From contig NZ_CP022464.2 in assembly GCF_002234575.2 (NCBI RefSeq), positions 3,119,944 through 3,151,943 on the forward strand: DNA of 32,000 nt. The letters are read 5' to 3'. Below, piece after piece: positions 1 to 32,000 of the stretch. Numbering within the stretch: position 1 is the stretch's first letter; the number at the start of each line of letters is the position of its first letter. This DNA comes from Enterocloster bolteae. GTDB taxonomy: Bacteria > Bacillota > Clostridia > Lachnospirales > Lachnospiraceae. The notes below the pieces were generated by a model, which was not told the DNA's origin, did no database searches, and saw nothing but the letters and a program-made list of their open reading frames with translations. The translations under genes were made by a program, and so were the position numbers.

Positions 1-1
1 A

Positions 2-355
2 AAAGAATTGGAAAATTTCAATGCGGAAGTGATAAACGCAGCAAATGACAGTTTCCAGGAAACGGCAAAAGAAGCCGCAGAAATGTTAAAAAAAGGCGGA
101 CCGTACCAGGAAAGAACCGGAGCATACACAAAAGATTGGGCGGTTGACAAGCGAGGAAGCCGGACAAGTGTAGTTACCGGGTTAAATGGATATAGCGTTT
201 ATAACAAGAAGCATTACCAATTAACCCACCTTTTGGAAAACGGACACCAAAGCAGAAAAGGGGGCCGTGTAAAGGCATTTAGCCACATTGCCCCGGTCAA
301 TGAACAATTGGGCGAAATGGTAACCGGAAAGATTGAAAGCAAATTAAGGGGGTAA
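2..355 (+). CDS. HK97 gp10-family phage head-tail/tail-completion protein (5' partial; frame is open to the window edge)
   Basis: The frame is open from nt 2, so the TTG at 8 is probably internal. The motif YQLTHLLENGH and the small size fit the HK97 gp10 family. The gene lies directly upstream of the tail genes. Confidence 0.55.
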   Translation, partial: KELENFNAEVINAANDSFQETAKEAAEMLKKGGPYQERTGAYTKDWAVDKRGSRTSVVTGLNGYSVYNKKHYQLTHLLENGHQSRKGGRVKAFSHIAPVNEQLGEMVTGKIESKLRG

Positions 356-357
356 AA

Positions 358-717
358 ATGGCAACGGCAGCAGTATTAACAGAGAGGGCGGAAAGTCTGG
401 GACTACCCATAACAAAAAACGCCTTTGAGGGGACTTTAGAAAACCCCGTGCCGCCATTACCTTACATGGTTTACCTTTTGCCACGGGAAGCAACCGCCGG
501 GGCGGATAGTAGACCAAATAATCTAATGGCGGATGATTGGCAATTGGAACTTTACACCGTTGCAGATGATGAAGCGGCGGAAGAAATCAGAACACGGATT
601 GAAAACGAGGTTTTACATGATGTGGACTATGTTAAATTTGTGGCTTATGTGGATAGTGAGGAATGTTTTCAAACGGCCTACGAAGTCACGGGATTATTGA
701 GGAAAGCGAGGAAATAA
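358..717 (+). CDS. phage structural protein in the tail-terminator/head-tail joining position
   Basis: 119-aa ORF starting 3 nt after the previous stop. It sits between the gp10-like gene and the major tail gene. Function is inferred from synteny only. Confidence 0.4.
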   Translation: MATAAVLTERAESLGLPITKNAFEGTLENPVPPLPYMVYLLPREATAGADSRPNNLMADDWQLELYTVADDEAAEEIRTRIENEVLHDVDYVKFVAYVDSEECFQTAYEVTGLLRKARK

Positions 718-719
718 GA

Positions 720-1274
720 ATGGACAAAGAAAGCATTGTTTTAGGTAGCGGAGATTTGTATTGTACAGACTTCCAGGGAACAAACGAAGCAATCCCGGAT
801 GATGCGGCGATTGAAACAGAAGATAACCGCCTGGGGCATATTAAGGGCGGTGCGGAAATTGAGTATGCACCGGAGTTTTACGAAGCAAAAGACGATATGG
901 GTAAAGTTTCCAAAGTAATTATTACGGAAGAGGAAGCCACCCTTAAAAGCGGAATTATGACATGGTGCGGAACAACGCTTGAAAAGTTATGTCAGACCGC
1001 AAGAGTGACAGAAGATAAGGCAAAGGGAATTAGAACGGTCAAAATTGGCGGTATCGGAAACGCAACGGGTAAGAAATACCTTTTGCGATTTGTCCATAAA
1101 GATACCAAGGACGGAAATATCCGTGTAACGATTGTTGGTAATAACCAGGCCGGTTTTACGATTGCCTTTGCAAAGGATAGCGAAACCGTTATTGATGCAG
1201 AATTTAAAGCACAGCCTATGGACAAAGAGGGTACTTTAATCCTTTACACAGAGGATATTGACAAAACAGAGTAG
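720..1274 (+). CDS. major tail protein (siphovirus type)
   Basis: The ATG at 720 is preceded by GAGGAAA. The 184-aa acidic protein lies immediately upstream of the chaperone pair and the tape measure. The upstream ATG at 663 overlaps the previous gene and is less likely. Confidence 0.55.
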   Translation: MDKESIVLGSGDLYCTDFQGTNEAIPDDAAIETEDNRLGHIKGGAEIEYAPEFYEAKDDMGKVSKVIITEEEATLKSGIMTWCGTTLEKLCQTARVTEDKAKGIRTVKIGGIGNATGKKYLLRFVHKDTKDGNIRVTIVGNNQAGFTIAFAKDSETVIDAEFKAQPMDKEGTLILYTEDIDKTE

Positions 1275-1355
1275 CCAAAACACGGGCCAACGATAAGAAC
1301 GGGCGGCCGGTTGAAAAATCGAGCCGCCTTATTGCATGAAAGAGAGGAACACAAC

Positions 1356-1706
1356 ATGGCAGTAAAAGAATTTAACATGAACAAAATTAAACGTACCTTT
1401 TGGCCGTTTACTCTGAAAGATAAAAAGGATGAAAACGGAAATGTGGTTGAAAAGGGCAAAAAAATTATTGTCCGTATGCCGCAAAAGGGCGTTTTTGAAG
1501 CAATAAAGGATGTGGAAGCCAACGGAACGGGCGAGGATGCCGATACATCAACCATTTATAACCTTGTGGCAGCAGTATTAAACAACAATATGGGAAATGT
1601 GAAAGTTTCAGCCGAAGAGGTAGAGAGTTACGACATTGAAGAGTGTACGGCAATCCTTAACGCATACATGGAGTTTGTGGATGAATTAAAAGCAAACCCA
1701 AACTAA
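1356..1706 (+). CDS. tail assembly chaperone (gpG-like)
   Basis: The ATG at 1356 is preceded by AGAGAGGAA. It is the first of two small ORFs between the major tail and tape measure genes. Confidence 0.55.
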   Translation: MAVKEFNMNKIKRTFWPFTLKDKKDENGNVVEKGKKIIVRMPQKGVFEAIKDVEANGTGEDADTSTIYNLVAAVLNNNMGNVKVSAEEVESYDIEECTAILNAYMEFVDELKANPN

Positions 1707-1708
1707 AA

Positions 1709-1996
1709 ATGCCCTATTATCCACGCCAGGATAAAAAGGGCGAAATCCCGTATACAATCCTTACACGCCCGGAAAAATTGGTTATGGACTATTGCCATAT
1801 CAATATTTACGAAGTCCAGGAAATGGAAATAGATATTTACCTTTTCTTCTTACGGGAAGCAATGATTTTTGAAAATTCACAGACCGAAGAGGGACGGAAA
1901 TATTTAAAAGATTGCTTCCGTATGGAGCAGACAAAACCGGACCGTGAGGGATTAAGAGAAAGATTTGGAAAGAAAGGGGGAAAATCAAGTGGCTAA
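1709..1996 (+). CDS. tail assembly chaperone gpT-like segment (possibly made as a -1 frameshift fusion to 1356-1706)
   Basis: The ORF is in the -1 frame relative to the preceding chaperone. No Shine-Dalgarno sequence precedes its ATG. The frame is already open from 1685 and overlaps the last codons of the upstream gene. Confidence 0.45.
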   Translation: MPYYPRQDKKGEIPYTILTRPEKLVMDYCHINIYEVQEMEIDIYLFFLREAMIFENSQTEEGRKYLKDCFRMEQTKPDREGLRERFGKKGGKSSG

Positions 1997-4982
1997 CAAC
2001 ATTAAGGGTATTACTATTGAGATTGGCGGAGATACAACCAAGTTGCAAAATGCCTTAAAGGGTGTAAACGGGGACCTCAAAAGTACCAAGAATGAGTTAA
2101 AAGAGGTTGAAAAGGGCTTGAAATTAGACCCCAAGAATACCGAACTTTTAGCACAGAAACAACAGTTGCTTACAAAGGCAGTAGGCGAAACCAAAGATAA
2201 ATTAGATGTATTAAAAACGGCAGAAGCCCAGGTGGAGCAGCAGTTTAAAAACGGCGAAGCATCCGAGGAGCAGTACCGGGCAATCAAACGTGAAGTAATC
2301 GCAACGGAAGCAGAACTTAAAAACCTGGAAGAGCAAGCAAAGGCGAGTAATTCAACGCTTGCAAAGGTGGGGGATGCTTTTGGAACGGTAGGGGATAAGG
2401 CAACCAAAGCCGGGGAAAAGATGATGCCCGTAACGGCCGGAATAACCGCATTAGGAGCAGCCGGGGTTGCTGCATCTATGGAATTAGATAACGGCTATGA
2501 CACCATTATTACCAAGACGGGAGCAACCGGGGAAGCCCTGGAAAGCCTTACGACAGTAGCGGACAATGTATTTTCAGATATGCCAACTACAATGGATGAT
2601 GTGGGCGTAGCGGTTGGAGAAGTAAATACAAGGTTCGGGGCAACCGGGACAGAGTTAGAAAATCTTTCAAAAGAATTTATTAAATTTGCAAACATCAACG
2701 GAACGGATTTAAACACGGCTATTGATAGCGTGGACAGTATTATGACAAAATTCGGCGTTGATGCTTCACAGACAAAAAATGTGTTGGGGCTTATGACAAA
2801 AGCGGGCCAGGACACGGGTATTTCAATGGAAACATTGGAAACCGCACTTACAACCAACGGTGCAAGCCTTAAAGAAATGGGGCTTGATTTAACATCATCC
2901 GTTAATTTGCTTGCACAAATGGAAGCAAGCGGCGTTGATGTTTCAACCGCACTTGCCGGAATGAAAAAAGCGGTTCAGAACGCAACGGCAGACGGCAAGA
3001 GTGCAGACGAAGCATTGACCGAAACAATAGATAGCATTAAAAACGCAAAGACAGAAACGGAAGCCTTAACCATTGCATCCGACCTTTTCGGAAAGAAAGG
3101 TGCGGCGGAAATGACCCAGGCAATCCGTGAGGGGCGCTTATCCGTAGACGATTTAAGCGGTGCTTTATCAGACTATGGGGATGTGGTAAGTGACACATTT
3201 GAAACCACATTAGACCCGTGGGATGATGCAGCCGTAGCAATGAACAATTTGAAACTTGCCGGGGCAGACCTGGGAAGTTCCATTTTAACCACATTGCAGC
3301 CAACAATTGATAAGGTTGTGAACAAGGTAAAAGAGTTTACAACATGGTTTAAAAACCTGGACGACAACACAAAACAGATGATTGTAAAAATCGGAATGAT
3401 TGTTGCGGCTATCGGCCCGGCTTTAATCATATTTGGGAAAATGTCAACGGGAATATCCGGGGTAATAAAAACCGTAACGGGATTAACAAGCAAAATAGGC
3501 GGAATGAGTGGTGTTTTATCAGCACTCACGGGACCGGTTGGAATAGTGATTGCTATTATAGCGGCACTTGCCGCCGGGTTCATTGCTTTATATAAAACGA
3601 ATGATGAATTTAAAGAGAAAGTGGACGGGACCATAGGAAAGGTAAAGGATGCCTTTTCGCAGATGTGGACAACCATACAACCGCTTTTGGAGAGCCTAAA
3701 GCAAGCGTTTATTAACCTCATGGCTGCATTAAAACCCGTATTTGAATTTGTTCTTACATACATAGCAAGTATTGTAAATGGGGTTATCAATGCAGCAGCA
3801 CCGATAATTGCAGCAATCCAAAATGTGATTGATTTTGTTACCAATATCATAAATGCCATTATAGCGTTATTACATGGAGATTTTGACGGTTTCTTTTCGT
3901 ATCTGCAAGGTGCGTTTAATAGTGCAATATCGTTTGTAAAAAACATCATCCAGGCGGTTATAAATTTCATAATCGGATTTTTAGAGGGGTTCGGCGTAAA
4001 TGTAAAAACATTATTTACCAATATTTGGAATAGCATTGTTGCCGTATTCCAGGGCGTGGGTCAGTGGTTCAGTGACCGATTTACGGAAGCATGGAACGCA
4101 ATAACCACAATTTTTTCTGCAATCGGTTCATGGTTCGCCGCCAGGTGGAACGACATAAAAACCGCCCTTGCGACCGTGGCAACGTGGTTTCTTACCATGT
4201 TTACAAATGCCTATACGAATGTAACAAACGTATTCGCTACAATCGGTTCATGGTTCGCCGCAAGGTGGAACGATATAAAAACCGCCCTTGCAGCAGTAGC
4301 CACATGGTTTTTAACTATGTTCACAAACGCATACACCAACGTAACAAATGTATTTGCTGCAATTGGTTCATGGTTTGGGGCAAGGTGGACGGAGATAAAA
4401 ACCGCCCTTGCATCCGTTCCAACATGGTTTAAAACACAGTTTGATAACGCATGGACGAACATAAAAAACGCATTTGCCAATGTAACTTCCTTTTTCTCTG
4501 ATTTATGGGAGAAAATCAAGGGTTGTTTCGTAAATGTCGGTACGGCAATTGGTAGTGCGGTAAGTGATGCTTTTAAATCGGCAATCAACAGTTGCCTATC
4601 AACCATAGAGGGCGTTGTAAATAAGTTTATCGGTATGATTAACGGGGTAATTGGAATTATCAATGAGATACCGGGCGTTTCACTTTCAAAAATTGATACG
4701 CTTTCACTTCCGAGACTTGCAAAGGGCGGTGTATTAAGAGAGGGTACGGCAATGGTAGCAGAAGCCGGGCCGGAACTTTTAAGCATGGTAAACGGAAAAG
4801 CGGTTGTAACACCGCTTACGGGTTCAGCCGTAAACACGGCAGCAGACAACCTAAAGGGTAATAATGGCGGTTTCCACCAGGAAATCAATATTACAAGCCC
4901 TAAAGCCCTATCCCCTTATGAAGTGGCAAGACAAACGAGAATACAGACCCGTGCAATGGCTATTGCAATGCAGAGGGGGTAA
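1989..4982 (+). CDS. tail tape measure protein
   Basis: 997 aa counted from the GTG at 1989, which is preceded by AAGGGGGA. The N-terminus VANNIKGITIEIGGDT and a coiled-coil region are TMP-like. There is a central hydrophobic/TM block, W/F-periodic repeats, and the canonical position after the chaperones. Confidence 0.9.
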   Translation: MANNIKGITIEIGGDTTKLQNALKGVNGDLKSTKNELKEVEKGLKLDPKNTELLAQKQQLLTKAVGETKDKLDVLKTAEAQVEQQFKNGEASEEQYRAIKREVIATEAELKNLEEQAKASNSTLAKVGDAFGTVGDKATKAGEKMMPVTAGITALGAAGVAASMELDNGYDTIITKTGATGEALESLTTVADNVFSDMPTTMDDVGVAVGEVNTRFGATGTELENLSKEFIKFANINGTDLNTAIDSVDSIMTKFGVDASQTKNVLGLMTKAGQDTGISMETLETALTTNGASLKEMGLDLTSSVNLLAQMEASGVDVSTALAGMKKAVQNATADGKSADEALTETIDSIKNAKTETEALTIASDLFGKKGAAEMTQAIREGRLSVDDLSGALSDYGDVVSDTFETTLDPWDDAAVAMNNLKLAGADLGSSILTTLQPTIDKVVNKVKEFTTWFKNLDDNTKQMIVKIGMIVAAIGPALIIFGKMSTGISGVIKTVTGLTSKIGGMSGVLSALTGPVGIVIAIIAALAAGFIALYKTNDEFKEKVDGTIGKVKDAFSQMWTTIQPLLESLKQAFINLMAALKPVFEFVLTYIASIVNGVINAAAPIIAAIQNVIDFVTNIINAIIALLHGDFDGFFSYLQGAFNSAISFVKNIIQAVINFIIGFLEGFGVNVKTLFTNIWNSIVAVFQGVGQWFSDRFTEAWNAITTIFSAIGSWFAARWNDIKTALATVATWFLTMFTNAYTNVTNVFATIGSWFAARWNDIKTALAAVATWFLTMFTNAYTNVTNVFAAIGSWFGARWTEIKTALASVPTWFKTQFDNAWTNIKNAFANVTSFFSDLWEKIKGCFVNVGTAIGSAVSDAFKSAINSCLSTIEGVVNKFIGMINGVIGIINEIPGVSLSKIDTLSLPRLAKGGVLREGTAMVAEAGPELLSMVNGKAVVTPLTGSAVNTAADNLKGNNGGFHQEINITSPKALSPYEVARQTRIQTRAMAIAMQRG
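4121..4480 (+). repeat. three tandem 120-bp (40-aa) repeats inside the tape measure gene
   Basis: AATCGGTTCATGG at 4121 and 4241, and AATTGGTTCATGG at 4361. The repeated peptide is IGSWFAARWNDIKTALAxVATWFLTMFTNAYTNVTNVFA, and the third copy is more diverged. Confidence 0.85.
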
Positions 4983-4985
4983 ATT

Positions 4986-5939
4986 ATGGCAGATATTACA
5001 ATTACTTGTACAAATGATAAAAATGTTTCTATTACCTTTAGGTGGGATTGGGATAAAAGCCCATTCCACCTATTGGATGTAGAGGGAATTTATGGTTACA
5101 GTTGCAAGGTTACAACATCAGAAAATACTACCACGGACGGCAGCACATACCAGGGAAGCACGGCAGAGGAAAGAAACATTGTAATTACAACAGAGATTGA
5201 CGGGGATTACAAAAAGAACCGGGAATTATTATACAGAGTATTCCAAAAGGGCAGAACCGGAACGCTTGAATATAGCGAGGACGGGGATGTAAAAACTATC
5301 AATTACAAAGTAGAAAATGTATTGCCGGGAGCAATAACGGGCGTTGTGAGGGATTATACAATTAGTCTTAAATGTCCAGACCCATACTTTAAGGACCTGT
5401 CAGATGTGGAAGTGGTAATGGCAAGTTGGGTATCAGATTGGTACTTTGAAAACGGGTTTGATATTAACGGCGTGGAATTTGGACACCGGGAAGCCGAGTT
5501 GGTAAAAGAAATTGAGAATGACAACGGAGCGGACAATATCGGAATTACCGCAATATTCAAAGCAGACGGCATTGTAAAAAATCCGGCCATTTACCATTCA
5601 GAGAGTGGGAAATATACAAAGGTTGGTTATACCGGAAATGATTTTGAATTACAAAGCGGTCAATATGTGGTTATTTTCACACATACCGGAAAGAAAAATA
5701 TGTATCTTTTGGACGGTGTGAGCCAGGCGGAAATTGAGGAACACAAGGACCGTTACGGAATGATTGATTGGGACACGGTTGTTTCCATATACGGGACAAT
5801 CATAAACCAATATTATGACGAGGACGGGGAGTATATACAGTTGCAGGACGGCACAAACACCATTACATACAACGCAGAAAGCGGCATTAACTATTTATCC
5901 GTGTCAGTATATTACCGCATTTCATATTTGGGGGTGTAA
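4986..5939 (+). CDS. distal tail protein (Dit-like phage tail component)
   Basis: 317-aa ORF starting 4 nt after the TMP stop, which is the canonical Dit position. The assignment rests on synteny. Confidence 0.6.
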   Translation: MADITITCTNDKNVSITFRWDWDKSPFHLLDVEGIYGYSCKVTTSENTTTDGSTYQGSTAEERNIVITTEIDGDYKKNRELLYRVFQKGRTGTLEYSEDGDVKTINYKVENVLPGAITGVVRDYTISLKCPDPYFKDLSDVEVVMASWVSDWYFENGFDINGVEFGHREAELVKEIENDNGADNIGITAIFKADGIVKNPAIYHSESGKYTKVGYTGNDFELQSGQYVVIFTHTGKKNMYLLDGVSQAEIEEHKDRYGMIDWDTVVSIYGTIINQYYDEDGEYIQLQDGTNTITYNAESGINYLSVSVYYRISYLGV

Positions 5940-5943
5940 GAGC

Positions 5944-6990
5944 ATGGAAATTATTGTATATGACCGCAATTTGTACCGCCTGGGGACGATTGAAAACCAT
6001 ACATCCTTACAATGGCATAGAAAATATTACGAGTGTGGCACGTTTGAGTTACACGCCCCGGCAACAGAGGACAACATAAGGCTTTTGCAGCCGGGTAATG
6101 TAATAAGGCCAAAAGGAAAGGATGAAGCCGCCGTTATCCGTGGGGACCAGACGGAAGAGGAAAGCACCCTTGTAAATGAGATTGTGCGAAACGGCTATTT
6201 TCTGCCTATATATTTCAATGACAGATTGACCGGCCCCATGTTCACATTCAACGGAACGTGTGAAGATGCCATGCGCTTTATGATTAACCGTATGGCAGCA
6301 GTACCGTTATTGGAAGTAGCCCCAGGAATAGGGGATGCAACCAAAATAACATTCCAGGCAACCTATAAGAATGTTTTAACCTATCTTTCCAAGATTGCCC
6401 GGTATTGTGAATTGGGCTTTAGGGTAGTGCCGGACTTTAAGGGTAAGAAAATGACCTTTGAAACATACAAAGGCATAGACAGAACCACGAAGCAAGGCAC
6501 AAAGCCCCGTGTAATCTTTTCAGAGAGTTACAACAACCTAAACCGTGCAAAACATACCTATTCAGACGAAACCGCCAAAACAAAGATTGTTGTAGGTGGG
6601 GCCGGGGACGGTGCGGACCGTATTTATGTAACGGTTGGCGGCGGAACGGGGTTTGATTTACGGGAAGAGTTTTTGGATGCCAAAGACATAAACAAAGATG
6701 ATTTTTCAACCAATGCGGAATACCTGGAAGCGTTACGCATCCGGGGGGAGCAGTACAGAGCGGAAAACGCCGTGATTGAGAACATAGAAGCCGAAGTGGA
6801 AGCCGAGGTTAATTTTATCTATGGCACGGATTACGATTTAGGGGACATTGTGACAGTAGAAAAGGCGAAATGGAACAAAGTATTAAATTTACGTATTACG
6901 GAACTTTGCGAGGTTTACGAATACGGCGGAATGTATGTTGTTCCTACTTTTGGGGATGCCCTACCCACAACAATAAATTGGGACAATTAG
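5944..6990 (+). CDS. siphovirus Gp37-like tail protein (Tal position)
   Basis: ATG at 5944 after GGGGTG. The N-terminus MEIIVYDRNLYRLGTIENHTSLQWHRKYYECGTFELHAP resembles the Sipho_Gp37 family. It follows Dit. Confidence 0.55.
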   Translation: MEIIVYDRNLYRLGTIENHTSLQWHRKYYECGTFELHAPATEDNIRLLQPGNVIRPKGKDEAAVIRGDQTEEESTLVNEIVRNGYFLPIYFNDRLTGPMFTFNGTCEDAMRFMINRMAAVPLLEVAPGIGDATKITFQATYKNVLTYLSKIARYCELGFRVVPDFKGKKMTFETYKGIDRTTKQGTKPRVIFSESYNNLNRAKHTYSDETAKTKIVVGGAGDGADRIYVTVGGGTGFDLREEFLDAKDINKDDFSTNAEYLEALRIRGEQYRAENAVIENIEAEVEAEVNFIYGTDYDLGDIVTVEKAKWNKVLNLRITELCEVYEYGGMYVVPTFGDALPTTINWDN

Positions 6991-7009
6991 GAAAGGAGAG
7001 GAAAAGCAA

Positions 7010-8050
7010 ATGGCAGTAAGAGGATTTTTTTACAATTCCGTAAATAAAGACCGATTATACAACGGCCAGGATATGAACGAGGATAAAGCCCCGTTCTATA
7101 AAGAGGGCGTGGCGTATGGACATTTGCAAGTGACCGCAGACGGGGAAAGTATGGCGGTAAAGGTGGACGGCGGAAACCGTACCGGGTACGCATACATTAA
7201 CTTGCACACAATCCATAATACAACCGTCCTGGAATTACCCGTGAGCGGTTCAAACGGTACATTGCCAAGAATTGACCGTGTAATATTGCGGAATGATGAA
7301 ACAGAGCGAAAACCAAGCATTTTTATTTTAGAGGGGGCATATTCGAGTAATCCGCAGCCGCCGGAACTTACGAACAATGACACAATCCAGGAAAAATGTT
7401 TGGCGGAAATTTATGTGGCCGCTGGAGCGGTGGCAATATCCCAAAGTGATATTACAGACACCAGGGCAGACACGGGATTGTGCGGTTTCATTGCATCACA
7501 GTTTGAGGACTTTGATTTTTCACAGTTCACAAAGCAATTTAACGCATGGTTCGCCCTGGAAAAAAAGAGCATGGAACAAGACCATGCAAATTTCATTGAA
7601 GAATACGCCGAAATGACACAAGCATTTATGACGGACCAGGAAGCACAATGGAATAAGTGGTTTAAAGAGAAGCAAACGGAACTTTCCGGGGACATTGCCG
7701 GGAAACTGCAATTACAGATTGATGATGTAAAAGAAAAGGTTTACAACATTGCCTTTAAGGTTTACATCATTAGCACATTGGAGCAGATTACAAGCCCGGT
7801 AACGGTAAAACTCACAAACAAGACAACCGGGACCATGCAGACGGTTACAGTTACAAAAAGCCAAATGGGCTTTTATATCACAGAAGCCGGAGAATACACC
7901 GTGGAAGCGGATTTGGAAAGCGTTATGGTTACACCGAAAGCCTTTAAGGTTACAAACGATAATCTTATGACAACGCAGAATATTACATTGCGTGAGGGTT
8001 CAAACCTGGGCTATATCGGAAATTATATTGGTTCATTTATTGCACAATAA
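7010..8050 (+). CDS. putative tail fibre / baseplate-associated structural protein
   Basis: 346-aa ORF with an RBS (AGGAGAGGAAAAG), lying downstream of the Tal-like gene. I recognised no catalytic motif. Confidence 0.4.
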   Translation: MAVRGFFYNSVNKDRLYNGQDMNEDKAPFYKEGVAYGHLQVTADGESMAVKVDGGNRTGYAYINLHTIHNTTVLELPVSGSNGTLPRIDRVILRNDETERKPSIFILEGAYSSNPQPPELTNNDTIQEKCLAEIYVAAGAVAISQSDITDTRADTGLCGFIASQFEDFDFSQFTKQFNAWFALEKKSMEQDHANFIEEYAEMTQAFMTDQEAQWNKWFKEKQTELSGDIAGKLQLQIDDVKEKVYNIAFKVYIISTLEQITSPVTVKLTNKTTGTMQTVTVTKSQMGFYITEAGEYTVEADLESVMVTPKAFKVTNDNLMTTQNITLREGSNLGYIGNYIGSFIAQ

Positions 8051-8071
8051 AAAGAAAGAGAGGATTAAACA

Positions 8072-8566
8072 ATGGTAGGATTTCCAAAAGTAATTAAGAC
8101 AAAGGCGGATTTAGTCAACACTTACAAACTTGTAAAGAAAGGCAGATTGAAGAAAAAAGATTGGTTGGCAGCAGTTGAGAAGTTGGAAAATCAGAATTTC
8201 ATCTTTTGCCCTATCCTGGAGAAAACCGAGGATAGAAAGGGCGTTACACTTATGTTTGTAAACGAGGTTACAGAGGGGGACAAGGTAAAAGCCGGGAACG
8301 CGACCGCAACCGTTAAGACCGTGGAGCATATCGAGGTTGAAAAGGCAGCAGAAGCAGACCAGGAAGCGGCAGCAGTAGAGGGAACGGCGGCAGCAGATGC
8401 CGAAACAACCACAAATAACAATCAGACCAAGCACACAATTTTGACACTTTCAAAGGCTATTGCGGCGGATGCGGCTACAATCGGTATTCCGGCAGAAGTT
8501 ACATTTTATGACCGCCTGGGAATTACAGAAGAGGAAGTGGAGCAGATGAAAGGAGAGTTAGCATAA
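8072..8566 (+). CDS. hypothetical phage protein, translationally coupled to the DGR target gene
   Basis: 164-aa ORF with an RBS (AGAGAGGA). It has a central Ala/Glu/Thr-rich low-complexity linker. Its stop overlaps the next start (TAATG at 8564-8568). Confidence 0.4.
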   Translation: MVGFPKVIKTKADLVNTYKLVKKGRLKKKDWLAAVEKLENQNFIFCPILEKTEDRKGVTLMFVNEVTEGDKVKAGNATATVKTVEHIEVEKAAEADQEAAAVEGTAAADAETTTNNNQTKHTILTLSKAIAADAATIGIPAEVTFYDRLGITEEEVEQMKGELA

Positions 8567-9660
8567 TGGGAAGATTATTTGTTTATGACGAGAATATGAC
8601 GGACGAGAGGGCGAAAATCACAGTTGCTAAAATGGCCGCCGTATCGGACATTGTAGCGAGTGAAAAGGCGTTTATACAGTATTCCGCAGCCGGACAATTA
8701 ACCGTGCTTGCCGGGGCAGTTATTGCGGTAGGGGATGCCATTTTTCAGACCGAGGAAACAACGCTTTCAGCTGCCAACCTGGACGGTGCAAGCAGCTTTG
8801 CACACGGCAAAGATTATTACATTTACTTATGCAACAATGGCAAGGACAGTTCAAACGAGGTTTATTTAATCTCTGAAAATTCCACATTCCCGGACGGCGT
8901 GGAATGGGACGATACAAACACCCGTAAAATTGGCGGTTTCCACTATGGCTTTGTTAGAAATGTGGATGAATACGGCAGAGAAGTAAATACAAGTGGAAGT
9001 GTGCGTGGTAGCGGTTGGGAAAGTAACGTGCATGAGGACATTGCCCCTAACTCCGTATGGACCGCCTTACACCGTCCGAAGTGCGACCCGTCCGGTATGG
9101 CATACCTGGGGAATGGTTTGTGGGCTGATATTTACCTTGCATCAGATGATGGGGCGAACGGCTTACAATCTGTATATAATGCAACGCCTATTACGGGTAC
9201 AGAGGGTTTAAATTGGTATATTGCCAATGAAAAGGCTGCCCGTGTCGGAAAGCGTTTACCGGACCTTGCAGAGTGGTTAATTGCAGCAGAGGGAAGCCCC
9301 CAGGGATTAGACGGCAGCAATACAAACGGTTGGACCGCAACAACCAACACTGCAAGAACCGCCGTTGGAAAAATCAAAAATGCAATTTCTGTAAAAAACA
9401 TTATGGACATTGCCGGGAACGTGTGGGAATGGATTAACGAGTTGTGTTTAGACCCAACCGCTGCATCCTGGAATTGGTACAATGTTATGTCCGGCTACGG
9501 TCAAATTTATATGCCGTCACAAACAGCCTTGCACGCCCTCGTTGGCGGCGGCCATTGGGGCAGCGGCGTGCATTGCGGTAGCCGTGCCGTCGGTTGCAGC
9601 GATTACCCGTGGTACGTGACCGCGAGCATTGGTGTGCGGTGCGTGTGTGACAGTCTGTAA
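8566..9660 (+). CDS. DGR target protein: tail-module receptor-binding candidate with a C-terminal FGE-sulfatase/C-type-lectin-like fold carrying the VR
   Basis: The motif IAGNVWEWINE is the typical GNVWEW signature of FGE-sulfatase/CLec domains. The last 42 codons are the VR, which matches the TR downstream. The gene lies between the fibre-like genes and avd. Confidence 0.9.
   Translation: MGRLFVYDENMTDERAKITVAKMAAVSDIVASEKAFIQYSAAGQLTVLAGAVIAVGDAIFQTEETTLSAANLDGASSFAHGKDYYIYLCNNGKDSSNEVYLISENSTFPDGVEWDDTNTRKIGGFHYGFVRNVDEYGREVNTSGSVRGSGWESNVHEDIAPNSVWTALHRPKCDPSGMAYLGNGLWADIYLASDDGANGLQSVYNATPITGTEGLNWYIANEKAARVGKRLPDLAEWLIAAEGSPQGLDGSNTNGWTATTNTARTAVGKIKNAISVKNIMDIAGNVWEWINELCLDPTAASWNWYNVMSGYGQIYMPSQTALHALVGGGHWGSGVHCGSRAVGCSDYPWYVTASIGVRCVCDSL
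9525..9651 (+). repeat. DGR variable region (VR)
   Basis: 127 nt align without gaps to 10179-10305. There are 13 mismatches, and every one is at a TR adenine (10 A->G, 2 A->C, 1 A->T). Confidence 0.92.
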
Positions 9661-9667
9661 TCTGCCA

Positions 9668-9687
9668 GGGTGGGCGAAAGCCCACCC
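9668..9687 (+). promoter_or_regulatory. GC-rich hairpin (8-bp stem, GAAA loop) downstream of VR; candidate DGR target-recognition element
   Basis: GGGTGGGC-GAAA-GCCCACCC forms a perfect stem. It starts 16 nt after the VR/TR homology ends. No T-run follows, and no equivalent hairpin follows TR. Confidence 0.7.
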
Positions 9688-9719
9688 CATAGAAAAATAT
9701 ATAAACCGAGGATAAAAAC

Positions 9720-10109
9720 ATGGCAGAGAACAAGAAAAGCAATCAAGCGGATGCGTATATGGAGAGCATGAAAGCGTATCAAAAGACCTATGATTTTCTT
9801 TTATACCTTTATCCCATATTGTCACAGTTTCCGAAATTTGAGAAATTCGCATTGCAGAGCCAAATTAAAACGGCGGTTTTTGAAATGCTTAAATCAGTAA
9901 TCAGATTTAGAAAGACCGGGACAAAGAGCCATATATATAACGCAGATGTAGAGTTGCAGTTTATCAAAACCCTCATACGGCTTTCCTACGATTTGGAATA
10001 TCCGGCAATGAGCAAACACAGATACGAAGTATTGAGTAAGAAAATGACAGAATTAGGATGTATCATTGGCGGAATAATCGAAGCCGTAAAGAATGGAAAT
10101 TGGAAATAA
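9720..10109 (+). CDS. avd: accessory variability determinant (Avd-like four-helix-bundle protein)
   Basis: 129-aa basic helical protein with RBS GAGGA 7 nt upstream. The motif YQKTYDFLLYLYPILSQFPKFEKFALQSQI is typical of the four-helix-bundle (23S rRNA IVS-like)/bAvd family. It sits between the target gene and TR. Confidence 0.8.
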   Translation: MAENKKSNQADAYMESMKAYQKTYDFLLYLYPILSQFPKFEKFALQSQIKTAVFEMLKSVIRFRKTGTKSHIYNADVELQFIKTLIRLSYDLEYPAMSKHRYEVLSKKMTELGCIIGGIIEAVKNGNWK

Positions 10110-10178
10110 TGTTGGCATTGCCAATTTTATTTTGGGGAAACTGTTAATATGCACCGGGCCAGTTCACGGAACTTTCCG

Positions 10179-10305
10179 AGCCTTGCACGCCCTCATTGGC
10201 GGCGGCAATTGGAACAACGGCGTGCATTGCGGTAGCCGTGCCGTCAATTGCAACAATTACCCGTGGAACGTGAACACGAACATTGGTGTGCGGTGCGTGT
10301 GTGAC
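10179..10305 (+). repeat. DGR template repeat (TR)
   Basis: This is the invariant partner of VR. It contains 27 adenines, including nine AAY codons in the VR reading frame. The 3' 21 nt (10283-10303) contain no adenine. Confidence 0.92.
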
Positions 10306-10466
10306 TTTACAATTTTATAGACATAGAAGCCCAAGCGGCCACTAGCAAAGATTTACATTTTTTAAGTAAGTCAGACGGTTTGCCCGTTCCGGTGTGATAC
10401 CGGACAAACTAACAAAGCAAACCACCTTTTAGTAAAATAGAATATTTGAAAATTGGTAGGGATTAA

Positions 10467-11507
10467 ATGAAAACAGTAAAGGGACTACATGAGAAAATGG
10501 GGACCTTTGAAAATGCCAATACTTCATTCCACCAGGCGGCCAAGTGCAAGCGGTACACGGATGAGGTATTGGCTTTTTCTATGGTTAAGGAAGAGGAACT
10601 TTTAAGAGCAACCGAGGAAATACAGAATTTAACATATAGGCAAGGGGAATATAAGATATTTAAGGTGTTTGAGCCAAAAGAACGGCTTATTATGGCGTTG
10701 CCGTTCTATGATAGAGTGGTGCAACACATGATTTGTAACGCTATTCAACCCGTATTTGAGAACGGATTTTATTACCATTCTTACGCTTGCCGGACCGGTA
10801 AGGGGATGCACGCCGCAAGTGATACATTGTATCAATGGATGTATGAAACAGAGGTTAAACAAGGGTTAAGGATGTATGCCTTTAAAGGGGACATATCAAA
10901 GTATTTTGCATCTATACCACATGACAAATTAAAGGATGAAAACCGCCGCTATATAGGGGATAAGAAAGCCCTTATGTTAATGGACGATATTATAGACCAC
11001 AACGGCATATTGCCGGACGGCGTGGGAATACCCGTTGGAAACCTCACAAGTCAGTTATTTGCGAATGTGTACGGCAATAAGTTAGATAAATTTTGCAAGC
11101 ACGTTTTACATATTCCGTATTTTGTGCGGTACATGGATGATTTTATTATCCTATCGGATGATTTGGAGCAGTTGAAAGAATGGGTTAAGAGAATAGAAGA
11201 ATTTTTGGAAAATGAAATGCTTTTGCATATTAACCCTAAAAGCACAATCCTATACGCTGGGAATGGCATAGATTTTTGCGGATATATCCACTATGCAGAC
11301 CACAAGAAAGTAAGAAAATCATCTATCAGAAAGTTAAAGCAAGATGTAAAGGCGTATGAGTTGGGCGAATTGCCGCCGGAAGAATTTAACCGGAAGTACG
11401 AAAGCAGAAAGGGACATTTAGGACACGCCGACACATACCACATTGCAAAGGCGGTTGAATACGAATTGTTGTTCTATGAATGGGAACGCCTGGAAGCAGC
11501 GGCGTAA
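10467..11507 (+). CDS. DGR reverse transcriptase
   Basis: The motif VRYMDDFIILS is the YxDD catalytic motif. IPVGNLTSQLFANVY carries the xGNxxSQ signature characteristic of DGR RTs. The protein is 346 aa and lies directly downstream of TR. Confidence 0.9.
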   Translation: MKTVKGLHEKMGTFENANTSFHQAAKCKRYTDEVLAFSMVKEEELLRATEEIQNLTYRQGEYKIFKVFEPKERLIMALPFYDRVVQHMICNAIQPVFENGFYYHSYACRTGKGMHAASDTLYQWMYETEVKQGLRMYAFKGDISKYFASIPHDKLKDENRRYIGDKKALMLMDDIIDHNGILPDGVGIPVGNLTSQLFANVYGNKLDKFCKHVLHIPYFVRYMDDFIILSDDLEQLKEWVKRIEEFLENEMLLHINPKSTILYAGNGIDFCGYIHYADHKKVRKSSIRKLKQDVKAYELGELPPEEFNRKYESRKGHLGHADTYHIAKAVEYELLFYEWERLEAAA

Positions 11508-11577
11508 AAGGGTCAGAATAAAAAGCCGTTCCATTATATGATTTACTTGTAAAAAACAAGGAAAGGAGCATGGAACA

Positions 11578-12006
11578 ATGGAGAAAATGTTTAACTTTAT
11601 TTCCGTGATTGGTGGATTGGTTGGCGGTTTTATCGTTTCGTTGTTCGGCGGTTGGGATGTGATGTTATACACAATATTGCTTTTTGCTATCCTGGATTAT
11701 TTCACGGGCATTTTGAAAGCAGTCTATAAAAAAGAACTTTCAAGTGCAATCGGATTTAAGGGGATTGTAAAAAAAATCATGGTATTTGTGGTTATCGCAG
11801 TTGCCTACAACGTGCAGAGAATGACCGGGGACACAATACCATTAAGGGAAATTGTTATTGTTTTCTTTATCTGCAATGAAGCACTTTCTATTTTGGAAAA
11901 TGCGGCGGAATTTATCAACATACCGCAGCAGTTAAAAGATGTGCTTTTGCAGTTAAGGGACAAGAACGCAGCGAAAGCGGAAGAAAAAGAAGAAAGCGAG
12001 GAATAA
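11578..12006 (+). CDS. phage holin (holin_4 / toxin-secretion-lysis holin type)
   Basis: 142 aa with three hydrophobic segments and a charged C-terminal tail (KNAAKAEEKEESEE). It lies immediately upstream of the endolysin. Confidence 0.75.
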   Translation: MEKMFNFISVIGGLVGGFIVSLFGGWDVMLYTILLFAILDYFTGILKAVYKKELSSAIGFKGIVKKIMVFVVIAVAYNVQRMTGDTIPLREIVIVFFICNEALSILENAAEFINIPQQLKDVLLQLRDKNAAKAEEKEESEE

Positions 12007-12009
12007 GAC

Positions 12010-12954
12010 ATGGCAACAAAAGACCAGGTAAACGCCTTTATTGCGAAATTGGCAGCAATTGCAAGAAAAGAATATTTAACCCGTGATAAATGGGTTTTAC
12101 CGTCCGTATGTATCGCACAGGCAGCATTAGAAACCGGGTGGGGAACATCCGGGCTTATGACAAAAGCCAATGCGTTTTTTGGCATCAAGGCCGGCAGCAG
12201 TTGGAAAGGCAAGGTTTACAGTAGCAAAACAAACGAGTGCTATGACGGCAAGACCTACACGCAGATTACCGCCGCTTTCCGTGCTTATGATAGCCTGGAA
12301 GAGAGTGTGGCGGATTATTACAATCTGATTTGCGGAAGTTCCCGTTATGCCGGAGCGGTAAACAACGGAAACGCCGAAAGTGCCATTACCGCAATCAAAA
12401 ACGGCGGATATGCAACAAGTCCTACATACATCAAGAATGTAATGAACATCATCAATTCTTACAACCTTACACAGTATGACACATGGGACGGAGAGAACCA
12501 GGGACCGGCAAACAAGGAAACCCACGGTTACAAGGTGGGGGACAAGGTAAGAGTGATTGATAACATCACATACAACGGGGTGCGTTTCGCAACCTATTAT
12601 GATGAATATGATGTTATCCAGGTAAACGGGGACCGTGTTGTTATCGGTATCGGTAACACCGTGACGGCAGCAGTAAACGCCGCCAACATTGCAAAGGATG
12701 AAGAGATTGCAGAAGCCCCGGCGGATGCGGAAACACCAACCGACATTCCGACCCAGGAAGAAACAGAGAACGCCCACGGTTTCAAGGTAGGGCAGAAAGT
12801 AAAGGTTATCAATGCTTATGATTACTACGGTAATATGTTTAAGTGTTGGTACAGTAAATATGATGTTATCGAGGTTAAGAATGACAGAATTGTTATTGGT
12901 ATCGGTAGCACCGTAACGGCAGCAGTAAACGCCGCCAATTTAGCAGCAGCATAA
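12010..12954 (+). CDS. endolysin: N-terminal glucosaminidase (mannosyl-glycoprotein endo-beta-N-acetylglucosaminidase) domain plus two C-terminal SH3-like wall-binding repeats
   Basis: The motif AQAALETGWGTS is typical of the glucosaminidase/FlgJ-C family. Two ~57-aa repeats (HGYKVGDKVRVID... and HGFKVGQKVKVIN...) are encoded at nt 12523-12693 and 12775-12945. Confidence 0.85.
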   Translation: MATKDQVNAFIAKLAAIARKEYLTRDKWVLPSVCIAQAALETGWGTSGLMTKANAFFGIKAGSSWKGKVYSSKTNECYDGKTYTQITAAFRAYDSLEESVADYYNLICGSSRYAGAVNNGNAESAITAIKNGGYATSPTYIKNVMNIINSYNLTQYDTWDGENQGPANKETHGYKVGDKVRVIDNITYNGVRFATYYDEYDVIQVNGDRVVIGIGNTVTAAVNAANIAKDEEIAEAPADAETPTDIPTQEETENAHGFKVGQKVKVINAYDYYGNMFKCWYSKYDVIEVKNDRIVIGIGSTVTAAVNAANLAAA

Positions 12955-13017
12955 GCAACGCCGCCTTTAGGAATTTGGCTACCAAAAGAGCAAGGAAATA
13001 ATGTATATCACGGAATT

Positions 13018-13050
13018 AAAAGCACACCTTAAAAAGTGTGCTTTTTTCTT
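13018..13050 (+). terminator. rho-independent terminator after the lysis cassette
   Basis: Stem AGCACAC (13021-27) pairs with GTGTGCT (13036-42). An 8-nt loop separates them and a T-run follows. Confidence 0.7.
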
Positions 13051-13064
13051 TATTTTAAAAGATT

Positions 13065-13142
13065 TTTAAAATAGTACGGAATATGTGTTGACATAGTACG
13101 GAATATGTAATATAATAAAGACAGTTAAGAGAGGAACACAAA
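13065..13142 (+). promoter_or_regulatory. consensus sigma-70-type promoter P1 with two direct operator-like repeats (copy 1 of a 78-bp repeat)
   Basis: TTGACA (13088-93), a 17-bp spacer, then TATAAT (13111-16). ATAGTACGGAATATGT occurs at 13071-86 and 13093-108. Confidence 0.7.
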
Positions 13143-13160
13143 GAAAGTGAGGAAAAGAAA

Positions 13161-13322
13161 ATGTGGGAAGTAGTAAAAACAGTAAAGGGATATGATATAA
13201 CAAGAATGATTGGAAGCCGTGGTGCTTACCATGTATCAGTAAGAGAGGGAAAAGGCTTTAGAGAGTTCCACACATTCAAAACCATAAAGGCAGCGGTTGA
13301 GTTTATCGAAACTGCACTATAA
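13161..13322 (+). CDS. hypothetical small protein (53 aa)
   Basis: The ATG is preceded by GTGAGGAAAAG. This is the first ORF after P1. It is below the ORF-track length cutoff, and I translated it by hand (MWEVVKTVKGYDITRM...). Confidence 0.4.
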   Translation: MWEVVKTVKGYDITRMIGSRGAYHVSVREGKGFREFHTFKTIKAAVEFIETAL

Positions 13323-13362
13323 GCATTGAGCCGGGGCAAAGTCCCCGGCGGAAAGGGAAAAC

Positions 13363-13575
13363 ATGGATATTACAAAAGAATTAGCAAGAGCGGTAAAATA
13401 TTACATGATAATGGAAGATGTTTTTTTAAATCCGGGGAATTTTAAGGAAGCACATAAAAATTTTGTTGAAAAAATGGAAGAATACGAGAAAAAGGAAAAT
13501 TTAACGGAAGAGGAAGCACAATATAACATAGAAATGGCAGTAGAAGCATTGAAAAAATACAGGGCGGAACAATAG
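13363..13575 (+). CDS. hypothetical small acidic protein (70 aa)
   Basis: ORF with RBS AAAGGGAAAA. No family recognised. Confidence 0.45.
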   Translation: MDITKELARAVKYYMIMEDVFLNPGNFKEAHKNFVEKMEEYEKKENLTEEEAQYNIEMAVEALKKYRAEQ

Positions 13576-13907
13576 CCGCCCGGCAACTAAAACGGCCACA
13601 CCGTGAACGGGTGCGAGTGTCCCAAGCCACTATAAACCGTTGAGGGGTTGCAACAATAGGCGTTGCGGTACTGTCTGACAAGTTTTGACCCACGTTTTAA
13701 TGTGAAACGGGGAAGCAATGAGGAATACACCGGGCAAGGGTGCATTGCTTATATACACAATCGTTTAGACCAATGCCCGGAAACCCAAAACGCCTATATG
13801 ATGCAACTATATATTGAAACCCGTTGTTTCTGTGATTTTATCAATGGTAAATACACGCACTTTTAAGCCTGGCACATTCCGCCGGGCTTATTGCACATAA
13901 AAATAAA

Positions 13908-13985
13908 TTTAAAATAGTACGGAATATGTATTGACATAGTACGGAATATGTTATATAATAAAGACAGTTAAGGGAGATACACAAA
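13908..13985 (+). promoter_or_regulatory. promoter P2 (copy 2 of the 78-bp repeat)
   Basis: TTGACA (13931-36), a 17-bp spacer, then TATAAT (13954-59). ATAGTACGGAATATGT occurs at 13914-29 and 13936-51. About 5 mismatches to copy 1 at a fixed offset of 843 bp. Confidence 0.7.
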
Positions 13986-14023
13986 CTTAATGAGTAATGG
14001 GCAAGCATAGAAAGGAGAACTTT

Positions 14024-14164
14024 ATGGACGAGGATATGAACGTAGGCGAGTTACTTAAAGAAACGGCAGAAGAAAATCAGACCAGGAAAATACTTGAAAT
14101 CTTAAACGAGTGCAAGGACCTGGCAGAAGCCAAAGAAAGAGTAAAAGCCCTACTTAATAAGTAA
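14024..14164 (+). CDS. hypothetical small protein (46 aa)
   Basis: ATG after AAAGGAGAA. This is the first ORF after P2, translated by hand (MDEDMNVGELLKETAEEN...). Confidence 0.35.
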   Translation: MDEDMNVGELLKETAEENQTRKILEILNECKDLAEAKERVKALLNK

Positions 14165-14263
14165 GGCTTTAGGGAAACAGAAAGGGCGGTGGACTTGCCA
14201 AAGCCGCCCTAAACTGTAAAAAGTATTATACACCATTTGGCAAGAGAAAGGAAGAGGGCGTAA

Positions 14264-14479
14264 ATGCCAAAAATAAAAAAAGAGTTCGACCAAACGAAAT
14301 ATCAGAACGAATATAAAAAGAAAACCTACGACCGCATGGAATTACTTGTGCCAAAGGGAGAAAAAGCAGTAATAAAGGAAAAAGCGGCAGCAGCAGGGAC
14401 AAGTGTAAATGAGTTTGTGTATTCAGCGGTAAAAGAAAAAATGGAAGCAATGGAAGCGGCAACGGAAACAGAAGAGTAG
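14264..14479 (+). CDS. ribbon-helix-helix (Arc/CopG-like) DNA-binding protein
   Basis: 71 aa. The segment YDRMELLVPKGEKAVIKEKAAAAGTSVNEFVYSAV has a beta-strand / helix / helix pattern typical of RHH proteins. Confidence 0.5.
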   Translation: MPKIKKEFDQTKYQNEYKKKTYDRMELLVPKGEKAVIKEKAAAAGTSVNEFVYSAVKEKMEAMEAATETEE

Positions 14480-14504
14480 CACGGAAGAAAGCGAGGAACA
14501 CAAC

Positions 14505-15038
14505 ATGGGATTATTTAGTAACCTATTTTCTAAAAAGAACACGGCAGCAGTACAACCGCAGCCCGTACAGATGCCGGAAGAAAAAAAGCCAAGATACATT
14601 GTAAAAAGTCAACGGTTCATCCTGGATAATATAAAAGACCACATGGAAGATATTATGGACCTTGTGGAGAAAAACGAGGATTACAAGTTAAAAAAGAAAG
14701 ACCTTATAGAAGATGATAGGACGGATGAAAATATTTATGAATATGAATTGAACGAAAAAGCCACAATAACCCCTACATCTTGTGAGGGGGGGGGGGTGGA
14801 ACAACTACAAGTATTTGTGTGTAATACCCACATTGGAGATATTAAAAAAGGCGGCGTAAGCAAAGTAAAGAACCTTTTAAAGAAAGGAAATATAGAAAAT
14901 ATATGGTCCGAGGTTTCCGGCGGAAATTACAAAAGACTAAGGTATGATGCCGGGAAAGATGTATATTACTATGATGAATTAGAAAAAGAATTTAGTATTA
15001 CCATTGAAATAACCTATAAAGAGGAAATCACAGAATAA
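14505..15038 (+). CDS. hypothetical phage accessory protein containing a G11 homopolymer
   Basis: 177-aa ORF with RBS GAGGAACACAAC. No confident family, only a weak HIRAN-like impression for the C-terminal half. The G11 tract at 14786-14796 encodes E-GGG-V. Confidence 0.5.
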   Translation: MGLFSNLFSKKNTAAVQPQPVQMPEEKKPRYIVKSQRFILDNIKDHMEDIMDLVEKNEDYKLKKKDLIEDDRTDENIYEYELNEKATITPTSCEGGGVEQLQVFVCNTHIGDIKKGGVSKVKNLLKKGNIENIWSEVSGGNYKRLRYDAGKDVYYYDELEKEFSITIEITYKEEITE

Positions 15039-15086
15039 GGAAAGAAGCATAGGAAACAGACGGGGACAACAACGGATTATTCCGGG

Positions 15087-16202
15087 TTGTCCCTATTGCC
15101 GTATCAAGGGGGTTATTTTTATGGGTAGAAAATACAGACAGTTAAGCCAAAATGATAGAATATCAATGGAAACACTACTTAACAAAGGTCATTCCGTACA
15201 AGAGGTTGCGGATTATTTGCACGTTCACAGAAGCACCATTTACAGAGAAATGAAACGGGGCGAGTATGTACATAGAAATTCAGACTATACGGAAGAGGTG
15301 CGTTATAGTAGTGATAAGGGGCAGCAGACCCATGATTGGAACGCCCAGGGCAAAGGCAGAAACATTAAAATAGGCAATGATATTAAATTGGCGGAATACA
15401 TAGAAAATAAGATTGTGGAAAATAAATATAGCCCGGAAGCGGCGTTGGCAGCAGTAGCCACAAGCGGAATAGAATTTAGTACCACTATAAGCGTAAGAAC
15501 CCTATACCGCTATATTGATAACGGCATATTCCTTAAACTTACCAACAAGCATTTACCCGTTAAGGGCAAGAAGAAAAAGAAAAATAAGAAAGTCCAGGTG
15601 CAGAAGAGGGCAGCAGCCGGGGAGAGCATAGAGAACCGCCCGGATGAAGTGGCAACCCGTGAAACATTCGGACATTGGGAAATGGACACAGTAAAGGGCA
15701 AACAAGGCGTTACAAAATCATGTATGCTTGTATTAACAGAGAGAAAGACCAGGGACGAGATTATATTTAAACTGAAAGACCAAAAGGCGGAAAGCGTGGT
15801 GGATGCCATGGACCGTTTAGAAAGAAAATGGGGAGATATGTTTTCTAAAGTGTTTAGAAGCATCACGGTAGATAATGGCGTGGAGTTTTCGGATTGTAAG
15901 GGCATGGAGCGTTCAGCGTTGACACCAGGGGAGAAACGCACATATCTATTCTATTGCCACCCATACAGTAGTTGGGAGAGAGGGACCAACGAAAACACCA
16001 ACAAACTAATCCGCCGCCATATCCCTAAAGGGGAAGATTTTGACGAAAAGCAAGATAGGGACATTGAGTTTATAGAAAATTGGATAAACACATACCCACG
16101 GGGCATTTTCGGTTTCAAAACATCAGAAGAATTATTTAAAGAAGAGTTGGAGAAAATCACGGCATAATATTTTTTAAAAACTTGTCGCAAAACTATTGAC
16201 AA
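15087..16202 (+). mobile_element. IS30-family insertion sequence (ends tentative)
   Basis: It contains a single IS30-type transposase gene. The candidate imperfect inverted repeats are TTGTCCCTATTGCCGTATCAAG (15087-15108) and the reverse complement of 16181-16202 (TTGTCAATAGTTTTGCGACAAG), matching at 13/22 positions ungapped. The boundaries are uncertain. Confidence 0.5.
15121..16167 (+). CDS. IS30 family transposase
   Basis: N-terminal HTH (RISMETLLNKGHSVQEVADYLHVHRSTIYREMKRG). DDE-type core with HWEMDTV, ITVDNGVEF and PYSSWERGTNENTNKLIRR. Confidence 0.9.
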   Translation: MGRKYRQLSQNDRISMETLLNKGHSVQEVADYLHVHRSTIYREMKRGEYVHRNSDYTEEVRYSSDKGQQTHDWNAQGKGRNIKIGNDIKLAEYIENKIVENKYSPEAALAAVATSGIEFSTTISVRTLYRYIDNGIFLKLTNKHLPVKGKKKKKNKKVQVQKRAAAGESIENRPDEVATRETFGHWEMDTVKGKQGVTKSCMLVLTERKTRDEIIFKLKDQKAESVVDAMDRLERKWGDMFSKVFRSITVDNGVEFSDCKGMERSALTPGEKRTYLFYCHPYSSWERGTNENTNKLIRRHIPKGEDFDEKQDRDIEFIENWINTYPRGIFGFKTSEELFKEELEKITA

Positions 16203-16686
16203 AAAGAAGGTGGTTTGTATTTGCATCTATGTAAGTCACATAATCATAGTCATCCTGGGCCGCCATCTCCACCAGATGGGACCTCATTTCTGACTCAATC
16301 CGGCGGGCGAATAAAAGAAGCCTGTCACTGCTGCATCCGGAATGGGGACAGGTACTTAAATAAATTTCATGCCACTCGAACCCATAGGGCGCTCCGATAA
16401 AGCGGATTTCTATGCGTTTGTGCTTCCGGCCGCTTGCAAAAAAGCTGCGCAGGGATTCTGTACAGAAGAATTCATTCCATATGGCCTGGTCCGGACCATA
16501 TACATTATGCTCTGACAGCTCCCTCAGCGTTTGCTCCAAATCAAGGGTCTGCCCTGTGGTGGAGGGGAGGGTACGGTCCCTCCAGACATATACTTCCTCC
16601 TCCTTTAGACGGAGTTCCCAGATGGTATCAATGATACCATCTGTTGCATCAATATAATCATTTAGTGACAGACCGGTCGATTTCAT
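16174..16686 (-). pseudogene. 3'-truncated host gene (N-terminal sensor-like part of a probable signalling protein), ending inside or at the IS30 right end
   Basis: The host-like reading frame (MKSTGLSLNDYIDATDG...MAAQDDYDYVTYIDANT) runs into AT-rich IS-flank sequence. It terminates after about 12 unrelated codons (NHLLFVNSFATSF*). Confidence 0.4.
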
Positions 16687-16858
16687 TTTTATATTCCTTT
16701 CCCGTTTCATGCTTACAGCATACTGTGCATTTATGATAATAACAGAAATATCCGGAAAACACAATGAAAGTAACAGCATCGTCAGGGATTACTTGGCAAG
16801 GGTTTTCAGATATGGTACAATAGACAAAGCTGTGTATCATTTGAAAAGAGGGAAATTA

Positions 16859-18592
16859 ATGTTCACACAAAGAAAAATTTTAGTTGTGGAAGACAATGAG
16901 ATAAACCGTATGATGCTGAGCGCCATTCTTTCGTCGGAATATGAGGTGCTGGAAGCGGAGAACGGACAGGCTGCCCTGGCGGTTCTGAGAAAATACAGGG
17001 ATGGAATCGCGTTGATTCTTCTGGATATCATTATGCCTGTGATGGATGGGTATACCTTCCTTGCCCGTATGCAGGAGGATCCGGCGCTGGCATCCATACC
17101 GGTCATCGTAACCACGCAGAGTGATGATGAATCCGATGAAGTGACTGCTCTTTCCCACGGGGCCACAGACTTTGTGGCAAAGCCTTATAAACCCCAGGTT
17201 ATTTTGCACCGTGTTGCCAATATCATCAAGCTCAGGGAAACAGCCGCCATGATAAATCTGATCCAGTATGACCGGCTGACCGGACTCTACTCAAAAGAAT
17301 TTTTTTACCAGCGTGTAAAGGAAACCCTGGCCGCTCATCCTGAGCAGGAGTATGACATTATATATTCCAACATAGAGAATTTTAAACTTGTCAACGACAT
17401 ATTCGGAGTGCCTTCCGGGGACAGGCTTCTGGTCAATGTGGCCGCCATGTTTTCAAAGCAGGTTGGCAGATGGGGTATCTGCGGCCGGATTAATGCGGAT
17501 CAGTTTGCCTGTCTTTCGGAGCGCCGCCTTGACTACTCAGAGCAGCTGTTTGCGGAGGCAGGCAATCAGATTAATGCCATGTCCAATGTGAAAAATATGG
17601 TGATGAAATGGGGAGTTTACCATATTGATGACCGCTCCATATCTGTGGAACAGATGTGCGACCGCGCACTGCTGGCGGTCCGCAGCATTAAGGGGCAGTA
17701 CAGAAGGCATTTTGCAGCCTATGATGATGCCTTGCGCAGTAAGCTGCTTAGGGAACAGGCCATCACGGACAGTATGGAAGATGCCCTGGCTCAGGGGCAG
17801 TTCATTGTGTACCTGCAGCCAAAGTACAGGCTGAAGGATAGGGAATTGTCAGGAGCAGAGGCTCTGGTAAGGTGGATTCATCCGGAATGGGGGTTCCAGT
17901 CGCCCGGGGAATTTATTCCTCTGTTCGAGAGAAATGGATTCATCACACAGCTGGACCAGTATGTGTGGGACCGCACCTGCGCTTTTTTGCGTGACTGGGA
18001 CAGTAAGGGGTATCCGCAGATACCTGTGTCCGTGAATGTGTCCAGGGCTGATATCTACAATGCGGACCTTGCCAACATCCTTCTGAGGACTGTACATAAA
18101 TATAATCTGCCGCCGTCGCGCCTTCATCTGGAAATTACAGAGAGTGCTTATACTGAAAACCCGGGACAAATCATTGATACAGTAACCCACCTCAGGGAGC
18201 TGGGATTCATCATTGAGATGGATGATTTTGGAAGCGGTTACTCCTCCTTAAACATGCTGAACCAGATGCCTCTCGATATACTGAAGCTGGATATGAAGTT
18301 TATCCAGAGCGAGACAGCCAAGCCAGTGAATCAGGGAATCCTGCGTTTCATCATGAGCCTTGCGCGGTGGATGAACCTGAGCGTGGTGGCGGAAGGCGTG
18401 GAGACAGATGAACAGCTGGAACGGCTCAGAGAAATCGGATGTGATTACGTACAGGGCTATTTTTTTGGGAAGCCTATGCCTGAGGATGTCTTTGAGGAGC
18501 TGATGAAAAAGACGGACCGGGAAAAGACCGGGGGGAGGGAACCGGCAAATTATAATAACATAAAGGAGAAACAAACAAATGAAACCGAATGA
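16859..18592 (+). CDS. response regulator with REC, degenerate GGDEF and EAL domains (probable c-di-GMP phosphodiesterase)
   Basis: ATG at 16859 after AGAGGGA. REC domain: KILVVEDNEINR...LLDIIMPVMDG. GGDEF-like domain: starts YDRLTGL, but the signature is replaced by NADQF. EAL domain: EALVRW, DDFGSGYSSL, EGVET, QGYFFGKP. Confidence 0.85.
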   Translation: MFTQRKILVVEDNEINRMMLSAILSSEYEVLEAENGQAALAVLRKYRDGIALILLDIIMPVMDGYTFLARMQEDPALASIPVIVTTQSDDESDEVTALSHGATDFVAKPYKPQVILHRVANIIKLRETAAMINLIQYDRLTGLYSKEFFYQRVKETLAAHPEQEYDIIYSNIENFKLVNDIFGVPSGDRLLVNVAAMFSKQVGRWGICGRINADQFACLSERRLDYSEQLFAEAGNQINAMSNVKNMVMKWGVYHIDDRSISVEQMCDRALLAVRSIKGQYRRHFAAYDDALRSKLLREQAITDSMEDALAQGQFIVYLQPKYRLKDRELSGAEALVRWIHPEWGFQSPGEFIPLFERNGFITQLDQYVWDRTCAFLRDWDSKGYPQIPVSVNVSRADIYNADLANILLRTVHKYNLPPSRLHLEITESAYTENPGQIIDTVTHLRELGFIIEMDDFGSGYSSLNMLNQMPLDILKLDMKFIQSETAKPVNQGILRFIMSLARWMNLSVVAEGVETDEQLERLREIGCDYVQGYFFGKPMPEDVFEELMKKTDREKTGGREPANYNNIKEKQTNETE

Positions 18593-19349
18593 AGCTGCAG
18601 AAAAACAGGAAATCATGTACCGTCTTAAAAATGCAGGGGAGCTATATGTTCTGCTTTCCATGTGTACAGGAGAACCCTATGTGGTCTGCGACCAGGAAAC
18701 ATATGATGATGAGATCATAGTTTTCTTTGACTCCCAGGCAGCTGTAGAGGAGGCAAAAGAACAGACAGAAGCGGGAACGCCTGTCAGGCCCATGAAGCTG
18801 GAGAATAAGCAGTTTTTAATCTTTTACACCAGCCTTTACACCCTTGGGGTTAATGCTCTGCTGGTGAAAGACGGCGGGAGGAACAGCCTGATTCAGCTGC
18901 AGGACTTTGTGAAGCGCAATAAGCAGCAGGGACAGGAGACAGGGGAGAAGGTGTGGGTGGAGAATCCGTCCCTTCATCTGACGATGCTGTATTATATGCA
19001 GGAACTTAGAAAAAAACCGGGACAGGAGAATCTTCCGGAAATAAAAGAGTGGCAGGATGAGATTTCCAATGGTTTCAGCAAGGGCAGTTTTATTGTTCCT
19101 GTGGAGAAGGAGGGAAAGGGGCTGGCTGCTGTCAAAGTCAACGAACAGTTATTCCAGGCTATCTTTACAGATATATTGGAATTTCAGAAATTTAACAGGG
19201 AGGGAAAACTGCGTCCCCTTGTGGTAACAGCTGATAAAATACCTCAAATCATGACAGAAGAGGCAAAGGGCGTGATTCTCAATCCTATGGGGGTCAGAAT
19301 GCCGCTGCAAATTAAGAGGGCGCCCAGTCAGCCAAAAAAAGATGCTTAA
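18579..19349 (+). CDS. hypothetical protein (possibly SseB-like), overlapping the upstream gene by 14 nt
   Basis: 256-aa ORF with AAGGAG about 10 nt upstream of the ATG. It overlaps the EAL gene stop, which suggests co-translation. The family call is weak. Confidence 0.5.
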   Translation: MKPNEAAEKQEIMYRLKNAGELYVLLSMCTGEPYVVCDQETYDDEIIVFFDSQAAVEEAKEQTEAGTPVRPMKLENKQFLIFYTSLYTLGVNALLVKDGGRNSLIQLQDFVKRNKQQGQETGEKVWVENPSLHLTMLYYMQELRKKPGQENLPEIKEWQDEISNGFSKGSFIVPVEKEGKGLAAVKVNEQLFQAIFTDILEFQKFNREGKLRPLVVTADKIPQIMTEEAKGVILNPMGVRMPLQIKRAPSQPKKDA

Positions 19350-19410
19350 GGCATGAGAAAAAAACTCTATATAAACCGTGAAGCGAAAATAAAAAAGGTA
19401 AATACAGAAA

Positions 19411-19440
19411 GGCTGCGATGAGATTTAATTCATCGCAGCC
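19411..19440. terminator. hairpin terminator between convergent genes
   Basis: GGCTGCGATGA and TCATCGCAGCC form an 11-bp stem with an 8-nt loop. On the minus strand a T-rich run follows, just downstream of the XRE gene stop. Confidence 0.55.
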
Positions 19441-19443
19441 TCG

Positions 19444-19896
19444 TTACGTTCTGAGTTCAAGGGACAGTTGGTCGAAATCACCGGGATTATCTTTTGGTTT
19501 ATCAAGAGAAGTTACTTTTTTTAATATTTCGTTTTGTGTTTTGTTATATTCTTCCTTGGCCCGTTTGAGGATAGCCGCTTGACCTTCCCGGTATGTGTTC
19601 TGGAACCAATAAATGAGCAGCGATTCATCTGAAGTCAGCAGCTTGGTGACAGATGCCCCTGCCTCGTCCGGGCGCAGCGCTGCGGCAAGAGGCGTTTCCA
19701 ACGGAATGTCGAAAATGGAATGAACGGAAGTGCCAAGTGCCTTTGCGATGGATTCCATGTGAACCATTTTATCCTTTTGATTTTCTCCGTTTATGATTCT
19801 CTTCAAAGTGCTGGCAGGTATGTGTGTCTCCTTTGATAAGGTTGCCTGGGTCATGCCCTTTAAATTCATAAGTGCAATCAGTTTCTCGTTTCTCAC
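19444..19896 (-). CDS. XRE-family helix-turn-helix transcriptional regulator
   Basis: The N-terminus LKGMTQATLSKETHIPASTLKRIINGEN is a typical HTH_3 pattern. The start is GTG, with an alternative ATG at 19869. Confidence 0.75.
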   Translation of the reverse strand: MRNEKLIALMNLKGMTQATLSKETHIPASTLKRIINGENQKDKMVHMESIAKALGTSVHSIFDIPLETPLAAALRPDEAGASVTKLLTSDESLLIYWFQNTYREGQAAILKRAKEEYNKTQNEILKKVTSLDKPKDNPGDFDQLSLELRT

Positions 19897-20279
19897 AGTA
19901 CGTCCCCGTTTCCTGGTAATCCCATATGATATATGTCTCTAACCCCGTAGTATTGCCATAAAATACCTCTTATGGATAATTCTACCATATAAATGAAGAT
20001 TCTTCAAGAAACGACATTGATTTAAGGATATTTTTTCTCATGATATTTTTTCTCGCAAATTTTTCGGTCTGTTTTACCTTGCGAAGTTTTTTCTCATAAT
20101 GTTCAGCGCGGTTATGATGTCCGATTTATTCTTACATAGAGGGATCTGTTCCTGTATGAATTTTTGTTACATATTCTTTCAATTTCTTTAAATCCATGGA
20201 CAGCGCCGCTTAATTTGTTTACAATAGACGGGCTGGTCAAAGGCTGGCTGCATTTAAAATACACAGGAGACCAGAATTT

Positions 20280-21530
20280 ATGTCTAAAGATACCAAAAAA
20301 AATATAAAAGGGACTGACAACAGAAAAAATACAAACAGTAAAATCCCTAAAAACTTAAAAACACAGGACAGACAAAATGCAATGAAGCGAATCAGTAAGA
20401 CCAGGCAGGCAAAGATGCGGGAGGAGGAAGTAAAGTCCACTCTGAAGTTTGGTGTGAAACTGGTTTTGGTTCTGGCAGTTGTGATTGGATGTGCACAACT
20501 GTTTTTTTATGGAAAGAATGTGATGGCGGACAGGAGCAATGGTCCCGCTGCCTGGATAGCGGCAGAAAGCAGTCAAACAAAGGACAATCCGTCCGATTCA
20601 TCCGTTTTATCAAAAACAGGAGAACCGGAGAAAGAAGAACAGGAAGAGACAGCAGGTCCTGAAACAAAAGAAGGCATAACAGGAGGTCTGGCTTCCAAAG
20701 AAATACAAACAGGAGAACCGCCGTCCGGAATCGTCCTGGAGCCGTTTCTGCCTGATTCTGAAAAGGGTCAGCAGCAGACACCGGAGACCATTGCACCCTT
20801 CGCGGTCTCCAGCGATGGACCGGGTAACGTGGTGCAGGCAGCACCGCCTTTAGGAGAAGCGTCTTTAGGCCCGGCAGGCGGCGGAAATGAGCTGTTCCCT
20901 GTTTCCGGGCCTGCGGATGTCTCCAAGCCCATGATTGCATTTACCTTTGATGACGGTCCTTATTACAGTGTGGACAGCAGAATTCTGGACACGCTTCAGG
21001 CTTACGGGGGCAGGGCTACCTTTTTTATAGTAGGAAGCCGCGTTAATGACTACAAGGACACTCTTAAGAGAATCCGGGATTCCGGGTCCGAGATAGGAAA
21101 CCATACATTTAACCACAAGAATCTGGAAAAAATTTCTCCCGAAGAAGTGACCTCCCAGATTGAGATGACCAACGATGCGGTGGAGGCTGTAACAGGTTTC
21201 CGGCCAAAACTGGTACGTGTGCCTTACGGCGCCTTTAAGGGCCAGGTGCCGGGCCTGGTATCTTACCCCATGATTCAGTGGAACATAGATACACAGGACT
21301 GGTCCAGTAAGGATAAGGATGCCATTGCAGCCTCTGTGCTCTCCCAGGCAAGGGATGGGAGCATCATACTGATGCACGACCTTTATTCCGCCACGGCTGA
21401 GGCATTTGAGACGGTCATCCCCCTTCTGGCTGCCCAGGGCTACCAGTTTGTTACGGTCAGTGAGATGTATGCGGCCAAAGGAGTGCCGCTGGAGGCTGGT
21501 CAGGTCTATTTTAATATTCCTAAGGGGTGA
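20280..21530 (+). CDS. membrane-anchored polysaccharide deacetylase (NodB / peptidoglycan GlcNAc deacetylase family)
   Basis: Basic N-terminus, one TM segment and a Pro/Glu/Ser-rich linker. NodB motifs are present: FTFDDGP, HTFNH, RVPYG, LMHD. Confidence 0.85.
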   Translation: MSKDTKKNIKGTDNRKNTNSKIPKNLKTQDRQNAMKRISKTRQAKMREEEVKSTLKFGVKLVLVLAVVIGCAQLFFYGKNVMADRSNGPAAWIAAESSQTKDNPSDSSVLSKTGEPEKEEQEETAGPETKEGITGGLASKEIQTGEPPSGIVLEPFLPDSEKGQQQTPETIAPFAVSSDGPGNVVQAAPPLGEASLGPAGGGNELFPVSGPADVSKPMIAFTFDDGPYYSVDSRILDTLQAYGGRATFFIVGSRVNDYKDTLKRIRDSGSEIGNHTFNHKNLEKISPEEVTSQIEMTNDAVEAVTGFRPKLVRVPYGAFKGQVPGLVSYPMIQWNIDTQDWSSKDKDAIAASVLSQARDGSIILMHDLYSATAEAFETVIPLLAAQGYQFVTVSEMYAAKGVPLEAGQVYFNIPKG

Positions 21531-21640
21531 TGATTAGAATACCTTATTAACTTCCACAGGAATCAGCGCGCAGATGAGGATTGTAAATCTTTTCTGCTGG
21601 CAGTTAAGTTCCGTGTAAAGTTTTTCTTGACACGAATACC

Positions 21641-22189
21641 GTGTCGTGCTTTATACTTAATTTAGGAGAAAAGTATAAACACTATGGAACAAATGCAGAC
21701 TGTCAGCATGGTATCAAAAAATTAATCCCGGAGACAGCCCGCTTTTCAGGGGAAGCTGAGTATGGAGTGGGGCCGGAAGCCACCGGTATGATTGAGAAAT
21801 TTGTTTACGAAACGGAATTGCTGAAACTAAAACCCGATGCCAGAGGGATGGGATTTGATTGTTCCAGAGCAGATTTAAGAGTGGAAGCCGGAGCAGCTCC
21901 CACCGCATATGAAGCATGGGTATCAATCCCTGAGGATATGGAAGTTAAGCCGCCTCTGGTTAAAAAAACGTTTGGCGGCGGGATGTATGCTGCCCATGTA
22001 TTGAGGGACTGGAGTTTTCAGGATTGGAGTTTGCTTCAGGAGTGGGCCAGAGAAAGCGAAAGATACGAAGAGGCCGGCGGTCCATGCTTTGAGGAAATAT
22101 TAAATTATTACAACCTTATGAATAATGGGGCGAAAATGGAAGATACACAGATTGATCTGCTGCTGCCTGTTAAGGAAATGATAAAGTAG
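21641..22189 (+). CDS. GyrI-like small-molecule-binding domain protein (start uncertain; possibly frameshifted)
   Basis: The C-terminal part (FGGGMYAAHV...GPCFEEILNYYN...QIDLLLPV) resembles the GyrI-like/effector-binding fold. The ORF-track GTG start lies inside the promoter. An ATG at 21684 is in another frame and stops after 13 codons at an A6 run. Confidence 0.4.
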   Translation: MSCFILNLGEKYKHYGTNADCQHGIKKLIPETARFSGEAEYGVGPEATGMIEKFVYETELLKLKPDARGMGFDCSRADLRVEAGAAPTAYEAWVSIPEDMEVKPPLVKKTFGGGMYAAHVLRDWSFQDWSLLQEWARESERYEEAGGPCFEEILNYYNLMNNGAKMEDTQIDLLLPVKEMIK

Positions 22190-22485
22190 AGGACGCAGGA
22201 AAAAGTACAGGCATTCTTTGCTTTTAGTCCAGAGAACAGTTTATAGCAGCAGGAGGATTTACATATGGAACATTTCAAATTTGACTTATATGCCCGCGCA
22301 TGTGATGCGTATTTTATTTATGGCGTAATCTTAGGGTGAGACACCGCCATATTTCCATTCCTGCCACACAACGGATGGGATTGATTACGGAGGATGCAGC
22401 AGAAAAAGCGGTTGCCTTGAACAGCAGGCAGGGCTGGATGGGGATATTCGTCTGACTAATTTGTATTTAAGAAAGGGAAAGGATA

Positions 22486-22980
22486 ATGGCAAAGACTTCA
22501 TTTAATGAATTTCTATTGGCAGTTGCGCCGGAGCATCGTGTATTTGTGGAGAAGCTGAATGACAAACTTTTGAAACAGGGGTGTGAACTTGTAATCAAGG
22601 AAGTCAAAAGCGGATACACTGCCACATACCAGCTGGAGAAGAAAACCGTAATGAATTGGGTGTTTCGCAAGACCGGTATCTGGGCACGCATTTACGGAGA
22701 TAATGCCGGCAGGTATGAGGAGGTCATCGCCGCTCTGCCTGCCCACATGCAAAAGAAAATGGCGGCTTCCCGTGATTGCAAGAGACTTATTGACCCTGAT
22801 GCATGCAGTGATACATGCGTGAAAGGTTTCGTCTATTCTCTGAATGGAGAGACACAAAAAAAATGCCGTAATGACGGAATGCTCTTCCTTCTGACAGAGG
22901 AAACAGCAGAGTATATTGCCGGGCTGATCTGTGCTGAGGCTGCTGCGCGTAAGCCGGCTTTGCAGCAGCTGAATCGTTAA
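22486..22980 (+). CDS. hypothetical protein
   Basis: 164-aa ORF with RBS GGGAAAGGA. No family recognised with confidence. Confidence 0.5.
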   Translation: MAKTSFNEFLLAVAPEHRVFVEKLNDKLLKQGCELVIKEVKSGYTATYQLEKKTVMNWVFRKTGIWARIYGDNAGRYEEVIAALPAHMQKKMAASRDCKRLIDPDACSDTCVKGFVYSLNGETQKKCRNDGMLFLLTEETAEYIAGLICAEAAARKPALQQLNR

Positions 22981-23544
22981 GAACGGCATATAGATTAATT
23001 TACTAATTGTCAAGTATATCCCTCCTGCTATTGGCTTATCCTAAAAGCGGTTATCATAATATCAGTTATCATAATATCATGAGTTTTCTGCAATGTATTA
23101 GAAAATTTTACAATATGATATTTTTTCGCCTGTATATATGGTAAAACGAAAGAACAATCAAAGCTTCGGCTTTACAAGCATTACAAGCCCGCATATATTG
23201 CGGGCATTGGCGTATTAACAAGGGTGGAGGGGAATTAACGAGAGCATCGCAGGTTGAACACACTGTCACAGATGGAGCACGTTTTCTGTTTATAGGCAAC
23301 AGCCATACATTTACCAATGATTTGCCGGGTACATTTTGCGAACTTGCTTGGACAAGAGAAGGCTGGTGAATTGCAGACAGTGGCCTGGAGTTATATGCAG
23401 ACACAGCGAAGGCTGAAGAAACAGAACGGGCTGACGGCAGTTAGACAGAGTTTTATCATTATATTTCAGGAATGCGGGACTGATTAAAAAGATATGATTA
23501 AAGGGATAACCAATTCTAAATAAAGGTATAGAGGAGCAGTTGAT

Positions 23545-24180
23545 ATGATAACGATACGAAATGAAGAAGAACGTGATTACAAGGTCGTTGAAGAAATTAC
23601 AAGAAAGGCATTTTATAATCTATATATACCGGGATGTGCGGAACATTATCTGGTTCACATCATGCGCGGTCATGAGGATTTTATACCAGAGCTGGATTTT
23701 GTGATTGAACTGGACGGACAGGTGATTGGGAATATTATGTATACAAAAGCCCGGCTGGTTGATGAAGCCGGAACAGAAAAAGAAATCCTAACCTTTGGTC
23801 CGGTCAGTATTGCTCCTGAGTATCAGAGAAGAGGGTACGGAAGGATGCTGATTGAGCATTCCTTTGAACAGGCCGTTCTGCTTGGCTATGATGTGGTTGT
23901 CATACTGGGAAGTCCGATGAACTATGTGGGCTGCGGTTTTAAAAGCAGCAGGAAATTGAATATCTGTATGGAAAATGGGAAGTATCCGGCTGCGATGATG
24001 GTGAAGGAACTGGTCCCCAATCAATTGGACGGCAGAAAATGGTTCTATTATGACAGCCCTGTTATGGCAATCTCTGAGGAAGAAGCACAGGAATATGATA
24101 ATACCTTAGAAAAAATGGAAAAGAAATATCAGCCGAGCCAGGAAGAGTTTTATATTATGAGCCATGCTTTTATTGAGTAA
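23545..24180 (+). CDS. GNAT family N-acetyltransferase
   Basis: RBS GAGGAG 8 nt upstream. The acetyl-CoA motif is QRRGYGRMLIEHS. Confidence 0.8.
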   Translation: MITIRNEEERDYKVVEEITRKAFYNLYIPGCAEHYLVHIMRGHEDFIPELDFVIELDGQVIGNIMYTKARLVDEAGTEKEILTFGPVSIAPEYQRRGYGRMLIEHSFEQAVLLGYDVVVILGSPMNYVGCGFKSSRKLNICMENGKYPAAMMVKELVPNQLDGRKWFYYDSPVMAISEEEAQEYDNTLEKMEKKYQPSQEEFYIMSHAFIE

Positions 24181-24661
24181 GAAACTAGGTCCGGGCTATC
24201 AATCACGAAGTAGTGAACCAAAGGTTATGCCGTGAAAATGCATATGGTAAAACGAACCGTGGAAGAGTGACAGCCTGAAGCTTTCGTATGAAAATATGGA
24301 TTGCTTTATAAGGGAAGTAAGGGAAGCAGGGGAAAATAACAAAACAGGAAGACTCATATCGCATGAGTGCTTATAATGAAATTAATCATATGAAATGAAA
24401 CTACTGCCGAATGGTGTTGCTTAATACTGTGAAATGCCTTATAATTAGGCATTGTGGCATAATGTTTTAACCCGTGTTATATAGTTGGGGTAAAAAATGT
24501 CGTAATTAAAATAAAGGGGCCTGATTTTCTTTGAAAAAGGGGTGAAAAAGGAGCAGAAAAGAGCAAAATAAGGACCTGAACTCCGGCTCTTTTCGATTTG
24601 GACCGGCCCTTGCTACAAGCCAAAAATACTGTGTAAACAGCACAATAAATAAGGAAAAACC

Positions 24662-26530
24662 ATGAGAAAACTAGCTTTAAATGATGAGATATTACTAAGC
24701 ATTCAACAACCCGCCCGCTATATCGGAGGCGAGGTAAATATGGTGATTAAGGACCCTGAAAAAGTGGATGTCCGCTTTGCCATGTGTTTCCCCGACGTGT
24801 ATGAAATCGGTATGTCCCACCTGGGCATTCAGATTCTGTATTCCATGTTCAACAGCAGGGAGGACATCTGCTGTGAGCGCGTTTACTCCCCGTGGACAGA
24901 CTTAGACCCCATACTCAGGGAGAAGAAGATACCGCTATTTACCCTGGAAACCCAGGAGCCGGTAAAGAATTTTGATTTTCTGGGAATCACTCTCCAGTAC
25001 GAGATGTGCTACACCAACGTGCTTCAGATTCTGGACCTTTCACAGATTCCGCTCCATACATGCGACAGAACGGAAAATGACCCCATTGTTATCGGAGGCG
25101 GGCCCTGCGCATACAATCCGGAACCGCTGGCTGACTTTTTTGACCTGTTTTATATCGGAGAGGGCGAAACCGTATATTTTGAGCTTATGGACCGCTACAA
25201 GGAGAATAAGAAGGCCGGCGGCACCAGAAAGCAGTTTCTGGAAATGGCGGCGGAGATACCGGGCATCTATGTGCCTGCTTTTTATGATGTGACCTATAAG
25301 GAAGACGGTACCATTGAATGTTTTCTGCCGAATAATGAACATGCCATGCCGGTGGTTACCAAACAAGTGGTAACGGACATGGACAGTGTGGGATATATTG
25401 AAAAGCCGTTGGTGCCATTTATCAAAGTGACCCAGGACAGGGTGGTGCTGGAAATTCAGCGGGGCTGTATCCGCGGGTGCCGGTTCTGCCAGGCCGGGGA
25501 TGTGTACAGGCCTCTCAGAGAGCACAGCCTGGAATATCTGAAGCACTATGCCAGCGACATGTTAAAGAGCACGGGCCATGAGGAGATATCCCTAAGTTCC
25601 TTAAGCTCCAGCGATTACAGCCAGTTAGAGGGCCTGGTCAATTTCCTCATTGACGAATTCAAGGGCAAAGGCGTGAATATATCCCTGCCTTCCCTGCGCA
25701 TCGACGCATTTTCTCTGGACGTCATGAGCAAGGTGCAGGATGTGAAAAAGAGCAGCCTTACCTTTGCGCCGGAGGCGGGTTCCCAGAGACTTCGTGACGT
25801 CATCAATAAGGGGCTGACCGAAGAAGTGATACTGAAGGGAGCAACAGATGCCTTTGAATCAGGCTGGAACCGGGTAAAGCTGTATTTTATGCTGGGTCTG
25901 CCCACGGAGACAGTGGAGGATATGGAGGGAATTGCGCTGCTTTCTGAAAAGATTGCGGAAGCATACTATGATATCCCCAAGGACCGGAGAAACGGAAAGG
26001 TACAGATTGTAGCCAGTTCCTCCTTCTTTGTGCCAAAGCCCTTTACACCGTTCCAGTGGGCCAGGATGTGTACAAAGGAAGAATTTATTGAGAGAGCCAA
26101 TATCGTCCGGGGCAAGTTCCGCGAGATGAAAAACTTCAAGAGCCTTAAATATAACTGGCATGAGGCGGAGCTTACCGTGCTGGAGGGTGTGCTGGCCAGA
26201 GGCGACCGCAGGGTCGGGGCCGTGATAGAAGAAGCTTACCGCACAGGGGCCATCTATGACTCCTGGTCTGAATATTTTAAGAATGATGTATGGATGAAGG
26301 CCTTTGAGACCTGCGGCGTGGATATCGGATTTTATACCACCAGGGAGAGAAGCCTGGATGAGGTATTCCCATGGGATTTCATTGATGCTGGCGTATCAAA
26401 GGAATTCCTGATCCGTGAGTGGAACCATGCCGTGAAGGAAGAAGTGACGCCTAACTGCCGTCAGAGATGTTCAGGCTGCGGAGCCAGAGATTTTGGCTGC
26501 GGCGTCTGTTATGAAACCGTAAAGGAATAG
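24662..26530 (+). CDS. B12-binding-domain radical SAM protein (TIGR03960-like)
   Basis: Contains the CxxxCxxC cluster (QRGCIRGCRFCQAG). It is 622 aa and is followed by the radical-SAM-linked protein. Confidence 0.8.
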   Translation: MRKLALNDEILLSIQQPARYIGGEVNMVIKDPEKVDVRFAMCFPDVYEIGMSHLGIQILYSMFNSREDICCERVYSPWTDLDPILREKKIPLFTLETQEPVKNFDFLGITLQYEMCYTNVLQILDLSQIPLHTCDRTENDPIVIGGGPCAYNPEPLADFFDLFYIGEGETVYFELMDRYKENKKAGGTRKQFLEMAAEIPGIYVPAFYDVTYKEDGTIECFLPNNEHAMPVVTKQVVTDMDSVGYIEKPLVPFIKVTQDRVVLEIQRGCIRGCRFCQAGDVYRPLREHSLEYLKHYASDMLKSTGHEEISLSSLSSSDYSQLEGLVNFLIDEFKGKGVNISLPSLRIDAFSLDVMSKVQDVKKSSLTFAPEAGSQRLRDVINKGLTEEVILKGATDAFESGWNRVKLYFMLGLPTETVEDMEGIALLSEKIAEAYYDIPKDRRNGKVQIVASSSFFVPKPFTPFQWARMCTKEEFIERANIVRGKFREMKNFKSLKYNWHEAELTVLEGVLARGDRRVGAVIEEAYRTGAIYDSWSEYFKNDVWMKAFETCGVDIGFYTTRERSLDEVFPWDFIDAGVSKEFLIREWNHAVKEEVTPNCRQRCSGCGARDFGCGVCYETVKE

Positions 26531-26535
26531 GATAA

Positions 26536-27291
26536 ATGAAAATTCGGATTAAATTCAGAAAATATGGAACAATGAAATTCATCGGTCACCTGGACGTGAT
26601 GCGTTATTTCCAGAAGGCCATACGCAGGGCGGATGTGGATGTATGTTACAGCGGAGGATTCTCCCCTCATCAGATCATGTCCTTTGCGGCCCCTCTGGGA
26701 GTGGGAAATACCAGCAACGGGGAATACGTGGACATAGAGGTGTCCTCCACCAAAGATTCGGAAACCATGAAGAAATGTCTGAACGGGGTGATGTCGGAAG
26801 GCTTTGAGGTCGTAAGCTACAGAGGTCTGCCGGATGACGCGGCCAATGCCATGTCCATAGTCGGGGCCGGGGATTATACCCTGGCCTTCAGACCGGGATA
26901 CGAGCCAGAGGACATGGATAAGGAAACGTGGTTTCAGGGGCTTATTGCCTTTTTTGAGCGTCCCAGCGTCATGGTGACAAAGAAAACCAAGCGCGGTGAT
27001 AAGGAGATGGATCTAAAGCCCCTGGTTTATGAGCTCAGAATCTGTCCTGAGGGGGATGGCGAAATGGAAGGCCCCCGTCTGTTTATGAAAATATCCGCAG
27101 GCAGCGCTGCCAATGTGAAACCGGAACAGGTGCTGGATGCGTATTACGGGTTCCTGGGAAAGGAGCGGCCGCCCTTTGCCTTTATGGTACAGAGGGAAGA
27201 AGTATATGCGGACAGGGCCTCTGATGCTGAGAAGGAAGCCGGTATTCACTCCTTTATCTCTCTGGAACAGCTGGGTGAGGAAATCAGATAA
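26536..27291 (+). CDS. radical SAM-linked protein (TIGR03936 / DUF2344-like)
   Basis: The N-terminus MKIRIKFRKYGTMKFIGHLDVMRYFQKAIRRA is characteristic of this family. It is adjacent to the TIGR03960-like gene. Confidence 0.75.
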   Translation: MKIRIKFRKYGTMKFIGHLDVMRYFQKAIRRADVDVCYSGGFSPHQIMSFAAPLGVGNTSNGEYVDIEVSSTKDSETMKKCLNGVMSEGFEVVSYRGLPDDAANAMSIVGAGDYTLAFRPGYEPEDMDKETWFQGLIAFFERPSVMVTKKTKRGDKEMDLKPLVYELRICPEGDGEMEGPRLFMKISAGSAANVKPEQVLDAYYGFLGKERPPFAFMVQREEVYADRASDAEKEAGIHSFISLEQLGEEIR

Positions 27292-28448
27292 TGGACAAAT
27301 TAGTAGTGACCCGGCGGGGGGATAAGGTCTGTACGGCCGTGGTATCAGACGGAAAGGTAAGCCAGCTGATGCTGGAGCCGGATACCGCCGACTCCCTGCT
27401 GGGCAATATTTATATCGGCAAGGTGCAGAAGGTGGTAAGCAATATCAATGCCGCCTTTATTGACATAGGACCGGGATGTACCGGATATTACAGCCTGCAG
27501 GAACGGTGGAAGCCGGAACGTCTTAAGACCGGCGACGAGCTGGTGGTGCAGGTCAGCAAAGATGCTGTGAAATCAAAGGCCCCGGTGGTCACGGAACGTC
27601 TGTCCTTTACGGGGCGGTACTGTGTGCTGACTGTGGGAAAGACCGGAATCGGTTTTTCCGCGAAAATACGTGATGCCTCCTACAAAGCCAGGCTTCGTGA
27701 ACTTCTGGAATGTGACCTGGCAGGAACTAAGGACCTGGGCATTATTGTCCGGACCAACGCAGTTACGGTGGAGGAATGTGCTGTGCGGGAGGAACTGGCT
27801 GAGCTGATGCGGACATGGCAAAGGCTTTCGGCGGAAGCTGGGTGCAGAGTCTGCTACAGCTGCCTTTACAGGGCGCTGCCGGGCTATATAGCGGCTATAC
27901 GGGATTCCTTCGGCGGGACCCTGGAAGAAATTATTACAGATGTTCCTGAGTACCACAGGGAGCTGAAGGCATATCTGGAAATGTGCCAGAAGGAAGACGC
28001 GGGACGCCTGACCCTTTATGAGGACAGCCTTCTGCCCCTTGGCAAGCTTTACAGCCTGGAAACTGCTTTTGAAAAGGCACTGGGTAAGAATGTATGGCTG
28101 AAGTCCGGGGGATACCTGGTCATAGAGCCCACAGAAGCCATGACGGTTATTGATGTTAATACAGGGAAGTACTCAGGCAGAAAAAAGATGCAGGACACCA
28201 TATACAAGATAAATATGGAGGCTGCGGATGAGATTGGACGGCAGATTAGGCTGCGCAACCTTTCCGGTATCATCATTGTGGATTTTATTGATATGGAGAG
28301 GGAGGAGGACAGGAAGGCCCTTCTTGCCCATTTAGTAGAAGTTGTTTCGAGAGACCCGGTAAAGACCACGGTGGTGGATATGACGGCTTTGAACCTGGTG
28401 GAGCTCACCAGAAAGAAAGTGAGAAAGCCGCTCCACGAACAGGTCTGA
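27291..28448 (+). CDS. rng: ribonuclease E/G family protein
   Basis: S1-domain signature GNIYIGKVQKVVSNINAAFIDIG. The catalytic-core segment reads LVIEPTEAMTVIDVNTGKY. The start overlaps the previous stop (TAATG). Confidence 0.8.
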   Translation: MDKLVVTRRGDKVCTAVVSDGKVSQLMLEPDTADSLLGNIYIGKVQKVVSNINAAFIDIGPGCTGYYSLQERWKPERLKTGDELVVQVSKDAVKSKAPVVTERLSFTGRYCVLTVGKTGIGFSAKIRDASYKARLRELLECDLAGTKDLGIIVRTNAVTVEECAVREELAELMRTWQRLSAEAGCRVCYSCLYRALPGYIAAIRDSFGGTLEEIITDVPEYHRELKAYLEMCQKEDAGRLTLYEDSLLPLGKLYSLETAFEKALGKNVWLKSGGYLVIEPTEAMTVIDVNTGKYSGRKKMQDTIYKINMEAADEIGRQIRLRNLSGIIIVDFIDMEREEDRKALLAHLVEVVSRDPVKTTVVDMTALNLVELTRKKVRKPLHEQV

Positions 28449-28483
28449 ATATGACAATACACAGGGGATAAAGGGGAAGAAAT

Positions 28484-29839
28484 ATGAAAATCATAATTGT
28501 AGGCTGCGGTAAGGTGGGAACCACACTGGCAGAGCAGCTGAACAGGGAAAACCACGATATTACACTGATTGACTGCGACAGCGAAGCGCTCCAATCTATT
28601 TCAGACAGTACAGATGTCATGAGCGTTACCGGAAATGGGGCCGTGTACCAGGTGCAGATGGAGGCGGGAATCAAGGAAGCGGATTTGCTGATTGCCACCA
28701 CCAATTCAGATGAGCTTAACATGCTCTGTTGTTTGATTGCAAAGAAAGCAGGCAACTGCCATACCATTGCCCGTATCCGCAATCCTGAGTACTCAGCGGA
28801 AATCAACTATATCAGGGAAGAACTGAACCTTTCACTGGCCATTAATCCGGAGCTGGCTGCCGCCAGGGAGATTGCCAGACTGCTTCGTTTTCCCAATGCC
28901 ATTAAGATTGAGCTGTTTGCCAAGGGCAGAATTGAGCTCCTTAAATTCATGATTCCCAAGGATTCCATTCTGGACCGCATGAAGGTAATGGACGTGGTGA
29001 GCCGGTTAAAGAGCAATGTGCTGATCTGCGCCGTGGAGCGCGGGGATGATGTGGTGATACCGGACGGCAACTTTGAGATGAGAGGCGGAGATAAGATATC
29101 CTTTATTGCGCCCCATGCAGACTGTGCTGATTTCTTCCGCAAAGCGGGTATCGAGAACAACACGGTTAATTCCGCCATGTTTGTGGGCGGAGGAAAGCTG
29201 ACCGTGTATCTGGCCAAGGCCCTGGCTGATACCAAGATAAAAATTAAGATTATTGAGCAGGACGAGGAGCGGTGCAGGATCTTAAGTGAGCTTCTTCCTC
29301 ATGCAATGATTATACACGGGGATGGTTCGGACCAGAAGCTGCTGCTGGAAGAAGGTATCCGTCAGACGGAAGCATTTGCCTCCCTTACGGGGTTTGATGA
29401 GGAAAATATACTGCTGTCCTTATATGCGGCCAGCCAGTCCAGGGCCAAGCTGATCACCAAGGTTAATAAAATAGCCTTTGAAAATGTAATCAACGCCCTG
29501 AACCTGGGAAGCGTCATATACCCCAAGATGCTGACAGCCGACATCATCCTGCAGTATGTAAGGGCCATGCAGAACTCCATGGGCAGCAACATAGAGACTC
29601 TGTATAAAATCGTGGCCGACAAGGCCGAAGCGCTGGAGTTCAGGGTAAGGGGAGATTCGCCTGTGCTGGGGATTCCGCTGGAGAAGCTGAGGACCAGGAA
29701 TAATCTGTTGGTGGCATGCATCAACCGCAACGGCCGCATTATCATGCCCCGAGGCAAGGATACCCTGGAGGCAGGGGACACAGTCATCATTGTGACCACC
29801 CATACAGGGCTTAATGATTTGAAGGATATCTTAATGTAA
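28484..29839 (+). CDS. trkA: Trk potassium uptake system NAD-binding protein TrkA
   Basis: Two Rossmann-type TrkA-N modules (MKIIIVGCGKVGTTLA and FVGGGKLTVYLA), each followed by a TrkA-C-like segment. Total 451 aa. Confidence 0.9.
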   Translation: MKIIIVGCGKVGTTLAEQLNRENHDITLIDCDSEALQSISDSTDVMSVTGNGAVYQVQMEAGIKEADLLIATTNSDELNMLCCLIAKKAGNCHTIARIRNPEYSAEINYIREELNLSLAINPELAAAREIARLLRFPNAIKIELFAKGRIELLKFMIPKDSILDRMKVMDVVSRLKSNVLICAVERGDDVVIPDGNFEMRGGDKISFIAPHADCADFFRKAGIENNTVNSAMFVGGGKLTVYLAKALADTKIKIKIIEQDEERCRILSELLPHAMIIHGDGSDQKLLLEEGIRQTEAFASLTGFDEENILLSLYAASQSRAKLITKVNKIAFENVINALNLGSVIYPKMLTADIILQYVRAMQNSMGSNIETLYKIVADKAEALEFRVRGDSPVLGIPLEKLRTRNNLLVACINRNGRIIMPRGKDTLEAGDTVIIVTTHTGLNDLKDILM

Positions 29840-29855
29840 AGGCGGGCGGGACGAC

Positions 29856-31295
29856 ATGAATCGAAGTATAATCATTTATATGCTGGGCTGGATCATGAAT
29901 ATGGAAGCCATTTTCATGACACTGCCAGTTGTTACAGCTGTTGTCTACAGGGAAAGCATTGGCTTTATTTATCTGGGCGTTGCGGCTGTCTGCGGTCTGC
30001 TGGGATTTATGTGCACCAGGAAGAAGCCATGCACAAAGATGTTTTTTGCCAGGGAAGGATTTGTGACGGTTTCCCTGGGGTGGATTGTATTGAGCTTTTT
30101 CGGGTGCATGCCCTTTGTCATAAGCGGGGAGATTCCCCATATCATTGACGCCATGTTTGAAATCGTATCAGGTTTTACCACTACAGGGTCCAGTATTATT
30201 CCCAAGGTAGAGGATATGTCACATGCCACCCTGATGTGGAGAAGCTTTTCCCACTGGATTGGCGGCATGGGAATTCTGGTGTTCATCCTGGCGATTCTGC
30301 CCATGGCAGGGGATTATAACATGCATATTATGAGGGCCGAGAGTCCGGGCCCTTCCGTGGGAAAGCTGGTGCCTAAAATCCGTATTACCGCCAAACTGCT
30401 GTACTCCATCTATTTTTGCATGACCATTGTCATGATGATCCTTTTGCTGCTTGGAAAAATGCCCTTATTTGACAGCATATGCATGAGCTTCGGGGCTGCC
30501 GGCACAGGAGGCTTTGCCTGCCGTAATTCAGGGCAGGCGGATTACACGGTGTACCAGCAGGCTGTCATCACTATTTTTATGCTGCTCTTTGGCGTGAACT
30601 TCAATGTGTACTACCTGCTGCTCATACGCAGGCCCAAGGATGCGGGGCGGTGTGAGGAGCTGAGGGGATATCTGGCTGTGGTGGCCATTGCCATCCTGCT
30701 CATCACCATCAATATCAGGAGCCTGTTCCCGTCCCTGTTTATGGCATTCCACCAGGCGGCGTTCCAGGTTTCCTCCATTATCACCACAACGGGATACTCC
30801 ACCATTGATTACAACAGCTGGCCGGAGTTTTCCAAAACAATCCTGCTGCTCATCATGTTTATCGGCGCCTGTGCCGGCAGTACGGGCGGAGGCATGAAGG
30901 TATCCCGTGTCATGATTGCGTTTAAGGAAATAAAAAAGGAGATGGCATCGGTTATCCACCCCCGCAGCGTAAAGGTGCTGAAGTTTGAGGGAAAGCCTCT
31001 GGAGCATAATACCCTCAGGTCCCTTAACGCTTATATTATTGTGTATTTCATGATATTCGGCATATCCACCCTGATTGTGAGTCTGGACAATTATGATTTT
31101 ATGACATCCTTCTCCGCAGTGGCCGCCAACTTAAACAACATTGGTCCAGGAATGTCTGTGGTGGGTCCGGCATCCAACTATTCCATGATGTCCTATCTGT
31201 CCAAGACCGTGCTCATATTTGATATGCTGGCCGGAAGGCTGGAGCTGTTCCCCATGCTGGTTCTTCTGTCTCCGGGAACCTGGAAACGCAGTTGA
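29856..31295 (+). CDS. trkH: TrkH/KtrB family potassium transporter
   Basis: 479-aa polytopic membrane protein. Repeated selectivity-filter-like motifs are present (TTTGSS, GTGGF, TTTGYS, STGGGMK). It is adjacent to trkA. Confidence 0.9.
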   Translation: MNRSIIIYMLGWIMNMEAIFMTLPVVTAVVYRESIGFIYLGVAAVCGLLGFMCTRKKPCTKMFFAREGFVTVSLGWIVLSFFGCMPFVISGEIPHIIDAMFEIVSGFTTTGSSIIPKVEDMSHATLMWRSFSHWIGGMGILVFILAILPMAGDYNMHIMRAESPGPSVGKLVPKIRITAKLLYSIYFCMTIVMMILLLLGKMPLFDSICMSFGAAGTGGFACRNSGQADYTVYQQAVITIFMLLFGVNFNVYYLLLIRRPKDAGRCEELRGYLAVVAIAILLITINIRSLFPSLFMAFHQAAFQVSSIITTTGYSTIDYNSWPEFSKTILLLIMFIGACAGSTGGGMKVSRVMIAFKEIKKEMASVIHPRSVKVLKFEGKPLEHNTLRSLNAYIIVYFMIFGISTLIVSLDNYDFMTSFSAVAANLNNIGPGMSVVGPASNYSMMSYLSKTVLIFDMLAGRLELFPMLVLLSPGTWKRS

Positions 31296-31332
31296 GATTT
31301 GTGAAAAACAAGTGAAAAAACAGTGACTTTTA

Positions 31333-31361
31333 TTGACGAATCCGGACCGGCGGGGTATGAT
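31333..31361 (+). promoter_or_regulatory. candidate sigma-70-type promoter
   Basis: TTGACG (31333-38), a 17-bp spacer, then TATGAT (31356-61), upstream of the last ORF. Confidence 0.4.
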
Positions 31362-31428
31362 TTCCATAAGAAATTTATGATGGTACGCCTTTGGCGTGTA
31401 TGGAAATCACCGTGAAGGAGGAGACGGA

Positions 31429-32000
31429 TTGGTAAGATGTACAAAGGGTTTAAAAGGCATAAAGGGCGCCGGCGCCCTGATTCTGGCGTTCTCCCTGACG
31501 TTTGCGTATCCGGCTGTATCATGGGCCGTTGAGACGGAGGCTTCGGAAGGCACAGTCACCTATGGACCGGGAAGCTATGTCGTTGGCGAGGATATTTTGC
31601 CGGGAGAATATGCGGTTTTTACGGAGGACACATCGGAACAGAACGCCTATTCCACCTGTACCATTACTTTATATAAGGATGATACGGATGAGCGGCGCAT
31701 TGGAACCTTCCAGTTTCAGCACCACGGACTGATTACCCTTTACAAAGGACAGCATCTGGTAATCACAAAAGGGTACGCGGTGGAGGCAGACCGGGCGGGC
31801 ATTACCCTGGGAACCACCGGTATGTACAAGGCTGGCCGGGATATGGAACCGGGCACATACCGCATTACGCCCCTTACCTTTGGCAGCGGGTATTACGCCC
31901 TTTATAACGACGTGAGATATTATTATGATTATATAGATGAATACGCCGCGCTGTTTGAGCCGGTCACGGTCAACATCGCAGAGGGGCAGTATCTGGAGCT
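31429..32000 (+). CDS. secreted hypothetical protein (3' partial, runs off the window)
   Basis: The frame is open from 31381 to the window end. A TTG at 31429 lies 7 nt after AGGAGGAG. The N-terminus is signal-peptide-like (KGIKGAGALILAFSLTFAYPAVSWA). This ORF is absent from the ORF track because it has no stop in the window. Confidence 0.5.
   Translation, partial: MVRCTKGLKGIKGAGALILAFSLTFAYPAVSWAVETEASEGTVTYGPGSYVVGEDILPGEYAVFTEDTSEQNAYSTCTITLYKDDTDERRIGTFQFQHHGLITLYKGQHLVITKGYAVEADRAGITLGTTGMYKAGRDMEPGTYRITPLTFGSGYYALYNDVRYYYDYIDEYAALFEPVTVNIAEGQYLE

Follow-up and report, generated by a model that had tools for sequence, protein, structure and literature searches.

The window, that is, the whole stretch of 32,000 nt analysed here, very probably holds a complete diversity-generating retroelement (DGR) of the BPP-1 type, which lies in a siphovirus-like prophage of Enterocloster bolteae and works by the mechanism proposed below. 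This conclusion is based on the demonstrated anatomy of the cassette, the family memberships of its products, the adenine-specific pattern of VR/TR mismatches and the natural hypervariation of VR against a constant TR. The DGR class is established, as are its mechanism and its part in the tropism switching of phages, and prophages of gut Firmicutes are rich in DGRs; the locus therefore adds no new principle. It is real, complete and active at the lineage level. For its class it is ordinary, being of the standard BPP-1 type and lying in the genome of a type strain. Its value is that of a clean, complete and naturally active element in the type strain of a culturable Gram-positive gut anaerobe. 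Since thousands of natural VR variants of its Mtd-like target are, in addition, already in public data, it would be a convenient model for host-range change by DGRs in the gut. A preliminary description of this DNA had regarded the class as established, which stands, and this element as possibly uncharacterised, which probably does not: NCBI already annotates the exact Avd sequence as a DGR Avd, and the protein sequences match those of E. bolteae ATCC BAA-613 exactly, a strain whose DGR was probably already catalogued, one DGR RT being listed for it in the 2012 DGR catalogue (DiGReF).

Organization of the cassette and neighbouring genes

The four components named in the preliminary description, target, avd, TR and reverse transcriptase (RT), were all located at the coordinates given there and in the order known from BPP-1 (Table 1). 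Its placement of the cassette between tail genes and a holin and endolysin was borne out by the annotated neighbours on both sides, the target being the last tail gene ahead of the lysis genes. Both strands of the 32-kb window were searched for further TR-like copies, and there were none.

Table 1 Coordinates of the DGR components and flanking prophage genes in the window
Feature	Position	Strand	Basis or context
Target gene, 364-aa Mtd-like, predicted receptor-binding tail protein	8566-9660	+	Pfam, PHROG, PDB, AF2/Foldseek
VR, target residues 320-362	9525-9651	+	127-nt direct repeat vs TR
IMH-like VR 3' end	9629-9667	+	direct sequence reading
Putative target-recognition hairpin/cruciform	9668-9687	+	sequence, conservation, BPP-1 rule
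avd, 129 aa, four-helix bundle	9720-10109	+	NCBIfam, Pfam, PHROG, PDB
Small stem-loop then T-rich tract, between avd and TR	10111-10125	+	terminator-like pattern scan (weak)
TR, 127 nt	10179-10305	+	direct repeat of VR
Spacer (Sp-like) non-coding RNA region, TR to RT	10306-10466	+	conservation, RNAalifold
DGR reverse transcriptase, 346 aa	10467-11507	+	PDB, motifs, PHROG
Tape measure, 1005 aa	1965-4982		upstream tail module
Dit	4986-5939		upstream tail module
Minor tail protein	5815-6990		upstream tail module
346-aa structural protein	7010-8050		PHROG 'head protein'/virion-structural matches
Holin	11578-12006		3' of cassette
Endolysin	12010-12954		3' of holin

Pattern scanning gave fewer promoter sites than expected by chance from shuffled sequence, and 5 terminator-like sites compared with 4.3 expected. 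No promoter or transcription unit could therefore be assigned; the stem-loop between avd and TR is weak evidence, as terminator-like sites were no commoner than chance. Repeats in the C-terminal part of the endolysin are visible by eye but were missing from the output of a BLASTP self-comparison of this protein.

The VR/TR pair and its coding capacity

On recomputation the alignment held: VR and TR were 90% identical over their length with 13 mismatches, all 13 of which fell on an A in TR and at codon position 1 or 2 of the target frame. Given that TR holds 27 adenines in 127 nt, the chance of 13/13 mismatches on adenines is (27/127)^13 = 1.8e-9. The target ends in VR as had been claimed, only the last two of its residues lying beyond the repeat. 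Read in the VR frame, TR contains 9 AAY codons; changes in these and in 8 other adenine-containing codons could yield as many as about 2.5e15 different proteins without ever creating a stop codon, and the scaffold residues would remain fixed.

Reverse transcriptase and Avd

Both motifs reported for the RT were located, YMDD at residues 222-225 and GNLTSQ at 191-196, the latter within VGNLTSQ (190-196); the (L/I/V)GxxxSQ motif serves as a DGR hallmark (PMC3521204). Against the PDB, the RT matched bRT (8ub7) with an E value of 2.8e-51 over RT residues 6-328 and 36% identity, followed by retron-type and group II RTs at 6.7e-14 or weaker, and it matched PHROG 1423 at 3.9e-116. In the alignment, R74 of bRT corresponds to R73 here, and I181 of bRT is replaced by valine (V190). 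On similarity scores and motifs, the RT groups with DGR RTs, as had been proposed, rather than with group II or retron RTs, bRT being the closest match in the PDB.

The Avd-like gene exceeded the curated cut-off for DGR Avd proteins (NCBIfam NF033474 DivGenRetAVD, 93.8 bits vs 80), in agreement with its earlier reading. It also matched Pfam bAvd (3e-25), PHROG 3206 and the PDB structure of bAvd (4dwl, E 4e-5).

Target protein

Profile searches of the target gave Pfam PF21916 mtd_2nd (7.3e-30, 104 bits vs a cut-off of 24.6), FGE-sulfatase PF03781 (4.4e-11) and PHROG 11262 'tail protein' (1.5e-69). The match to the PDB structure of Mtd (1yu4, E 3.8e-14) spanned residues 30-364, and the VR part aligned position by position with the VR of Mtd. 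An AF2/AlphaFold model was obtained with a pLDDT of 86; its top Foldseek matches were Mtd structures (E 8e-22, TM 0.69-0.73, about 370 columns), followed by TaqVP and FGE/EgtB folds. By sequence and predicted structure, the target is homologous to Mtd over its full length and has a CLec/FGE fold at its C-terminus, and the second domain, the C-terminal CLec and the tail-gene context of the Mtd family were all found. The protein described beforehand was thereby recovered with its GNVWEW signature (residues 284-289), and the CLec fold suggested for its C-terminus is supported by the FGE-sulfatase profile match and by the resemblance of the predicted structure to Mtd. The variable residues are predicted to lie on this CLec scaffold.

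Sequence elements 3' of VR and the spacer

An adenine-free, G/T-rich tract at 9629-9649 is common to VR and TR, and 9652-9667, 3' of VR, differs from the TR flank. This 3' end is identical in all close relatives and, by analogy to BPP-1 (PMC3240598), may function as an IMH. The hairpin, GGGTGGGC-GAAA-GCCCACCC, has an 8-bp GC stem and lies 16 nt 3' of VR. It fits the experimentally defined rule, by which a GC stem of 7-10 bp with a 4-nt GRNA loop lies 4-34 bp 3' of VR (PMC3240598). An IMH-like end and a GRNA-loop hairpin are both present in the sequence as putative target-recognition elements. In the window, as in all 14 related loci that yielded a VR/TR pair, the hairpin was kept and its loop is of the form GRAA; in L020 and L021 the stem is longer by one compensatory pair. 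The hairpin was present in the more distant L026 and L028 as well.

The spacer is strongly conserved even where the RT of the cassette is only 75% identical, and contains four conserved hairpins (10324-10344, 10350-10372, 10374-10388 and 10389-10403) and a T-run that varies among relatives. In the RNAalifold consensus, which was built from six sequences only, 9 of the 35 pairs were maintained through two-sided changes. The fold of the whole avd-to-RT intergenic RNA was no better than that of shuffled sequence (z = -1.5). In BPP-1, the Sp RNA 3' of TR has a priming role in cDNA synthesis, at A56 (PMC6182149), and by analogy the spacer may act likewise.

Variation among related loci

Nine loci, the window included, were 98-99% identical with equal VR-TR spacing and were compared with one another. 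Each VR was different and TR was almost invariant, indicating very recent activity in the lineage. Of 98 VR/TR mismatches in this set, 94 were on TR adenines and 4 elsewhere; in the two more distant loci L026 and L028, all mismatches were on adenines (8/8 and 14/14, respectively). Mean pairwise divergence was 11.3% for VR, 0.17% for TR and 0.48% for the avd region, and the flanks of VR diverged by 0.2-1.5% (upstream target gene 1.5%; RT gene, compared in frame, 1.3%). A varying VR with a constant TR, by which mutagenic retrohoming is recognized, was therefore observed at the lineage level, and the DGR has clearly been active in nature at the level of the phage lineage. Numbers of distinct sequences per 90%-identity cluster were 12,503 for the target, 4,022 for the RT, 2,183 for the 346-aa structural protein and 822 for Avd, although protein length and the way the clusters were drawn both confound such a comparison.

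Alternative interpretations

In one rival reading, the repeat is an ordinary duplication or the product of gene conversion and the RT an unrelated group II intron, retron or defence enzyme. Such an RT would agree with the top NCBIfam RT model, TIGR04416 group_II_RT_mat, and with the labels 'retron-type' or 'group II intron' RT borne by several homologues in GenBank phages. However, that model scored 113 bits against a cut-off of 300, with Drt3a (59 vs 200) and retron St85 (38 vs 235) likewise low, whereas bRT leads the PDB matches by nearly 40 orders of magnitude. Rfam scanning of the whole window gave zero matches, so that no curated RNA family was assigned to TR or the spacer and no intron or retron RNA was found. 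With every NCBIfam model far under its cut-off, group II intron, retron and Drt identities were rejected for the RT. The adenine-specific pattern of the repeat recurs in every relative, which excludes duplication followed by drift as its source. This interpretation is effectively refuted. That the target is an enzyme, or a protein serving the bacterium and not a receptor-binding protein of the virion, was considered highly improbable. NCBI labels it a 'SUMF1/EgtB/PvdO family nonheme iron enzyme', and the FGE-sulfatase match is accompanied by weak matches to EgtB and OvoA, but the latter reached 28 bits against a cut-off of 360 and 19 against 400, respectively. Membership of the FGE, EgtB or OvoA enzymes was rejected on these curated cut-offs, only the CLec/FGE fold being common to them, and the FGE subtype of this fold is used without enzymatic activity by known DGR variable proteins (PMC5758913). 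Moreover, the homology to Mtd includes the non-lectin second domain, and in many phage contigs the target comes last in a tail module that is conserved and includes a tape measure, Dit and a Sipho_Gp37-like protein. The enzyme label should be corrected to phage receptor-binding protein.

Another possibility is that the cassette is a fossil, which diversified its target in the past but no longer works in this prophage or strain, so that VR is frozen. The exact VR of the window recurs on 203 contigs, but these are probably repeated assemblies of one strain and are therefore uninformative on activity either way. A related locus, L027, speaks for this possibility, having lost the cassette, and also serves as a natural control: the tail module and an Mtd-like gene are kept, avd, TR and RT are absent, the VR-like end is frozen, the hairpin is degraded, and the cluster of its Mtd-like gene contains 18 distinct sequences only. 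In the window, by contrast, every ORF is intact, as are YMDD, the equivalent of R74, TR, the 3' homology tract and the hairpin, and the nine near-identical loci differ in every VR. Loss of activity in this strain is accordingly considered unlikely, and a functional DGR is the preferred reading.

Comparison with known DGRs

The cassette resembles the BPP-1 DGR (mtd-avd-TR-brt) in gene order and strand and in the homology of the target to Mtd over its full length, of Avd to bAvd and of the RT to bRT. The peptides encoded by the two TRs align without gaps (GGNWNN..GSRA..N.NN.P.N.N.NIG.R.VC), the 9 AAY codons occupying 9 of the 10 positions of BPP-1 AAC codons in the aligned stretch. In both, a GC hairpin with 8 bp in its stem and GAAA in its loop follows 3' of VR, and the TR-RT spacer measures 161 nt here and 144 nt in BPP-1. 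The two differ in that the target is only about 25% identical to Mtd, TR is 127 nt instead of 134 nt, and avd and TR are separated by 69 nt with a small stem-loop, whereas BPP-1 has no gap. BPP-1 has a short tail and infects a proteobacterium; here the host belongs to the Gram-positive gut Clostridia and the module is siphovirus-like and known from sequence only.

In the classification of Wu et al. 2018, 'category a' DGRs have Mtd-domain targets with CLec1 VRs, accounting for 12 of 372 targets, nearly all of phage (PMC5758913). The present element is like them in its Mtd-domain target of Mtd-like size, its flanking phage genes and its C-terminal VR in a predicted CLec fold. Among GenBank phage records, the best match to the target was that of Chromohalobacter phage YPCBV-1 (38% identity), which also has the target-avd-TR-RT order, adenine-only VR/TR mismatches (14/14) and a target labelled SUMF1/EgtB/PvdO, but its host is proteobacterial and its baseplate context is of the myovirus type. 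The RT of Clostridium phage Saumur is 41% identical to that of the window. When positions 8000-12000 were compared with GenBank phages as DNA, no match was obtained, so the relatives among GenBank phages are at the protein level only. Prophages of gut Lachnospiraceae (L026, L028/L029) share the synteny tape measure-Dit-tail proteins-target-avd-TR-RT-holin-endolysin, and their DGRs have adenine-only mismatches and the GAAA-loop hairpin; they differ in the target (51-73% identical) and in the lysis genes, with CHAP/CW_7 or Amidase_2 endolysins.

Proposed mechanism

By analogy to the biochemistry of BPP-1, from which the transcription unit, the priming site, the steps of cDNA integration and the receptor-binding role are taken, the element would work as follows. 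The avd-TR-spacer(-RT) region would be transcribed, and a complex of RT and Avd would bind the structured spacer RNA and copy TR to cDNA, with misincorporation opposite template adenines. The cDNA would then take the place of VR, at the 3' end of the gene for the Mtd-like tail protein, to which the adenine-free tract of 3' homology and the downstream GC hairpin with its GAAA loop would direct it. Variants would arise on the C-type-lectin fold's ligand-binding face while the scaffold stayed constant, and the expected result is an altered receptor specificity of the phage. Homology and gene position point to such tropism switching, and the suggestion is strengthened by the hypervariation of VR among near-identical relatives.

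The IS30 gene at the prophage end

At its end in the window, the prophage has an IS30 transposase gene that faces outward, which recalls the recently described 'IScream' phages. The gene (15121-16167; NF033563, 239.5 bits vs a cut-off of 80) stops about 40 nt short of 16204, where similarity to related prophages ceases; of 30 related viral contigs, 11 have the gene no more than 250 nt from a contig end. A search for terminal inverted repeats around it gave weak 14-20-nt pairs only, none convincingly bracketing the gene. IScream phages are IS30-bound prophages of gut Clostridia in which one end has an outward-directed IS30 transposase and the opposite end another IS30 that is often degraded (PMC12823448); the window covers the right prophage end only, the left end lying outside. 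It is conceivable, though rather doubtful, that the DGR resides in an IS30-mobilised ('IScream'-class) prophage and that diversification of the Mtd-like protein enables infection of several Lachnospiraceae species. If true, this would be a missing link between DGRs and an unusually broad lysogenic host range, a connection that the IScream paper raises as no more than a possibility (PMC12823448). At least two GTDB species carry the prophage, with an identity of about 97%, namely E. bolteae and Clostridiaceae bacterium Marseille-Q4145, and both the right flank and VR differ between the two copies.

Cassette layout and the VR/TR pair

The diversity-generating retroelement (DGR) of this siphovirus-like prophage is a real and complete element that is active in this phage lineage. 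The preliminary description had proposed four components, in the order target, avd, template repeat (TR) and reverse transcriptase (RT), and the ORF list, repeat finder and base-by-base comparison placed each of them exactly where it had been described, together with the quoted motifs (GNVWEW at residues 284–289 of the target, GNLTSQ and YMDD at residues 191–196 and 222–225 of the RT). The variable repeat (VR) forms the 3′ end of the target gene.

Features of the cassette and of the neighbouring prophage genes (window positions)
Feature	Position	Strand	Size	Remarks
Dit gene	4986-5939
Minor tail protein ORF	5815-6990			Start as mechanically listed
Structural protein gene	7010-8050		346 aa
Gene without family match	8072-8566		164 aa
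Target ORF	8566-9660	+	364 aa	ORF list
VR	9525-9651		127 nt	Direct repeat, 90% identical to TR (repeat finder)
Hairpin	9668-9687			GGGTGGGC-GAAA-GCCCACCC; 16 nt downstream of VR
Avd ORF	9720-10109	+	129 aa	ORF list
TR	10179-10305		127 nt	Direct repeat, 90% identical to VR (repeat finder)
Spacer T-run	10364-10369
RT ORF	10467-11507	+	346 aa	ORF list
Endolysin gene	12010-12954
IS30-family transposase gene	15121-16167			Outward-facing, right prophage end; NF033563, 239.5 bits (cut-off 80)

The VR/TR alignment held when recomputed. The repeats differ at 13 positions, and the downstream copy, TR, has A at all 13, an outcome with a chance probability of 1.8e-9 given 27 A in the 127 nt of TR. Within the 364-aa ORF, each of the 13 mismatches lies at a first or second codon position, and similarity ends sharply at both edges of the repeat. 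Searching both strands of the 32-kb window revealed no further VR/TR copy. A 75-aa ORF at 10093–10320 was rejected as a gene; it is TR read in the VR frame, hence the same ...NIGVRCVCD end.

Natural variation among related loci

Scans with the RT protein yielded 21 viral contigs and 2 genomes, and 14 of these loci carried both repeats. Nine loci including the window, 98–99% identical and with equal VR-TR spacing, were used for measuring mean pairwise divergence, which was 11.3% in VR, 1.5% in the upstream 900 nt of the target gene, 1.3% in the RT gene, 0.48% in the avd region and 0.17% in TR. No two VRs were alike among the nine; TR adenines held 94 of the 98 VR/TR mismatches, and 22 of the 27 adenines varied. 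Scaffold codons (His, Ser, Asp) are among the five that never varied, a pattern that selection could explain. In more distant cassettes, mismatches were likewise at TR adenines: 8/8 in L026, 14/14 in L028 (both related loci) and 14/14 in Chromohalobacter phage YPCBV-1.

In a public protein collection, the 90%-identity cluster of the target held 12,503 distinct sequences. The RT cluster had 4,022, the clusters of the two structural proteins encoded upstream 2,183 and 1,846, and that of Avd 822. These cluster sizes point the same way as VR diversification, though differences in protein length and in where clusters are bounded confound the comparison.

A natural control is provided by L027 (4001–5200), a related locus that shares the tail module and has an Mtd-like gene at 55% identity; avd, TR and RT are absent from it, and no TR copy was found. 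Its C-terminus is VR-like (CGGCWGDGNHAGDRAVACRNYPTFARSITGVWCVCDSQ) and frozen, the GAAA hairpin is degraded, and its Mtd-like cluster contains only 18 distinct sequences. Judging from these sequences, it looks as if loss of the DGR froze the receptor-binding protein.

Target protein

Pfam matches of the target were "Mtd second domain" (7e-30) and FGE-sulfatase (4e-11), Mtd being the target protein of Bordetella phage BPP-1, the DGR prototype. The C-terminal CLec-type scaffold that had been predicted for the target was borne out by alignment of residues 30–364 with Mtd and by structure search. The AlphaFold model, built with 39 homologues in the alignment, had a pLDDT of 86 and a pTM of 0.86, falling below pLDDT 50 only at residues 331–333, inside VR; five Mtd structures ranked on top (E about 1e-21, TM 0.69–0.73), followed by TaqVP, a DGR variable protein, and by FGE/EgtB folds. 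The NCBI label "SUMF1/EgtB/PvdO family nonheme iron enzyme" found no support, the scores being 28 bits for EgtB (cut-off 360) and 19 for OvoA (cut-off 400).

Reverse transcriptase and Avd

Assignment of the RT to group II introns or retrons was weighed against a DGR origin. The best match among solved structures was bRT, the BPP-1 RT, in the bRT-Avd complex (8ub7, E 2.8e-51, residues 6–328), while retron-type and group II RTs came next at approximately 1e-13. The RT scored far under every curated cut-off of the NCBIfam group II, retron and Drt models, and no intron or retron RNA was found with Rfam. The RT is thus nearer to DGR RTs, as the preliminary description had held. Aligned with bRT, it is 36% identical and keeps YMDD, the (L/I/V)GxxxSQ motif and R74 of bRT; I181 of bRT is replaced by valine. 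Both R74 and I181 have been shown to promote adenine mutagenesis (PMC7826257). Avd exceeded the cut-off of the NCBIfam equivalog model for DGR Avd (93.8 bits vs 80), and its PDB match was bAvd, the BPP-1 Avd.

Hairpin, TR and spacer

Adenine is absent from the final 21 nt or so of VR/TR homology (9629–9649), and the flanks of VR and TR diverge past 9651. A hairpin/cruciform of the kind found downstream of VR is required for BPP-1 retrohoming (Guo et al., PMC3240598); phage DGRs in general have a GC stem of 7–10 bp with a 4-nt GRNA loop, 4–34 bp past VR (PMC3240598). A hairpin with a GAAA or GGAA loop was present in the window and in 14/14 related loci having a VR/TR pair. In the two most diverged of the 14, the stem is longer by a compensatory pair, GTA...TAC in L020 and GTT...AAC in L021.

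Read in the VR frame, TR encodes ALHALIGGGNWNNGVHCGSRAVNCNNYPWNVNTNIGVRCVCD, which gives an ungapped alignment with the TR peptide of BPP-1; the nine AAY codons of TR lie at nine of the ten BPP-1 AAC codons in the aligned stretch. Randomization of the TR adenines was computed to allow approximately 2.5e15 protein variants, with a stop codon impossible.

The TR-RT spacer (10306–10466, 161 nt) shows high conservation, even in cassettes whose RT has just 75% identity. A consensus fold of six cassettes shows four hairpins, with double changes keeping 9 of 35 pairs, which is suggestive, not conclusive, of a structured RNA. The BPP-1 spacer folds back onto TR, and cDNA is primed from Sp A56 (PMC6182149); by analogy, the predicted fold would fit such a priming spacer. 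The spacer T-run varies from 4 to 6 T among otherwise near-identical relatives and can shift the frame of an ungapped comparison.

Relation to known DGRs

The element agrees feature by feature with the BPP-1 prototype and belongs to the small "category a" of Wu et al. (Mtd-domain targets, CLec1 VRs; PMC5758913). Table S1A of Schillinger et al. 2012 (PMC3521204) contains one DiGReF-positive DGR RT of Clostridium bolteae ATCC BAA-613, GI 160938970, the sole entry for this strain; it may correspond to the window RT ORF. The target (with this VR), Avd, RT and two upstream proteins are exact E. bolteae ATCC BAA-613 sequences (ASN95740–ASN95744), and the NCBI name of Avd is already "diversity-generating retroelement protein Avd". 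Because of the BPP-1 match, the category and the entry for the strain, the DGR is already known in kind; this element has probably been catalogued and, though real and complete, is not surprising. A literature search found no detailed account of it, and no close relative was present in GenBank phage records, the best matches being 38% identical for the target and 41% for the RT (Clostridium phage Saumur).

Prophage neighbourhood

Upstream of the cassette are genes for a tail completion protein, a 1005-aa tape measure, Dit, a minor tail protein (PHROG 538), a 346-aa structural protein and a 164-aa protein without family; downstream are a holin and a glucosaminidase endolysin. Related contigs repeat this tail-to-lysis gene order. 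The 346-aa protein matched PHROG "head protein"/virion-structural families, and its UniRef name is baseplate upper protein Ig-like domain protein. It and the 164-aa protein are encoded beside Mtd-like genes in all related cassettes and may form an adaptor by which the tail tip carries the Mtd-like protein. The minor tail protein ORF as listed shares 125 nt with the Dit gene. Its true start is probably an internal Met at MEIIVYD (approximately 5941); in related contigs these genes are adjacent without overlap. In the endolysin, an N-terminal glucosaminidase domain precedes a pair of mutually similar C-terminal repeats, each about 60 aa long (HGYKVGDKVRVIDN...VVIGIGNTVTAAVNAANIA and HGFKVGQKVKVINA...IVIGIGSTVTAAVNAANLA), which had no significant match in Pfam and are probably an undescribed cell-wall-binding repeat.

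IS30 right end and possible host spread

Bacterial genes lie past 16.7 kb, including those for a GGDEF/EAL response regulator, a polysaccharide deacetylase and radical SAM enzymes. Window positions 4466–16204 correspond to 1–11737 of a prophage segment in Clostridiaceae bacterium Marseille-Q4145 (L001) at 97% nucleotide identity. Similarity ends at 16204, approximately 40 nt past the transposase stop codon, and L001 runs on for 1.3 kb; similarity to the viral contig L019 ends at 16204 as well. The IS30 gene was within 250 nt of a contig end in 11 of 30 related IMG/VR viral contigs. No convincing inverted repeats were observed flanking the IS30 gene. The right end has the same layout as that of the IScream phages, IS30-bound prophages of gut Clostridia reported in 2025 (PMC12823448); the left end is outside the window. 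In that paper, prophage DGRs figure only as one factor that might help to broaden host range (PMC12823448). The sequence comparisons suggest that a single phage lineage lysogenizes several species, or integrates at several sites. The L001 genome represents another GTDB species and differs from the window both past the right junction and in VR, and the NCBI label on Avd reads MULTISPECIES [Lachnospiraceae].

Follow-up and report, generated by a model that had tools for sequence, protein, structure and literature searches.

A GC-rich GAAA hairpin behind the VR of a prophage DGR in Enterocloster bolteae, very probably a target-site hairpin of the BPP-1 type

Introduction

The closest described counterpart of the element studied here is the target-site hairpin of the BPP-1 DGR, which consists of 8-bp inverted repeats enclosing a GAAA loop just past the VR (PMC3240598). 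This hairpin is needed for efficient retrohoming: the structure of the stem matters and its sequence does not, while both the size and the sequence of the loop matter (Guo 2011, PMC3240598). Tropism switching drops more than 1000-fold when the stem is disrupted and recovers with a compensatory stem, and activity is lost when the loop is changed to CTTT or made 2 nt larger (PMC3240598). The element is cleaved by T7 endonuclease I in supercoiled DNA, acts in cis on the recipient DNA with avd-TR-brt given in trans, and suffices, together with the IMH, for the targeting of a heterologous gene (PMC3240598). In phage-related DGRs more generally, GC stems of 7-10 bp with 4-nt GRNA loops are located 4-34 bp from the VR (PMC3240598).

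Inverted repeats of this kind were found in only 34% of 372 DGRs, and no such repeat follows the IMH*, which distinguishes the donor from the recipient (Wu 2018, PMC5758913). The directionality of BPP-1 is also set by the difference between IMH and IMH*, the hairpin raising efficiency without being strictly essential. In a 2026 reconstitution in E. coli, deletion of the stem-loop impaired retrohoming severely, yet not completely, and targets co-oriented with replication were favoured; its authors proposed that, owing to the stem-loop, the strand with which the cDNA pairs stays open for longer. The steps proposed for the hairpin in the literature are nicking, recognition by RT-Avd and keeping the strand open. 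DGR target hairpins are annotated automatically, by rule, in MyDGR.

Results

The DGR cassette and its prophage setting

The DNA analysed is a stretch of 32,000 nucleotides from Enterocloster bolteae (hereafter the window). The features of its DGR cassette are given below.

8566-9660, + strand: DGR target gene, encoding a Mtd-like receptor-binding protein of 364 aa with a C-terminal C-type-lectin/FGE-sulfatase fold (Pfam mtd_2nd, 7e-30; FGE-sulfatase, 4e-11)
9525-9651, + strand: VR, a 127-nt repeat 90% identical to TR
9627-9651, + strand: invariant, IMH-like 3' block common to VR and TR, with a 21-nt A-free run at 9629-9649
9652-9667, + strand: VR-specific spacer of 16 nt, unlike the TR flank in the alignment, with the TAA stop codon of the target at 9658-9660
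9668-9687, + strand: very probable target-site hairpin, with an 8-bp stem (seven G-C pairs and one T-A pair) and a GAAA loop
9708-9712, + strand: avd ribosome-binding site GAGGA, read from the sequence and not occluded by the hairpin
9720-10109, + strand: avd (accessory variability determinant), 129 aa (Pfam bAvd, 3e-25; NCBIfam DivGenRetAVD, 93.8 bits against a cut-off of 80)
10179-10305, + strand: TR, with 27 adenines
10306-10354, + strand: TR-specific 3' flank without a GC hairpin (DNA fold -2.2 kcal/mol, z = -1.1)
10467-11507, + strand: DGR reverse transcriptase (RT), 346 aa (Pfam RVT_1, 1e-19; best solved relative 8ub7_A)

The alignment of VR and TR is gapless, and identity stops at 9651 in the former and 10305 in the latter. 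Given that all 13 mismatches, the last of which is at 9626, fall on adenines of the downstream copy, this copy is the TR and the upstream one the VR. The invariant block at 9627-9651 is analogous to the invariant GC-rich (GC)14 part of the BPP-1 IMH. The RT matches 8ub7_A (328 aa), the bRT chain of BPP-1, over its full length (2.8e-51). A DGR-type RT, Avd, an A-specific TR/VR pair and a C-type-lectin target with a C-terminal VR are all present, and the locus is a complete BPP-1-type DGR made up of a Mtd-like target, VR, Avd, TR and a bRT-like RT.

Upstream of the target gene are genes for a tape-measure protein, a distal-tail protein and a Gp37-like tail protein, i.e., a siphovirus tail module, and downstream of the DGR are a holin and a glucosaminidase lysin. 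These are followed by an IS30-like transposase (HTH_38 + rve, 15121-16167), located between the prophage end and the host genes, and, from about 16.7 kb (16709 onward), by bacterial genes for an EAL/GGDEF response regulator, a polysaccharide deacetylase, a radical-SAM protein, RNase G and TrkA. The succession of tail and lysis genes and then ordinary bacterial genes indicates that a siphovirus-type prophage lies in a Clostridia chromosome, with its right end within the window.

Some further repeats were observed in the prophage part. Three tandem 120-nt repeats, 73-80% identical, are found at 4102-4477 within the tape-measure-like ORF of 1005 aa (1965-4982), and an 89-nt direct repeat (83% identical; 12605-12693 and 12857-12945) in the C-terminal part of the lysin gene probably encodes duplicated cell-wall-binding modules. 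Just past the lysin gene and the strong terminator that follows it at 13018-13045 are two 87%-identical copies (13057-13154 and 13900-13997) of a perfect sigma-70 promoter (TTGACA, 17 nt, TATAAT), each preceding a small ORF (13161-13322 and 13997-14164). The 16-nt word ATAGTACGGAATATGT is present twice per promoter copy as a direct repeat, with one unit immediately 5' of the -35 box and the other occupying the spacer, and these repeats look like paired operator sites.

The hairpin in the window

The hairpin, GGGTGGGC-GAAA-GCCCACCC, has its 5' arm at 9668-9675, its loop at 9676-9679 and its 3' arm at 9680-9687, and the octamer d(GCGAAAGC) forms its core at 9674-9681. It starts 16 nt past the end of VR/TR identity and 7 nt past the stop codon, in the intergenic space between the end of the target (9660) and the start of avd (9720), where the only overlapping ORFs are spurious antisense ones. 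In the DNA fold of the 49 nt 3' of the VR, it is both the minimum free energy and the centroid structure (-10.7 kcal/mol, z = -4.4, with none of 200 shuffles folding as well), and in the RNA fold of 81 nt it is again the centroid (-18.6 kcal/mol, z = -2.5). Hence, a preliminary description of this DNA, which had reported an 8-bp GC stem with a GAAA loop 16 nt past the VR/TR homology and clear of any CDS, agrees with the sequence and the alignment, spurious ORFs aside, and the stem-loop that it had proposed to fold as DNA and RNA is predicted with both parameter sets.

No other perfect stem of at least 8 bp with a 4-nt loop exists in the 32 kb. Dinucleotide shuffles yield an expectation of 0.68 perfect 8-bp hairpins with a 4-nt loop per 32 kb, and of 0.025 when at least seven of the pairs are G-C. 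Searching the whole window against Rfam at gathering thresholds produced no match. In terms of the published sequence rules for DGR target hairpins, the window hairpin has a GC-rich stem within the range of 7-10 bp, a GRNA loop on the sense strand and a distance from the VR within 4-34 bp.

The position of a GC-rich stem-loop 7 nt past a stop codon would also suit an intrinsic (Rho-independent) terminator of the target gene, and Guo 2011 speculated that DGR targeting may have evolved from terminator-like stem-loops (PMC3240598). We regard this explanation as highly improbable, given the GC stem-loop is not followed by a T-run: its tail is CATAGAAAAATAT, with no T-run on either strand, and a terminator scan of both strands of the window does not call it. 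The 3' flank is likewise not T-rich in most relatives despite the conserved stem, the essential avd-TR-RT lies directly downstream with no promoter-like site found between the target stop codon and avd, and terminator evidence after the IMH was found in only a minority of 372 DGRs (Wu 2018, PMC5758913). A true terminator with a T-run is found elsewhere, at 13018-13045 after the lysin gene. The preliminary description had rated the element a poor intrinsic terminator and had held that terminator behaviour would speak against its role in retrohoming; the former is upheld by the tail and the scan, by which the hairpin does not look like a terminator.

Distribution among related loci

Relatives were collected from two sources: 82 viral loci (IMG/VR) from scans with the RT and the target protein, and 80 loci from species-representative genomes (GTDB) from a scan with an alignment of the target protein. 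No match to the cassette was obtained at the DNA level in the GenBank phage collection. The closest genome copy is that of Clostridiaceae bacterium Marseille-Q4145, with 97% target identity, and other genome relatives are found within the Lachnospiraceae, in genera such as Acetatifactor, Petralouisia, Roseburia and Coprococcus.

In the 100 nt after the target stop codons, a GC stem capped by C-GAAA-G is present in nearly all relatives down to approximately 50% identity. The stem sequences differ among relatives while the cap stays C-GAAA-G, and the following stem classes (5' arm/3' arm) were distinguished.

GGGTGGGC/GCCCACCC (window type)
GGGCGGGC/GCCCGCCC
GGGGTGGGC/GCCC-A-ACCCC
GGGGCGCCC/GGGC-A-GCCCC
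GGCGGCGGC/GCCG-A-CCGCC
GGGGCCGGC/GCCG-A-GCCCC
CGGCGGGC/GCCC-A-GCCG

Other hairpins with GRNA loops are found at more distant targets, namely GCTCGAC-GATA-GTCGAGC, CACCCCCTGC-GATA-GCAGGGGGTG and GGCGTGTC-GAAA-GACACGCC. Targets of Treponema, Nitrospirota, Desulfobacterota and Fusobacteria (39-48% identity) mostly lack such a hairpin according to a simple scan.

The 102 loci with a hairpin comprise 36 distinct hairpins, whose loop is GAAA in 29 cases, GGAA in six and AAAA in one. The core is GCGAAAGC, GCGGAAGC or CCGAAAGG in all but two of them (34/36). A single bulged purine is located on the 3' arm in 22 of the 36, being A in 21 and G in locus L116, after the fourth or fifth pair from the loop and across five unrelated stem sequences (e.g., L037 5104-5136, L058 5112-5144, L061 5116-5148 and L105 4639-4671). 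The hairpins of the window and of BPP-1 have no bulge. In the tentative reading considered in the Discussion, this recurrence might reflect a shape to which a protein or the RT-Avd-RNA complex responds.

Two loci have irregular cassettes. In an Acetatifactor MAG (L085, ~4593-4700), a hairpin with a GGAA loop is kept, the avd start codon is ATA and no TR is found within 3.5 kb; this may be a decaying DGR that still retains its target hairpin. In IMGVR_UViG_7000000188_000062 (L045, ~3330-3700), the target ends in an AAC-rich, TR-like sequence that continues directly into the TR flank and the RT gene, and neither avd nor the hairpin is present; this reflects either an assembly collapse of VR and TR or a real deletion via recombination between the repeats.

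TCTG words were observed between the VR end and the hairpin (window 9652-9667; GTCTGTAATCTG). They are also seen after the target stop codon (L142, L150, L153, L159 and L161) in distant Treponema, Desulfurellaceae and Eubacteriales targets without a GAAA hairpin, and may be a conserved part of the IMH.

Covariation of the stem

Thirteen relatives with bulged stems, none of the window type, served to build a covariance model, R1. Given that MAFFT did not place the bulge gap when applied to 22 hairpins, the model was built from the bulged relatives and the remaining sequences were aligned by it. When R1 was applied to the window with filters off, one significant match was obtained, at 9662-9694 on the + strand (30.7 bits, E = 1e-5), the next match scoring 12.2 bits and the same site read on the - strand 8.4 bits. 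Among the 80 genome-derived loci, 55 presented one match each, in every case on the + strand immediately past the target stop codon; weak matches off that position were seen in L148 (19.0 bits) and L159 (16.4 bits). Among 61 viral loci, 47 matches were found at the same position as in the genome loci, and most viral loci without a match stop at or inside the target gene. R1 also recovers the experimentally defined BPP-1 hairpin, at 20 bits.

In the R1-fitted alignment of 26 distinct rows, 91.6% of cells are paired, compared to 72.7% in shuffles, and the covariation score is 0.364, compared to 0.087; neither value was reached in any of 500 shuffles. Of the nine modelled pairs, eight show compensatory changes on both sides. 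The closing pair is C-G in every row, and one-sided changes of the G-U type are absent from all 227 pair cells. Sliding the 3' partners by 1-3 columns lowers pairing to 21-48%. These pair counts lean towards the structure, since the alignment was fitted to it, and the rows are related to one another; moreover, the fit imposes the bulged register on the window sequence, for which the perfect 8-bp register is clearly the better one. The argument is carried by the independent stem classes listed above. Conservation with covarying bases, which the preliminary description had proposed as a check, is thus found in relatives down to approximately 50% target identity, contrary to the lack of conservation that it had said would speak against it.

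The free variation of the stem also bears on whether the palindrome is a double-stranded protein site (for an operator-binding protein or a recombinase) or owed to chance. A perfect, intergenic inverted repeat upstream of avd is what an operator might look like, but the stem sequence is free to change as long as pairing is kept, which is the opposite of what is expected of a sequence-specific site. In addition, conservation is highest in the asymmetric loop, and each locus has one copy only, with no second site. As for chance, its expectation is that of approximately 0.025 per window given above. Both possibilities are therefore considered extremely improbable.

Asymmetry between VR and TR

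The preliminary description had noted nothing comparable 3' of the TR, and this holds beyond the window. R1 yielded no match 3' of the TR in the window, the genome loci or the viral loci, and the 49 nt 3' of the TR fold as DNA to only -2.2 kcal/mol (z = -1.1). In the 22 loci with both ends located, the 60 nt after the VR fold to a mean of -11.8 kcal/mol, versus -4.3 kcal/mol after the TR, with the VR side lower in all 22. It had also been proposed that this asymmetry explains the direction of transfer from TR to VR. The consistent asymmetry and the published distinction of donor from recipient favour this proposal; yet, as direction in BPP-1 also depends on IMH versus IMH*, it stands only as part of the explanation.

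The TR flank has a structure of its own, a small stem formed by 10324-10326/10342-10344 and 10329-10331/10337-10339 (TAG..GCC / GGC..CTA), followed by GCAAAG at 10345-10350. This stem, approximately 19-45 nt past the TR, covaries in relatives (e.g., CAG/CTG in L099), in which the word GCAAG is conserved, and it is probably the start or a part of the DGR spacer RNA that recruits RT-Avd. A likeness between the 3' arm of the hairpin (AAGCCCA) and a motif after the TR (GAAGCCC) was considered and dismissed as a coincidence, given it is not kept in relatives with other stems.

A TR identical to that of the window is present in sixteen loci, accompanied by ten different VRs. Compared with this TR, 102 of the 107 differences in the ten VRs fall on TR adenines, with variation at 22 of the 27. 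The occurrence of ten A-varied VRs beside one identical TR indicates that targets with this hairpin do receive mutagenised cDNA in nature.

DNA or RNA as the functional form

The nearest-neighbour DNA energies of the two strands of the window hairpin, -10.7 and -10.4 kcal/mol, do not separate them, presumably because these parameters do not include the special stability of the GAAA loop. Consequently, the strand asymmetry rests on published melting data of such loops rather than on folding. As DNA mini-hairpins, GCGAAAGC melts at 76.5 C, GCGGAAGC at 71 C, CCGAAAGG at 65 C and GCGATAGC at 71 C, against 33 C for the pyrimidine loop GCTTTTGC and 39 C for r(GCGAAAGC) (PMC13037366). The complement of the sense-strand core would hence make a poor mini-hairpin, and G-T intermediates are absent in the nine modelled pairs. 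Together, the high-Tm cores in 34 of 36 distinct hairpins and the missing G-T intermediates point to a DNA structure on the sense strand, the one complementary to the cDNA.

The same hairpin might instead act in RNA, either as a GNRA stem-loop at the 3' end of the target mRNA, with a stabilising or processing role, or as a modulator of read-through into avd-TR-RT. The RNA fold is also stable (with the centroid and z-score given above), the loop is conserved on the transcribed sense strand only and a GNRA-type loop would be equally expected of an RNA; with no promoter-like site between the target stop codon and avd, read-through past the hairpin is plausible. Nevertheless, we consider an RNA role improbable. 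The BPP-1 hairpin is cis-acting on the recipient DNA with avd-TR-brt in trans, still works when moved behind a heterologous gene and is a substrate of T7 endonuclease I in supercoiled DNA. Here, the core fits the optimum for DNA (76.5 C) and not that for RNA (39 C), one-sided substitutions of the G-U type amount to 0 of 227 pair cells, and the avd ribosome-binding site is not sequestered. The data thus support a sense-strand DNA hairpin as the functional form.

Discussion

Proposed function

We conclude that the window hairpin is very probably the target-site hairpin/cruciform (SL) of a BPP-1-type DGR. By analogy with BPP-1, it most likely marks the VR as the recipient and raises the efficiency of retrohoming; both its folding as DNA in vivo and its promotion of retrohoming are inferred from the BPP-1 experiments.

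The proposed mechanism would be as follows. RT-Avd would copy the TR-containing RNA into cDNA, with errors at adenines, and this cDNA would be complementary to the sense strand of the VR. The inverted repeat just 3' of the VR would fold, on the sense strand, into a very stable DNA hairpin with core d(GCGAAAGC) whenever the duplex is opened, be it by negative supercoiling, by transcription or by replication with the sense strand as lagging-strand template. Once folded, it would label the VR, and not the TR, as the recipient, and would make incorporation of the cDNA beside the invariant, A-free 3' block more efficient. Regarding replication, all genes in the window are on the + strand and the third-codon GC skew of the host genes is +0.13, which suggests that in the prophage state the target is probably co-oriented with replication and its sense strand is the lagging-strand template.

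Within this explanation, the comparative data might fit a strand-specific ssDNA landmark better than a symmetric cruciform, a possibility we hold only tentatively and think rather unlikely. It draws on the high-Tm cores of the sense strand, whose complement would fold poorly, on the lack of G-T intermediates in the nine modelled pairs, on the bulged purine of 22 of the 36 distinct hairpins and on a duplication in locus L053. Were this so, the lagging-strand template would carry the hairpin as an ssDNA element that is recognised and possibly also cleaved.

The duplication in IMGVR_UViG_3300045988_107758 (L053, ~5090-5200) is a tandem one of approximately 66 nt, extending from the 3' end of the VR across the spacer and the 5' half of the hairpin. 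The junction is inside the loop (GGGCGA|CGCAC), and the second copy is a different A-mutagenised VR variant. This could be an assembly artefact or the footprint of an aberrant cDNA integration at a nick in the loop.

Significance

The hairpin is a known DGR cis-element, described since 2011 and annotated automatically, and introduces no new principle. The recurrent bulged A, the duplication within the loop in L053 and the conserved stem after the TR may be new details. For the prophage, the hairpin confirms that its DGR is complete and probably active. Furthermore, the 36 natural variants of the stem under its C(GAAA)G cap, many of them with a bulged A, could help in designing synthetic DGR targets for Gram-positive or gut hosts.

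Comparison with known systems

Group IIC introns offer a parallel at their target sites, which are stem-loops of intrinsic terminators recognised as ssDNA: a retroelement related to the DGR RT also recognises a GC-rich DNA stem by its structure and not its sequence. Their loop sequence is unimportant and a T-run is present, whereas the hairpin studied here lacks a T-run and is most strongly conserved in its loop.

The d(GCGAAAGC) mini-hairpin described by Hirao and co-workers (review PMC13037366) is present in the window as the exact octamer at 9674-9681, and the core variants of the relatives, GCGGAAGC, CCGAAAGG and GCGATAGC, are other mini-hairpins of high Tm from the same review. In contrast with the reviewed contexts, which are replication and transcription origins, the mini-hairpin here caps an 8-bp stem in the target of a retroelement.

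Compared with the hairpins of other phage-related DGRs in Guo 2011 (Fig. 5: E. rectale, Desulfotomaculum, VHML and others), the window hairpin shows no difference in kind and lies within each of the published ranges. The bulged A on the 3' arm of many Lachnospiraceae relatives is not mentioned in the text of that study.

Finally, the parallel with BPP-1 drawn in the preliminary description, i.e., a GC hairpin with a 4-nt loop 3' of the VR required for efficient retrohoming, is confirmed by Guo 2011 and by the BPP-1 record itself. In that record (AY029185, cassette at 1756-4583), the hairpin is GCGGGGCC-GAAA-GGCCCCGC, starting from the last base of the mtd stop codon. The two loci differ in some respects. 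The stems, GCGGGGCC in BPP-1 and GGGTGGGC here, are unrelated, and the cores are CCGAAAGG and GCGAAAGC, respectively; the hairpin is separated from the end of TR/VR identity by 20 nt in BPP-1 and by 16 nt here; the flanks of IMH and IMH* differ at 5 of 21 positions in BPP-1, while here the flanks diverge almost completely right past 9651/10305; and the host is Bordetella in one case and a Gram-positive gut anaerobe in the other. Despite these differences, both loci have an 8-bp GC-rich stem closed by a C-G pair under a GAAA loop on the sense strand, both have it just past the stop codon of a Mtd-type target, before avd and absent after the TR, and both present the same gene order, target-VR-avd-TR-RT.

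Follow-up and report, generated by a model that had tools for sequence, protein, structure and literature searches.

The locus considered here raises a double question: whether a 127-nt direct repeat in a prophage is the working template of a DGR and, if it is, whether the adenine-free stretch near the 3' end of the donor copy serves the nucleic acid, as an IMH-like element, as well as the protein that it encodes. The window is the whole 32,000-nt stretch of DNA that was analysed. The two copies of the repeat and the genes around them are as follows.

8566-9660, + strand: DGR target gene, encoding a tail/receptor-binding protein that is a full-length Mtd homologue, with the VR at its C-terminus
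9525-9651, + strand: variable repeat (VR), the recipient copy, with 13 mismatches to the TR, each at a TR adenine
9720-10109, + strand: avd, accessory variability determinant (Pfam bAvd 3e-25; PHROG 'Avd protein of DGR' 2e-27)
10179-10305, + strand: template repeat (TR), the donor copy, with 27 adenines and nine AAY codons
10467-11507, + strand: DGR reverse transcriptase (RT), with a VGNLTSQ signature and a YMDD catalytic motif

The repeat pair and its cassette

The two copies are 90% identical, and all 13 mismatches fall on TR adenines (27 A in 127 nt), a result with a probability of ~1e-10 for random sites. Adenine-only mismatch, together with the cassette genes, upholds the original prediction of a DGR template repeat at 10179-10305. 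Translated in the frame of the VR, the TR gives (R)ALHALIGGGNWNNGVHCGSRAVNCNNYPWNVNTNIGVRCVCD. The translation first given stands as to its AAC/AAT codons, which number exactly nine by our count also, but its leading R codon, CGA (10177-10179), lies only one-third within the repeat. The arithmetic by which AAY codons alone allow 15^9 protein variants is right (3.84e10), and the further claim that ATT and ACG codons widen the diversity is borne out by their alteration in 5-6 of 15 VRs that share essentially the same TR. None of the A-containing codons of the TR (CAC, ATT, AAY, CAT, AGC, TAC, ACG and GAC) becomes a stop by a change of A. A second VR was sought across the window, and none was found.

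The cassette runs from the Mtd-homologous tail protein with its VR through a GAAA-loop hairpin, bAvd, the TR and a 161-nt spacer to the DGR-type RT; the RT, avd and target ORFs are all intact. The target product (Pfam mtd_2nd 7e-30, FGE-sulfatase 4e-11; PHROG tail protein 1.5e-69) has, by homology, the second domain of Mtd plus a C-type-lectin/FGE-sulfatase fold; homology to the solved Mtd structures 1YU0-1YU4 extends across residues 30-364, and the alignment with PDB Mtd 1YU4 (E=4e-14) reaches the C-terminus, where IGVRCVCDSL stands against IGARGVCDHL. Avd is 27% identical to BPP-1 Avd/Bbp7 (BLASTP, E=4e-10). The RT (Pfam RVT_1 1e-19; PHROG reverse transcriptase 4e-116) is 35% identical to BPP-1 Brt over its full length (337 residues, E=1e-60). 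The RTs of the DGR clade carry the signature (I/V/L)GxxxSQ in motif 4 and a YxDD catalytic motif; the corresponding stretches here read IPVGNLTSQLF and RYMDDF.

The element is carried by a prophage of a cultured lysogen, Clostridiaceae bacterium Marseille-Q4145 (contig JAGTTP010000002.1, ~513.7-522.8 kb), and its RT family is plentiful in metagenomes: one 90%-identity cluster has 4022 member sequences. A distant blastn search of GenBank phages with the 2.9-kb cassette gave no DNA-level match; therefore, no named phage can be assigned. A gathering-threshold scan of the whole window against Rfam matched no family, curated DGR RNA models included. Upstream of the TR there are 7 promoter-like sites for 8.7 expected, none of them conspicuous, and the promoter and terminator scan of 8000-12100 gave counts equal to the shuffle expectation and is uninformative. 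A terminator-like hairpin at 10111-10125 is not kept in relatives.

The adenine-free block

Two matching segments, one in each copy, bear on the second part of the question.

10283-10303, + strand: TR A-free block TTGGTGTGCGGTGCGTGTGTG; its product (I)GVRCVC(D) forms the lectin fold's last strand
9629-9649, + strand: VR A-free block, identical to 10283-10303 and equivalent by position to the (GC)14 part of the BPP-1 IMH

The last 21 nt of the repeat had been described as free of A and identical in both copies. This is so for 10283-10303 and 9629-9649, but the repeat does not end with the block: homology extends two bases past it (A10304 and C10305), so that the final 21 nt include one A. The block is GT-rich (11 G, 8 T and 2 C). 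An A-free run of at least 21 nt arises in 11% of mononucleotide shuffles of the TR, which makes the single-sequence evidence weak, and the comparative evidence is relied on instead; the + strand of the window holds 11 such runs.

The comparison set comprised 60 related loci, with RT identity down to 54% and 12 sequence versions of the block. All 12 are A-free for 20-23 nt; no fewer than 12 substitutions are needed at block positions 2-21 to account for the 60 loci, and not one of them introduces an A. The VR block departs from its TR block in only three of the 60 loci, at the first base every time. The adenine directly 5' of the block is altered in 27 of the 60 VRs, and the A of the terminal GAC in none of the 60. 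Lineages differ in the sequence itself (TTGGCGTGTGGTGCGTCTGTG, TTGGCGCTCGTGGGGCGTGTG and others) but retain its lack of A and its ending TGTGAC. The proposition that the block must stay invariant is sound, then, within the element and its population, and fails across homologues, where the comparative check found a sequence that varies and an A-free state that is kept. As the sequence drifts in this way, to treat variation of the block among homologues as a refutation, as first suggested, would wrongly discard a correct idea.

One way to understand these properties is to locate their cause in the protein: the block would be A-free solely because it encodes an unmutable scaffold, G-V-R-C-V-C, and would have no function in IMH activity, priming or homology. 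The block does align with the conserved Mtd C-terminus IGARGVC, and every one of its codons can be written without A. Elsewhere in the TR, the structural A-containing codons CAT (10225-10227) and AGC (10234-10236) change seldom or not at all across the population, which shows that the protein does come under purifying selection; as GVRCVC is a conserved structural strand, this constraint accounts for part of the conservation of the block. A need for scaffold gives no reason, however, to avoid adenine at fourfold-degenerate third positions, where mutation is harmless to the protein. At the four such positions of the block the lineages have C, G or T, never A, and in the TR frame as a whole A occupies 0 of 19, as against 29% in the remainder of the same gene (P ~0.0015, from 0.71^19). 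Residues of the block do change among lineages (R/W, C/G, V/A), and still no A is created; moreover, the homologous segment of BPP-1 is experimentally needed for homing and holds the cDNA start (PMC3240598, PMC6182149). Because adenine is avoided both in the block and at all synonymous TR sites, the pattern points to selection on the nucleic acid, beyond the encoded scaffold. As a complete account the protein scaffold is improbable; as a partial one it is not mutually exclusive with a role for the nucleic acid.

A second way to dispense with such a role supposes that the DGR is decayed or inactive, the TR/VR differences being historical and the block simply the least diverged part of an old duplication. 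One TR/VR pair cannot by itself show present activity. The related loci speak against decay: 698 of 715 TR/VR differences (97.6%) among 60 distinct VRs are at TR adenines, which have been changed to G, T and C. The TR is identical in 10 of the 20 related-locus copies listed, with VRs that differ; loci with ~99% identical RTs and identical TRs, from different metagenomes and one cultured isolate, have a different VR in each; and 15 loci with essentially one TR carry 15 different VRs, in which all 18 AAY adenines are altered somewhere. The catalytic YMDD is kept along with the intact reading frames, and the non-coding RNA elements described below are, to judge from the aligned family, under purifying selection and covarying. 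Decay is thus highly improbable; at the level of the population, where one template is found with different, adenine-specifically changed VRs, the element reads as demonstrably active. In sum, 10179-10305 is very probably the TR of an active BPP-1-type DGR that generates diversity at the receptor-binding tip of a tail protein encoded by a prophage.

Proposed recipient signals and the template RNA

The recipient copy is followed by two further features.

9652-9667, + strand: VR-specific segment AGTCTGTAATCTGCCA, which contains the stop codon 9658-9660 and is without counterpart after the TR
9668-9687, + strand: target-recognition hairpin/cruciform GGGTGGGC-GAAA-GCCCACCC, with an 8-bp GC-rich stem and a GRNA tetraloop

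The IMH of BPP-1 is defined on the VR side: a (GC)14 segment shared with the TR, then a 21-bp TR-divergent segment that sets directionality, then a hairpin (PMC3240598). Here the GT-rich 21-nt A-free block common to TR and VR resembles the first part in form, and a VR-specific segment, 9652-9667, is also present; TR/VR similarity breaks off abruptly after GAC, and 9652-9667 would be the equivalent of the 21-bp directionality-setting part. A CTGTAA/CTGTAG motif within it is kept across lineages, in part since it is coding. The hairpin begins 16 nt past the repeat. The DNA fold of 9640-9710 (71 nt) has an MFE of -11.2 kcal/mol (z = -3.8), and no shuffle was as stable. All 27 distinct sequences of the family that were compared have the hairpin, as does BPP-1; six of its seven pairs show compensatory changes (28 sequences including BPP-1), and the loops are GAAA or GGAA, AAAA in one case. 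Post-VR hairpins of DGRs have stems of 7-10 bp and GRNA loops and lie 4-34 bp from the VR (PMC3240598); that at 9668-9687 fits in all three respects.

The block aligns codon-for-codon with BPP-1 TR 99-119, which is (GC)14 plus the cDNA start site, and the VR block (9629-9649) is predicted to anchor, by homology, the end of the cDNA that is made first and stays unmutated. The description 'IMH-like' is apt to that extent: the block is the (GC)14/cDNA-start equivalent, constant from donor to recipient. It is not the whole IMH, as it is the same in TR and VR and cannot separate recipient from donor; by analogy with BPP-1, it must be 9652-9667 and the hairpin 9668-9687, both absent after the TR, that would do so. 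Where IMH and IMH* are the same, recognition has to reach further downstream, according to Wu et al. (PMC5758913).

The RNA that would be copied has its own elements, in the leader ahead of the TR and in the spacer behind it.

10134-10145, + strand: upstream RNA strand GGGGAAACUGUU, a fully conserved intergenic block that pairs with spacer 10374-10385
10301, + strand: predicted first templated cDNA nucleotide, central base of the Cys codon TGT and counterpart of BPP-1 TR G117
10302-10306, + strand: UGACU, TR strand of a predicted template:primer duplex with the invariant AGUCA, its complement
10324-10344, + strand: 5' spacer RNA hairpin (UAG..GCC / GGC..CUA), which covaries, five of six pairs being changed on both sides
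10369-10373, + strand: spacer motif AGUCA, within invariant AGUCAGA, equivalent to BPP-1 GGUCA56-G57
10374-10385, + strand: spacer strand GACGGUUUGCCC of a cPRT-Stop-like duplex, partner of 10134-10145
10388-10404, + strand: spacer stem-loop UCCGGUG-UGA-UACCGGA, then CAAAC, with compensatory changes in L017, L019 and others

The duplex of 10134-10145 with 10374-10385 is found in every lineage, in compensatory versions such as GGGGUAGCUGUU:GACGGCUAUCCC and GGGGCAGCUGCUU:GAGCGGCUGUCCC. Its upstream strand is, on present alignments, the homologue of the avd strand of the 'cPRT Stop' duplex of BPP-1, AGGGCAGGCUG:CGGUUCUGUCCU (bioRxiv 10.1101/2023.10.23.563531), and the stem-loop 10388-10404 is the equivalent of the short BPP-1 stem-loop Sp71-78 with its unpaired adenosines. 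In the RNA model as a whole, 88.9% of cells pair, as against 30-53% when the partners are slid, and 13 pairs are changed on both sides.

UGACU (10302-10306) is unchanged in 29 of 29 distinct family sequences, and AGTCAGA is the same in all spacers, down to 54% RT identity; the helix that they would form never varies and so has the support of conservation without that of covariation. UGAC is also under coding constraint (Cys-Asp). In BPP-1, TR118-121 pairs with Sp53-56 (bioRxiv 10.1101/2023.10.23.563531), G117 of the TR stands in the middle of this same Cys codon and Sp53-57 is GUCAG (PMC6182149; bioRxiv 10.1101/2023.10.23.563531). A10373 is accordingly predicted, by this analogy, to be the priming adenosine, the equivalent of Sp A56, with G10374 as that of Sp G57; G10301 is the predicted cDNA start, on positional homology with BPP-1 (PMC6182149) and on the conserved UGACU:AGUCA pairing.

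These elements suggest the following scheme. RNA from ~10130 to ~10440 would fold about the RT-Avd complex; 10134-10145 would pair with spacer 10374-10385, a pairing backed by covariation whose role as a stop is conjectural; UGACU, at the end of the repeat, would pair with AGUCA. Synthesis of cDNA would be primed in cis by A10373, with G10301, by homology, as the first templated base. The RT would first copy 19 A-free bases faithfully (10301-10283) and then misincorporate opposite the 25 adenines upstream (10187-10282), 18 of which lie within the nine AAY codons, where each codon could yield 15 amino acids and no stops. The cDNA would take the place of the VR: the A-free block would leave it with an unmutated end that exactly matches VR 9629-9647, and the VR-only segment 9652-9667 with the GAAA hairpin 9668-9687 would designate VR, not TR, as the recipient. 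A10304 would never be copied, because it lies 3' of the start site; selection for Asp is an equally possible cause of its invariance.

Other pairings were considered and set aside. An outer stem GGUUUG/CAAAC round the spacer hairpin was dropped, as the changes in L017 and L019 are not compensatory. A pairing of CGGAAC (10167-10172) with GUUCCG (10386-10391), taken from a suboptimal duplex, involves an upstream segment that is deleted in L018, L019 and most other lineages. A long imperfect duplex of the whole A-free block with 10369-10396 (-23.9 kcal/mol) clashes with the covarying stem-loop, and the family data back only UGACU:AGUCA; a template:primer duplex longer than 5-6 bp is likewise rejected, the extra complementarity being inconsistent between lineages (for example, UGACUAAUCA versus UGAUAAGUCA in L032). 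Naorem et al. proposed that the RNA primer pairs better with the IMH of the VR than with the TR (PMC5703328); this is not seen here, where the primer finds 5-6 complementary bases in the TR and only four in the VR.

Comparison with known systems

An AAY-rich template, an A-free constant 3' end and a GRNA hairpin are already textbook DGR features. The value of this locus is as a clean natural example: a cultured lysogen and dozens of metagenomic copies, with one template and different tail-tip sequences. With moderate confidence, we propose in addition that a large and abundant family of DGRs from phages of gut Clostridia shares the RNA core of BPP-1, a Proteobacteria phage, at the level of sequence. 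The core would consist of the priming motif (A/G)GUCA|G, initiation on the central G of the last Cys codon, and the stop duplex of upstream strand and spacer. Were this true, sequence alone would reveal where cDNA begins and so exactly where diversification ends on the 3' side, and the (GC)14 requirement would be one for absence of adenine, not for GC content; that the block here is GT-rich suggests as much of homing at that end. The family alignment gives falsifiable predictions (primer A10373, first template base G10301, stop duplex 10134-10145:10374-10385), which bear on whether the cis-priming of BPP-1 extends to the DGRs of Gram-positive phages.

The likeness to BPP-1 is extensive. The order is the same (target with VR, hairpin, avd, TR, spacer, RT), the target is homologous to Mtd over its full length and shares the C-terminal motif, and the TR has tandem AAC/AAT codons. 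In both, the A-free 3' segment closes in the same Cys codon that carries the cDNA start (predicted, in the present case); the spacer has GUCAG, whose priming A is 68 nt away from the homologous C in this element (69 nt in BPP-1); an upstream:spacer duplex is followed by a short stem-loop and adenosines; and a GC-rich GAAA-loop hairpin lies 16-17 nt past TGTGAC.

The differences are of host and of detail. Here the carrier is a Gram-positive gut Clostridia prophage, there a Bordetella podophage. The BPP-1 segment is GC-only, whereas the block here is GT-rich. TR/VR similarity ends two bases past the block here; BPP-1 has instead a 21-bp IMH/IMH* stretch with five mismatches. The TR has UGAC, in perfect pairing with GUCA, where BPP-1 has UGCC; the BPP-1 VR retains GAC where its TR has GCC, which shows that transfer there stops ahead of that codon. 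The spacer stem-loop has a 7-bp stem and 3-nt loop here, a 2-bp stem and UUCG loop in BPP-1; and the upstream strand of the duplex is intergenic here, between avd and the TR and 33 nt ahead of the latter, whereas that of BPP-1 is inside avd.

Among DGRs of gut Clostridia and Firmicutes phages and prophages, such as those of Eubacterium rectale (Guo et al. 2011, Fig. 5) and of the DGR-rich Faecalibacterium prophages, the likeness rests on published description: a tail-protein target with a C-type-lectin VR, Avd and a GRNA-loop hairpin are common to them and to this element (PMC3240598). Prophages with DGRs are, by published reports, frequent in gut Clostridia (PMC11792537, PMC8241571). In the CLec-type DGRs surveyed by Wu et al. 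2018 (NAR 46:11), adenines occupy codon positions 1 and 2 and AAC is very common; the IMH encodes constant 3' amino acids, and the 3' boundary of mutagenesis is directly upstream of it (PMC5758913). Those general features hold here too, with nothing qualitatively different, and the element is one of the 34% of DGRs whose VR is followed by a high-confidence inverted repeat (Wu et al. 2018, PMC5758913).

A complete DGR with adenine-specific TR-to-VR differences

The repeat is part of a complete diversity-generating retroelement (DGR) cassette, with protein relatives in BPP-1, the Bordetella phage prototype.

Genes of the cassette
8566-9660: target gene, tail protein; Mtd second domain plus FGE-sulfatase/C-type-lectin domain; PHROG tail protein
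9720-10109: Avd; Pfam bAvd, PHROG 'Avd protein of DGR'; 27% identity to BPP-1 Bbp7
10467-11507: reverse transcriptase (RT); VGNLTSQ and YMDD; 35% identity to BPP-1 Brt, E=1e-60

The target can be aligned with solved structures of BPP-1 Mtd right up to the C-terminal residues (IGVRCVCDSL vs IGARGVCDHL). A tail gene of the Sipho_Gp37 family lies upstream of the cassette, and holin and endolysin genes lie downstream. A 1.19-Mb contig from Clostridiaceae bacterium Marseille-Q4145 has the RT gene at 99% identity together with its flanking DNA, which is read here as a prophage in a gut Clostridia isolate; a DNA-level search of GenBank phages found no match to the cassette, nor did an Rfam scan give a match.

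The 127-nt direct repeat (90% identity) consists of the recipient copy, or variable repeat (VR, 9525-9651), and the donor copy, or template repeat (TR, 10179-10305); there is no second VR in the window. The ungapped alignment has 13 differences, and at all 13 the TR has A and the VR has G, C or T; with 27 A in 127 nt of TR, the chance of such an outcome is ~1e-10. In the frame of the ORF 8566-9660 the TR reads (R)ALHALIGGGNWNNGVHCGSRAVNCNNYPWNVNTNIGVRCVCD; the translation originally given was accurate, except that the codon of the leading R lies mostly outside the repeat. Counting codons in this frame bears out the nine AAY codons that had been claimed (exactly nine AAC/AAT), and the figure of 15^9, ~3.8e10, protein variants from these alone is reproduced. 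If the A-containing codons that lie outside the AAY set and 5' of the A-free block (10283-10303), seven in all, are included, theoretical diversity comes to ~6e14, by arithmetic. A 75-aa ORF spanning the TR (10093-10320) starts within the 3' end of avd; nothing here points to a gene, and the ORF is an artefact that arises because the TR inherits the frame of the VR.

Further repeats occur in the neighbourhood. The endolysin gene (12010-12954, glucosaminidase domain) holds an internal tandem duplication of ~170 nt (12521-12693 and 12773-12945, 78-83% identical), presumably two C-terminal cell-wall-binding repeats. Two direct repeats of 98 nt (13057-13154 and 13900-13997; 87% identical, 843 nt apart) each contain a promoter close to consensus (TTGACA, 17 nt, TATAAT); ATAGTACGGAATATGT occurs twice in each, ending just 5' of the -35 hexamer in one case and beginning within it in the other. 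The two repeats look like a repeated operator/promoter unit of a prophage regulatory region. Inside the RT gene, a 20-nt copy related to these units (11106-11125, minus strand, 90% complementary) may be due to chance.

Diversification among related loci

Scans of IMG/VR and GTDB located 21 + 2 loci with this RT, mostly ~99% identical, and a profile scan added 80 more, with RT identity down to 54%. Metagenomes contain this RT family in great abundance, with 4022 members in one 90% cluster. Loci that share the TR each have a different VR, and the differences lie at TR adenines: 15 loci with essentially this TR have 15 distinct VRs. Every one of the 18 adenines in the nine AAY codons is variable, being changed in 2-12 of the 15. 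The original prediction also expected ATT and ACG codons to add diversity, and they do.

Adenines of other codons, with VRs changed
10187, CAC: 2/15
10195, ATT: 5/15
10226, CAT: 0/15
10234, AGC: 1/15
10259, TAC: 4/15
10276, ACG: 5/15
10282, ATT: 6/15

Across 60 distinct family VRs, TR adenines account for 698 of 715 TR/VR differences (419 to G, 170 to T, 109 to C), and non-A positions for 17. One rare non-adenine change was seen in the VR of L018, a related locus (~3191-3192), where ATT in the TR became GAT; the changed T is the first base of the block, beside the mutated adenine. Diversification is shown at population level. The view that the element is a relic, no longer active, is contradicted by these data.

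The adenine-free block

The block (TTGGTGTGCGGTGCGTGTGTG) lacks A altogether and matches VR 9629-9649 exactly, as had been claimed; it is not the last 21 nt of the repeat, which continues for two bases, A10304 and C10305. By itself an A-free 21-mer is not unusual: one appears in 11% of TR shuffles, and 11 runs of this kind lie on the plus strand of the window. The comparative record is more informative. Among 60 loci there are 12 block sequences (e.g. TTGGCGTGTGGTGCGTGTGTG, TTGGCGTGTGGTGCGTCTGTG, TTGGCGTCTGGTGCGTTTGTG, TTGGCGCTCGTGGGGCGTGTG and CGGCGTGCGGGGCGCGTGTG), all of them with an A-free stretch of 20-23 nt; block positions 2-21 have undergone at least 12 substitutions, none to A. The VR and TR copies match in 57/60 loci and differ in three, each time at the first base; the ending is always TGTGAC. 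The adenine directly 5' of the block is changed in 27/60 VRs, that of the terminal GAC, 3' of it, in 0/60. The proposal that the block must stay invariant is therefore right within an element and wrong across the family; variation among homologues, which had been named as evidence against the idea, does occur, yet the A-free state, the TR/VR match and the TGTGAC ending persist.

There is some truth in a pure protein-scaffold explanation, as the block codes for the final strand of the fold. However, some block changes are amino-acid replacements (R/W, C/G, V/A), so it is not the protein sequence that is being conserved, and the explanation does not account for synonymous sites, where A is avoided. 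At the block's four fourfold-degenerate third positions C, G and T occur, never A; over the whole TR frame A occupies 0/19 such positions, vs 29% in the rest of the target gene (~P = 0.0015, from 0.71^19 by arithmetic). Gly or Val codons ending in A could mutate at that base without harm to the protein, yet none is present, which points to selection on the nucleic acid.

Folded elements and the BPP-1 prototype

Putative structural elements
9668-9687: DNA hairpin after the VR; 8-bp GC-rich stem, GAAA loop, starting 16 nt 3' of the repeat; fold z = -3.8
10134-10145: upstream strand, avd-TR gap; GGGGAAACUGUU
10324-10344: hairpin, 5' part of the TR-RT spacer (UAG..GCC/GGC..CUA)
10374-10385: spacer strand, directly after AGTCAGA; GACGGUUUGCCC
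10388-10404: stem-loop

The RNA helices covary. In an alignment of 29 real contiguous sequences, the proposed structure is paired in 88.9% of cells, vs 30-53% in controls with partners slid 1-3 columns; two-sided changes affect 13 pairs and 74 cells (slid controls: 3-9 pairs, 6-25 cells), and no shuffle reached the observed covariation score. The spacer strand pairs with the upstream strand, and compensatory versions of this duplex include GGGGUAGCUGUU : GACGGCUAUCCC, GGGGCAGCUGCUU : GAGCGGCUGUCCC and GGGGCAAUACCUU : GAGGUAAUGCACCC; in one related locus (L029) a mismatched pair is co-deleted. The stem-loop covaries in the family, and the spacer hairpin has compensatory changes in 5/6 pairs; no counterpart of the latter was found in the sections consulted of the BPP-1 papers. 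Every spacer, down to 54% RT identity, has AGTCAGA unchanged in an otherwise diverged non-coding region, and this motif complements UGACU, the invariant end of the TR; as the UGACU:AGUCA helix shows no variation among the 29 sequences, its support consists of conservation and homology only.

In some lineages (spacers of L048-L055, L076 and L073; family alignment A2, columns ~295-327) a GC-rich hairpin, e.g. GACGGCC-GAAA-GGCCGUU, is inserted in the spacer strand of this duplex, the putative stop duplex; the two-strand duplex would become a predicted three-way junction, with the upstream pairing retained in both halves. A terminator-like hairpin followed by a T-run (10111-10125, GTTGGCATTGCCAAT) lies between the avd stop and the conserved upstream strand, close to both; it is not kept in related loci, and the scan count is at chance level.

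On the target side, the DNA hairpin is present in all 27 distinct family sequences compared and also in BPP-1; it covaries (compensatory changes in 6/7 pairs), with GAAA or GGAA loops except for one AAAA. TR/VR similarity stops abruptly after GAC, which would place the information for directionality in 9652-9667 and the hairpin. Wu et al. anticipated recognition extending downstream in such a case (PMC5758913). One contig (L014 = L027, 1-180; IMG/VR 3300008547_000129) opens with 7 nt of VR upstream flank, continues with a VR-like, adenine-substituted repeat body having two non-A changes, and passes to TR downstream flank and RT, skipping avd. The junction, at the contig end, runs through the shared A-free block; the arrangement is most likely an assembly chimera, though it may be a real VR/TR recombination that deleted avd.

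The BPP-1 cassette sequence was fetched for direct comparison. In BPP-1 the site for initiation of mutagenic homing (IMH), at the VR 3' end, comprises (GC)14, the same as in the TR, and a 21-bp part that has five TR mismatches and sets directionality; a hairpin of this type (7-10 bp GC-rich stem, GRNA tetraloop, 4-34 bp downstream) is required for efficient homing (PMC3240598). TGTGAC and the stem are separated by 16 nt here, by 17 nt in BPP-1. The block corresponds to (GC)14 plus the initiation part, not to the whole IMH: the original observation is confirmed, and its 'IMH-like' reading was right in spirit but imprecise.

BPP-1 cDNA is primed by spacer A56, with TR G117 the first templated base (PMC6182149, PMC5703328). 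By cryo-EM, TR118-129 pairs with Sp47-56 (spacer numbering); the adjacent duplex, avd369-379:Sp59-70, is the 'cPRT Stop', followed by a short stem-loop and unpaired adenosines (bioRxiv 10.1101/2023.10.23.563531). The repeats align codon for codon (BPP-1 AAC AUC GGG GCG CGC GGC GUC UGU GCC vs AAC AUU GGU GUG CGG UGC GUG UGU GAC here), so G117, the middle G of the shared Cys codon, corresponds to G10301; Sp53-57 GUCAG compares with AGUCAG at 10369-10374, and the homologous C is 69 nt from the priming A in BPP-1, 68 nt here. By homology, then, RT-Avd would bind the folded RNA and A10373 would prime cDNA at G10301; the first 19 nt (10301-10283) would be copied error-free, anchoring the cDNA on VR 9629-9647; misincorporation opposite upstream adenines would rewrite the nine AAY codons, ATT, ACG, TAC and others; and the VR-only flank and hairpin would steer integration to the VR. 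As the BPP-1 VR retains GAC where the TR has GCC, transfer ends before that codon, which would explain why A10304 never varies.

The features of this element are all textbook DGR biology (PMC5758913), and gut Clostridia were already known to harbour DGR prophages commonly (PMC11792537). What the element offers is a natural system that is well sampled and gives exact coordinates at which predicted priming and initiation can be tested.
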